Source: Bugula neritina (lineage: Eukaryota > Animalia > Bryozoa). From it: a stretch of 64,000 nucleotides of DNA. The position numbers and the translations under genes are program-made. Under the pieces are notes generated by a model. The model was not told where the DNA came from and did not search any database. It was given only the letters and a program-made list of their open reading frames with translations. This document shows, one piece after another, positions 1-64,000 of the stretch. Every line of letters starts with the position of its first letter. Within the stretch, counting starts at the first letter, position 1. Location of the stretch: assembly GCA_964035545.1 (NCBI GenBank), contig OZ037772.1, positions 3,253,538-3,317,537 of the forward strand. Direction: 5' to 3'.

Positions 1-3000
1 TAAACCACGGGTGAAACCCCCGCCGTACAGGAGACCTTTGTCATAGGCCAACTGGAAGAAGATGCTATCCTCGGAATGCCCTTCTTGAAGCAACACCAGT
101 GCCAAATAGACTTTAGTAAGTCGGTGGTGCTGATGGGCGGGCGAGAACTCGCCTGTATGGATAAGTTTGGGCGTCCTCTGGTGGGCGGTGTTCAGGTAGT
201 TCGAAACTGCACCGTGCCTGGACGCTCCAGAGCTACTATCCACTGCCGAGTGAACAGCAACCGGATAGCCAGGCTCGGGGTCGTTGAAGGCGCGCACGAA
301 AGGATCCAACTCGCCAGTAGTTTAAACTGACTAACTGAGCGAGGGGAGGTCTTAATGCAGTGTGTCAACCCCTTTACCGAGCCCATTGAGCTCCCAGCTG
401 GGTCAATGCTGGGCCGGTTCCACTCCGTACAGGAAGAGGACGTGGGCCCGTCGCTGGGTGACGCGACGGAGACACCCCCTCGACACCCTACTCAGGGGCA
501 AGGGGCAGTTCCAACACATCTCCGGGAGTTATATGAAACAGCCTGTGGCGGCTGCGCGAGCAACAAGGAACGCCAAGCGATGGCGAAGTTGCTACGCGAC
601 TACGGTGATGTGTTCAGCAGCGGAGATCATGACGTGGGGCTGACTGGAATTGTCAGACACGAAATACCGCTGACTGCAGGGACAGTCCGTGTCCGGCAAC
701 CCACACGCAGGCTGGGACCGGAAAAAGAGAAGGAGGTTAGCCGACAAGTACGGGATCTTCTAAACCGCGGCCTCATAGAGCCCTCCCATAGTGCGTGGAG
801 CTCACCGGTCGTACTGGTCCGGAAGAAAGACGGCAGTTGGCGGTTCTGTGTGGATTACCGTAAACTCAATAACGTAACCATACAGGACGCCTACCCTCTA
901 CCTCGTATTGACGAGTCCTTGGACGCCCTAGCCGGCAGCAAGTACTTCAGTACATTAGACTTGCTGAGTGGCTATTGGCAAGTCCCTCTGAGTCCCGACG
1001 CCCAGGAGAAAGCGGCGTTTATCACACGGGACGGGTTGTGGAAGTGGAAGGTGCTGCCCTTCGGGTTAACCTCCGCCCCAGCCACCTTCCAGAGGCTGAT
1101 GGAGCAAGTCCTTAGCGGGCTCCATTGGAAGACACTGCTGGTCTACCTCGATGATGTCATCGTAATCTCCCCAGACTTCGAGACACATGTCAGTCGTCTG
1201 CAGGAGGTTTTCGAGAGACTCCGAGGTGCCGGTCGTAAGCTCAAACCTTCCAAGTGTGCTCTATTGCAGCCGGAGGTCAAGTACCTGGGGCACGTTGTCG
1301 GTCGAAACGGCGTGGCAACGGATCCCGAAAAGGTACGGGCGATAGAAGACTGGGTCACCCCCCAAGACTTGACCGGGCTTTCTTGGGGCTGGTAGGGTAT
1401 TACAGGCAATACATACCAGACTTTGCGGGCATAGCACAGCCGGTAAACCGGCTCACCGCCAAGGGAGTGACGTGGCAGTGGACCCCAGTCGAACAAGGAG
1501 CGTTCGACCGCCTCAAGGGCTGCCTACTAACGGCCCCCATCTTGGCCTACCCAGACCCCACTCTGGAGTACATCCTCGACACAGACGCCAGTGACCAAAA
1601 TGTTGGCGCTGTGTTGTCCCAAGTGCAGGAAGGCCGAGAGGTAGTAGTAGCCTACTACAGCAAGTCTCTCTCACCCGCTGAACGAAATTACTGCACTACC
1701 CGCAAGGAGCTGTTGGCAGTAATCAAGTCAGTGAAGCACTTCAGACCATACTTATACGGCAGGAAGTTCCGGCTGCGTACGGATCATGCCTCGCTGATCT
1801 GGTTGTGTAAGAGAGCAGAGCCCTCCAGTCAATTTGCCCGGTGGCTCGAAATCTTAGCTGAATTCTCCTACCGCATCGAACATCGACCGGGCAAGAGGCA
1901 CAGCAATGCGGATGGGTTGAGCCGCCGACCTGACGAAGGTTGCAAACAGTGTCTCAACATCAAGAGGAGGGACGGAGGTCCCCGCGATGTGAGTTAGAGA
2001 CGCTGGCTCGCCATGGAGCACCGTTTGACTGGGACCAGGGTCAACTCAGACAGGAGGTTGACGAGTCCCCGGAGGTTGTACAAAACCTCCGCGCCAACCC
2101 TGTACTGGCCGATAATGTCCGAGAGCTGAAGAAGCTCCAGGAAGAGCTACCTGGAGTAGTGGCAAACATATATCGGGCCAAAAGGGACGGGCGACGACCC
2201 AGTGAGGAACGCATAACACAGGGATGCGCCGAGTTCCGGCTGTACTGTCAGCGTTGGGACTCGCTGCGGATCGGGCCGGATGGGTTGCTAACCATCTCTC
2301 TAGCCGCCAGCGGCAGACACCCGGAGAGGAAGAGGGTAGTCTGCCCCACTGCCATCCGCCGTGAGTTGATTTGGGATACTCACAAACAGGCCCACGCAGG
2401 GGTCAAGGGAGTGATATCCAAATTACGACTCCGGTGGTATTGGCCACAAATGGCTCAGAGTCAAACAGTGCGAGGTCTGCCAGGCCAGTAAGCATAGCCG
2501 CCCCCCTGGTGAAACAGGACGGCGGAGGCTATATGCTGGAAAGCCCTGGCAAGCAGTTGCTGTAGACCTGGTCAGACCCATGCTCCTGACCCCCAGAGGC
2601 AATAGTTGGATCTTAGTACTAACCGACCATTTTACTAGGTGGGCGGATGCTCTGGCTATCCCAGATGCGTCAGCCCCAACAGTGGCCAGGGCACTAGACC
2701 AACATGTATTCTGTTATTTTGGTCTCCCCGAACAGATACACTCTCACCAAGGCACTCAATTCCAGTCTCAACTGATGAGCGACCTTTGCCACCTCTGAGG
2801 AATAAATCAGAGTCGGACCACCCCCTACCACCCTCAAGGTAACGGGGTGGTGGAGCGCAACAACCGGATGCTAGGTGATGCGCTCCGGAGTCTCCTCCTC
2901 GGACGAGGCCAAGAGGAATGGGATACGGTGTTGCAGCAAGTCATGCGTGCATACCGTAGCACCCCACACACCAGTACTGGTGAGACCCCAAACCTCTTGA

Positions 3001-3702
3001 TACTCGGGAGAGAGACTCATGTCCCTGACCATCTTACCTGCCACGTTCCAGAGCAAGACAACTCGGTTCACGAGTATGCCAGTGAACTAGTGGAACGGAT
3101 GAAGGCCGCACACGATATACTGCGCGAACAGCAGTGGAAGGTGCGGCACGAAGATTCCGATGAACCACCTCTCTACCAAACGGGAGATAAGGTGTGGATG
3201 GTCAATTACCGTAGGCGTCGCGGACAGGCTGACAAACTAAAGCCTAAGTTCGTAGGACCCTACGTGATCGTCGAGGCTATGCCCAATCATACGTACAAGA
3301 TTGAGCGCTCAGGACAGGTGTCTATCCAGAATGAGTCTCGCTTGAAACCGTATTGGGCTAGCCCCGACGGAGTGGAAGAAGCCCCCCCCCCCGTTGTTGG
3401 AGCCCAGGAGGCAGACAACAACACGCGGGCGACGGCGGCATGGACCTGAATACGAAGTGGTCATACCGCGGGAAGAAAACTTGGTGAGAGAGGAGCGGCA
3501 GCTTTTGCCAACGGAGGCGTGTCCGCCACTGCCAAGTCTAATTCCATCACTTCCGGAAACCGAGCCGGTTCCGGAAGTGCAAACCCCCACGGAGGGAGGG
3601 GCTCCATCCGGAGAACAAAAAGAGGTGACCGCTAACGGTGAAGTAGAGACGCCATTAGAGGCCCCTACTAACGAACCGGCGAGCGTGTCACCCCCCCTAG
3701 AA
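1..3702 (+). pseudogene. pol: Disrupted pol of Gypsy copy 1
   Basis: Split over ORFs 76-330, 355-1395, 1254-1997, 1940-2491, 2580-2798, 2847-3449 and 3394-3708 by stops and frameshifts; the protease DSG motif is deleted at about position 26. Confidence 0.93.
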
Positions 3703-4210
3703 TCGTGATTATCTACTGCGTCACCAACGCACTATGCAGTGTTTTCAAGGACACGTCTATGAAGTAGACCAAGCATCATATCCCGCATTCCTTAACGCCA
3801 TCAGACCCCTCATCACTGACTCAGCTCGGCTGTCTCGCCTGGAGCAAGGCTTTCCCTCCCCTCGACCCATCATCTCTGAAACCATGGATAAGCCTACAAA
3901 ATCAACTAACTCCCCACCTCCCAGTCCTATACGTCAACCACATACACTTCCGCGTGTCGTACTACAGAGAGTAGACACAAAGGCGTATACACTCCCTCCC
4001 CCACTTCCATTTTCAGAACGGAAACGACACAGACAGCAGTCCTGCTCTCGTTCATCCCCTCTGGCCCGCAACTTACGTGAAGTAGAAGCTAGGGCCCGTG
4101 ACCTGGAGCAGGAAGTGTATAAACTGGCACCGCGCGTGCATGCTGCATCCAGTGAGCTCAAGTATCTACAGGAATCTATTAAACGCATGAGGCAGGCGGC
4201 CCACGACTAA
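3703..4210 (+). pseudogene. C-terminal remnant of the zinc-finger/coiled-coil accessory ORF3
   Basis: ORF 3734-4210 matches the C-terminal part of 54350-55423; about 916 bp upstream is deleted relative to copy 2. Confidence 0.9.
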
Positions 4211-4487
4211 CATGAGTCCATCTCCAACTCCATACCACTCTTCCCCCCCTACCTCTCTGTGGCATTCCCCCACAATACGGTGGCACGTATTCTACATGTA
4301 AATAGGACTTTCTTTTACATACTTGTATCATTCATTGTGCATATAAATTTTTATATATACCTGTGTCTCTAATCAGTTGGCTTTTGTATATACTTTTGTA
4401 TCATTCTCTCTTTGCCCACTGATGTATAAGTTTTTTTATGTGAATTATATTTTTATCAGAAAGAGGGCTTTCTGCTGGAGGGGGCAG

Positions 4488-4792
4488 TGTGGTGGCTCGT
4501 AGAGCTACCAGCAACACGATACGCAAGGTTGCGTGTTGACCCGGAACGATATACTAGCCAATTAGCTAAGCTGCTTATGAGTAATAGTAGCAGCTTCGCG
4601 CTACTAGCCCAGTTGAGGATAGTGCTGTATATTAAATAGACGTGTGTATTATTACTGTTGTATATTAGATTTTATTATGTATTATTGTATTAAAATATAA
4701 CGATATCTACTCGACTTATCTCGGTGAAGTTTCTCTAGTGATAAATAGACTCTCTTGGTTGCACATCGACCCTAAATCTGAAAATCATAACA
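4488..4792 (+). repeat. 3' LTR of Gypsy copy 1
   Basis: TGTGGTGG...ATAACA preceded by polypurine tract GGAGGGGGCAG; similar to the LTRs at 48553 and 55688. Confidence 0.93.
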
Positions 4793-6770
4793 ATATTATG
4801 TTATACAGTATATTATGTTATACAGTATACTATGTTATACAGTATATTATGTTATACAGTACACAGGATAGTTAAGGGCAACCTTTTAGCTGCAACTGCC
4901 TTGCTGGGGTTTGCATTGTAATCATATAAGAATTCAGTACCAGTAAAATAAAATCTCACCTAATTGTGCTAGAGTCAAAATTTAAAAACTATGTTGTAGA
5001 TCTTCTTTTTCTCCAGGGTAACTTTTTGGAAATTTCAATTTTAATTTTTTTTGCAAAGTTATAGACAAAAAACTGCCCAATTTTGGCCAATTTTGCCTGA
5101 AAAGCTGACTTTTCAGTACCAGTAAAATATCTCAGCAGCAAAGCATGATATCTGAATAAAAATTGCACTGCTGGAATCCTGAGATATTTCTCCAGGGTAA
5201 GTTTTTTTCTTTTTCCAATAACTCTTCTATATTGCCCACAAACTGGTGATTTATACACTGAAAATGCCATATTTTTTCATAGTAAATTAGCAGCACGCAG
5301 TGCTTCACGCTTCAATGAGCACATAGGGATGAGAAGATATTGGCGCGTACATGCTAATTACAGGCTTGCTAGCCGGCAGGCTATAATGAATAGCTTGCTT
5401 GGTACTTTGTTTATGTAGCGCCTATAATGGAATGTTGATAGATAACGCAGCCCTAATGAAGGTTGCTGCTTATTGGTTGTAGTTTGATCTTAGGCTAAAC
5501 AATTGCAAGTAGGCAACACGCATGTCGCCCGCAGAGTAGTATTATTCAAGAACCTAAACTACATTTTGGGAGAAATTTATGATATTCTTAGTGAGGATGC
5601 CCTTAACTATCATGTGTATACTATGTTATACAGTATATTATGTTATACAGTATATTATGTTATACAGTATACTATGTTATACAGTATATTATGTTATACA
5701 GTACGTTATGTTATACAGTATAATATGTTATACAGTATATTATGTTATACAGTATAATATGTTATACAGTATACTATGTTATACAGTATACTATGTTATA
5801 CAGTATAATATGTTATACAGTATACTATGTTATACAGTATACTATGTTATACAGTATAATATGTTATACAGTATAATATGTTATACAGTATAATATGTTA
5901 TACAGCATATTAAGTTATACAGTATACTATGTTATACAGTATACTATGTTATACAGTATCTTATGTTATACAGTATATTATGTTATACAGTATACTATGT
6001 TATACAGTATATTATGTTATACAGTATATTATGTTATACAGTATATTATGTTATACAGTATATTATGTTATACAGTGTACTATGTTATACAGTATACTAT
6101 GTCATACAGTATACTATGTCATACAGTATACTATGTCATACAGTATACTATGTCATACAGTATACTATGTTATACAGTATATTATGTTATACAGTGTACT
6201 ATGTTATACAGTATACTATGTTATACAGTATATTATGTTATACAGTATACTATGTTATACAGTATATTATGTTATACAGTATACTATGCTATACAGTATA
6301 CTATGTTATACAGTATACTATGTTATACAGTATACTATGTTATACAGTATACTATGTTATACAGTATATTATGTTATACAGTGTACTGTGTTATACAGTA
6401 TACTATGTTATACAGTATATTATGTTATACAGTATACTATGTTATACAGTATATTATGTTATACAGTATACTATGCTATACAGTATATTATGTTATACAG
6501 TATACTATGTTATACAGTATACTATGTTATACAGTATACTATGTTATACAGTATATTATGTTTTACAGTATACTATGTTATACAGTATACTATGTTATAC
6601 AGTATACTATGTTATACAGTATATACTATGTTATACAGTATATACTATGTTATACAGTATATACTATGTTATACAGTATATTATGTTATACAGTAGACTA
6701 TGTTATACAGTAGACTATGTTATACAGTAGACTATGTTATACAGTAGACTATGTTATACAGTATATTATG
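4793..6770. repeat. 17-bp minisatellite (TATACTATGTTATACAG)n, interrupted by a MITE
   Basis: Direct tandem repeat; explains the spurious MLYSILCYTVYYVIQY ORFs. Confidence 0.97.
4862..5616. mobile_element. 755-bp MITE with TA target duplication (Tc1/mariner-like)
   Basis: 19-bp TIR CACAGGATAGTTAAGGGCA / TGCCCTTAACTATCATGTG (1 mismatch), TA on both sides, inserted in the satellite. Confidence 0.85.
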
Positions 6771-6904
6771 CTATAATAATCAACATACAAATGAGATGCT
6801 CTTGTCAGTCTATAATGATGCATATTATACACTGGAACTGGGTTACTCTCTCACCTCCCCTCACTGCAGCTCAGCTAGACCAGATCTTCCCAAGTGATGA
6901 AGAT

Positions 6905-7380
6905 TTTTTGTCTAAAAATTTCACAGTTTGTTATCAGCTCTTTGAGCTCTTGCCTTGTTTTCAAGATTACATGCACTGCATATGTATAACTATAACTCCT
7001 TCATTTTATGTAGTTCATTTATTTATCCACACTACACTCTACAATCTGCATTTACTTCTACATCCATGTGTCTAATATTCACTCTACTTTAGCTGCTATA
7101 CCTGTCCTACTATGAATGAAGGTTCGGAAGTTTTAATTGGAAGCAAAACCAACAGGAAGTTTAAGCAGCAATGCAAGCTCATTTCTATAAACTATACACA
7201 CTGCATACATATAGTGGATATATTTCCTGTGTTCCAGTGCAATCATCACATCATCGCTCTTCATTATAGCAGCATCAATCCTTTCAAAGCTGAACTCAAG
7301 TTGTGACCTTGACATAATTCTATGATACAACTATGATCCTCACACTCAATAAATTATTAGAAAAAGAACCTGTTCCAGAG
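6905..7380 (-). mobile_element. Inverted partial copy of the hAT-like element at 31021-32437
   Basis: Reverse complement matches about 31120-31250 and 32050-32375; ends approximate. Confidence 0.7.
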
Positions 7381-10300
7381 ATATCTTTCAAAAAGCATTT
7401 CTGCAAATATATTTGAACTTTTAACATTATTTGACAGTCACAGTTACTTTAAGGTCATGCTTTTCAGTTTCTGGCTCTTTGCCAGGTGCTTTATGTTCTA
7501 TATGAACAATGTTCCACTGATAGCTCGAACAGGTTGAATGTCACAAGAACAAAAAAAATATGAAAAGATAAAGAAACTTATGTTTTCCCATATACTTTTT
7601 ATTTTTTTCAAAAGCCAATTCATGTTTAAGTTATAGCTTGTTGAAAAACATAGTTCCCCTTCCACATTCTTTGTAATTTATACGCTCCTGACTTGTTATT
7701 GTATATCTTAATATGCCTTGTATTTGAGTGCTCGTTAGTCTCGCTTCACTAACTCTGCCTATACTTCACAAGTGCTGGTGCTGCTGGCTCAAAACCCGAT
7801 CTAGTATTCCTAGGTTGGTTGGCCTAAATAAAACAATATTCAAATCACGATTTCATGTTTTAAAAATTTACTCAATTCTAATCTGCTGCCTAGCTAGTTT
7901 TTTTTATGTATAATTACAAAATTTGGGATACATTTTTTTGGAAACCATCCGAGATATAAAACGCAGTCATAGTACTTATAATATTATATTATTATCATTA
8001 TAATATATTATGTAGTATTATGTGTGTTTTTATTACACTGCATAATATATATTTTATTATTGTTGTTGTGCAAACAAGTGCAACTAACCTAGTTTTCAAA
8101 ATGTACCTCTAAATTATCAGAATATCAATTTAGATATTTTCATACTTTGTTAGGTAAACCTAAAAAAAGAGGCTGTATTCCCAAAGTAAAGGGTGTTGAA
8201 CTATGAACTATATTAGATTAGCCACTCTGCTACCAAGTGCATCAGTATAATATTGTATGAATAGCTCTGATGCTTTGTCTCCGGTGGCTGGCTGCGATAT
8301 GATAACTTGGCCAACTTCCAAGAGTTTAAAATTGGCGCAGTGATAGTAACCTTGCTATTGACAGTACTTATTACAACTGCCAGCATATAAGCTGCATTGT
8401 AGAATGCCATTGGGGTAGGCTAGTAAAACCAAATTCTGCTCTCTAATATACCTTAGACACAATGCAGCAACATAATTTTTAGTTTCAAGTTACATTGCCA
8501 CCCTTACATGAGCTGTTGGCTTCATAAAGATTCATATGATTAGAGATTTATGCTATAGGCCCTACCTGTGCTAGTGTATGATGAAAATAACACACCATTG
8601 TCAAAGTTAACTTCAAGTATGTTGTTTTCAGAAACTCAGTATTGTCCATTTATCTCTCGCATACAAATACTTATGTAATAGCATACAGTTTAAGTTTTAT
8701 TTTAGAGCACACCTGCAAACACAGCATAGTTAAGGTCATCCCCAGCAAAGAATCATCTCATAATCTAGTCTCAGTTCTTATATGCTAATGCTCTGTGGGC
8801 GGCATGCGTATTGCCTACTTGTTATAATTTAGCATGAGGTTGAACAATTGCTAACAAACCATCACATTAGCTAGGGCTGCGCCTATCTTTCCATTGCAAC
8901 TATTATCACTATCTATTGAGCAAGTATGTGGTCGTGGCACGCCTCAGCATCACATTATTATTACATCAGGCTGGTGCATGGCTCATTTCATGGACAATAT
9001 ACTTGATGCACAAAACAGATGATTTTCATAACTTCTGTTCAGCAAACAATGTAAAACTATTTCAGATTCTGGAAGCAAGCTAAATGTTTATACTTTTACT
9101 CAATATTTATCTATTTGGCTAGTCTAATGAAATAATTATTGACTATAACTTTTGAAATGATAATGCAGATATTATTTAAATAACTTAGAATGCAGATGCA
9201 ACAAATAGTTTAGAGAGATGCTCTTTTCTCAAAACATAATGTTTTCAGGCTAGACTATTTATATATATCTGCTCAATACTATTGACTGACCTTAAACCAA
9301 TAATACCTTTATTATTAAAATCAACTTTATTTGCATTAACTAAAAACTAAAATTGACTTCTTAGTGCTGACTCTTACCATCAGTTACAGACAGCCCAATA
9401 GCTTAGCATAGTAAAGAGACTTGTGTAGGTAAGATAGTTATGTGTGTACGAATTTATTGGTAGCTGTAAGGGGCAGATATGCGGTATTTTGTGTGACTGC
9501 TTTGAGTTTGGGTAAAGAATTTGATTGCTGCAAATTTCTAATAAAGCTATAGTACTTGTGTTGTCCCTTTGGTACTAGTACAAGCATTAATCAACACTCA
9601 TTGAAGTGAGTTGGAACTTATATATAAAAGGTTAAAACGTGAGCCTGTGCTATAAATATTCTATTTGCTTCCTGTTGTATACAGTCTAAACTCTGAAGAG
9701 TCCAATCAAGCCTACATGGCTTCTAGCTGAATGTCCAAATTGACTATGAGCTATATCTTGTTGCTCAACACTGGGCTACTGGGCACTGCTGGCAACTGCT
9801 AACGCCGTGTTCACTCAAGCATGATATTATGGACTTGTATGCCAACTCAGAGCCAAGATTATCAACTGTTTTATGTTTCTAAATTTAGCATCTAATAGAA
9901 AAAGCTGTGTCTAGTTAGACTGACTGACACCATGCTTGCCTGAGTTAAACAGTCAAGATGAAAAGTTTTAATCTTAGCTAGGCAAGTATTGAGATTTTGA
10001 AAAGAAAGCCTCCTTAAGATAAGATAAAAGATATCCATTGAGGATTCAGATTTTTTCTAGTCTCATAGGTGTCATTTAATCAGCTCAAATATTAGCAATG
10101 CATTAGCCTATCTGCCATATTTTGATACTGCAGATATAACATTCCATAACAACAATTGACTTAAGAATTTAGACATGTGTAACAAATCAACCAGATTTAT
10201 TTAAACACTAAATAGCCATTACTAAAGATCACAACAAAAATCAGTGTGGATCTTAAAGCATAACATAATTATTTTATATCTGTATGATCAGGCATAGAAG

Positions 10301-13216
10301 TAACAAGTTCAATAAATAAATTGAACATGCAGAAGGTATAGCAGCTGTGAACTATTGTGAAGGAGCAAGTCAGGTTTTTTTTTATAGAAATACATCCTAT
10401 ACGTATATTACAAACATGGGGGAAATAATAGGTTAGTTTCCTAATTGTTTTTCTCAAACGCTAAATAATGAATAATGGCAAGACTGACTTTGTAAAGAAG
10501 CAGAATCTTTAGAAAATCAAGCTGCAAAAGCCTAACCAAAAGACACATTGCTAGGGTAATTAGTCAAATCGATTATTTTAAGTTTAATTTTAGTTTTTAT
10601 ATCCTTTGATAAAAGTCCTATTTCCACAGGTAGTCTTGAGATATAGCCTATAGGTGTCAATTGTAGAGTATTATCCTTTTTGAATATAAAAAAAAGAGTA
10701 TAGTGGAGTAGAGAATCTAAAGATCCTATAAGAGCTGCAGCTGACATTATAGAAAGGATGTCCTAAGAAGACATACTAGCATTTCTTTTGACAAAACCTG
10801 ATCATCTAGTAGTCCACTTCATCTAAAATACAAATACCAGTTTTCTCAATACATGCAAAAGTAATTTCCAACATTTTCAATTTGAATTAACATGCTCCTA
10901 CACCACAGTTGGTACTATAATAGTCTATATTTTGTAACATCTACTTATACCGTAATTACATAAAAGCTACTGGTAACTGTTTAAAAGACACAGCTCATAA
11001 TTACAATTATTACGTTGAATGCTCCCTTAAGATTGCATTTTTCAAATAATTCCCCATTATATATGGCCTACATGATGACTATACAATTCTTTTGAAACAT
11101 ATGCATTGCTTATATTTTAAGTTGGTCACTCAATGTAAATGTAATTTGGTATGCTGCAAGTATAAGTACAATTAGAATTACTAAACAGAAACTCTTCAGT
11201 GCAAAAATATATTTTCTATGTGACTATACTCATCCACAGAACCCTAAATAATTTGAAAAAAGTTATGGCTAGCAATAAATTTGAATAATTTTCTTAAAGT
11301 TAATTACATAATTATAATAATAAAACCAACTGACAATTTTGATCTAGTTTTACATCACTATGACTATTAGTATTACTATGCATTTATTGAACATAAAACT
11401 CTAACTTGAAGTTTAGCGATACTGCACAATGCTAATACTAATAGTAATAATAATACAGTTATAATAGTAATAGTAATACACAGTATAGGCCTACTGTAAT
11501 ATACTAATAGTACAACTATACAAATACTATAAAAATCAAGTATAATTGTTAAATTATTGCTTGCAAGCAATATAAAATAAAAATATGTGAATTTGCTGAA
11601 GGAGGCAGTAGTACTAGTACTCACTTACCCTTGAAGTTAAACTCCTAAAGTTAATCAAAGTACACACCTTCATCCTAGGTTCGAGAGGTAAGAGATGTTC
11701 TTCACTCAATTTTATCATGATAATCCCATCGCCAGTTGGCACGTTCGCTTTGCAGATTGTAATTTAATATTGAATATTTTATTTACTGAGCTAGCTTTTA
11801 CTAGTAACATATCAATCTGGGCGAGATCAGTAACGCTTAGCTACGTATTATATTACACAGGGCGGTTTATTTGAAGGCAGCGCACTGCAGCTGTGGAATG
11901 ACTAGGGTAGCCTATCAAGGAGTGGATGTAATTTATAAACGTTCTACGTGCTTTTTGAAAGCATTATAGTGATAACATGCAATTTAGTCATTGATATAAA
12001 ATTAAAGTTATTGTTTTAAAAATAATAATTTACTTAAAAAAACAGTTATTTATTTATTTTATTATTGCTTTTTAAAAAAAAATAATTGGGAAGGTTTTAA
12101 ACACCCCTAATAATACCACAACTATACTCCACTCCTTTAGTTGTAACCTAATTAGATTAGAAGTCACATCTTCAATGCAAACAAGCTAGGCTTAGTATTT
12201 CTGAGGTCTGTATACTGCTGCATTAGCTTTAAAGTTTAAACTGTAGTGAAGCTCTTACTGAATTAGTAGACTGAAAGTGCAAAACCTAGTAAGCTACCAA
12301 CACTATAAATTGTTATAAGCGAGTAAAGGAAATGAACAGTATATTATGTGTACAGAAACTTGTACTCAAATACACAAACACCATAGTTATAGTTATTTGA
12401 GATGCAGTTGTATTAAAAAAAAATTGTGAATTGAATACTCATTATAGACATTACATCATGCTGAATCGGGTTACATATTTGACTATATTTAAAGCTGTTT
12501 TTATAAAATAACTTAACTATGTTACTTATCAGTGACAAGTAATATAGCATTTAAATTCAAACCATGAGCTTATTTCAGCTAAAAATAGCAGCACCTTGTC
12601 ACTGCACATGAATGGCTGGCCACTGTTTGAGCCATTAGCAAAATTGCTTACAGCTATTGCAAGCCTGCTACATGCAAGAATTATGTATATCAATCAGAAA
12701 CTTCTTATTCAATTGCAAGCATACCAGAATTGTATTACCATGATATAAAAAGTTGCCTACATATATAGGTGCAATAGTAGAAAAGCTTAAACAGCCTAAA
12801 TTTGTCAAAAGATGCTAATTTGAGAACAGGTTGAAATCCTCTCTAAACTTTTTTTGCTGCATCTCAACATAGGGTCTAATTTATCAATATCCTCATTACT
12901 ATAACACATACCTCATACTTGGTATACTCATGCACCTGGTAATAAGATTACTTTTAAAATAAAGTTATGTAATTACTACTCAATTGATTAAAAATTTCCT
13001 CCAACAATTTTTGTAGATTCTGAATTGTTTTAATATTTTGCATTAACAATACAATAAGCTTGGTTACAAATAATATATTATTAATTTAATTTAGATTGCT
13101 GTACAGAACCACAAAATAATGTGATTTAAAATCACACACAAAAGCTATAAAACTTAGTGGCTATTACCTCTCATTAGCATTATAAGGTGCTTGGGCTCTC
13201 ATGCAAGCTGTATAAT

Positions 13217-13691
13217 TGTTATGATGGGTTTTACTAATTTTGAGTATCGTAAACTCACCGAGTAATATATGTAATGCGGCCTTGGGGTGAGCTCGGGTCG
13301 GTGTGCAGTTACGGGTTGATAGCTTGGCTGCGAGGTAACTCCAGTTCCTGTCCGTCTGGTAGGGGTGAAGTTGAGACTCCGGGTTAGAGTAGTTGGCTGG
13401 TGGTGCTCCTCGGTCTATGGTCCTGAGCTAGCACTCACAGACGTACTCTAACACATTCTAATTAGGTTGCATACGTTCTATATAACTATTCTCAATTATT
13501 CCTCAATCAGTCTCAAGACTCTCCATTCTCCCATTTTCACTAGGTTATATAGCTATAACACTCACACAAGCCACACCCACGCTATAAGTAGTATTAATGT
13601 CAAACTTAGAGTTGTGCACCCCACACACACATGCAACAACAAGAGATGACAACTACACATATTTATAACACTTGTAAATCCAGATATAACA
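13217..13691 (-). repeat. 3' LTR, 475 bp
   Basis: Direct repeat of 21424-21898. Confidence 0.95.
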
Positions 13692-16600
13692 TTCTCCGTC
13701 ACAATAAAAATTTACAGTTCCACCTGTAAATACTTAACTAGGGGCATTGCGATTTAAGGATAAATATTGCAGTAACAAGTTCAAACTATTAGATATGTAA
13801 TTACTTTAGGACTACTGGACATATTAGAACTTGCAATATATTAGACATTGGGTATAATTGATATTAATAGACGTATTGGAAATTACTACATACATAGTAA
13901 CTTTTATATATAGCTGTGAGTGTCTACTAGCCTCACAACTGCTTAATAGGGCTGTGAGATTTACTACTACTATTGACCAAGTTATAGAATAGGTAACATA
14001 CAAGAGAACAGCACAGCAAGAATTAGTTCAACTTCTGTCTATTGAAAGTTGCAAATTTCCTTTTGTTACCTTTTATAAAATAGAGCCTATCAGACAAAAT
14101 GCTATAGATGCATGTATGCTATATATGTATGTATATGTATATGTATGTGTATATATATATATATATATTTTTTTTTAATCACCTTGTGGATCACTTTATG
14201 TTCTATTGGAAGAAATTAGTATATTAAATATTAGTCTGTACTATACCTACACTGTTACTATACCTACACTGTTACTATACCTACACTTGAAAAAATTAAA
14301 AACGTTTATCCAGTAAATATAACCATAATATGTTAGTGCACGTAGCATGTAGCATGCAAGATCTGAACGATGAAACTTGAACAAGCCAAGACCTAGGTAG
14401 AAAGTAGCTTCATCAGTCAGCATTTATTTATTTTTTTGCAGTGATTGCATCAATTTCTATTTTTTTTAAACTAAATGAGTTAGCACGACTTAAATCTGAA
14501 TTTTATAGTTAACTAAGCATTATAAATTAAATCTTAAAATTAAAAATTATGCAGGGTATTTGTAAATGAGTTGTGGCTATGTAGCCCTATCTTCAAAGAA
14601 AGTATCAATTACTATTTTTCTAGATTAGTGAGATATTATGAGACATATGCAATTTAATTATAAGCTTACTTCCACATTAAATATAATAACCTTTTAATCT
14701 GACAGATGTTGCCAGACCAATTATTTTGATTAATGACTTATCTAATTCTAAGTAGCCCCTCTTATTAGTATAAAATCGGCAAGGATTAGCATAATTAGTA
14801 TAATTTATTCTATATCCCATCTTTGTAACTATAGTGGAAAAACTGTAGTCTGCAATGTTATACACACAGTAATAGCAATGGCCTTGTATTATATTCTGTT
14901 TATGTAGCACTAAACTCATATCAGCGGTTACTCTAATCTAATTGTATGTGGGACTTGAACTAGGGAATTATAATTAATTACTCCTGACTTTTAATATTGG
15001 CTGTGGTGACTTACATTTATAAGCTTGTATTCAATGGTAATTCCAACTATATACATATCAAGCACATTATATGGCGTGGGAAAAGGCTATAACGAAGATT
15101 GGAGTATGGTGGTACCAGTCTATACCAATGTAATATGTGATTAAGGATTAGAGGTCTACGTAGATAAGTGTATTTACTGGGGCTAGTATATTTCTTTATA
15201 AGGATAAGGCTAACATAATTAATATAATATGATGGCTGCATGAGCCTGCTGCAAACTAAGATGTATATAAATATGAAGAGAATGGCGATTGATCTAGGCA
15301 AGAGGCAGTTAGCCTGTGTATCTTTACCACAATAATATAAATGTCTACAAAGTAAAATCCAGGACCCAAAAGAGAATGGAAACACCTTCATCACACAGAG
15401 TTGTGTAATATAATATCTCAAGCAATAATTTCAAGCTGCCTTGCTAGGTAAGGCTCACAGCTCATTAAAGTTTATGTCTGGTCTACTATTTCCTAAACTG
15501 TCTATAGTTTGATTCACTCAGGACCAGCTATTAGGTTAATTAACAAAACTACTTCCCCTTAGATTATCACCAATTGCTTCCAATCTTCAGAACTCAACTA
15601 TGTCAACGTTTTCCTAGAGAATGAAAATTAACCTTTGATTACTGCTCCAGCAGCAAGATGATATCGATTCAACAAACACTATAAACCTGTGGATTCACAA
15701 GACCTTGGTTGTCGTACATACTGAACTTTTCCAGTTCATTGATCATACACAACAGTTAGAGAATAATAATGGTATGGTGCAGTAGTCACAGACGATGACT
15801 AATTACTAGCTTGAGTTTGTCAAGGTATATAGGCCCGCATGGTTGGTAATGAGCTTAATAGATTATTACTTCAAGAGAAAATCTTATAAGGCGATAAGAC
15901 GTATTATATATTAATTCGATTAGTAGTTTGACTAATTAGTATTGCACTTAGGTATAAGAAGTTTTAATTAAAGTTAACTAGGGCCATAATCTGAACAAAA
16001 CATGGGAGTGAATGAGGCTGCACGGGTGGCAGCTAACACGCCCCATGCGCTGCAGTAACATGTAGCAATGCCAGCCCCCACCGTGCTTGTCTCCACATGT
16101 ATCCTACTAATAAAAGAGCTTATATTATATTTTCCTTTTGAAGAAGTAATTGCAAACAACATTGATCCCTGGTAACTCTTATATGAGTTTGGTACACATA
16201 ACTACAGTATAATATTTTTATAGCTAGTTTTATTTATGTTTTCAAATAAGTGGATTACTGGATTACTGTCGCGTCATAGCCTACTAAATGAAGTCATATA
16301 CTGTCGTACGTGAGGCGCCAGCACAAGTTGTGCTTAAATGTGCGTCATGGCCAGGCAGCGGCAGCGCTTCATTAATAGAAAATTCACAATAAAAATTATA
16401 TACATATACCCATCGCCAACATATAGGAAGTGGTTAGTATTAATTAGCTAGCATGCAGGATAGCAAAATGTACCAGAGTAATGTGCACTCAGTCTATTTC
16501 ATACGTCTATGAAATTTAGTCTAGTCAATGTCAAAGTATAGAGCTCTATGGACGTCCAGTAGTAATTTTTGTTTTTTGCAAGGCCTGTAAATTTGTTGTG

Positions 16601-16952
16601 TTTCCGTACGGATTTATGCATGCTGTCGGTATACCATTATGAAATTTTATATTCGATCTGTGTCGGTGTCGGTGTCCCATTTTCTGTAGTGATTCTACGT
16701 ACGTGTTGCCCTACTGACGTGTCGTCATGGCGATATAAATTATACAATTGTTTTTCGATTCATTTGTTGTTCGGGACAGTTCGTGTTTGAAAGCGCTTTA
16801 TATAAATATCGTATGTAGCCTATTTGTTGAAGTAGCCTATATATTATGACAGTATACTGTGTAGCCCTAGTTTTTCGATTGAAGTTTAACGTCATTCTGG
16901 ACGAGCCCTGTAATTCCATAAAATTGTTAGTATATGTGCACATACATTGAAT

Positions 16953-17135
16953 GATGGCCTGTAAGTATCCAACAGCTTGATAGGCTGGGACTACGGAGTA
17001 AATAGTATATCGAGTTGGGCATTAGTGGCCTGCACATGTCCAACAGCCGGATGGGCTGGGACTACGGAGGAAATAGTATATCAAGTTGGGCATTAATGGC
17101 TTGTACATGTCCAACAGCCGGATGGGCTGGGACTA
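16953..17135. repeat. About 71-bp tandem repeat, about 2.5 copies, downstream of the gag-like ORF
   Basis: Three occurrences of TCCAACAGC...GGCTGGGACTA. Confidence 0.8.
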
Positions 17136-17222
17136 TGAGAAACTAATATGGAGATTTATAGAAACTCTTAGGCTGGCTACATAATGGGCTAGTGATTTAA
17201 TTATATAAATACCTATCTAGAT

Positions 17223-20200
17223 CTAGGTACTGAGGGCTTGTATTTGGGCTAGGATATTGTTATTGTTCAGACTGCTAGGGGGGAGAGGGTCAAGTCTGAC
17301 AATGGCTTTTGAGAAGTATCTCAAAAGCTTGTTGGCCAACCTATAAATGTATTTGGTGTGTGGGCCGAATTTTGGCTTACTCAACTTAGGAAAAATTATT
17401 TTATAGTTTCCAAGTAATAGCACACCGTTATGCCCCTGGGTTTGACATTTAACCCTGCCACTTGAGTAGATGTCTTTACCCAGTTTGAAGATGAAAGTGA
17501 CGCCAAAATAAATGCTTGTGATGGTGTACACCAGGTGTTGTAGAGTAGAGAAAAGCATGTATATAAGAAGATATATGGCTGCTGTCACAGGGTGACTGCA
17601 CACATTAAATACCTTATCAGAGGCTTTTGAGCTTGAGTGAAGGTTGGGTGTGGCAGTCATCACATCCTGATGAAGGCTTGCAGCTATCTTCTCTTCTGGT
17701 GAGACTTTGCTAGTAGGTCGGACTTGCTCTCCAGTAGCTGAACATGGCGGTGCCGATGGACAGCTGGGGTTGATACCTTCTGCCTCAGTGGTACCGTCTG
17801 AGGTTGCAGGTATCTCCGTTGCTGGGTCGCAGTGCTGGGTGCTTCCGGCAGGTTGTGGGATGGAGAATCTGGACTCAGGGGTCTGGATGTTAGATTCTTC
17901 ATCTGCCGATCTGCACTCTGAACCTACTTTAGTAATAATACTGGCGCAGATATGGCATTTGGTAGGTTTCCTACTCGGACTGTCCACACTGTGCTTATAG
18001 CAGAGTGAGAACAACTCCTCTATGGTTGGTGGATTTTTAAACCTACCTGCCAGTTGTGGCAGCAAAATGTAACTTAGCTCACGGTTACCTACGCCAGTAG
18101 CAAAAGTCTCACCTATAATTGTAAGTTTTGAGCCACTATCTAGCATATATAGATTATTGCCCTCATCGATAACTCTACATAAAAAGTCTTCTGTAGACTC
18201 ATGGGCCCTAATATGGAGGTCTAGGAACTTTTTCATCTTTGTAGAGTGGTTTTTATTAAACTTTTTGTCAAGAACATTAATCAGGGTGTCAAATGAGATT
18301 TGGAAATTTGTAGACCTTACAATGTTCTGATAACTTTGTTTTGCATTACCATAGAGACAAAGGCCTAGGAATTTAACACTTTGCTCATCTGTGAGGTTGA
18401 GAACTTTTGCTCGATAGCTAAAATCAGCTTTGGTTCGATACCAATTGTCAGAAATATCACCAAATTGATGAACAAAAGCCCAACTTTTGGGGCATCTAAA
18501 TAAGTGGCACCAGTCACTACATGTGCACAGTTGGTTTAAGGTCATACTTTTCATTTTCTGGCTCTTTGCCAGGTGCTTTATGTTCTATATGAACAATGTT
18601 CCACTGATAGCTCGAACAGGTTGAATGTCACAAGAACAAAAAAAATATGAAAAGATAAAGAAACTTATGTTCTCCAATATACTTTTTTATTTTTTTCAAA
18701 AGCCAATTCATGTTTAAGTTATAGCGTGTTGAAAAATATAGTCCCCCTTCCACATTCTTTTTAATTTATACGCTCCTGACTTGTTATTGTGTCTCAATAT
18801 GCCTTGTATTTGAGTGCTCGTTAGTCTCGCTTCACTAACTTTGCCTATACTTCACAAGTGCCAGTGCTGCTGGCTCAAAAGCTAAATGTTATAAACTGTC
18901 AGCTAAAACCCAATCTTGTATTCCTAGGTTGGTTGGCCTAAATAAAACGATAGTCAAATCATGATTTCATGTTTTAAAAATTTACTCTATTCTAACCTGC
19001 TGCCTAGCTAGTTCTATTTTTGATGTATAATTACAGAATTTGTGAAACATTTTTTCGGCAACCATCCTAGTTATAAAATGCAGTAATGGTACTTATAATA
19101 TTATATTATTATCATTATAATATATTATATTATAGTATTATGTGTGTTTTTATTATACTGCATAATATATATTTTATTATTGTTGTTGTGCAAACAAGTG
19201 CAATTAACCTAGTTTTCAAAATTTAACTCTAAATTATCAGAATATCAGTTTAGATATTTTCATGCTTTGTTAGGTAAACCTAAAAAAAGAGGCTGTATTC
19301 CCAAAGTAAAGGGTGTTGAACTATGAACTATATTAGATTAGCCACATTTGCTACCAAGTGCATCAGTATAATATTATATGAATAGCTCTGATGCTTTGTC
19401 TCCGGTGGCTGGCTGCGATATGATAACTTGGCCAACTTCCAAGAGTTTAAAATTGGCGCAATTATTCAAGAGGTTACATACTGCACAGAGCTAGCAGTGA
19501 TAGTAACCTTGCTATTGACAGTACTTATTACAACTGCCAGCATATAAGCTGCATTGTAGAATGCCGTTGGGGTAGGCTAGTAAAATTAAATTCTGCTCTC
19601 TAATATACCTTAGACACAATGCAGCAACATAATTTTTAGTTTCAAATTACATTGCCACCCTTACATGAGCTGTGGGCTTCATAAAGATTCATATGATTAG
19701 AGATTTATGCTATAGGCCCTACCTGTGCTAGTGCATGATGAAAATAACACACCATTGTCAAAGTTAACTTCAAGTATGTTGTTTTCCAGAAACTCAGTAT
19801 TGTTGATTTATCTCTCGCATACAAATACTCATGTAATACCATACAGTTTAAGTTTTATTTTAGAGCACATCGGCAAACTCTACAATAAGACCTTGCTTTA
19901 TTAGTCTATTTCAGACCTGTTTTTGTAGCTAGTAATACGCAAGCTACTTATTTTTAAACTGTTGGGTTATTTGTTCAAAACCATTAGCTTTGCTAGTAAC
20001 CAGAGGCTATTGCAACAGTTCACTGCTAATCAACATGAATTGACAGCCTAATAATTATAACCCATTTGCGCCGCGAAATATTTATGTACTCATAGTTACT
20101 CATATAGTTGGCAATTTATTAACGATGACTGCGTGGTCCAGAGGTTATAGGCGGCGGCGAGAAGTTGGTTGGTCATGGTTCAATCCCAGTATGTTGCAAT

Positions 20201-21120
20201 TTTTTTTGTCAACTTATGCAAATCCTATGCATGTATAATAAATATGGCTATAATTTTAAAGGTTTTTTAACTTTTGTTCAACAGTAAGACAACATACATG
20301 CATAATACTTAGCTACTGAACACTGGGCTAAACTTTAAATTGATCTTATAGAATACAATGTACTTGAAATAATCATATGTGAATTAGAGAAACTGGAAGT
20401 ACACCTGCTGCAATATAGACAGACCTTTACTGACAAGACTGCAAAGTGAAGTGATTTAGCTGAAATTAACTCTGCCAAACAAACAAAGAATTATGTTGTG
20501 CTGAGGCATTGTCAATAGATTGTAACATAATGAGATGATTCAGCTAAGTGCTAATGTAAAACAGGGAACATTATATTGGCAGAAATCCAATAGATTGCCA
20601 ATTTGTGCGAGAGGGTACTATATGTTATTGTGATAGCGCGCAGAGCAGCAAACGTACTAGGGATGTTATAATTAGTCACAGGAGCGTAGCTAGAACCACC
20701 ATATGAAGAATTTAGAAAATTGCAGTGAAACTTGCATAATGGTGTATGTTTTTACCAAATTGTGAAGAGCATAAACAGAATTTCAAAAAACAAAGAAAGT
20801 ATATTAGAGAAAACATATCAAGGAATGTCAAGTTTAACTTTTAGACTTTATAAAATAAATCCCCTGTGCTACAGCAGTGGAACATGGAGGGTGTAAAATT
20901 TTACTTATTATGCAACAACTTTCTCAGAAAATTTTTTATTGAAAAATTAAAAAAGTATATGAAAGAGGAATGCAAGAGCTATCTTTTCATGTAAAATTTA
21001 TTAATGTGAGACAAAAACTGTTCGAGCTATCCCCTGGAAACCGTTTATATATAACATAAAGCAGTGCTTGAATCTGGAAAGTAATGACCTTAAACTAACT
21101 GTGTGGCCATTGTGTGACAT
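17223..21120 (-). CDS. Gag/capsid-like protein with a C-terminal hydrophobic segment, interrupted after about 10 codons by the transposon at 18540-21089
   Basis: Capsid-like pattern (LTDEQSVKFLGLCLYGNAKQSY, FDTLINVLDKKF, ESTEDFLCR, PPTIEEL); removing the transposon joins ATG 21120 in frame (MSHNGHTVSLNQLCTC...). Confidence 0.72.
18540..21089. mobile_element. Kolobok-like non-autonomous transposon A' (contiguous 2550-bp copy)
   Basis: TTAA at 18536-18539 and 21090-21093; imperfect TIR GGTCAT(T)ACTTT. Confidence 0.85.
20129..20205 (+). other. tRNA-derived (A/B box) SINE-like segment inside transposon A'
   Basis: TGGTCCAGAGG A-box-like and GGTTCAATCCC B-box-like motifs followed by a T run; no full cloverleaf. 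Confidence 0.45.
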
Positions 21121-21408
21121 AAAATGATATAGGCTATTTATATATGAAATTTGTATAAAATTTGTTTGTGTAAGCCTATGTATGGTTAATCATTTTTGCT
21201 TGCACAATAAATGATATAGTATTTCCACCCCATATTTAAAACAGACACGTCCTCGTGTCAATTTATGCACAAATCAACAGTAAGATAAAAACAAGCCACA
21301 TGAAAAAAACAAATTGGAAAAAACTAACTGTACGGGACTTCTATGGCAGTCTCAACTAATAAAACACACAGATAGACTGAGAAACTGGAGCGGTGCACGA
21401 GAGCGATT

Positions 21409-21421
21409 GGCACCTCCACCA
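21409..21421 (-). promoter_or_regulatory. Primer binding site, tRNA-Ala type
   Basis: TGGTGGAGGTGCC 2 nt downstream of the 5' LTR; complementary to the metazoan tRNA-Ala 3' end GGCACCTCCACCA. Confidence 0.75.
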
Positions 21422-21423
21422 AA

Positions 21424-21898
21424 TGTTATGATGGGTTTTACTAATTTTGAGTATCGTAAACTCACCGAGTAATATATGTAATGCGGCCTTGGGGTGAGCT
21501 CGGGTCGGTGTGCAGTTACGGGTTGATAGCTTGGCTGCGAGGTAACTCCAGTTCCTGTCCGTCTGGTAGGGGTGAAGTTGAGACTCCGGGTTAGAGTAGT
21601 TGGCTGGTGGTGCTCCTCGGTCTATGGTCCTGAGCTAGCACTCACAGACGTACTCTAACACATTCTAATTAGGTTGCATACGTTCTATATAACTATTCTC
21701 AATTATTCCTCAATCAGTCTCAAGACTCTCCATTCTCCCATTTTCACTAGGTTATATAGCTATAACACTCACACAAGCCACACCCACGCTATAAGTAGTA
21801 TTAATGTCAAACTTAGAGTTGTGCACCCCACACACACATGCAACAACAAGAGATGACAACTACACATATTTATAACACTTGTAAATCCAGATATAACA
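21424..21898 (-). repeat. 5' LTR, 475 bp
   Basis: Direct repeat of 13217-13691, adjacent to the PBS. Confidence 0.95.
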
Positions 21899-22884
21899 TA
21901 ATTACTAAACTGTTTTGGACTAAAAATATATAGGATATAAACTATAGAGTATATACCCTTGAACGCCACTAGCTTGGAAGCTCTGCTTCCTAGTTAGACT
22001 TCAGAAATTGCTTCATTTTAGTACAAATAATTAATCTAGATTCAAAGTAGACTACACATTGTATAGGGTATCAGCTGTAGGCAGTACAACAACATTGCCA
22101 TCACCAAGATTCTAACTACTATAGCTACTATAATATAATAACCAGTCTCATACCGCCTAACTATTTTACTGCAGAGGTGAACTTTAACCCTTTGGTTTAG
22201 CGCGCACAACATGAATCATAGGCCGCGTGAGCTCCCTGTAATCATTATGATGGCTACGATGCAGCGCAGCTCTACCGTGTTCAACCAAGCATGCAGACTA
22301 AGTGAGAAGCAAAATTTCTAATAAAACCAGTGTATAAATTACATGTTTACACTTATTCTATTGAAGCTATGCAGAAAATTTGAAAAGGTTCCAATAGACA
22401 AATATCTTATCACTCCATAGGTCAATTTTCACAAAGATATATCAATTAGGGATTGAATTATTTTTTGGGCACTGAGACCATGTTTTTTTGAGCAAAAATG
22501 GGCAGAATTTGGTAGTTTTTGGGGCATAAAAGTGCAACAGATGACATAAATGAAAGTTTTAAAAAAGGTTCCAATAGAGCAGCAAGAGATATACAACATA
22601 GTTTTTGAATTTTGTTTCTAGACTCAAAATTGATTGAGTTATGAGTTGGGCACTGTTTCATATATAATTATAATGGAGCAATGAAATTACTGATTCAGTA
22701 GAAGGATGACCTTAATCAAGCTGTGAACTCTACAATAAGAGCTTGCTTTACCAGTCTATTTCAGACCTGTTTTTGTAGCTAGTAAAACGCAAGCTACTTA
22801 TTTTTAAACTTTTGGGTTATTTGTTTAAAACCATTAGCTCAGCTAGTAACGCAAAATATTTATTTAATAATAGTTACTCATATA

Positions 22885-23975
22885 CACTGCGTTTCCATGA
22901 AGGCGAATGAATTCGTACGAGTGCCCGTACGGATTACATCGAAGGAAAAACCACGCGTTCCTATGCAATCCCTACGAAATTATCTTCTCTTTGCAACTGT
23001 GACTGCTGAACTAAAATGATAATTAATATGGCCAACTTTGAGTTTGAGTTCATGCACAACGGCAATTTTTTAATTCTGTCCCCACTTTTGATAGATTAAA
23101 TCAATCAAATACACAAACTTTGAGTCAGTTAATTTAAAATAAAAAAGCATAAACCAATGAAAGCATAAAGTATTTCTTGATCGATAAACTTAAGCCTAAA
23201 AGTAGCCTAATTTAAATTTCCAAAATAAAAATAGCTGTCAACTTATTTTTAACTTGGAAAAGCTTTGGCTTACGGAAAATTTTTATAAATTTAAGATGAT
23301 TAGTAACTATTCTAAATAATAGCAGCTATGATAAATAAAATGATTTAAATTTTTAAAAGCCGAAGTTCACTTTAGCGTAGGTTGTAACTTATAATTATTG
23401 TTTACATCGCGTAACTATGTAACTAGCCGCCACAAATGCTGATCTCTGCCTCCGGCACAAAAGGTTTCATTCGATTTAACCGTAGGAACCATTTCCATTA
23501 TGCGCATAATGCGAAGGAAAATGTTCATCGAAGGAGCCGTTCGGTGTAATTTCCCCAAATTTACTCCAAATTTCACAAATAGCATAAATTAAATAGTATT
23601 ACCGTGCCTATTTGCATCCAATTAACTAGTCTTACATTTATAGCAACTGTAACGTATTTTGTGTATAATGGTTATTGCAAGCATTATTCAATTCATATTC
23701 ACATTAAAATCACAGCGAAGCTTTAACTTTATAGCTTTGTATTTATGTGCATGATTGAGTTTTAATTTTTCTTTTTATTTTAAGTGCATTAAAAATGTGT
23801 TTAAAAACTTTACCAATAAAAAAAATTAAAAAAAATGTACACATAAAATAGAAAAAAAATAAAATAACAAAAGTGGCAAAATTTTTCCCTTATAACTTAT
23901 ATAAACTCGCGGTACCAATCTCGGCATAATGGCGCCCATATGATTCCGTAAGATTTGCTAATGGCAACACTCTTG
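22885..23975. mobile_element. Probable MITE replacing part of transposon A
   Basis: Starts CACTGCGTTTCCATG, resembling the 31261 family terminus; right end degenerate; absent from A'. Confidence 0.45.
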
Positions 23976-24394
23976 AATATACCACACTGGCTAGAACCAC
24001 CATATGAAGAATTTAGAAAATTGCAGTGAAACTTGCAAAATGGTGTATGTTTTTACCAAATTGTGAAGAGCATAAACAGAATTTCAAAAAACAAAGAAAG
24101 TATATTAGAGAAAACATATCAAGGAATGTCAAGTTTAACTTTTAGACTTTATAAAATGAATCCCCTGTGCTACAGCAGTGGAACATGGAGGGTGTAAAAT
24201 TTTACTTATCATGCAACAACTTTCTCAGAAATTTTTTTATTGAAAAATTAAAAAAGCATATGAAAGAGGAATGCAAGAGCTATCTTTTCATGTAAAATTT
24301 ATTAATGTGAGACAAAAACTGTTCGAGCTATCCCCTGGAAACCGTTTATATATAACGTAAAGCAGTGCCTGAATCTGGAAAATAATGACCTTAA

Positions 24395-25163
24395 AGGATT
24401 GCTGTATCTTGTCTAATAAATGGCCATTTAGGTCAAACACATATAATATTGTGTTTTTCTAAGCATGCATTGACAAAAAGCATTTGACCAAAGGTAGAAA
24501 AAGTTAGTTGAAGTTGAGGGTGTAGATTGGTAACAGCCAAAACGCCGATTTTGAAATGAGCTGGGAAGTGTGACGTAACAGCGCCAGCATTCCTGCTGGT
24601 CACGTGACTATACAAATGAATAACTATAGAAATATGACTGTGAGATGTAATCTTTTAGCTTGCAATTTGTATATTTATAGAAGTGCAAATGTGAATTATC
24701 TCAATCTATAGTTTTTTGACATTTTAAATAACATGTATGTGAAAACATTAGGCTATATTTTGCTTGTAAACATTAGAAAAAAGCCTTGCAAAAGCATGCA
24801 TTCTTTAGGATGAATGCTTGCGATCGATCTAAACTAAGTCAGATCGTGCAATATTACGGGCACACCAAAGCTGACCTATATAGCGCACTGTCACTGCTTG
24901 AGCGTAATTGGTTGATATTGTGCCCAGCAACCTTGAATACTAGCGTTATAGTTAGCACGTGCAGCATAGTTACTGGCGTTCACACGTCACGTATTAGGCT
25001 ATTCTTTTTCATGGCTGAAAATTTTACCTCCCTCAAAATTGGAATTTTGAAAAGCTGTTTTCTAGGCATATATCCCTTTGCAAAGTTACAATTGTTTGCA
25101 TACACATTAGATTATAGTTTATAATTATAATGTGATTGTAATAAACTAAGATAGAGCAATCCT
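24395..25163. mobile_element. Kolobok-like MITE C sharing the TTAA of element A
   Basis: TTAA|AGGATTGCTGTATCTT...AAGATAGAGCAATCCT|TTAA, 16-bp TIR with 1 mismatch. Confidence 0.88.
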
Positions 25164-25252
25164 TTAAACTGTGGTATTATAGAGCCGACCTTTGTAGTTG
25201 AGTGACGTGTAATAATCCTTCTGCGCGCAGAACTTCCTCGTTATTTTGGTTT

Positions 25253-26030
25253 TATTCATATTGTGCCTTTTCTCAGTTACTACTTACTAGTTGCCAAGTT
25301 TCTTACCAGTTTACAGACTGACACTATTGACTCTCGTGAGGTGAGAACAGTTTGAGTCATCTCATCATTTCTCAAATTATTCAGGTACCCGTACTTTAAT
25401 ACTTGCAGTTAGATTTACTATTTTACTTTTAGTATTTACTATTTTAGTATTTAGTATTTTACTATTTTAATTCTAGATTTACTTTTACTTTTAGTTTTAG
25501 TTTTACTTTTAGCCTTTAGGCTTTAGGTTTAAGTCTAGACTTATAACTTATATAATATCAATATAGGATTAAGCTTAAGACTACGTTATATTTAAATTAT
25601 AAGTTATATAAATTAAAATTTTTACAGTTAATGTTATAATATTAATTAAATATAATTGTTTCTCTTTCAGTCTTTGATTTGAAATTTACAATAGACATAG
25701 TAATACCATAGCTCATAGGCATATGATCTATTATTAATTAATTATAATGATTTATCGGATAATATAAATATGAATATCGTAATAATTTAATGATATTAAA
25801 TTTATTATTATTATAAAAAATTTAATCGACTTCAAGTTTAGGTTCAAGTTTTAATACTGAAAAATTGGTCTACTAGTAGTAGTACTAGTACTACTACTAC
25901 TACTATTCATATTGTGCCTCATTTCAGTTACTAGTTACCAAGTGTCCGACCAGTTTACTGACTAACACTATTGACTCTCGTGAGGTGAGAGCATTTTGAG
26001 TCATCTCATCATTTCTCAAATTAATCAGGT
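25253..26030 (+). promoter_or_regulatory. Duplicated candidate promoter / non-coding first exon of the TRIM gene
   Basis: About 130-bp unit at 25253-25390 and 25904-26030, each with a TCAGTT initiator-like motif and a GAG|GTGAGA donor; acceptor TTTTACAG at 27756 precedes the ATG. Confidence 0.5.
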
Positions 26031-27779
26031 ACTTTACTACTTACAGTTTCCGTTAGATTTACTAATTACTTTGTCTTTTAGACTAAGAGTACTACAATAT
26101 GACTATGACTATGAGTATGACTATGAGTATAGACTATAGTGTATACTATTACTATTAGTATTAGTATTAGTATTACTATTATAATTTGTATTGTTGTATG
26201 AGTAATTAGTATTATCATTCTTTCACTCATTGCACTACATTTACTATAACTATAAGTATAAGTATAATTATAACTATAAACTTAAAGTGTAAGTTACTAT
26301 ATTAATATTACTGCACTACTATAACTGTCAGTATTACTTTGGCGTTGCAGTTGGTCTTACTGCCAGTGCCAGGTCTGCTACCAACATCATTAAATTTATT
26401 TATAACGATAATATTGCCATTGGTGATTATCACACAATATTATTGATTATCGACATAGCTCGACTTTGTTAAGTCAATATTTAACAAGTTGGTTTTATAA
26501 TACTAATACCAATAAGTTTATTATAACCAGTGAGTCGCTTATTTTTACTTTGTGAATTTATGATTGTAGCATTATCATACTTATAATATTTATTGCAAAT
26601 TTTTGAATTAATGTTACACTTACTCAATTTGAATATCAGAATATCTTACCACTGGCACTAGTCAGTTATTAATGACAGTGCATAGTGATCACTGCATGTG
26701 ATACATTGTCATACCCTGCACATCCCAATGCACTGCCCTTCTGGATTCATTGTGAATAGCGTATTCGGTTGGCTTATATTATTTTACTCAGCGTTGAATA
26801 TACAACTAACATGTACTACACTGCTCTAATTTATGTAACAATGCTTGCTAGTTGCTGCTATCTTTACCTCTATATTTCTGTCATTCAAAAACTAACATAA
26901 TTACATAATAGGTACATAATTGGAATTTGACTATTCTATAAATTACTGAGAATATAAGGTTAGCCACATTTATATGATGTACTCTTGTTGTAGACATAAA
27001 ATATGAGGTTAGTGTTAATAATACATTTGCTAGGTAAGAGTGTAGAATAAATAATTGGCTAGAGATGAGTGTAGAAGCTGCCAACTCATGAAACAACTAC
27101 ACCTGACCTAACAGAAGCACAAACATGTTAAATTAGTATGTTCCACACCACCATAGTTTCTATTAGATGATTAGAATAGCAAACTAGCAGTTAATGGCAT
27201 GTTTCCTGGCTGGTGGAAGGATGACTCTAAGTAACATATTAAATCATGCATCACCAACACTGCAGAAATGTTGAAATGAATTTTGTCATTTAGATTATGG
27301 AGAAAACAAAGTATTTTCAACACCCAGTACAAACTAGTTCATAGAACTATGTTTTCTCACACTGCTATGTTCCCCCTGTTTAGTGTCTTACGCATGCTAT
27401 ACATTCCTTGCTATGTAATAGTTCAAAGTACACCCTGGGAAGGAACAAAGTCTATCCTATGCTCAGGTGTGGACTCTGCCCCAGTAATGTGTCAAAATAC
27501 TCAGTTAGAAACAGATTATTATTGAGAGTTCATGAAGTCTCCAGCTTATATAAGCAGCTGAGCCCAATTCTGCTGTTTGTTCATGAAATTAATACATAAC
27601 TCACCGGTATTCATGTTTCACTTCTCCTCTTCATATTGATGGTCTGGTTATGACTTAGAAGTTAATGTGTCAGTCTTTGGTTGGGAAGGTGAAGGACAAA
27701 CCTTCACAGATGTAGTGTAAAATATTATGCTAAGAGTATATGTGCATCTTTTACAGGATTTCCTTATCATATAACCAAG

Positions 27780-30700
27780 ATGGCAGAATCCAGAGTCGTG
27801 AAAAAGAGGCTAAACAATTCATATCGCTGTGGGTACTGCTCGCAGTACTTCAACAAACTTGAAGATCCCAGAACTCTGCCCTGTCTGCATGTGTACTGCA
27901 TGAGATGTTTGAAGACTGACATCGGTGGTAGGAAGGATCATATTAGATGTGCTTATTGTAGGTGAGTTACAGTACATAACACAATATATCATGTCATAGG
28001 CTTGCATATGATTTTCTCACTATCATCTAGGAGTTGTCTGATCTGTGTATATGAAAAGCAAACAATACTGTATATTCTATGTGAACTCTGGTTACTAACT
28101 TGTGGAGTGTGTGGATATCTTTTTATTAGGTTAAAAAGATATCTGTTATGTAGATTGCATCATCAGCTGTCCTTTCTTGTTGAGTTGTGGTGCTGTTGGA
28201 TGTCATGGGATTGGGGTTGTCTCCTCATTATATTATTTTGTTCTCATACAGTACAAGACTTGTTAGACCAACCTTTTTCATATCATTCCCACTTTCATAA
28301 ATGTTTACTATTAATTATCCCCCCTTTATAAAAAAGCGAAAAAATTTATGACTGACATAATGATAATATAGATTACTATGCAATATTTTTTCTCTTACAT
28401 TAGAATATAATATAATTATTTCTGATAATTATATTATGCATGTATAAAACACAGAGCAGTTCAATTATTAATATTATGGCTGCAGCTGATGACATTGTGT
28501 CAGCTTGCTTTCAAACCCCCCACCCCAACCCCTAAACCACAACCCCAATATTGTAATTAAAAACACATTCATGTAGAAGTAGACTGAGATGGCAGAACTG
28601 GTTAAATAGATAAGCCAAGATGAAGGCCTATAGATATACATGTGCATGTAACTTGCAAGAGCTCAAAAGCCTTCAACAAACTGCTTGAAATTTTTTAATC
28701 GAAATCCCAGTTCCCCCTAAAAAGCCCAAGTTTCCTCCTATAGGGAATCTCCCAGATTGGAAATCACTGTGTTGGATTGACTTGTGTTTACTATCTTCTT
28801 TCCTGTGATTAGAAACATGTATGATGTTCTCATGGCAACAGAGTTGCTGTGGCACAAAGTACAGTTTGCTAGTATGTAGTGATTGTGTAGTGAGAGTGGA
28901 GTGTCTGGTTATTGTCCATGGTTATGTGTAATCTGTAAGGAGTAGAATTATATTATTTTAATAAACATTATATTTTAATATATTAACATTATATTTTAAT
29001 ATAGTGTTGAGAGAGGTACTTTTATAATGGCAGTTTGCTCAATAGCTTTAGTTCTAATGCGATAGACTCATAGCTCTGGAGTCTAGCAGCTGCTACTATT
29101 ACCACTAGCTGTTCAAAATTCGGCCAACATCCGGGCTGCCAAAGTGTAATAGCCATTGGCAAGGCCAAGCAGTCACTGAGAAATTGTTAGATTAAAGAGC
29201 AGGTCTTATGAGAATTAGTAGTCAGTCCCTTAGACAGGAATCAGTGATTCTGTGACCTATTTAGTTAAATCCAGAGCTGAACTTTTGATTGATTATTAGA
29301 TAGCCATCACAATTGTATTTGGTGGTAAGTTGTACAATATAATATTATGGGGTGTCAATCAGTGTCTAATATAATCTGTGAATTGAGTGTCTACCATCAG
29401 TCAGTTGTATTAAGTGTTACTTTGTATTGAGTGATGAATAGTGTTGAGGATTTGGGCCTATATTATGCCACCCCCCCCCCCTCTGACTTAGACTGTGACC
29501 CAGTCTGCTGCACATACATAGCAGTACTACACTGAAGATAGTTAACATGTGTATATATCATATACATATATATATATAACATAACTATATATATACATGC
29601 ATATATCATCCTACTAGTAATGGATTACTAAGTACAGCTTATTCTATGACTCACTCTTCTTATGATAGCTGCATGAGATAGACAACTCACACGTGACACG
29701 CACTCACAGTGCACTAGCTCTTGACACATTGCCAAGGATGATGAAATGACAGTTTCGCGCCACTCCTAGCAGTTAGAGTGGCAGGGAATAGTTGTAGTAT
29801 GTTGTAGTATTGGCTCCTCAGAATTCACCCCTCAGTAATTAGTTGCATTGCACAAACTTGCAACAATAGTGAATAATTATTGACAATATGGCCTCCACTC
29901 AGTAGTTAACTAGTAATTTGTCTTGTCATTTTACTCTACAAGTTACAGTTGAGTCTATTTGTTGAGTAGCAGTTCTTTGTCATGAGTGACTATTTTCCAG
30001 TATATTAAGTACATAATATAGTCAAGTGATTTTTGTGGTAGCCTGTGGTCTATATAATGAATGTGTGTTGATGAGTGATGAGTATTTATTCAAGTATTTG
30101 TCAAGGGCATAGCTGTGTGTGTGGATGGAGTATTTCATTACTTGAGATATACTAAACACAGCTAACACAGGTAACATACTGATTGCTATATGTTGTAGAA
30201 AAGATCACTATGACATAACAGATCCCACTACACTACCAGTAGCTCAGCATGGAGACCCCTTAGAATACAAGTCTCCACCCAAACCTGCACCCATTCCCTG
30301 TGATGTGTGTAAAGGTGGAACACAAGCTGCTGTGTTTTGTGTCGACAGTCAAAAAAAGTTGTGTCAGCAGCATCAAGAAGTGAGTCTTTCTCATGTCATT
30401 TCTCAAGATTAGTTACTAAACCAGTTCTGTGTTGTGTGTAGAATATTATTGAAAAGAAATATTGAGTCTGTAGGACTTTTTATACCAAACGCACAGTTTC
30501 ACAGTGCAGTGAGTCAACTATGACAGACTTGTTGGTGAAAATACAACCAACTAAACTGTTGACCTTTATTATACAGAATCACAGAGAGCTGATGGGAGAT
30601 AGACATCAGTTTATTGACATTGAGGTCTACAGAGCTTCTCCCCAAAGATATACTATAGCTGAGTGTGAACATCATAAACAGGAACAGCTGACAGAAGTGT

Positions 30701-33700
30701 GTTCCAAGTGTTACCAGATATTCTGTATGAGATGTGATATGAGGACTGGCTGTAAGGATAAGACAGGTATTTACTTGCTGTTTCTATTTCTGTAGAAAGA
30801 AACTAAGAAATGTTACAAGAACCTGTTATTTATTATTTTATTATTAAAGTGAGTTATGTAACAGTAAAAGAGGAAGTCAATTTGTCAGCATTAAGGTTTG
30901 TGTGAGACAGAAGTGGATAGTGCAGGAGTTTATATTCTCACTGTTATGTTGAATATTTAGTATATTTCATCCTTCAAGTGTCTGTTTCCTTGATAAGATG
31001 GCATAGGCATAGCTTTAACTCAGTGGTGTCCCACCTTCTTCATACCATCCTCCTTTTTATGATTATTTTCTATTAAGTTTCCGCCTTTTTGATAAAATTG
31101 TAATTTCATTTATAAAGAAAATCTGGGACAGGTTGTTTTCCTAATAATTCATTGAGTGTAGAAAAAATCACTTTGTGTTTGACATGAATTAGTGTCTGCC
31201 ACAGCTTCAGTTCAGCTTTGAAAGCATTGATGCTGCTATTAAAAGCAATGAGTTGATAATCACCGGCTTTCCATGTACCGATCTCAGTGAGATCGATCCA
31301 TGGAAAGACGCCAAAGATCGATCTTTGTCGATCTGAGCTGGTCGGTCTGTAGAGCTCGAACTCAGATCGATCTCATGTCAATAAGACCATGGAAAGACGC
31401 CAGATCGATCTGAGAAGGAGAAAAAGACTGCACGCTACAATGTTGTCTGCTAATAAAATGATAACTTATTGATAACTACTAAGCAAAGTAATAAATAATT
31501 ATGATAGCCACCTTTTCAGATGCCAAAACTTTGACTTTCAGTACAATGATTAAGAAAACTCAATTATATGCAGTAGAAAGGTAAAAAAATGGGAGAATTT
31601 AAATTGAATTTAAATGACCATTAAAACTTGGTTTTATTAGCAATTTTCTTTGTAATTTTAAGCCTAACAGTCCTGTAAGTTTATTAATAATCTGCAAGAC
31701 AGCCATTAATTTTATATAAGCTGTCAAGCTAAAAAATTAAAATTAATTGTTTTAAATTGGCCAAATTACCATACAATGAAAGCTTTGCTGCGTATAGTTT
31801 ATAGCTGGGATTAAATTTTAGACTATGACTATCTTGTTTTCAACAGTAGTAGCTTTAATCACTCAAATAGGTGAACAAAATATACTTTTAAAACATCCTT
31901 CACTAAGGAGGAGGCAACTTCGCGAGATCGATCTGACACTCTCATGGAAAAACGATCGATCTGAGCACATTTCTCAGATCGATCTCAGTGAGATCGATCT
32001 GAGATCGGTACATGGAAAGCCCGTGAATTATACTCATTCATTTTAGGTTCAGAGTTTTTAGTACAGCAAATATATCTACTAGGTATGCAGTAAATAGTTT
32101 GTGACGATCAGTTCTACTGACTGCAAAAACTTCCTGTTGGTTTTTACTTTCAATAAACCTTTTAGCCTCCATTCGTAGTAGGAGGGGTAGCAGCTAGAGT
32201 AGAGTGAATATTAGACACATGGATGTAGAAGTAAACTTAGATTGTAGAGTGTAATGTGGATAAATAAATGAACTACATAAAATGAAGGAGTTATAATTAT
32301 ACATATTCATGTAACCTGGAACACAAGGCAAGAGCTCAGAAAGCTGATAACAAACTCTGTGAAATTTTAGAAATGAAAACCCCTAAAAAACTCAAATTTC
32401 CTGTGAAGGGGAAATTCCCCAAGGTTGAGAGCAACTGCTTTAATTTTTTCAACTATTTCATTCCAAGTGCAGTGATTAATGAGCTAACCTCTGACATCTT
32501 TCTAGTCCAACCAACTGTCTAATTATCACATAGTATGTGTATAGTGATACATCACTACCTGTAGTTACAGGTAGTAGGTGTAAAATAAGTACAATGTCAT
32601 ATCTATAACAATGTTTTTATAAATAGTGTGATTTTATGTATACAGAGGAGACAGTAGCATTCCATGACTTGGCATCTTTGAGTGATTTGTCTTGTGAGTT
32701 ACGAGAAAGTCTGACTGGTGGAATAGAGACTCTGTCTGAGAAAGTTGCTGAGTTGAATGACATCTCAAAGGATGCCTGGAAGGAACTGAGTAAAATAGAA
32801 GATGAAGTGAAGAAGATGGTTGCCAGAGTAAACGCTGTAGCTGACGCTCAGGTATGCTGACATGGTGATGTCATGTAATATTATTTCTGTTTGTCTGAAA
32901 TTGGAATTTGCATTTGGTCTTTGAGTTGTAATCAGAAATGAATTTTATTTGCCACTAGAATTAACTGGCCATTAAAGTATTATCATTCTGTGTACAAGTA
33001 GCAGTAGTCATTCATCACATGTTACTCAGTGCAGAGGAACCTGTCAATACAGATGACTCACTCATCCTTCTGCAACTGTCAATCACTCATACAGAGAGGT
33101 TGGCTGTCTGAGTGATTGACAGGTGTCAGGATGAGGAGACTAGTCACGTGATATACTAGCTCTCTGCTCTGTATCTAGGGTGTCACGTGACTGAGTCATT
33201 GTCCACTCAGTGGGTGATCTGTCTCTTTCATTTCGAGTGCAGAGGTTGTGAGGTGCAGATGTGGTTACACTGTGTTACTATTTATTAGATAGAAGAGATT
33301 AGAAAGAGAGCTACAAACCTGAGGCTAGAAATATATGGATATTTGAAGAGCTGCACACAGATAGTGGATAATTATAGAATAGAGCTGGCCTTGAGTAAGA
33401 CAATGGGCAGACAGTCTCTGCTGGACACAGTGCAACATGCAGTCGATAAATTCAATGATGCAGAGATTGTGAGAGACTACAAAGAGATGAGTGAGAAGAT
33501 GGAAAAGGCTACAGATATTGGTGTAATAGAGAAGTGTGTACTTCCAGACAGCATCTTGGTACCAACATGTAGGTGGAGTCTATAAATAGTAACACTAACT
33601 ATAAATAACTTTCTGCTTGTAATCAGTTGAATTGCTTTCACTGAATATTTTAATAGTAGAATAAGTAGATAGAGTTTATTTATTAGAGAATTGAGTTTTG

Positions 33701-36491
33701 TTCTACTCTCACATTATGAGACATTTCTGCAGTGTTTCAGAGTTTATGATGTATAAGTGACCTGCTAAACTGTGTTATGCTGACTACCTGCTGTCAGTAT
33801 TAACAAGATATTCTCACTTAGACCTGCGCATCACGTAGCAACTTGTAGTAACTACAGACTGCTTGTATTTAAAACATCTTTTTATTTTAAGTTTGAAAAG
33901 CTGTTCCCACCTCCTCAGGTGATGAGATTCTCAAGTTATAGAATTGTTATTTTGTTGTTGCAGACAGTGAAGACAGTCTGGGACTGAAGCTGCTGCAGCC
34001 ACCATCTTCTCTACAGTCTGATGGACTTCCTGTACGTGACTCGTGTATCACAGTAAACATCTCAGCTGATGGACATCTGATGTGTCAGATATCAGGAGGT
34101 GTAGAAGTAATAAATAGAGAGACTCTGGGTACTATCAGCTCAGTGGAGGACACCAACACTACAGGGTGGGGGGAGATAATCCAACCTGAAGGGGTGATGG
34201 TTGGCAGCTCGTATAACAGAGAGGAGAAAACAGCTGAAGTCTCACTTCTTGATCCGAACTCCTTTGAGAAGTCTCGCTCCCTCTACAAGCAGCCAGTAGA
34301 TGGATTCTTCACTGACTATAGAATAGCTCAGCACGACTCACTGCTCTATATTGTAGACAGGAGTGAGAAACAGCTGGTAGTCTGTAACCTAGTTGACAAT
34401 AAAATACAGAAGTTCCCACTTCCTGAGATGAAGAACCCTCGACCTGTATGCATCCTTCCAGACTCATCTCTCCTCATAGGAGACTGGACTGAAGATGGTA
34501 AAGTGAGAAGATATAAAGTGGAGAACACAACTCTCACTCTAATGTGGGAGTTCCCTCACATCTCAGTACCAACTGGTATTTCCTTTGATCCAACATCTGA
34601 ACTGATTCACATCTGTACAGTGGGAGGACCTCTCCTCATCCTCTCACTTGAAGGTAAATACTCTGTTTATTATAGTAAGTTTAGTTATTTATATATAATT
34701 ATGTTGCAGTAAATAATATATTTTAATAATTAACAGTAAACAACTTCCACTCATAAGATATATTATGATATTGTTAGTATTTATCAAGTCACTGATGTTA
34801 TTTTTAGCTAAAAGTTATGTAATAAGTTATGCAATAAGTTTATTTCCAGCTGTAGTAACATGCAGGATGTAAGCAGAGGTAAAAGTGTATATTATACTGT
34901 AGTGCCCATAACACACTACAGTCGAAACGCGACTGTGGCGGCCATTTTGGAGCTGCTTGCGCATGCCTTCAACGTCACGTCCTACTTTTTGCTGGTCACA
35001 CTACAGTTCACTACAAACGATGAAAGCTAACTGTCTCTAGCCCCGCAGTAAACTTTTAACCAATAGGAATGCCATAACTCAGTTTCTGCAGTAGCCACAG
35101 TAACCAACAATCAAATTTAACGCAATTTTTTGAGATTTACTAGCATAATTTAATAAGATTTTTTAGTTATTTTTATTCTAATTTACTAGCTTCAATTATT
35201 CAAAATTACTAGCTTTATTCAATGATGTTACTTGGCTTTATTCAAGCTCATTCACTAGCCTAAAGAACTAAATAGTACGCTAATAAAATTCAACCATATT
35301 AGAAAAACTAAATATGCAGATAAAATTCAGCAAAATTTATCTAATGAATACTTATTTTCATGATTTATTGAAATTTTCATACATAACTTCATCATAATTA
35401 TTTTAAAAGTAAAATAATATAATTTTCGAAGAACCAAATCAAATAATAATGCTCGCTAGTAGCACGTGGAAAAAGTAAAAGCACTTAACCAATCAGGGTT
35501 CACCTGGCCAGTCAGTGATTGGCTGATCGCTCAACTTCAGCGATGACAGTTGAACATGTTGAACTTTCATCGCATCGCGAAAAACTGACAGTTGCGTTCA
35601 GTTGTGACGTCACAGAGGTCATCGCTTAGCCTCGAAAACGCGTTCAAGATGGCCGTTTTGACTGTAGTGTGGCAGCCCCATATAGGTTTAAGGTGTACTC
35701 TGTGTAGTGTGCAGTGAGCTCTCAGTAAACTCTCTATTCAGTCTTCCTTTCCAAGGGTTCACCTGGTAGAGTAGAGGATAGGGACTCCACACTGCTAAGT
35801 GAGTTGGTGCTGCAAGGGGTTCAAACCCACCTATCAGCATGACTAGTTAGTATACTATGCAAGTGTTTTACAGTAATTTTAGAGGTGCTCAGTCTAACAA
35901 CTGTACAGACTGCCAGCTACACATGAGTTATAAGTTGTAGTTTGGCTTCAGTCTAGTGCTGCTGTTGTTTTGGTTATCAGATAATTTAAATGTAAATAAT
36001 TTGATACTTTTTGACTGCCATTGCTGAGACTATTGTAATTTGATGATGGCTGGTAGAGCAGTGTTTTCTGGTGGGACTTAGTTGGCTGTGGTTGGTTCTT
36101 GTCAAGTATTTAATATGTGATAATGTTGGAGTAGCTGCAGTATTATTAGAAGTAGACATATGGGTGTGTTCTTGCTCAGAGCCACAGGCTAAGTTTGTGG
36201 GTCAAGGTCAATACAGTTGTATAAGGAGACACTATTTTCTGCTGTTTGAATATTTACTTCATGCATGTAACCTGCTTAGTTCCATCTTTAAAGGCAGTCT
36301 GTCTGTTTCTCTCAATACACACCAACTGATACAATATGATGCTATTATTTACAGGTCAACTGGTGCTTACAGTTCCCAGAGAAAGTCTTGGTGTGAGTGA
36401 CTGGGTGTGGGACATTGCTGTGTATAACAGAGACACAGTGTTTCTAGCATGTAGTTATGATGGTCTGAGGAGATACACAATAAAATACTAA
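27780..36491 (+). CDS. Tripartite-motif (TRIM) E3 ligase-like protein, 621 aa: RING, two B-boxes, coiled coil, NHL-like beta-propeller. Exons 27780-27961, 30199-30379, 30577-30766, 32646-32851, 33289-33568, 33964-34653, 36355-36491
   Basis: C3HC4 RING (CGYC...LPCLHVYCMRC...CAYC), B-boxes CDVC...FCVDSQKKLCQQH and CEHH...CSKC...CMRC; all introns GT-AG and phase-compatible; 1866 nt open to TAA. Confidence 0.88.
31021..32437. mobile_element. hAT-like non-autonomous element in a TRIM intron
   Basis: CAGTG...CAACTG termini with 8-bp flanks CTTTAACT / CTTTAATT; a second copy lies at about 6905-7380. Confidence 0.7.
31261..32025. mobile_element. MITE with long GATC-rich TIRs, nested in the hAT-like element
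   Basis: CACCGGCTTTCCATGTACCGATCTCAG / CTGAGATCGGTACATGGAAAGCCCGTG; AAT on both sides; second copy at 39860. Confidence 0.88.
34912..35671. mobile_element. MITE in the last TRIM intron
   Basis: TIR CACACTACAGTCGAAAC / GTTTTGACTGTAGTGTG. Confidence 0.7.
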
Positions 36492-36668
36492 ACTTATCAG
36501 CTACAGTTTACTAATAATCAGCTCAGTGAGGTACTGAGAGATAAAATGGATAATATTTGTCATCAACATAGTTATATTCATTACAATTCATCAATACACA
36601 CACTCTGTATTTATAGTTGGATATGACATGTTTTACTGTATCAAATATTTGTTGCTATTTTACTATCT

Positions 36669-36674
36669 AATAAA
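36669..36674 (+). terminator. Candidate polyadenylation signal of the TRIM gene
   Basis: AATAAA about 180 nt after the stop, followed by T/GT-rich sequence. Confidence 0.55.
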
Positions 36675-37211
36675 GTTTATTTGTTAGTGAAAATATAGTC
36701 TGTTTTCATGCCTCATTAGCTTTAGTTCAAGTTGAGTTTGGTTAGTAAAAATAATCTATACTGGAGCAGTAACTGTAAATGACTTGTTTGTGGGAGAATT
36801 TATTCACTGAATTGACATGCAGGTGCAAGTACCTCCAACATGACTAAGTAAATTTATTCCAACCATTCATAATAATATACATTCCATTGCTGTGTACAAC
36901 AGCATTGAGTAGCCAATCAAATTGTTTCTTGTCATGCAATCAGGAATCTGATAAATAATATATAAGGCAATCAACTAGATATAAACACTGTATTACTCTA
37001 CACATGAGCTGTCTATGATACAGCTGTTTTGTAAACTGTGTGTAATTTGATGAGTTTAGTTCAATTGGTTGCAGTTTAATTGACATGTTCCCCATTCACC
37101 TGGTAGAAATACCTTGTGTGCACAGACAAGTTGTAATGACTAACAGAAACTTTTTCAGTAGGTTCCAGTTCATCTTGAATATAATAGTACAGCTTGTTGT
37201 CATTTGGTCTC

Positions 37212-37602
37212 CATAGTATTGATGGTACACTACCTTGTTTGGCCTCAATAGTATTGATAGTATACTACCTTGTTTGGCCTCAATAGTATTGATGGTAGAC
37301 TACCTTGTTTAGCCTCACTAGTATTGATGGTACACTACCTTGTCTGGCCTTAATATTATAGATGGTATATTACCTTGTTTGGCCTCAATAGTATTGATGG
37401 TAGACTACCTTGTTTAGCCTCAATAGTATTGGTGGTAGACTACCTTGTTTGGCCTCAATAGTATTGATGGTATACTACCTTGTTTGGCCTCAATAGTATT
37501 GATGGTATACTACTTTGTTTGGCCTCAATAGTGTTGATGGTAGACTACCTTGTTTGGCCTCAATAGTATAGATGGTACACTACCTTGTTTGGCCTCAATA
37601 GT
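37212..37602. repeat. 35-bp minisatellite, about 11 copies
   Basis: AATAGTATTGATGGTAGACTACCTTGTTTGGCCTC in tandem. Confidence 0.95.
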
Positions 37603-39328
37603 CTTGCTAACAGCACAACTTACAAGATTCAACTAATTTAACTTGTTGAGATTTACATGAATATAATACATATGAAATGTGAAAATAGCATTAAAAGTCA
37701 AGCAAGGAATTCACATTTTGACACAATTATATACTTTCACTTGAAGGTAAGCTTGATGAACCAATATGAACTGTTCACAGAGTTTACTGTGTAGGATTTG
37801 CACCTAGAATATTTAGTTACATCAGAGCTAAGTGAAAAATCTAACAGTTGATTCATTCTGTTGAAAGTTAATGTGTTGAGTATTGATCTTATTACCCAAC
37901 TTCACCCTTTTTACTGTAGAGTTTGTTGATGTAAGTTCACTTAATTAAACTATCCTCATGCAAGGGGTGGGAGTGGAATATTATTGTGAATTTATGCTTT
38001 ACTTGTTATTATAGGGTCTATTTAGGCAAAGCTATTTCACCAGGTTTGTGATTGCTAACACTTTATTCTATTTATTTCAAGATACTAATAAAACTGTACA
38101 ACTATCAAAAACACGTTCCATAATAAGAGAGAGAATATACAAGACTTTACAATAACAATTCCAAGTGCTCTCTGCCTGCTAGTCAAATAGACTAGGGCCG
38201 ACTACAAGTATTCAGCTCCGCCTACTACTAATTATTAACAGTCACTGATTGGCCATCACGATGGCACCATCACACTAGTTGATCTGCATGCTGCAAAATG
38301 CATCATGTCCTCTAGTTAAAGTGTGTGCGTGGAGTTGTCCTTTCGATATAATAACATAATGTACAAAATCTCTGCAATATGCCATCTGGGATATCTGTAT
38401 GAGAAACTTAACCAATCAACTAGCAGCATCTTCACTATTCAATGAAATTATCAAACTATATTATTCAACTGTAACATTATCCTAGTGAAACCTCTTAACT
38501 GTTCCTCCTATTCACTAATCATCAAATTATTCTCCTCTACCAAATCAATACATTGTGCAGACTCCATATTTAATCACCTCTACATACAGTTTATATTCTA
38601 GCTATCAGAGTCATGATTCTACATCACATGAATGTTCTCTACTTTAACAAGAGAATAACCAACTATAAAAACCTGCTATAGCACACAATATAGCAACCTG
38701 TTATAACATGACATACAGTACATCAATATTCATTCACTACACAAAATATCTCAATACACATAACAACTGGAGCTGCTGAAGTTCAATGGCTTATACAAGT
38801 TGAATTGAACAAAACACTAAGTTGTTCTTCAGCATATCAACTAGTATGGGTAGTGTGGAGAGATCTTTTATATATATAAAAACTTGTGTTTGAAGGAAAT
38901 ATTAAATTATATTATTCCTCTTAGCATCACATGTAGCATGAATATCAACTTATAGTTAGTGAGTTACTAGAAGTTTCTTTGTAACGGAAACCAGTCCGGG
39001 TTCCCCTGCAGTTCCATCTTAACGAGTCTGGCCTGAGCTGAGGTCACCGCATGATGACATCATTCACTAGGTTCTTCTTGGTGTCTGGAAATTTTCCACC
39101 AGTTACTCCAGTGACTGAAAATGAAGTACTAATACCAGTGACTCGGTCTCAAACTTACTTACTGAGTCATTGTGATTATTAGTTGATGACTTAATGTTAT
39201 AGTTAACTTATAGTCCTACTGACACTAATAGCTAATGTGCCATTCAGTCTCATCTTCATTCTCAGTAATTGTAATACTGATATTAAGACTAACTAACGCC
39301 TAATGCTAAGTTCAACTACTAATTATTA

Positions 39329-39329
<1 letters not shown>

Positions 39330-39378
<49 letters not shown>

Positions 39379-39430
39379 GAAGTAGTGGTGGTGGTGATGG
39401 CGGTAGCGGTAGCAGTAGTAATGGGAGTAC

Positions 39431-39465
<35 letters not shown>

Positions 39466-39496
39466 CTAGTAGTAGTAGTAGTAGTAGTAGTAGTAC

Positions 39497-39549
<53 letters not shown>

Positions 39550-39550
39550 C

Positions 39551-39582
<32 letters not shown>

Positions 39583-39652
39583 CTAGTAGTAGTAGTAGTA
39601 CTAGTAGTAGTAGTAGTAGTAGTACTAGTAGTAGTAGTAGTAGTAGTAGTAC

Positions 39653-39705
<53 letters not shown>

Positions 39706-39729
39706 CTAGTAGTAGTAGTAGTAGTAGTA
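39330..39729. repeat. Compound (ACT)n then (TAG)n microsatellite
   Basis: Direct inspection; source of the poly-T, poly-S and poly-V ORFs. Confidence 0.97.
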
Positions 39730-39859
39730 TGACAGCGCTTCTTCATAGGATCTGCCAGTCACCCAGTAGTTGTTGTCACTAAACTATGTAAAATATATAG
39801 AGGTTAAAAGGTCACTAAACTATGTAAAATATATAGAGGTCAAGAGGTCACCAGACTAT

Positions 39860-40310
39860 CACCGGCTTTCCATGTACCGATCTCAGATCGATCTCAGCGA
39901 GATCGATCCATGGAAAGACGCCAAAGATCGATCTCCGTCGATCTGAGCTGGTCGGTCTGTGGAGCTCGAACTCAGATCAATCTCATGTCAATAAGACCAT
40001 GGAAAGACACCAGATCGATCTGAGAAGTAGAAAAAGACTGCGTGATACAATGTTGTCTGCTAATAAAAATGATAACTTATTGATAATTACTAAGCAAAGT
40101 ATTAAATAATCATGATAGCCGCCTTTTCAGATGCCAAAACTTTGACTTTCAGTACAATGATTAAGAAAACTCAATTACATGCAGAAGAAGGTAAAAAAAA
40201 TGGGAGAATTTAAATTGAGTTCAAATGACTATATTAAAACTCAGTTTCATTAGCTATTTCCTTTGTAATTTTAAGCCTAACAGTCCTGTAAGTTTATTAA
40301 TAATCTGCAA
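39860..40310. mobile_element. Truncated second copy of the 31261-32025 MITE
   Basis: Matches 31261 to about 31697, then ends at a minisatellite. Confidence 0.88.
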
Positions 40311-40527
40311 GGGCCACACCCACTCCCGAAAGGGCCACACCCACTCCAGAAAGGGCCACACCCACTCAAGAAAGGGCCACACCTATTCAAGAAAGGGCCA
40401 CACCCACTCCAGAAAGGGCCACACCCACTCCAGAAAGGGCCACACTTACTCCAGAAAGGGTCACACCCACTCCCGAAAGGGCCACACCCACTTCAGAAAG
40501 GGCCACACCCACTTCAGAAATGGCCAC
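40311..40527. repeat. 21-bp minisatellite, about 10 copies
   Basis: GGGCCACACCCACTCCAGAAA in tandem. Confidence 0.95.
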
Positions 40528-40814
40528 ATTAAAGGGAATTCATAGTTTATCAACATAAACATAGTCTGTGGTGAATATTAGGTCTGTGCTAAACCCACTT
40601 GCTTTCTGTAAATAACACAAGACAAAATGAAGAATGACTCATACCTCAGCCTTAGGTTGCCCCTGGATCTGCACAAAGTAGGCTGGTATTCTGTGCCCCC
40701 ACCATAGCTGTCTGGAGATACACCAGTCCCTGGAGTTCCTCAGCCATTTGTACCAAGTGACTGTGTGATAGTCTGGTATGATCTTTAGCTTGCCTGATTC
40801 TACTACCTGCAGTA

Positions 40815-41420
40815 TACATACTATGCTATATATATACTATACTATAGATATACTATGCTATAGATATACTATACTATAGATATACTATGCTATAGATATA
40901 CTATGCTATAGATATACTATACTATAGATATACTATGCTATAGATATACTATGCTATAGATATACTATACTATAGATATACTATGCTATAGATATACTAT
41001 ACTATAGATATACTATGCTATAGATATACTATGCTATATATATACTATACTATATATATACTATGCTATAGATATACTATACTATAGATATACTATACTA
41101 TAGATATACTATGCTATAGATATACTATACTATAGATATACTATGCTATAGATATACTATGCTATAGATATACTATACTATATATATACTATACTATATA
41201 TATACTATGCTATAGATATACTATACTATAGATATACTATACTATAGATATACTATGCTATAGATATACTATACTATAGATATACTATACTATAGATATA
41301 CTATGCTATAGATATACTATGCTATAGATATACTATACTATAGATATACTATACTATAGACATACTATACTATAGATATACTATACTATAGATATACTAT
41401 GCTATAGACATACTATACAG
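40815..41420. repeat. 16-bp minisatellite (GATATACTATRCTATA)n, intronic
   Basis: Tandem repeat. Confidence 0.95.
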
Positions 41421-43233
41421 TACTAATATATATACTACACAGTACTAATATATATACTATACAGTACTAATATATTATATACTATACAGTACTAATATAT
41501 TATATACTATACACAGTACTAATATATTATATACTATACATAATATATAATACAAGTACCTCTACAGCCTTGGCTGCCATATCGTCACATGCCACATATC
41601 ACTGTGGTTTGGGTATCGGCTCAATGATATCTTTAGATCGACTATAACACAAGAGAACACGTTGTGGAGGTCATTGTTAACAGACAGACTCACATAGTAA
41701 CAGTTCAACTCAACAGCATTGTAAAATATAGTGGATATGTTAATGGAGCTATTCTTTAGGAGAACAAGAGAGGACAACTTCTATTACATCGAGATCTGCA
41801 GCTATGAGTCATTTTACTTAATTTAATACACAAAGCTATATACCTCTAGCTTTTAGCTATTGTTCACAGTTGAGCTGCTAATTCAACATTTTAATGTAAG
41901 AAACTATACACAATAGCAGCTAAACTGTGAAAATAGCTAAGAACCAGATATATGGTGTGTACTAAACTAAGTAAAATGACTCACAAGTAAACATGACTAG
42001 AAAAAGTTCAGGATCTAACTGGACGTGTATGAAGAAAATGTAATGGAACCTGTAGAAATCTAACAAATTGGGATAAAATTGTAGAGAGAAGACGACTCAC
42101 CTACATACAGGAACTACCATAGGGTTGTCTTCCTTTCCTTTGTATAGCCCCAAGTCTTCCAACCTTTTATGAACACCTGCACATAAAACTTACACAGAGT
42201 ATAAATTGCTAATAGGCTCACACCTGTCACCTGCTTACAAATGTCACCTGCTCACACCTGTCACCTGTACACACCTGTCACCTGTACACAAATGGTATTA
42301 AACCACTAAAACCTATGTAGATCAATATTTTCTTGCTATTAAGTTGACTAATTGTGAAACAGCCAAAATAGGAAAATAAGACCTTGTAGTGCAGTGAGCA
42401 AGGCAAGTTCAAGCCATACAACTTCAACATGTTGCATTACAGAAGAAAGACCTGCTTCATTTTGGTAAATAACTATAAGTAATATTGGGAGTTACGCCAC
42501 TTATGAGTAACAACATGGAGTTGTGTTTCTTTTCATAAACGCAAAAAGGTAAAAGTTACTTGTTCCTTCGAGGTAGCATATATAATGCAAGGAAGAACCA
42601 TCTCAACTTAGAAATATGTCACACATTTAGGAGTTATGCCACCTCCTTGTCAGAAACACGGAATACTAGTTTCACACACCTTTTCATTTCCACAAACTCG
42701 CCGAAGTCTCCACATATTAACCCGTCATCGTCAATGATTGTGAGGAAGGGGAGTTTGTGTCAGAGGCCAACGTCGTAATCCTTGGGATCATGTGAGGGAG
42801 TTATCTTCACCGCCCCTATCGACAATTAGATGGGAAGTGAGAAGCTCTGAGGCTATGAATATTACAAACAGTACTCGTTGCTATACGAATAGACTCCAAT
42901 TTAGTTCTCCCTCCGTATCTCAGTAAGGGACCTGAAACCTCAATTCATGACACAGTAGAATTCTTACCATAGCAGAATACCATATTTAACACACGGATCT
43001 GTTAATTTAAACTATTTTGTCCCAATACACATAACATAAGTCACAAAACAAAGGACCAAGCCATTCTCATGACCTGGGGTATTTCATGAGAACTAGAAAC
43101 ATAAGATATAGTGGAAGCACTGCCCCAAACAAAACAAATCAAATGAAATGATAGTTTAGTGATGGAAATAATTAGTTAATAGTCTTTGAAAATAGTTGGG
43201 CCGGTCAACTTCTGAAATTACCATGTAAGAAAC

Positions 43234-44252
43234 ACAACAGGCTATGAATATACAGGACAACAGGCTATGAATATACAGGACAACAGGCTATGAATATACA
43301 GGACAACAGGCTATGAATATACAGGACAACAGGCTATGAATATACAAGACAACAGGCTATGAATATACAGGACAACAGGCTATGAATATACAGGACAACA
43401 GGCTATGACTATACAAGACAACAGGCTATGAATATACAGGACAACAGGCTATGAATATACAGGACAACAGGCTATGAATATACAGGACAACAGGTTATGA
43501 ATATACAGGACAACAGGCTATGAATATACAGGACAACAGGCTATGAATATACAGGACAACAGGTTATGAATATACAGGACAACAGGCTGTGAATATACAG
43601 GACAACAGGCTATGAATATACAGGACAACAGGCTATGACTATACAGGACAACAGGCTATGAATATACAGGACAACAGGCTATGAATATACAGGACAACAG
43701 GCTATGAATATACAAGACAACAGGCTATGAATATACAGGACAACAGGCTATGAATATACAGGACAACAGGCTATGAATATACAGGACAACAGGCTATGAA
43801 TATACAGGACAACAGGCTATGAATATACAGGACAACAGGCTATGAATATACAGGACAACAGGCTATGACTATACAGGACAACAGGCTATGAATATACAGG
43901 ACAACAGGCTATGAATATACAGGACAACAGGCTATAAATATACAGGACAACAGGCTATGACTATACAGGACAACAGGCTATGAATATACAGGACAACAGG
44001 CTATGAATATACAGAACAACAGGCTATGAATATACAGGACAACAGGCTAAGAATATACAGGACAACAGGCTATGAATATACAGGACAACAGGCTATGAAT
44101 ATACAGGACAACAGGCTATGACTATACAGGACAACAGACTATGAATATACAGAACAACAGACTATGAATATACAGGACAACAGGCTATGAATATACAAGA
44201 CAACAGGCTATGAATATACAGGACAACAGGCTATGAATATACAGGACAACAG
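43234..44252. repeat. 23-bp minisatellite, about 44 copies
   Basis: ACAACAGGCTATGAATATACAGG in tandem. Confidence 0.97.
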
Positions 44253-46685
44253 AGAACTCACAAAACCAAGATGGAGGACCTTATGATTAGTGTTTTACTT
44301 TAAGGACTTTATGCAGAGTTGTTGCCCCCTGATCAGGAAACGGCGGTAGGTGGAGGTAGGGTGCAGTAATGGAAAAATTGAGGAAAACATGTGTTCTAGA
44401 TTAGAAATATAGCACAAGAAGTTATTTTCTTGAAACTTCAACCCGCACCTTAAACCAAAATGCAATAATAAAATTAAAGAACTTAGGCTATCTCAAGTTC
44501 TCCACTACTGCTCCTAAGTGAGAAAGTGAGAATAGTTAAGAATAGGGAGTTGAGAGAATACTGGAGTTATTTCAACTGGCAGCAAGAGTCAGCCATTATT
44601 ACGTTGCTAAGCAACAAAGCTATTAGCGACATAGTTTCTAATCTAGTTGTGGCCACAATGATCTCTTCGTCAGAGTCTTCCACTTTATATGCAAAGGAAA
44701 GGAGAACTCCGAACTCCACTTTCTCCTTGTAGCCCGGCACAGAGAGCATAGTCCTTCCTGTCAACTCTACTTTGTCTACCTGCAATCAGTGATACAACTC
44801 TCTCAGACTATACAGGTCAAAGGTTAAACTGTAGTGTGTGCTTCTGAGTCACTGCATTCCGATTCTTCTCCATTAGTTCACATTGTGTGAGAGGAAAGGA
44901 AGCTCCTACGTATGAATTTGCGGTTGTGGTCTCATTGATGTAACTGTTACCAAACATTGCATGAGAAATCCATTCGCATAACACAAAAGCTTAGAAACAT
45001 AGTGATTGCTTCACATTATGATGGATTTTTCATTGGATGTTCGGGAGGTCAATCGAACTAAACCGCAACCACAGATCCGTTCGTATTCATCCGAAGATAT
45101 CAGAGATGGCAGAGTTGAGAGTACAGGACCAGTTGACCAGTCGGTTAGCTCTGTAGATTACACCTTTCTCGTGCATTCTGATAAACGCTTCGTTCACCGC
45201 TTTCACAGATTTCTAATAAACAATTATATATTAGTCATGTGTCAAGTGTAAACTGATTGGAAACAAGGCCTCATGATTAACCAATCATAGAGAGGATAAC
45301 ACACTGAGTCAGTAAACAGCCGACACGGCATATAGACTCCACTACTCAAACATAATATATGTATAGAGAGGATAACTCCTCACCTCATCCATAGTGAACG
45401 TAGTTCGGTCCCAGTCATAAGACCCGCCCACTTTCCTCAACTGATGGTAGATTCTGTCTCCTTTTCTATAGAAATTATATAATAACACTGACCAATCGTT
45501 GTGCTGCAAAACTTAGTTATATTAGCAACTTAAATAATGAGTCCAATGATAGAGTGTGATGAAGTAAACCTATATTTAACTTTTTGTATATTCAATTATA
45601 TATATAATTTTATCATATTATCGCTATTATATTATCTTATATCAAACTGTAGCAACTGCACACCAATAAGATAAAATAAAAACTCAAACCCGAATACTAA
45701 GTCGCTATGAAATGCATGTCAGGATAAAATATTCTCTTACTGGTTCTTCCAGTCCCACACTCGTCTCACAAACTCATCTCGTTCCAAATCGTGTCGAGTT
45801 TTATTCTCTTCTCTAGCGAGTTTTTTCTCGACGACAACTTGAGTGGCTATTCCTGCGTGATCACATCCGGGTACAAACAGTGTCACCTTCCCATTCATCC
45901 GGTGCCTGATAATACAACAGAACTGACACCTGCAGACACCTGACAACGCAAGCATATCAGACACCTGTAGATATTCTGGAAAGGTGCTGAGAGAAATATC
46001 TGTGGTTGAAAAAACATCAATATGATAGATGAATGACTTATGCCAACCGGTACTTAACACAAATTTTCTCAGCATTCAAAAAAGAATTAACAGGGGGATG
46101 TTCATAGCCTGTCTGTGGAATATCTCAAAGTGAGTTGGCAAGATGCCGAAATGTCATGTAATCACCACCAGAGGAATGGTGTCTACTGTTACATGCTATA
46201 AGCTACATACACCACCAGTTTAGTGACTAGGTAAGTACGGAGTTGTCTCATCTATATGAATGAACATCTTACCACCGAACTATCGCATCCTCAACCGCCC
46301 CCGCGAGGGCGTGTCCTAGGTGAAGAGTCCCGGTCACATTAGGGGGAGGGATCAGGATGATAAACTTCTCTTCAGGTGTGAGTTTCAGCACATCTCTACC
46401 TGTTACAAAGCAACCAATCACATCTCTCTCGGTTACAAAGTAAAAAGCAACCAATCACAGTACCTGTTACAACAGAGTAACAAATCACACCTCTACGTGT
46501 TAGAAGTAACCAATCATACATTATAGACTTTACTATGATGAGAAGTGTACCTTTGAGATTATACTCAGGTTTGAAGAATCCTTCCTTCTCCCACCAAGAG
46601 TACCAGGCAGCTTCCACATAGGACGGGGAGTAAGAATCAGGCATGGGACACGTCGTGTCTAGAATAATAGAAAACTATAAAGTAT

Positions 46686-46800
46686 AGGGGAGCAGCTGTG
46701 GTCTAGGGGTTAGAGCGGCTGCCAATGAAGCACAAAGTCATGGGTTTGAACCCCGACAAAAGCCATTGGTGATGTTAGGAAGAGCATTCAGTCATAATAG
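46686..46800 (+). mobile_element. tRNA-derived SINE-like fragment
   Basis: A box TGGTCTAGGGG and B box GGTTTGAACCC with tRNA-like spacing; no acceptor stem. Confidence 0.5.
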
Positions 46801-47653
46801 CCCATGTGCCTCATCTGAATAAGTCCTTAGCCTGTTTTAACAAAAATGCTTTCCACCAGGAGTCTCTCACAAGGATGGTGACTATGCACTGATATATAAA
46901 TATACTAAGTTGTAGACTAAACATACAAACTACTGACCCACTATAGTTATAGATGCAATATACGGTCCTACTTACTCGACAGTCTGTGAAAGAGTTCCCT
47001 CGTGCAGTCTTTACTTTTACTTTCACTCTCACAATAGCCAATATCCAAGCCGTACAAGCTGGTAGGAAATCCGGTAGGGAATCCGAATGCTTGTAAGGCA
47101 GTTAGCCAATCGTCTCAGGTTAGCTTGTAGCTTATCTGCTAAAGACTATAAACCGCATTATATTCCATGCCCTCCCTTTTATAGAGATGAACCATTTAAT
47201 ATTCCATGCTCCCCTTTTGGGGGTTTAATAGAAAGCAAAACATGGAATTGAGTACATAATATTCCATGCTCCCCTTTGAGGAATTTAGCAGTATAAAGTA
47301 ACACATGGAACTGAGTGGTTTGTTGGGCTGAGCAGTAACACCAAAATACCAATCAGCCTGATAACACAAAATACCAACCTCTATGTACAGTACACAGTTT
47401 GGTTTACCACCAAAGTGGTTTCCAAAATTGCCACCGAAGTGGACTTTAGCCTGACCACCGGAGTGGACAATAACCTGGCCACCAGAGTGGTCGTGAACTT
47501 GATCACCGAAGTGATCATCTTTAGCACCACCAGGGTGGGCTAATACTGTGCCACCAAGGTGGACTTCCTGCGCATCCGCTTTACCAGGTGTTTGACCTAG
47601 GTCGCCCACTGGTAATTTCCCTAGCTATAACTAAGTGCTAGAAGTCACTACTG

Positions 47654-50600
47654 CTACTTCAATGTATTTCTCCAAGAGACCAACTGAGCATCAGTGCTAA
47701 CTACAGTTAACAGACTATGGTTCTTCAATTCCCTCAAACCTAGTATATTAGACTTAGAACCTTTAATAACATACAGGTTAGTTACTGTTTTCTTGAAATT
47801 GCTTTCTAAAACAACCTCAGCTTTGCCCAACACTGAGAGCTGGGAGTTGTCGGCACTCTTCAAAACTCTATCACTTTCGTGAAGCTTAAGTGCTAATGTT
47901 TTACTTGTGTCTTCAGTAATTGTAGACACATCTGCACCAGTATCTAAAACAAACTCAATATTTCTATCATTAACACTAAGATTCTGTTTCCATGTTTCAG
48001 CTCTATCGTATAGTTCACTATCAATAAATCTAACCTTACTAGAGCTGACAGCTCTAGTTCTAGGTGATCTCCAAGAAGAACTATCTTTACTATCCACTGA
48101 CCATTCTCTATCTGAGCTACTACTCCTTTGACTTCTATAGTTACTTCTACTAGAGTAATCTTTGTCCTTGTAAGACCTACGCATTCTACAGTCTCTTGCT
48201 ATGTGGGCATGTTTTCCACATGCATAACATCTTATTTTTGGACAATTCCTAGCAACATGCTCAGGTTTATGACAAACATAACATAAACTGTCTGAACTGC
48301 TACTACTACTACTATTACTGCTAGCTCTATGTCTACTCCTATAGCCTGGAGATTTGTGGCGAGGATAATCTCGACTACTATCTCTAGAACTATATCTACC
48401 TTTATGTCTATCATTATCATAGTAAGATGACCTTCTGTCCGTTACTCTATCAGACTTAGTTCTAACTTCAGCTATGTTAGCAAAGTTATTATTCAAATTA
48501 GAACTACTAGATCTAACCTCAGAAACCATCGCAGCAGATTCTCTAGCAATATTGTGGTGGCTCGTGGAGCTACCAGCAACACAATACGCAAGGTTGCGTA
48601 TTGACCCGGAACAATGTATTAGCCAATTAACTAAGCTGTTTGATAAGTAATAGTAGCCGCTTCGCGCTACTAGCTCAGTTGAGGATAGTGCTGTAAATTA
48701 AATAGACGTGCGTATCATTACTGTTGTACATTGGATTTTATTATGTATTCTGGTATTAAATATAACAATATCTACTCGACTTAACTGGTGAAGTTTCTCT
48801 AGTGTTAAATAGACTCTCTTGGTGGCACATCAACCCTAAATCTGAAAACTATAACAGTGGTGGCAGCGGTGGGATAGTGTATATCAAAGATGGAGACTGA
48901 AAACGCTGGAATGCAACCACCCCCAGTAGAAGGTGAGCGTAGAAATGCTGTTAACCCTGTAAACTATGAAGGAGAAGAAGCTTATAGACATTACTTGAAA
49001 GCTCCCACCTTTACTGGGTCGGAAGATGTCGAACAATTTATACAAGAATTTAGAGAAGTAATGGAAGTTGCTCAATGGCCGCATAGAGTGGCCCTCATTC
49101 AATTGCGGAGAGCGGTGACGGAGCAAGCCAAGCCGTACGGAGTGGGAACGGACGTAAACGGCATACTGGCTGCGCTGCGGGCCCGTTTTGGCACCTCCGT
49201 CATAGACGCTAGGACCAAGCTGGAGAGATTGTGCCGCACCCCGCGGACCTCGCTGCAAGAACATGCCGCGACGGTGAAGAAGCTGGTGCAGATTGCATAT
49301 AGCGATCTGCCAGCACAACACCAAGAGCGTTACACCTATGACGCCTTTGTCCAGTCCCTAAACGACCTGGGCCTAGACCATCACCTACGAGCTAAAGGGA
49401 TAACCAGAATAGAGGATGCCCTGAAGGCTGGAGAAGCTTACCTGTTGGCTACCCAAATGCATCGAGCACAGCGGAACCCACCAGTAGTTGGAGTCAGCGC
49501 TGCTCGGGCTACGACAGGCTCCGAAGCCCTCCCGCTGGAAGCCGAAGTGGACCGTATGGTAGAGATGCTGGGACAATTGGTAACCATTCTGGCCGGTGCT
49601 GGCCCCGGTCAGGCCTTGCGGATGCCCCCAACACCTGTGGGGCAAGGCTGGAGTAGCGCTGATCAGGACCAGAGACAGAAAGGACGACCCCAATACCAGG
49701 GGGCGTTAAACTGTCACGGCCCGCGGACATTCTCCCTCCCCGCGGGCCGCAACTAAAGGAGTATGGTGGAACACGCCGTCGTCTGTCCGTACGGACGCGG
49801 CGGAACATCCTACCCGAGTGGCAGGTACCATGCAGGACTAGTAGGCCCGCACAACGGCCCAGTACCTTTTCCCTGCCACTCGCTAACCGGTTTCACCGGT
49901 TACCTCGGGAGGAGGAGCCCGCCACTGAAATGGAGCCAGAAGGCCCAGTGGAGAGGCCCAAACCCCGCCGGCACCAACCTCGCCGCCGGAAGCCCCGTAA
50001 ACCACGGGTGAAACCCCCGCCGTCCTGTCAAACCAGGGCAGCACATGCGGGGGGGGGGTGAAAGTACAACCACATGGAGAGAGCTATTTCCTACCCGGAA
50101 AGGTGGCCGGCAACGCCGTCACTTTCCTGCTCGACTCCGGTTGTACTACCAACCTTCTCAGCCGTAGAGTCTTTGAGGCACTGCCCCGCCGGGACAGGGA
50201 TAGAGTACGACCGTATACTGGAGAACATGGCACCCTGGCAGACGGGTCATGTATCCCCTTTTATGGTATTATCGAGCTCCCTGGGCGTGTCCGAGATCAG
50301 GCTGTACAGGAGACCTTTATCATAGGTCAACTGGAAGAAGATGCTATCCTCGGAATGCCCTTCTTGAAGCAGCACCAGTGCCGAATAGATTTCAGCAAGT
50401 CGGTGGTGCTGATGGGCGGGCGAGAACTCGCCTGTGTGGATAAGTTTGGGCGTCCCCTGGTGGGCGGTGTTCAGGTAGTTCGAAACTGCACCGTACCCGG
50501 ACGCTCCAGAGCTACTATCCACTGCCGAGTGAACAGCAACCGGATAGCCAGGCTCGGGGTCGTTGAAAGCGCGCACGAAAAGATCCAACTCGCCAGTAGT

Positions 50601-53600
50601 TTAAACCGACTAACTGAGCGAGGGGAGGTCTTAGTGCAGTGCGTCAACCCCTTTACCGAGCCCATTGAGCTCCCAGCTGGGTCAATGCTGGGCCGGTTCC
50701 ATTCCGTCCAGGAAGAGGACGTGGGCCCGTCGCTGGGTGACGCGACGGAGGCACCCCCTCGACACCCTATTCAGGGACGAGGGGCAGTCCCAACACATCT
50801 CCGGGAGTTATACGAAACAGCCAGTGGCGGCTGCGCGAGTAACAGAGAACGCCAAGCTATGGCCAAGTTACTACGCGACTACGGTGATGTGTTCAGTAGC
50901 GGAGAGCATGACGTGGGACTGACTGGAATTGTCAGACACGAAATACCGCTGACTGCAGGGACAGTCCCTGTCCGGCAACCCACGCGCAGGCTGGGGCCGG
51001 AGAAAGAGAAGGAGGTTAGCCGACAAGTACGGGATCTTCTGGACCGGGGACTGATAGAGCCCGCCCATAGTGCGTGGAGCTCGCCAGTCGTACTGGTCCG
51101 GAAGAAAGACGGCAGTTGGCGGTTCTGTGTGGACTACCGCAAACTCAATAGCGTAACCATACAGGACGCCTACCCTCTACCTCGTATTGACGAGTCATTG
51201 GACGCCCTAGCCGGCAGCAAGTACTTCAGTACGTTAGACTTGCTAAGCGGATATTGGCAGGTTCCTCTGAGTCCCGACGCCCAAGAGAAAGCGGCGTTTA
51301 TCACACGGGACGGTTTGTGGAAGTGGAAGGTGCTGCCCTTCGGGTTAACCTCCGCCCCAGCCACCTTCCAGAGGCTGATGGAACAAGTCCTTAGCGGACT
51401 CCATTGGAAGACACTGCTGGTCTACCTCGATGATGTCATCGTAATCTCTCCAGACTTCGAGACACATGTCAGTCGTCTGCAGGAGGTTTTCGAGAGACTC
51501 CGAGGTGCCGGTCTTAAGCTCAAACCTTCCAAGTGCGCTCTGTTGCAGCCGGAGGTCAAGTACCTGGGGCACGTTGTCGGTCGAAACGGCGTGGCAACGG
51601 ATCCCGAAAAGGTACGGGCAGTAGAAGACTGGGTCACCCCCCAAGACTTGACCGGACTCCGGGCTTTCTTGGGGCTGGTAGGGTATTACAGGCAATACAT
51701 ACCAGACTTTGCGGGCATAGCCCAGCCGTTAAACCGGCTTACCGCAAAGGGAGTGACGTGGCAGTGGACTCCAGTCGAACAAGAAGCGTTCGACCACCTC
51801 AAGGGCTGCCTCCTAACGGCGCCCATCTTGGCCTACCCAGACCCCACTCTGGAGTACATCCTAGACACGGACGCCAGTGACCAGAATGTTGGCGCTGTGC
51901 TGTCACAAGTGCAGGAAGGCCGAGAAGTAGTAGTAGCCTACTACAGCAAATCTCTCTCTCCCGCTGAACGAAACTACTGCACTACCCGCAAGGAGCTGCT
52001 GGCAGTAATCAAGTCAGTGAAGCACTTCAGACCATACCTATATGGCAGGAAGTTCCGACTGCGTACGGATCATGCCTCGCTGATCTGGTTGTGCAGGAGA
52101 GCAGAGCCCTCCAGTCAGGTCGCCCGGTGGCTCGAAATCCTAGCTGAATTCTAGTACCGGATCGAACACCGACCGGGCAAGAGACACAGCAATGCGGATG
52201 GGTTGAGTCGCCGACGTGACGGAGGTTGCAAACAGTGTCTCAACATCGAGAGGAGGGATGGAGGTCCCCCACGATGCGAGTTGGAGACGCTGGCTCATCA
52301 CGGAGCACCGTTTGACTGGGATCAAGGTCAACTCAGGCAAAGAGTTGATGAGTCCCCGGAGGATGTACAAAACCTCCGCGCCAACCCTGTACTGGCCGGT
52401 AATGTTCGAGAGCTGAAGAAGCTCCAAGAGGAGCTGCCTGGAGTCGTGGCAGACATCTACCGGGCCAAAAGGGAAGGGCGACGACCCAGCGAGGAACGCA
52501 TACGACAGGGATGCGCCGAGTTCCGGCTATACTGTCAGCGTTGGGACTCGCTGCGGATCGGGCAGGATGGGTTACTAACCATCTCTCTAGCTGCCAGCGG
52601 CAGACACCCGGAAAGGAAGAGGGTAGTCTGCCCCACAGCCATCCGCCGTGAGTTGATTTGGGATACTCACAAGCAGGCCCACGCAGGGGTCAAGCGAGTG
52701 ATATCCAAATTACGACTCCGGTGGTATTGGCCGCAGATGGAGCGTGACGTCCGGCTCAGAGTCAAACAGTGTGAGATCTGCCAGGCCAGTAAGCATAGCC
52801 GCCCCCCTGGTGAAGCAGGACGGCGGAGGCTATATGCTGGTAGGCCCTGGCAAGTAGTCGCTGTAGACCTGGTCGGACCCATGCCCCTGACCCCCAGAGG
52901 CAATAATTGGATCCTAGTACTAACCGACCACTTTACTAGGTGGGCGGATGCTCTGGCTATCCCAGATGCATCAGCCCCAACAGTGGCCAGGGCACTAGAC
53001 CAACATGTATTCTGTTATTTTGGGCTTCCCGAACAGATACACACTGATCAAGGCGCTCAATTCCAGTCTCAACTGATGAGCGACCTTTGCCACCTCTGGG
53101 GAGTAAATCAGAGCAGGACCACCCCCTACCACCCTCAAGGTAACGGGGTGGTGGAGCGCAACAACCGGATGCTAGGTGATGCGCTCCGGAGTCTCCTCCT
53201 TGGACGAGGTCAAGAGGAATGGGATACGGTGTTGCCGCAAGTCATGCGTGCATACCGTAGCACCCCACACACCAGTACTGGTGAGACCCCAAACCTCTTG
53301 ATGCTCGGGAGAAAGACTCGTGTCCCTGACCATCTCACCTATCACGTTCCAGAGCAGGATAACTCAGTCCACGAGTATGCCAGTGAACTAGTGGAATGGA
53401 TGAAGGCCGCACACGAGATACTGCGTCAACAGCAGTGGAAGGTGCGGCACGAAGATTCCGATGAACCACCCCTCTATCAAAGAGGAGATAAGGTGTGGAT
53501 GGTCAATTACCGTAGGCGCCGCGGACAGGCTGATAAGCTGAAGCCTAAGTTCGTAGGCCCCTACGTGGTCGTCGAGGCTATGCCCAATCATACGTACAAG

Positions 53601-56578
53601 ATTGAGCGCTCAGGACAGGTGTCTATCCAGAATGAGTCTCGCTTGAAACCGTATTGGGCTAGCCCTGACGGAGTGGGAGAAGCCCCCCCGTTGTTAGAGC
53701 CCAGGAGGCAGACAACGACGCGCGGGCGACGGCGGCATGGACCTGAATACGAAGTGGTCATACCGCGGGAGGAAAACTTGGTGAGAGAGGAGCGGCAGCT
53801 TCTACCAACAGAAGCGTGTCCGCCACCGCCAAGTCTAATTCCATCACTTCCAGAAACCGAGCCGGTTCCGGAAGTGCAAACCCCCACGGAGGGAGGGGCT
53901 CCATCCGGAGAACAAGAAGAGGTGACCACTAACGGTGAAGTAGAGACGCCATTTGAGGCCCCTACTAACGAACCGGCAAGCGTGTCACCCCCCCTAGAAA
54001 GGGGACAGCGTACGAGGAAACCCCCACCGTATTTGAAAGACTTCATATGTGACTGCATCAGAAGCGGCGCATATGAAAGTCTAGGGGAAAACCGTACGAT
54101 AAAATGTTGGAGTTGTGAACCCCACGCAAATATCAACTTTTGCGAGGGCGGAATAGTGGGAGGAATTAATGCGCGTAAAGCAAATAGTTCCGACCTCGTG
54201 CCTCAGAAACGATGCTCAGCCTTTTCTTATGCTGACATCGCCAAAGGCAGACGTATCCCACAACCAGCTCCAACCTTACCAAGAACGTTGAGTATGGACA
54301 TTAATACCGAGTTCCCAGGTAAGCCAGTATAAGTCTTGTATTCCTATTCATGGAAACGGGCTCGATGCCAGTAAATTCTGAACTAATTCAGCAGATTGAA
54401 TCAGAATTACTGGGAACCACGTTTCATGTGAATGACGATGAAGACACTGTAATGACCGACGGTCTGTTAGACCTGGAGCTAGACACTGTTCTTGGTCAGT
54501 CCACACATGATTCATCAGTTCCTCGAGTGCATTCCAAAAGCTGTGACTCTCAGGCTAGCAACGGTCGACAGTCACTAGAATTATGTTGTAAAGATCCACC
54601 GCGATCTAACAATAATTCTACTTTTGTAGACACACTCGCACCCGTCTCTACGGACATGCCTTCTCTAGAGATGGCATGGGACCCAGAGCCGGCCCCAACA
54701 ACTCCTACCACCAGGCAACTACCACCCCAGTTGGAAGCAACCTCCAACTGGATTACCCCTGCCACAGAGAGGGAAATCAGGACCCATCAAGGAGGTGAGA
54801 GTAATCGTGAATGCAACCTCTGCCAGCAGCGATTCACAACCCACCGCAGACTAAAGGTGCACTTGCCACAGCACTACATCACCACTTTCTGCCCTTGCGG
54901 AGAATATAGCTATAACCGTGATTACCTACTGCGGCACCAACGTACTATGCAGTGCTATCAAGGACATGTCTATGAAGTAGACGAATCATCATATCCTGCC
55001 TTTCTCAACGCCATCAAACCACTCATCACTGACTCAGCTCGGCTATCTCGCCTGGAGCAAGGCTTCCCTTCCCCGCGACCTATCATCTCTGGAGCCACAG
55101 ATAAACCTACACAGTCTGCTAACTCTCCACCTCACAGTCCTATACGCATGCCGCATACCTTTCCTCGTGTCGTACTACAGAGAGTAGACACAAATGCGTA
55201 TACACTCCCTCCTCCTCTTCCATCCTCAGAGCGGAAACGACACAGGCAACCAACTTCCTCTCGCTCGTCCCCCTGGGCCCGTAACCTACGTGAGGTAGAA
55301 GCTAGGGCGCAGGACTTGGAGCAAGAAGTCTACAGGCTGGCCCCACGAATACAGGCAGCCTCCAGTGAACTCAAATACTTACAGGAGTCGATTAAACGCA
55401 TGAAGCGTGCGGCCCGCAGTTAACTCGAGTCTACCTACCACTCCCTACTACTCATTCCCCTACCTCTCTGTGGCATTCCCTACCGTAATGGTGGCACGTA
55501 CTCTATATGTAGATAGGACCTTCTCTTGCTTATTACTTAGTGCACGATATATATATCTGTATATTTTTTACCAGTTGTTGTTTTTTTTATATACTTTTAT
55601 GCTGTTCTCTTACCCCCCAACGAAGTATACGTTTTTTTATGTGAATCTTATTTTATCAGAAAGTGGGCTTTCTGCTGGAGGGGGCAGTGTGGTGGCTCGT
55701 GGAGCTACCAGCAACACAATACGCAAGGTTGCGTATTGACCCGGAACAATGTATTAGCCAATTAACTAAGCTGTTTGATAAGTAATAGTAGCCGCTTCGC
55801 GCTACTAGCTCAGTTGAGGATAGTGCTGTAAATTAAATAGACGTGCGTATCATTACTGTTACACATTGGATTTTATTATGTATTCTGGTATTAAATATAA
55901 CAATATCTACTCGACTTAACTGGTGAAGTTTCTCTAGTGTTAAATAGACTCTCTTGGTGGCACATCAACCCTAAATCTGAAAACTATAACAATATTCCTA
56001 GTCTTCAAAATATCAGACAACGCTTTCCAAGTGATATTTTCATTAAGCATAAGTTGTCTTCTAAGATATTCATCTCTTAAACCAACTACTGCCATACTAA
56101 TAGCAAACCTTTGTCTAAGGTCTTCCACATTAGCCCCTTCAACAAATCCTAAATTTCTACTATGTTTCTCAACACGTAGCAAATACTCTAACTCATCTTC
56201 GCCGCATGTTTGAGACAAAGTTGCTGCCTTAACCCAAGCCACATGAACATTTTCTGTTTTCTCATAGTGACCTTTCAACAAGTTTAAAGCATCATTATGA
56301 GCATTATCATCATTCCTTTCAAGATCAAATCCTGAAGATTGTAACACATCAATACCCTCATCTCCAATGGTATTGAGCAAAGCTAGAAGCTTAGCTTCAC
56401 CTCTAAATCTATTTACTGCAATATTGGACAGCATTTCAGTACCCATTTCAAGGGTTGCTAATCGAACTGACAGGTTGTATTTTACCAACCATTTCTTAAA
56501 ACAATCACTCTGATTATCGGAGCTCAAAACTAACTTAGGAAACCGATTGAGGTCGGTGAACCTAGTGTTAGTTGCCAT
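47654..56578 (-). CDS. gag: Gag (two CCHC knuckles) plus aspartic protease, split by the Gypsy insertion (segments 55992-56578 and 47654-48548)
   Basis: Removing 48553-55991 and one ATAT gives the continuous frame ...KTRNIARESAAMVSEV...; CYVCHKPEHVARNC, CYACGKHAHIARDC, LDTGAD. Confidence 0.9.
48858..48875 (+). promoter_or_regulatory. Primer binding site, tRNA-Leu type
   Basis: TGGTGGCAGCGGTGGGAT, 18 nt complementary to the metazoan tRNA-Leu 3' end ATCCCACCGCTGCCACCA. Confidence 0.88.
48890..49756 (+). CDS. gag: Gag, 288 aa, lacking an intact zinc knuckle
   Basis: ATG just after the PBS; capsid-type motif APTFTGSEDVEQFIQEF. Confidence 0.9.
   Translation: METENAGMQPPPVEGERRNAVNPVNYEGEEAYRHYLKAPTFTGSEDVEQFIQEFREVMEVAQWPHRVALIQLRRAVTEQAKPYGVGTDVNGILAALRARFGTSVIDARTKLERLCRTPRTSLQEHAATVKKLVQIAYSDLPAQHQERYTYDAFVQSLNDLGLDHHLRAKGITRIEDALKAGEAYLLATQMHRAQRNPPVVGVSAARATTGSEALPLEAEVDRMVEMLGQLVTILAGAGPGQALRMPPTPVGQGWSSADQDQRQKGRPQYQGALNCHGPRTFSLPAGRN
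49705..49749 (+). promoter_or_regulatory. -1 ribosomal frameshift signal
   Basis: G_TTA_AAC in gag phase, 5-nt spacer, perfect 10-bp stem CGGCCCGCGG/CCGCGGGCCG; the -1 frame is homologous to the pol N-terminus of copy 3. Confidence 0.8.
49705..54332 (+). pseudogene. pol: Pol (PR-RT-RNaseH-IN) with two lesions
   Basis: LDSG, YLDD, DASD, HHCC, GPY motifs; frameshift in the G10 run 50049-50058 and TAG at 52152-52154 where copy 3 has TCG. Confidence 0.92.
54350..55423 (+). CDS. Accessory ORF3: C2H2-type zinc-finger plus C-terminal coiled-coil protein; probably expressed by splicing 48890-48932 to 54630-55423 (278 aa)
   Basis: CNLC-x12-HLPQH then CPCG...HQRTMQC; heptad helix LREVEARAQDLEQEVYRL; lies between pol and the 3' LTR; homologues in the other two copies. 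Confidence 0.85.
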   Translation: METGSMPVNSELIQQIESELLGTTFHVNDDEDTVMTDGLLDLELDTVLGQSTHDSSVPRVHSKSCDSQASNGRQSLELCCKDPPRSNNNSTFVDTLAPVSTDMPSLEMAWDPEPAPTTPTTRQLPPQLEATSNWITPATEREIRTHQGGESNRECNLCQQRFTTHRRLKVHLPQHYITTFCPCGEYSYNRDYLLRHQRTMQCYQGHVYEVDESSYPAFLNAIKPLITDSARLSRLEQGFPSPRPIISGATDKPTQSANSPPHSPIRMPHTFPRVVLQRVDTNAYTLPPPLPSSERKRHRQPTSSRSSPWARNLREVEARAQDLEQEVYRLAPRIQAASSELKYLQESIKRMKRAARS

Positions 56579-57049
56579 TATGATCTGAATGTGAGCGTGA
56601 TATAAAATTTAAAATTTTAATTTTCACTACCAGAAAGCTTAATTATTTTAATAACCCTGTTAATCCTTAAACCTAATATTAAATTTGAATTTATCAAATC
56701 TAATACTTTAACCGAATTATGAATAATAATATTAATATTTGAATTTCACTGTCACTCCACTAACTACTACTCTTACTCTACTGATAACACAAAATAAACT
56801 CCACAAATGTATCTCGAATAAACTTTTATAGTTACTCTCCACTGTTTGCCTCCCCTCTATTATTTGATTCTGCTCCACTATTCACTTTTCTCCACTATTT
56901 GATTCTTCTCCGAACTCCACTATTTGATTCTGCTCCACTCTTTATTTCTTCTCCACTATTTGATTCTTCTCCGAACTCCACTATTTGATTCTGCTCCACT
57001 CTTTATTTCTTCTCCACTATTCACTCCTTCTCCGCTGTTGACTGTCTAC

Positions 57050-57068
57050 AATCCTGCTGACTGCGCCA
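57050..57068 (-). promoter_or_regulatory. Primer binding site, tRNA-Ser type
   Basis: TGGCGCAGTCAGCAGGATT immediately after the 5' LTR. Confidence 0.8.
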
Positions 57069-58216
57069 TGCAATATACGGTCCTACTTACTCGACAGTCT
57101 GTGAAAGAGTTCCCTCATGCAGTCTTTACTTTTACTTTCACTCTCACAATAGCCAATATCCAAGCCGTACAAGCTGGTAGGAAATCCGGTAGGGAATCCG
57201 AATGCTTGTAAGGCAGTTAGCCAATCGTCTCAGGTTAGCTTGTAGCTTATCTGCTAAAGACTATAAACCGCATTATATTCCAATAGACAGATATCTTAAT
57301 ACTAATAATATAAACTAATAGCTCAGTATTGCCTTAGTTATGCGTGGGGGTTCAGTGATAAAACTCCTATAAACCACACAGTTCGATAATGAAAGACTGT
57401 GACTTTTCACGAACAGACATCTCATCTCTGATTCTAATGAAAAATCACGAAATTTTCAGACAAACGATACTGCATTTCAACTTTGTGACTATCACATGAT
57501 AATAATCATTGTCATTTGAAAGATTCTGCTAAAATCGAAATGCCAATGTTAATCACAAGGTCAACCATAAATGACTCAGTCTGATGACTGACGGTTATGC
57601 TTAATGATTAATTAGTAATATTGTTAAGATTTCCAGATTTAGGGTTGATGTGCTATCCAGAGAGTCTATTTATCTACTATAGAACTACACCAGGCTAAGT
57701 CGAGTGAACGAGTATATTTTATACACAACTATACATTATAAAACACGATACATTATTTCCAAACAAGTTACACATCTAATCTATTTCACACTCTAGCTTC
57801 GACTGAGTTAGCAGCGGGAAACTACAATTGCTGCTAACTATCAACTACGCTAATTGGCTATCCATTGTTCCGGGTCAATTACGCGACCCTACATGTTGTG
57901 CTGCTGGTAGTTCCACGAACCACCACACCGCCCCCACCAGCAGAAAGCCATCTTTCTGATATATAAATAAAAAAAACATTCAATAGTAATTGCATACATC
58001 AGTGGACAAAAATAATACATAATATACAGGAAGAGACATAATAATAGACAGAGTCATTATAACGATCCGTTGCATACAATTGGCCAGCTGTAGATAGACG
58101 AGGAATACTAGCTAGCTGTGGTGTTAGACAGGGGATAACCTGTTAAGCAGTCAAACATTTACATGACATCTGGGCTTCTCCCAAGAGGCGGAGTTGGAGT
58201 ACTCCGAGTAGTCTAA

Positions 58217-59004
58217 CTAGAGTCCTTGTTGGGCACGCCGGTGCTTGGCTTGGCATGTACGCAGTTTCCGTTTCATACGGCATACGGATCCCTTTTGCTG
58301 GAAGAGTCCTGTTGTAGTGTTAAGTAGATCTGGTGCCAGCTGGGTGAACTCTTCTTGTAATCGTAGGAGGCGTTCTTCTACTGTGGCTAGTCGTACCGGG
58401 TCTGGGGACGGTGTCCGTCTGCGGCGTAAGGGTGGACTGGGGGAACTGGTCCGTCTCTTCGCCGGGGTAGGGGAGATCTCTCCTTCTTCTGGATATGTAA
58501 TTTCCTCGGGGGTGTATGTAATTTGAGGGCGGTCAGACACCAACGGGGATTGTTGGCGAGCGTTGTCTAACACACGTTGGAACCCCGAGGATAGAACGGC
58601 TAATAGCATGGCTTTCTTTACCAGAGGTCGTATATATGTGAGGAACTCCGGGTACAGCTTAGCGTCGACCACATAGTTTTCTCCAGGGAAACAGCCCGCC
58701 GCTCTGTGTCTGGTGACGGGGTAGGGGTACACATCATTGTACCCGCAGGGGCAGAAGGTCAGTAGGAGATGAGCATTGACGTGTAGTTTAAGGGAGCGGT
58801 GAGAGGCGCAATCTTCACCACAGATCTGGCATCTCGTCCGTCCTCTGGACCCCCAGGCTGTTTCTATTTCTTCTTCGGTTTGTGGAGACACCCACCGCCA
58901 ACGGCGGCGTAGTGGCTCAGGCCGATCACCACTAGCATAGTCCTCCGGATACGGAACGGGAAGTGTTCTATCCCGTACCCTGGTTGTAGCGAGTCGAGTG
59001 TAAT
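58217..59004 (-). CDS. Accessory ORF3 homologue (zinc finger plus coiled coil), 3' exon
   Basis: CQIC-x12-HVNAH, FCPCG...HRAAGC, LATVEERLLRLQEEF; no ATG start upstream of the fingers; frame open from acceptor TACTAAC...TTTTTCAG at 59005. Confidence 0.82.
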
Positions 59005-59317
59005 CTGAAAAAGTTTCAACAGTGTTAGTACAGTATACTGCTGTGTTGTCAGCTTGAACAGCTTGGCAACTCCTAATTCAGTTACCTCGTAGAGATTAAT
59101 GATAGTGAATAGTCAGATAGAACCGTATTGCAATGAGATTATAAAAATCTCTAAGTCAAACTGAGTTCTTACTACGGTATTTCACTAACCTATCTCCAGC
59201 TCGATTGACTCAGTGAGTCAGAGCTGAGCGATGCAATCTAGTTTCGTATTAAGATATAGTTAACTCACCCCACGATCTGTTGTCGTAAGACATACTGAAT
59301 ATGTGAAATGGTTTGAA

Positions 59318-62300
59318 CTACTGCTTAGAAACACGTCTACTCTTGACTGCATCAGCGTATGAAAAGATCGAGCAACGTGGTTGAGGTGCGTGATTAAGAC
59401 TTTGTGCACCCGGCGGATGAATTTTATTTCTATTTCCGCCGATGTAAAAGTTGATATTCCCGTGGTGTTGACAACTCCCACATTTGCTCGATTCTTTTCT
59501 CGTACGGCTTTCCCCTAGACTTTCATGCGTGCCGCTTTTAACGCAGTCACATACGAAGTCCTTCAAGTATGCGGGGGGTTGCCTCGTACGCTGTCCCCTT
59601 TCTAGGGGGGGTGACACGCTTGCCGGTTCGTTAGTAGGGGCCTCTAATGGCGTCTCTACTTCACCGTCAGCAGTCACCTCTTCTTGTTCTCCGGATGGAG
59701 CCCCTCCCTCCGCCGGGGTTTGCACTTCCGGAACCGGCTCGGTTTCTGGAAGTGATGGAATTAGACTTGGCGGTGGCGGACACGCTTCTGTTGGTAGAAG
59801 CTGCCGCTCCTCTCTCACCAAGTTTTCCTCCCGCGGTATGACCACTTCGTATTCAGGTCCATGCCGCCATCGCCCGCGCGTTGTTGTCTGCCTCCTGGGC
59901 TCTAACAACGGGGGGGCTTCTCCCACTCCGCCGGGGCTAGCCCAATACGGTTTCAAGCGAGACTCATTCTGGATAGATACCTGTCCTGAGCGCTCGATCT
60001 TGTACGTATGATTGGGCATAGCCTCGACGACCACGTAGGGGCCTACGAACTTAGGCTTCAGCTTATCAGCCTGTCCGCGGCGCCTACGGTAATTGACCAT
60101 CCACACCTTATCTCCCCTTTGATAGAGAGGTGGTTCATCGGAATCTTCGTGCCGCACCTTCCACTGCTGTTGACGCAGTATCTCGTGTGCGGCCTTCATC
60201 CGTTCCACTAGTTCACTGGCATACTCATGGACTGAGTTATCCTGCTCTGGAACGTGATAGGTGAGATGGTCAGGGACACGAGTCTCCCTCCCGAGCATCA
60301 AGAGGTTTGGGGTCTCACCAGTACTGGTGTGTGGGGTGCTACGGTATGCACGCATGACTTGCGGCAACACTGTATCCCATTCCTCTTGACCTCGTCCAAG
60401 GAGGAGACTCCGGAGTGCATCACCTAGCATCCGGTTGTTGCGCTCCACCACCCCGTTACCTTGAGGGTGGTAGGGGGTGGTCCTGCTCTGATTTACTCCC
60501 CAGAGGTGGCAAAGGTCGCTCATCAGTTGAGACTGGAATTGAGCGCCTTGATCAGAGTGTATCTGTTCGGGAAGCCCAAAATAACAGAATACATGTTGGT
60601 CTAGTGCCCTGGCCACTGTTGGGGCTGATGCATCTGGGATAGCCAGAGCATCCGCCCACCTAGTAAAGTGGTCGGTTAGTACTAGGATCCAATTATTGCC
60701 TCTGGGGGTCAGGGGCATGGGTCCGACCAGGTCTACAGCGACTACTTGCCAGGGCCTACCAGCATATAGCCTCCGCCGTCCTGCTTCACCAGGGGGGCGG
60801 CTATGCTTACTGGCCTGGCAGATCTCACACTGTTTGACTCTGAGGCGGACGTCACGCTCCATCTGCGGCCAATACCACCGGAGTCGTAATTTGGACATCA
60901 CTCGCTTGACCCCTGCGTGGGCCTGCTTGTGAGTATCCCAAATCAACTCACGGCGGATGGCTGTGGGGCAGACTACCCTCTTCCTTTCCGGGTGTCTGCC
61001 GCTGGCAGCTAGAGAGATGGTTAGCAACCCATCCTGCCCGATCCGCAGCGAGTCCCAACGCTGACAGTATAGCCGGAACTCGGCGCATCCCTGTCGTATG
61101 CGTTCCTCGCTGGGTCGTCGCCCTTCCCTTTTGGCCCAGTATATGTCTGCCACGACTCCAGGCAGCTCTGCTTGGAGCTTCTTCAGCTCTCGAACATTAC
61201 CGGCCAGTACAGGGTTGGCGCGGAGGTTTTGTACATCCTCCGGGGACTCATCAACTCTTTGCCTGAGTTGACCTTGATCCCAGTCAAACGGTGCTCCGTG
61301 ATGAGCCAGCGTCTCCAACTCGCATCGTGGGGGACCTCCATCCCTCCTCTCGATGTTGAGACACTGTTTGCAACCTCCGTCAGGTCGGCGACTTAACCCA
61401 TCCGCATTGCTGTGTCTCTTGCCCGGTCGGTGTTCGATCCGGTACGAGAATTCAGCTAAGATTTCGAGCCACCGGGCGACCTGACTAGAGGGCTCTGCTC
61501 TCCTGCACAACCAGATCAGCGAGGCATGATCCGTACGCAGCCGGAACTTCCTGCCATATAGGTATGGTCTGAAGTGCTTCACTGACTTGATTACTGCCAG
61601 CAGCTCCTTGCGGGTAGTGCAGTAATTTCGTTCAGCGGGAGAGAGAGACTTGCTGTAGTAGGCTACTACTACCTCTCGGCCTTCCTGCACTTGTGACAGC
61701 ACAGCGCCAACATTCTGGTCACTGGCGTCCGTGTCAAGGATGTACTCCAGAGTGGGGTCTGGGTAGGCCAAGACGGGCGTCGTTAGTAGGCAGCCCTTGA
61801 GGCGGTCAAACGCTTCTTGTTCGACTGGAGTCCACTGCCACGTCACTCCCTTTGCGGTGAGCCGGTTTAACGGCTGGGCTATGCCCGCAAAGTCTGGTAT
61901 GTATTGCCTGTAATACCCTACCAGCCCCAAGAAAGCCCGGAGTCCGATCAAGTCTTGGGGGGTGACCCAGTCTTCTACTGCCCGTACCTTTTCGGGATCC
62001 GTCGCCACGCCGTTTCGACCGACAACGTGCCCCAGGTACTTGACCTCCGGCTGCAATAGAGCGCACTTGGAAAGTTTGAGCTTAAGACCGGCACCTCGGA
62101 GTCTCTCGAAAACCTCCTGCAGACGACTGACATGTGTCTCGAAGTCTGGAGAGATTACGATGACATCATCGAGGTAGACCAGCAGTGTCTTCCAATGGAG
62201 TCCGCTAAGGACTTGTTCCATCAGCCTCTGGAAGGTGGCTAGGGCGGAGGTTAACCCGAAGGGCAGCACCTTCCACTTCCACAAACCGTCCCGTGTGATA

Positions 62301-63889
62301 AACGCCGCTTTCACTTGGGCGTCGGGACTCAGAGGAACCTGCCAATAGCCGCTTAGCAAGTCTAACGTACTGAAGTACTTGCTGCCGGCTAGGGCGTCCA
62401 ATGACTCGTCAATACGAGGTAGAGGGTAGGCGTCCTGTATGGTTACGCTATTGAGTTTGCGGTAGTCCACACAGAACCGCCAACTGCCGTCTTTCTTCCG
62501 GACCAGTACGACTGGCGAGCTCCACGCACTATGGGCGGGCTCTATCAGTCCCCGGTCCAGAAGATCCCGTACTTGTCGGCTAACCTCCTTCTCTTTTTCC
62601 GGCCCCAGCCTGCGCGTGGGCTGCCGGACAGGGACTGTCCCTGCAGTCAGCGGTATTTCGTGTCTGACAATTCCAGTCAGTCCCACGTCATGCTCTCCGC
62701 TGCTGAACACATCACCGTAGTCGCGTAGTAACTTAGCCATAGCTTGGCGTTCCCTGTTACTCGCGCAGCCGCCACTGGCTGTTTCATATAACTCCCGGAG
62801 ATGTGTTGGGACTGCCCCTCGTCCCTGAATAGGGTGTCGAGGGAGTGCCTCTGTCGCATCATCCAGCGACGGGCCTACGTCTCCCTCCTGAACAGAGTGA
62901 AAACGGTCCAGCATCGACCCAGCCGGGAGCTTGATAGGCTCGGTAAAGGGGTTGACGCACTGCACTAAGATCTCCCCTTGCTCAGTCAGCTGATTCAGAC
63001 TGCTGGCAAGTTGGATCTTTTCGTGCGCGCCTTCAACCACCCCGAGTCCAGAGATCCGGCTACTATTCACCCTGCAGTGAATGGTAGCCCGGGAGCGGCC
63101 TGGTATGGTACGGTTGCGTACCACTTGCACACCTCCCACTAAAGGGCAGCCAAACTTGTCGACGCAGGCGAGTTCCCGCCCGGACATCATCATTGCAGAT
63201 CTGCTAAAATCTATGTGACATCCGTGCCGTTTAAGGAACGGCATCCCGAGGATAGCATCCTCCTTGAGCTGACTGACGATGAACGTCTCTTGGATCGTTT
63301 GATCGCGGACTCGTCCCGTCAGCTCAATTATACCATAGAAGGGAAGGCACGACCCGTCAGCTAGGGTGCCGTATTCCCCTTCGTATGCTTCCATCTCGCC
63401 CCTGACCCTAGCACTGAGGGTGTCGAAGAGTTGGCGGCTTAAGAGGTTTGTGGTACAGCCCGAATCAATGAGAAAAGTAACAGCTTTGCCTTCCAGTTTA
63501 CCGGGCAAGAAATAGCTGTTCCCATGGGGCTGCACCTGAACTCTCCCTTCAGGCCTTACTCTCGCAGGGAGTACCTCCCTCGCTTTGGGTCGCGAAGGAG
63601 GTCTCTTGGGACGGTGATAGGTAGGCCTCGGGGGTGCCGAGGCTAGATTCTCAGCTACCTTTGTGTGCTCCCATCCAGATTCTTGGACTTGTAGCCCTGT
63701 GAATCTGTTGTGAAGGGGCATAGAAAAGGCAGCCGCGGGGCGCAGCCCTTTGCTGGTCCGTCGTGGCTGTTGCCACTGTTGGTTGCCAGTACGCGGTACC
63801 CGTCTGGGTGACCTGCGTTTCTTCTTCCCTAGAGGTTTCATCGTCGGCCCGCGGAAGGTGGGAACATCTGCGGGCCGCGGTAGTTTAAC
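59318..63889 (-). CDS. pol: Intact Pol polyprotein (PR-RT-RNaseH-IN) starting at the -1 slippery site
   Basis: 1543-aa open frame with IDSG, YLDD, DASD, HHCC, DDE-type core and GPY; GTTAAAC at 63883-63889. Confidence 0.96.
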   Translation of the reverse strand, partial: VKLPRPADVPTFRGPTMKPLGKKKRRSPRRVPRTGNQQWQQPRRTSKGLRPAAAFSMPLHNRFTGLQVQESGWEHTKVAENLASAPPRPTYHRPKRPPSRPKAREVLPARVRPEGRVQVQPHGNSYFLPGKLEGKAVTFLIDSGCTTNLLSRQLFDTLSARVRGEMEAYEGEYGTLADGSCLPFYGIIELTGRVRDQTIQETFIVSQLKEDAILGMPFLKRHGCHIDFSRSAMMMSGRELACVDKFGCPLVGGVQVVRNRTIPGRSRATIHCRVNSSRISGLGVVEGAHEKIQLASSLNQLTEQGEILVQCVNPFTEPIKLPAGSMLDRFHSVQEGDVGPSLDDATEALPRHPIQGRGAVPTHLRELYETASGGCASNRERQAMAKLLRDYGDVFSSGEHDVGLTGIVRHEIPLTAGTVPVRQPTRRLGPEKEKEVSRQVRDLLDRGLIEPAHSAWSSPVVLVRKKDGSWRFCVDYRKLNSVTIQDAYPLPRIDESLDALAGSKYFSTLDLLSGYWQVPLSPDAQVKAAFITRDGLWKWKVLPFGLTSALATFQRLMEQVLSGLHWKTLLVYLDDVIVISPDFETHVSRLQEVFERLRGAGLKLKLSKCALLQPEVKYLGHVVGRNGVATDPEKVRAVEDWVTPQDLIGLRAFLGLVGYYRQYIPDFAGIAQPLNRLTAKGVTWQWTPVEQEAFDRLKGCLLTTPVLAYPDPTLEYILDTDASDQNVGAVLSQVQEGREVVVAYYSKSLSPAERNYCTTRKELLAVIKSVKHFRPYLYGRKFRLRTDHASLIWLCRRAEPSSQVARWLEILAEFSYRIEHRPGKRHSNADGLSRRPDGGCKQCLNIERRDGGPPRCELETLAHHGAPFDWDQGQLRQRVDESPEDVQNLRANPVLAGNVRELKKLQAELPGVVADIYWAKREGRRPSEERIRQGCAEFRLYCQRWDSLRIGQDGLLTISLAASGRHPERKRVVCPTAIRRELIWDTHKQAHAGVKRVMSKLRLRWYWPQMERDVRLRVKQCEICQASKHSRPPGEAGRRRLYAGRPWQVVAVDLVGPMPLTPRGNNWILVLTDHFTRWADALAIPDASAPTVARALDQHVFCYFGLPEQIHSDQGAQFQSQLMSDLCHLWGVNQSRTTPYHPQGNGVVERNNRMLGDALRSLLLGRGQEEWDTVLPQVMRAYRSTPHTSTGETPNLLMLGRETRVPDHLTYHVPEQDNSVHEYASELVERMKAAHEILRQQQWKVRHEDSDEPPLYQRGDKVWMVNYRRRRGQADKLKPKFVGPYVVVEAMPNHTYKIERSGQVSIQNESRLKPYWASPGGVGEAPPLLEPRRQTTTRGRWRHGPEYEVVIPREENLVREERQLLPTEACPPPPSLIPSLPETEPVPEVQTPAEGGAPSGEQEEVTADGEVETPLEAPTNEPASVSPPLERGQRTRQPPAYLKDFVCDCVKSGTHESLGESRTRKESSKCGSCQHHGNINFYIGGNRNKIHPPGAQSLNHAPQPRCSIFSYADAVKSRRVSKQ

Positions 63890-64000
63890 CCCTGATTTAG
63901 GAAGGGACAATATCGGCGGAAATGTCCTTGATTTCCGCACTCCCAGCAAAAACTGACTGTTTCTCCCTGTGGCGGCGCCGATGGCCGCATGGGCTCTGGG
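63838..64000 (-). CDS. gag: C-terminus of Gag of copy 3 with CCHC knuckle (partial)
   Basis: Minus-strand translation ...FCWECGNQGHFRRYCPFLNQGLNY...TGA at 63838-63840. Confidence 0.85.
   Translation of the reverse strand, partial: PEPMRPSAPPQGETVSFCWECGNQGHFRRYCPFLNQGLNYRGPQMFPPSAGRR

Follow-up and report, generated by a model that had tools for sequence, protein, structure and literature searches.

A Gypsy retrotransposon of the bryozoan Bugula neritina carries a third gene, ORF3, between pol and the polypurine tract, and this gene is real and under selection. Our preferred reading, to which we assign a probability of about 0.5, is that ORF3 is a conserved accessory gene whose product is a spliced, nuclear regulator that favours the element's own full-length RNA. 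Beyond the original prediction, the analysis brought out a probable intron, in-frame fusions to integrase in relatives, a motif of the ARS2-recruitment type and bryozoan homologues annotated as host genes.

Three Gypsy elements in the window

The window (the whole stretch of 64,000 nucleotides analysed) includes three Gypsy copies. Copy 2 is a complete forward-strand element with LTRs, primer-binding site, pol, ORF3 and polypurine tract. Its 5′ LTR (TG...CA; 48553..48856) is directly preceded by the target-site duplication ATAT (48549-48552). The primer-binding site (48858..48874), which we take to be of the tRNA-Leu type, has a motif that starts many related loci in identical form. The ORF in the gag position (48890..49756) has no Pfam match, and pol (50001..54332) encodes protease, reverse transcriptase, RNase H, integrase, an SH3-like domain and a low-complexity tail, and is broken by an in-frame stop at 52152-52154. 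The polypurine tract (55677..55687) adjoins the 3′ LTR (55688..55991), after which ATAT recurs at 55992-55995. The two LTRs differ at 2 positions. The LTRs, primer-binding site, polypurine tract and domain order PR-RT-RH-IN identify the element as Ty3/Gypsy (Metaviridae). Pfam scans (E ≤ 1) detected no chromodomain, the chromovirus criterion, in pol or ORF3.

Copy 3 lies on the reverse strand, with a pol (59318..64000) that is open up to the window end and shares 93% DNA identity with that of copy 2. Its 3′ LTR (57622..57927) is 73% identical to the copy 2 LTR, and the 3′ LTR of copy 1 (4488..4792, forward strand) is 91% identical to it. ATAT adjoins all three copies at the 3′ end. The integrase cores of copies 2 and 3 differ by a dS of just 0.04, yet their ORF3 proteins share only 30% identity. 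On these sequence comparisons, pol has been exchanged between copies and ORF3 travels with the LTR. We count this linkage in favour of a regulatory role, with the reservation that mere adjacency of ORF3 and the LTR could explain it.

ORF3 is a selected gene

In copy 2, ORF3 occupies 54350..55423 (forward strand) and encodes 357 amino acids from its own ATG. The open frame of copy 3 (58217..59077, reverse strand) has no ATG ahead of the conserved core, and therefore the product common to the copies cannot be the one read from ATG to stop. In copy 1, a deletion joins the pol tail to approximately codon 188 of ORF3, so that it has lost finger 1 as well as the finger 2 CxC (see below). The remainder (3701..4210, forward strand) is 85% identical to copy 2. 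Thus, the original prediction that all three copies carry the gene holds for copies 2 and 3, while copy 1 keeps only the C-terminal half. The strong divergence it described between copies 2 and 3 was recovered by BLASTP (30% identity, E-value 4e-27). All of the motifs that it listed occur in both copies, with one correction: the last spacing, given as RH-x4-C, is that of copy 3, and copy 2 has RH-x5-C.

Purifying selection had been proposed, and a dN/dS near 1 named as a result that would count against it. We measured 0.11 (95% interval 0.06-0.17) over 168 codons; control frames gave 1.6-2.5 in four of five cases. A related pair of loci (L027/L028) has a dN of 0.010 and a dS of 0.109. We also agree that ORF3, which occupies the place of the envelope gene in related elements, is not itself an envelope gene, as it has no hydrophobic stretch and no env match in Pfam. 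No signal peptide or transmembrane helix is apparent by hydropathy (best 19-residue Kyte-Doolittle mean 0.46 in copy 2 and 1.24 in copy 3), and a value of 1.6 is reached by only 5 of 178 family proteins.

A predicted intron at the pol-ORF3 junction

At the end of copy 2 pol, and in its frame, we predict a 25-nt ATG exon (54294..54318) followed by a phase-1 intron of 311 nt (54319..54629) with a CTAAC branch point; exon 2 would start at 54630, codon 94 of ORF3. By approximate matrices, which underlie all splice-site ranks given here, the donor (54318/54319) ranks first of 417 GT sites in the element and the acceptor first of 570 AG sites. In copy 3, a 25-nt ATG exon (59293-59269, reverse strand) is predicted in the pol frame 24 nt past the pol stop. 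It precedes a predicted phase-1 intron of 264 nt (59268-59005) that has the branch point TACTAAC and is closed by stops in each of the three frames, and exon 2 is predicted to start at 59004. The copy 3 donor ranks first of 369 sites and the acceptor 21st of 496.

The exon length, intron phase and branch point are common to the two copies despite 30% protein identity, and in each of 38 close relatives with a match to the SNNNS motif, the two residues over the acceptor can be written as Y-A-G. Because this predicted arrangement, a 25-nt ATG exon followed by a phase-1 intron, is shared by copies 2 and 3, the common product probably comes from a spliced message and has ~270 amino acids (272 codons in copy 2, 270 in copy 3). 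The gag-position ORF of copy 2 has a predicted phase-1 donor (48932/48933) that is second best of the 417 GT sites. We predict an early spliced mRNA that uses either the ATG exon at the pol end or this in-phase gag donor.

We found no spliced joint in one RNA run and one other run, both searched as contigs. Three short RNA contigs cover the exon side only and are too few to count. A strong acceptor just ahead of the ATG is not a general rule among relatives (5 of 14, with 4.1 expected). In copy 2, the ORF3 frame runs open through the intron from 54323, and the variants of this intron (6 synonymous and 6 non-synonymous, 7 of the 12 at third positions) look coding, so a long unspliced form may serve as well. 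For the exon, the counts are 11 synonymous and 9 non-synonymous.

Predicted structure of the ORF3 protein

The conserved core (54749..55069 in copy 2; residues 134-240) consists of a W-x4-T helix, two fingers, a Y-x-V-D strand and further helices, in that order. Finger 1 (C155, C158, H171, H175) is a regular C-x2-C-x12-H-x3-H, and finger 2 (C181, C183, H196, C202) is a C-x-C-x12-H-x5-C. In the predicted core model (pLDDT 95.4, pTM 0.87), the finger pair and its flanking helices and strands are packed as a single domain. Model residues 30-81, which cover both fingers, align to DNA-bound C2H2 pairs, with weak Z scores of 3.0-3.4 and rmsd of 2.5-2.9 Å over 50-57 residues; among these are Kaiso (Z 3.4, rmsd 2.8, 57 aligned) and ZBTB38 (Z 3.3, rmsd 2.9, 52 aligned). 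The model, a compact folded pair superposing on DNA-bound pairs, supports the zinc-finger assignment made earlier, and the predicted geometry would fit double-stranded DNA.

Basic residues of the recognition helices are kept across 115 sequences (R/K166 in 83%, R167 in 70%, R/K169 in 75% and R190 in 73%). The TGEKP linker is absent in 130 of 130 family proteins; in ORF3, a five-residue strand links the fingers, and position +6 of finger 1 is hydrophobic. Given these features and the weak structural Z, sequence-specific DNA reading is a candidate function only.

The heptad helix noted at the C-terminus (55271..55417 in copy 2; residues 308-356) follows a Pro/Ser linker with a basic patch and has hydrophobic residues at 13 of 13 a/d positions. 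It proved to be family-wide, as it was found in 42 of the 66 proteins that extend past the core, compared with 5% in shuffles.

A putative ARS2-recruitment motif

ARS2, together with its partners, directs nascent RNA either to export or to decay. Past the core, the ORF3 of copy 3 encodes EEGEI (58475..58489, reverse strand), a motif of the ARS2-recruitment type. The pattern [ED][ED]GE[ILV], spotted by eye before its enrichment was tested, occurs in 12 of 128 distant proteins, where local shuffles predict 0.56 (maximum 3 in 500 shuffles), and in 13 of 130 when the window copies are included (about 0.6 expected). Glycine fills the third place in 13 of 22 [ED][ED]xE[ILV] words, against a background of 4.6%. 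The motif was detected in 7 of the 26 loci examined, on scattered branches, and is present in unfused ORFs (L026-L028 and copy 3). It is absent from copy 2 and all 57 of its close relatives, and from P0095, a close relative of copy 3. In the mostly open-access literature that we searched, we found no description of the motif in any retrotransposon.

The ORF3 family and its relation to Pol

ORF3 belongs to a large, unnamed family with 184 matches among 50%-identity clusters. These include multi-finger host proteins and one RCC1-repeat protein, which we set aside as chance finger or low-complexity matches. The supposition that ORF3 is not a described family was upheld in Pfam, where no family matches at its curated cut-off. 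The zf-C2H2 profile scores 15.6 bits on ORF3 (cut-off 25.2), and zf-C2H2 and zf-C2H2_4 match 8 and 9 of 115 members, respectively (E ≤ 0.01). With both models, Foldseek had no match at E ≤ 0.001 among solved or viral structures, a wide structural search with the full model returned generic helices only, and matches in the ESM Atlas were unnamed clusters and generic C2H2 families. Neither ORF3 alignments against viral and metagenome contigs nor an integrase scan of viral contigs gave a confirmed hit. A search of longer proteins with the core profile yielded 16 matches, 15 of them mammalian Wiz via a generic finger (13-14 bits), which were rejected; this search was weak, as it missed Pol fusions that were found later. 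No description of the family was found in the literature searched, which was mostly open access.

Of 15 related Gypsy lineages, 12 have the module 3′ of integrase; none of 10 distant lineages does. Copies 2 and 3, as well as six other loci (L014, L026, L027, L038, L046 and L063), have it in a separate frame or ORF. The core follows integrase in frame in 9 of the 120 integrase homologues among the matches listed, and these 9 are among the 12 listed homologues with tails of at least 399 amino acids. Among loci with a profile match, 6 of 13 have it in frame with Pol.

These fusions support the main rival to the regulator reading, in which the module is a C-terminal domain of integrase that, in the manner of a chromodomain, steers insertion through DNA or chromatin. 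The ARS2 motif would then tether the complex to transcription start regions, and the subfamily in the window would make its Pol fusion by splicing, which in copy 2 follows from the donor lying in the pol frame. The ATAT that follows all three copies fits this reading, and chromodomains occupy the same place in chromoviruses (PMC12440569; PMC13524379). However, a stop separates pol from the ATG exon in copy 3, several lineages use a different frame, the ARS2 motif goes with unfused ORFs, and the fused forms, judged by eye, keep an internal Met and acidic arm as the free forms do. Moreover, a 4-base AT-rich target is a property of integrases from elements without such an ORF. We consider a tether rather unlikely.

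Less probable again is an export factor of the Rev or CERV type, whose fingers would bind a structure in unspliced genomic RNA and which would oligomerise and export that RNA. If strong splice sites are retained, an element must still get its unspliced RNA out of the nucleus. Cer1 does so through CERV, a nuclear protein that is made by splicing and has a Cys loop and a leucine zipper (PMC10309623). The non-canonical finger linker is in line with RNA binding of this kind, and two partners of ARS2, PHAX and NCBP3, serve as export factors (bioRxiv 10.1101/2023.07.25.550453). Against this, the best structural matches of the finger pair are DNA-bound arrays, the hairpin that the copies share ahead of the polypurine tract is no more stable than shuffles (z −0.2 to −1.1), and no export signal was identified.

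Host-gene annotations exist for homologues in Bugula neritina, where two such loci are adjacent, and in Watersipora subatra. Some of these proteins have two cores or an N-terminal domain in common, and a single clade of bryozoan host-annotated homologues was not rejected (AU test, p-AU 0.48). Nevertheless, that ORF3 is a captured host gene carried as a passenger, or a gene serving the host, is very improbable, and the passenger version is largely refuted, as selection acts within element copies, 12 of the 15 lineages in one Gypsy clade have the module, and the nearest host-annotated protein is just 43% identical in the core, which also speaks against recent capture.

Proposed mechanism and significance

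For ORF3 as a nuclear regulator, we propose that the heptad helix would dimerise the protein, the fingers would hold it on the provirus, at the LTR or nearby chromatin, and the acidic disordered arm would recruit host factors for transcription or RNA sorting. For many lineages, the arm may bring in ARS2 of the cap-binding complex via [ED][ED]GE[ILV]. Nascent element RNA would thereby escape early termination and nuclear decay and be exported, a feedback loop with the logic of Tat, Rev or CERV in a different fold. Modules fused in frame to Pol would, in addition, be carried in the particle. Selection, the finger model, the basic residues, the heptad helix, separate ORFs, the intron, the ARS2 motif and the ORF3-LTR linkage count for the regulator reading; the failure to find a splice joint in the contigs searched, the patchiness of the ARS2 motif, the weak Z and missing TGEKP, and the frequency of Pol fusion count against it.

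A bolder version, which we hold only tentatively, is that a marine-invertebrate Gypsy clade encodes a mimic of ARS2 effectors, with the intron as an early/late switch, and that bryozoan hosts kept the domain as genes of their own. The dimeric finger protein on the provirus would capture the cap-binding complex through EEGE(I/L), so that nascent element RNA is exported instead of undergoing termination and degradation by the exosome.

The usual picture of a Gypsy element is gag-pol plus, optionally, an envelope or a chromodomain. Tat/Rev-type regulatory proteins are regarded as a trait of complex retroviruses, to which CERV is the demonstrated exception. If our reading is correct, a clade-wide, selected finger regulator with its own intron would mean that complex regulation is common in invertebrate elements. 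A transposon-borne ARS2 motif would be a direct counter-measure to host RNA sorting; ZC3H18 reportedly surveys the RNA of endogenous retroviruses (PMC13476778). The ORF3 family is also a new, unnamed zinc-finger domain common to elements and bryozoan host genes.

Comparison with known systems

CERV is required for genomic RNA export of Cer1, a C. elegans Gypsy element (PMC10309623). As described there, and like ORF3 as we read it, CERV is a nuclear accessory Gypsy protein translated from a spliced message, and it combines a putative zinc site with a leucine-zipper helix and a patch of basic residues. The same description sets the two apart: CERV has 517 amino acids, exons shared with gag, H, M and G domains and a C4-type loop, and is reported to have no obvious homologue outside nematodes, whereas the fingers of ORF3 form a C2H2-type pair and its gene is located downstream of pol. 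Chromoviruses resemble ORF3 relatives in that a small folded module ends integrase, often in frame with Pol (PMC12440569; PMC13524379); ORF3 differs in having, in place of a chromodomain, a finger pair and heptad helix, often in a separate or spliced ORF. The non-envelope ORF3s of bdelloid LTR retrotransposons are likewise third ORFs after pol, and ORF3s are described as typically expressed via spliced messages (PMC5408684). However, they are GDSL esterases, DEDDy exonucleases and transmembrane or coiled-coil proteins, and zinc is not mentioned in the main text of that paper.

The ARS2 effectors Red1, ZFC3H1, ZC3H4, ZC3H18, NCBP3, PHAX and FLASH, according to the available descriptions (PMC9402713; bioRxiv 10.1101/2023.07.25.550453), share with the ORF3 family [ED][ED]GE[ILV] in a disordered acidic region, and several add zinc fingers and a dimerising coiled coil. 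They are host proteins with other finger types, whereas the ORF3 motif occurs in a minority of members and its docking is putative. Krueppel-type C2H2 proteins (Kaiso, ZBTB38, ZBTB20 and SALL4) share the regular finger 1 and, on the predicted model, may share the geometry of the pair, and ORF3 departs from them in its odd finger 2, lack of TGEKP and packing of the pair with flanking elements.

Copies of the Element and Their ORF3

Three copies of a single Gypsy family are present within the window. Copy 2 is a complete element, with LTRs at 48553-48856 and 55688-55991 that show two differences between them, an ATAT target duplication (48549-48552 and 55992-55995), a primer-binding site, an ORF in the gag position, a pol that encodes protease, RT, RNase H and integrase in that order and is interrupted by one in-frame stop, and a polypurine tract. 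Its ORF3 lies at 54350-55423. The original prediction placed ORF3 in all three copies; copies 2 and 3 carry it, together with the motifs quoted at the time, and copy 1 retains only the C-terminal half.

ATATT directly follows all three copies (4793-4797, 57617-57621 and, for copy 2, at 55992), indicating a strong local target preference. Copy 2 interrupts the gag-protease part of a second LTR element (47654-48697 and 55940-56608, minus strand), of which a zinc knuckle and a protease lie to one side and a weak PNMA match to the other; the empty site is visible in contigs (joint 48546-55990). In all three copies a 7-bp inverted repeat lies shortly ahead of the polypurine tract (55657-55674, 4457-4474 and 57941-57958), with differences among copies confined to the loop and a folding energy no better than that of shuffles. 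The window also contains long tandem arrays at 5480-6800 (17-bp units), 37130-37710 (35 bp), 39270-39800 (9-15 bp), 40660-41600 (16 bp) and 43070-44300 (23 bp), and a 453-codon open frame (17223-18584, minus strand) for which Pfam gave nothing at E ≤ 1.

Selection on ORF3 and Exchange of pol

ORF3 is under purifying selection, as had been proposed. Over the 168 codons common to copies 1 and 2, dN is 0.078 and dS 0.72, a ratio of 0.11 (bootstrap 0.06-0.17). Four control frames gave 1.6-2.5, and the antisense frame with common third positions gave 0.13, as expected. The informative pairs of related Gypsy loci agree: L027/L028 (dN 0.010, dS 0.109), L001/L002 (0.011, 0.050) and L008/L024 (0.28, 1.45). 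Two further pairs were uninformative, L019/L022 having too few changes and L038/L063 being saturated.

At the DNA level, pol is 93% identical between copies 2 and 3 (dS 0.04 in the integrase core), whereas their ORF3 proteins are 30% and their LTRs 73% identical. Subfamilies have thus swapped pol, and ORF3 stays with the LTR. In sequencing run X2, summed contig depth, a poor measure, was 3-5 times higher over pol (50600-54000) than over gag and ORF3, as if subfamilies differing in gag, ORF3 and LTR use one pol.

A Protein Family With a Tandem Zinc-Finger Core

A word search recovered 59 unnamed ORF3 relatives out of 1787 candidates. An exhaustive search of 50%-identity representatives gave 184 matches at E ≤ 0.001 (150 listed), 58 of them at 1e-10, and the core profile scored at least 40 bits in 174 of the first 200 proteins. 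Across 115 aligned sequences, C155, C158, H171, H175, C181, C183, H196, V210 and D211 show conservation of 94% or more, and W134 of 90%. ORF3 reached no Pfam family's cut-off and no solved or viral structure at E ≤ 0.001, in keeping with the earlier reading, which did not recognise it as a described Gypsy accessory gene. That it is not an envelope is borne out by the copy 2 and copy 3 proteins, as neither has a hydrophobic segment (best hydropathy 0.46 and 1.24).

The core is modeled with a pLDDT of 95.4 and a pTM of 0.87, and the remainder is predicted to be disordered except for a helix at 308-356. A heptad pattern in this helix occurs in 42 of the 66 proteins that reach 90 residues beyond the core (5% in shuffles). 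In the model, both fingers (core residues 30-81) superpose on DNA-bound C2H2 pairs at 2.5-2.9 Å rmsd, with weak Z scores (3.0-3.4), suggesting a DNA-compatible geometry. Conserved basic residues lie on both predicted recognition helices; a TGEKP linker between the fingers was found in none of 130 proteins. In eight loci (L008, L011, L023, L024, L038, L046, L063 and L067) the finger pair is divergent and leads into an extended, strongly acidic C-terminal tail, which replaces the heptad helix and resembles an activation domain.

Position Downstream of Integrase

The core follows integrase in frame in 9 of 120 listed integrase homologues (148 matches in all), and these make up 9 of the 12 listed homologues whose tails run to 399 residues or more. 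Among 92 loci fetched by integrase alignment, 33 had the integrase end and at least 1500 bases downstream. At integrase identities of at least 44%, the core profile matched 11 of 22 loci (7 of 15 lineages), and profile or finger-pair pattern, the latter defined only after the tails had been viewed, matched 12 of 15 lineages. Neither appeared in the 11 more distant loci (10 lineages), and 191,376 reverse-strand residues contained no match to the pattern. Thus, the module marks a clade. It occurs in fused and free forms: of 13 profile-positive loci, six are fused in frame, three keep the frame but lie beyond a stop and four use another frame, some of the latter two classes being decayed copies.

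Some clade members lack the finger pair and serve as natural controls: L034 and L049 continue into another gag, as tandem elements, and L050 has a C-terminal helix only. By eye, several lineages share a short stretch resembling [ST][YF]A-x-[AI]-[AVL]-K in the part of the pol tail that precedes ORF3 (about 54228-54245 and 59344-59361; also proteins P0229 and P0248 and locus L013).

A Predicted Intron

Copy 3 has no ATG upstream of the core in the ORF3 frame. In copies 2 and 3, a pol-frame ATG lies equally far from the final conserved motif of pol, and a predicted exon runs exactly 25 nt from it to the element's best donor (rank 1 of 417 and 1 of 369, by approximate splice-site matrices). The putative acceptor, with a CTAAC branch point and the same phase in both, lies 311 nt (copy 2) or 264 nt (copy 3) downstream and ranks 1 of 570 and 21 of 496. 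Splicing would yield products of 272 and 270 residues. The rank-2 donor, in phase, is 14 codons into gag. In close relatives, an invariant SNNNS and the next residue pair can be read as branch point and acceptor, all 38 matches being Y-A-G-compatible. No spliced joint was seen in contigs from two sequencing runs. The predicted intron of copy 2 is open in frame and varies like coding sequence (6 of 12 changes synonymous), so a 357-aa unspliced form may also exist. An intron that survives reverse transcription would imply that unspliced RNA is the copied form.

A Recurrent ARS2-Type Motif

The acidic disordered arm of several relatives contains EEGEL, EDGEI or EEGEV, exact fits to [ED][ED]GE[ILV], the ARS2-recruitment motif described in PMC9402713 and bioRxiv 10.1101/2023.07.25.550453. 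The motif was spotted first and its enrichment tested afterwards: 12 of 128 distant ORF3 proteins contain it, versus 0.56 in local shuffles (maximum 3 in 500), as does 1 of 111 Pol controls. Counting copy 3 gives 13 of 130, with per-position specificities of 13/22 (G), 13/17 (E) and 13/16 (I/L). Its carriers are dispersed over the core tree, and 7 of the 26 loci inspected have it, in fused as well as free forms. As it is missing from copy 2, from 57 close relatives and from P0095, a near relative of copy 3, it is a recurrent option rather than a defining trait.

Bryozoan Homologues Annotated as Host Genes

Among 30 proteins looked up, the named homologues were exclusively bryozoan: XP_067940963/4 and XP_067944745 of Watersipora subatra, and EB796_000763 and 000764 of Bugula neritina. 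Three share an N-terminal domain (by eye) and look like host genes. The named homologues are placed separately among element proteins; a single clade was not rejected (p-AU 0.48). Recent capture of ORF3 from a host is excluded, and both domestication and ancient capture are compatible with the data. P0060, P0201, P0078, P0342, P0343 and P0131, mostly annotated bryozoan genes, have two cores or an additional common N-terminal domain and are a candidate domesticated family.

Possible Function and Relation to Known Systems

The reading we favor, at a probability of roughly one half, is that ORF3 acts in the nucleus and regulates the transcript of the element that encodes it. ORF3 would be made early from a spliced message; its C-terminal helix would dimerize the protein, the fingers would hold it on the provirus, and the acidic arm could recruit host factors, including ARS2 in many lineages. 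The many in-frame fusions speak for a targeting domain linked to integrase, a less probable explanation set beside the free forms in the same clade. A factor strictly binding RNA for export is less probable again, the best structural matches of the modeled finger pair, weak as they are, being DNA-bound pairs. That ORF3 is a passenger is very improbable given its dN/dS.

The literature searched yielded no description of this family and none of a retrotransposon with an ARS2 motif. The nearest system in logic is CERV, the accessory protein of the C. elegans Gypsy element Cer1 (PMC10309623), and the nearest in position are chromodomains and the diverse ORF3s that rotifer elements carry (PMC12440569, PMC5408684, PMC13524379). 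By the features tested, ORF3 belongs to none of these, and we conclude that it represents a real accessory gene family, undescribed in the literature searched.
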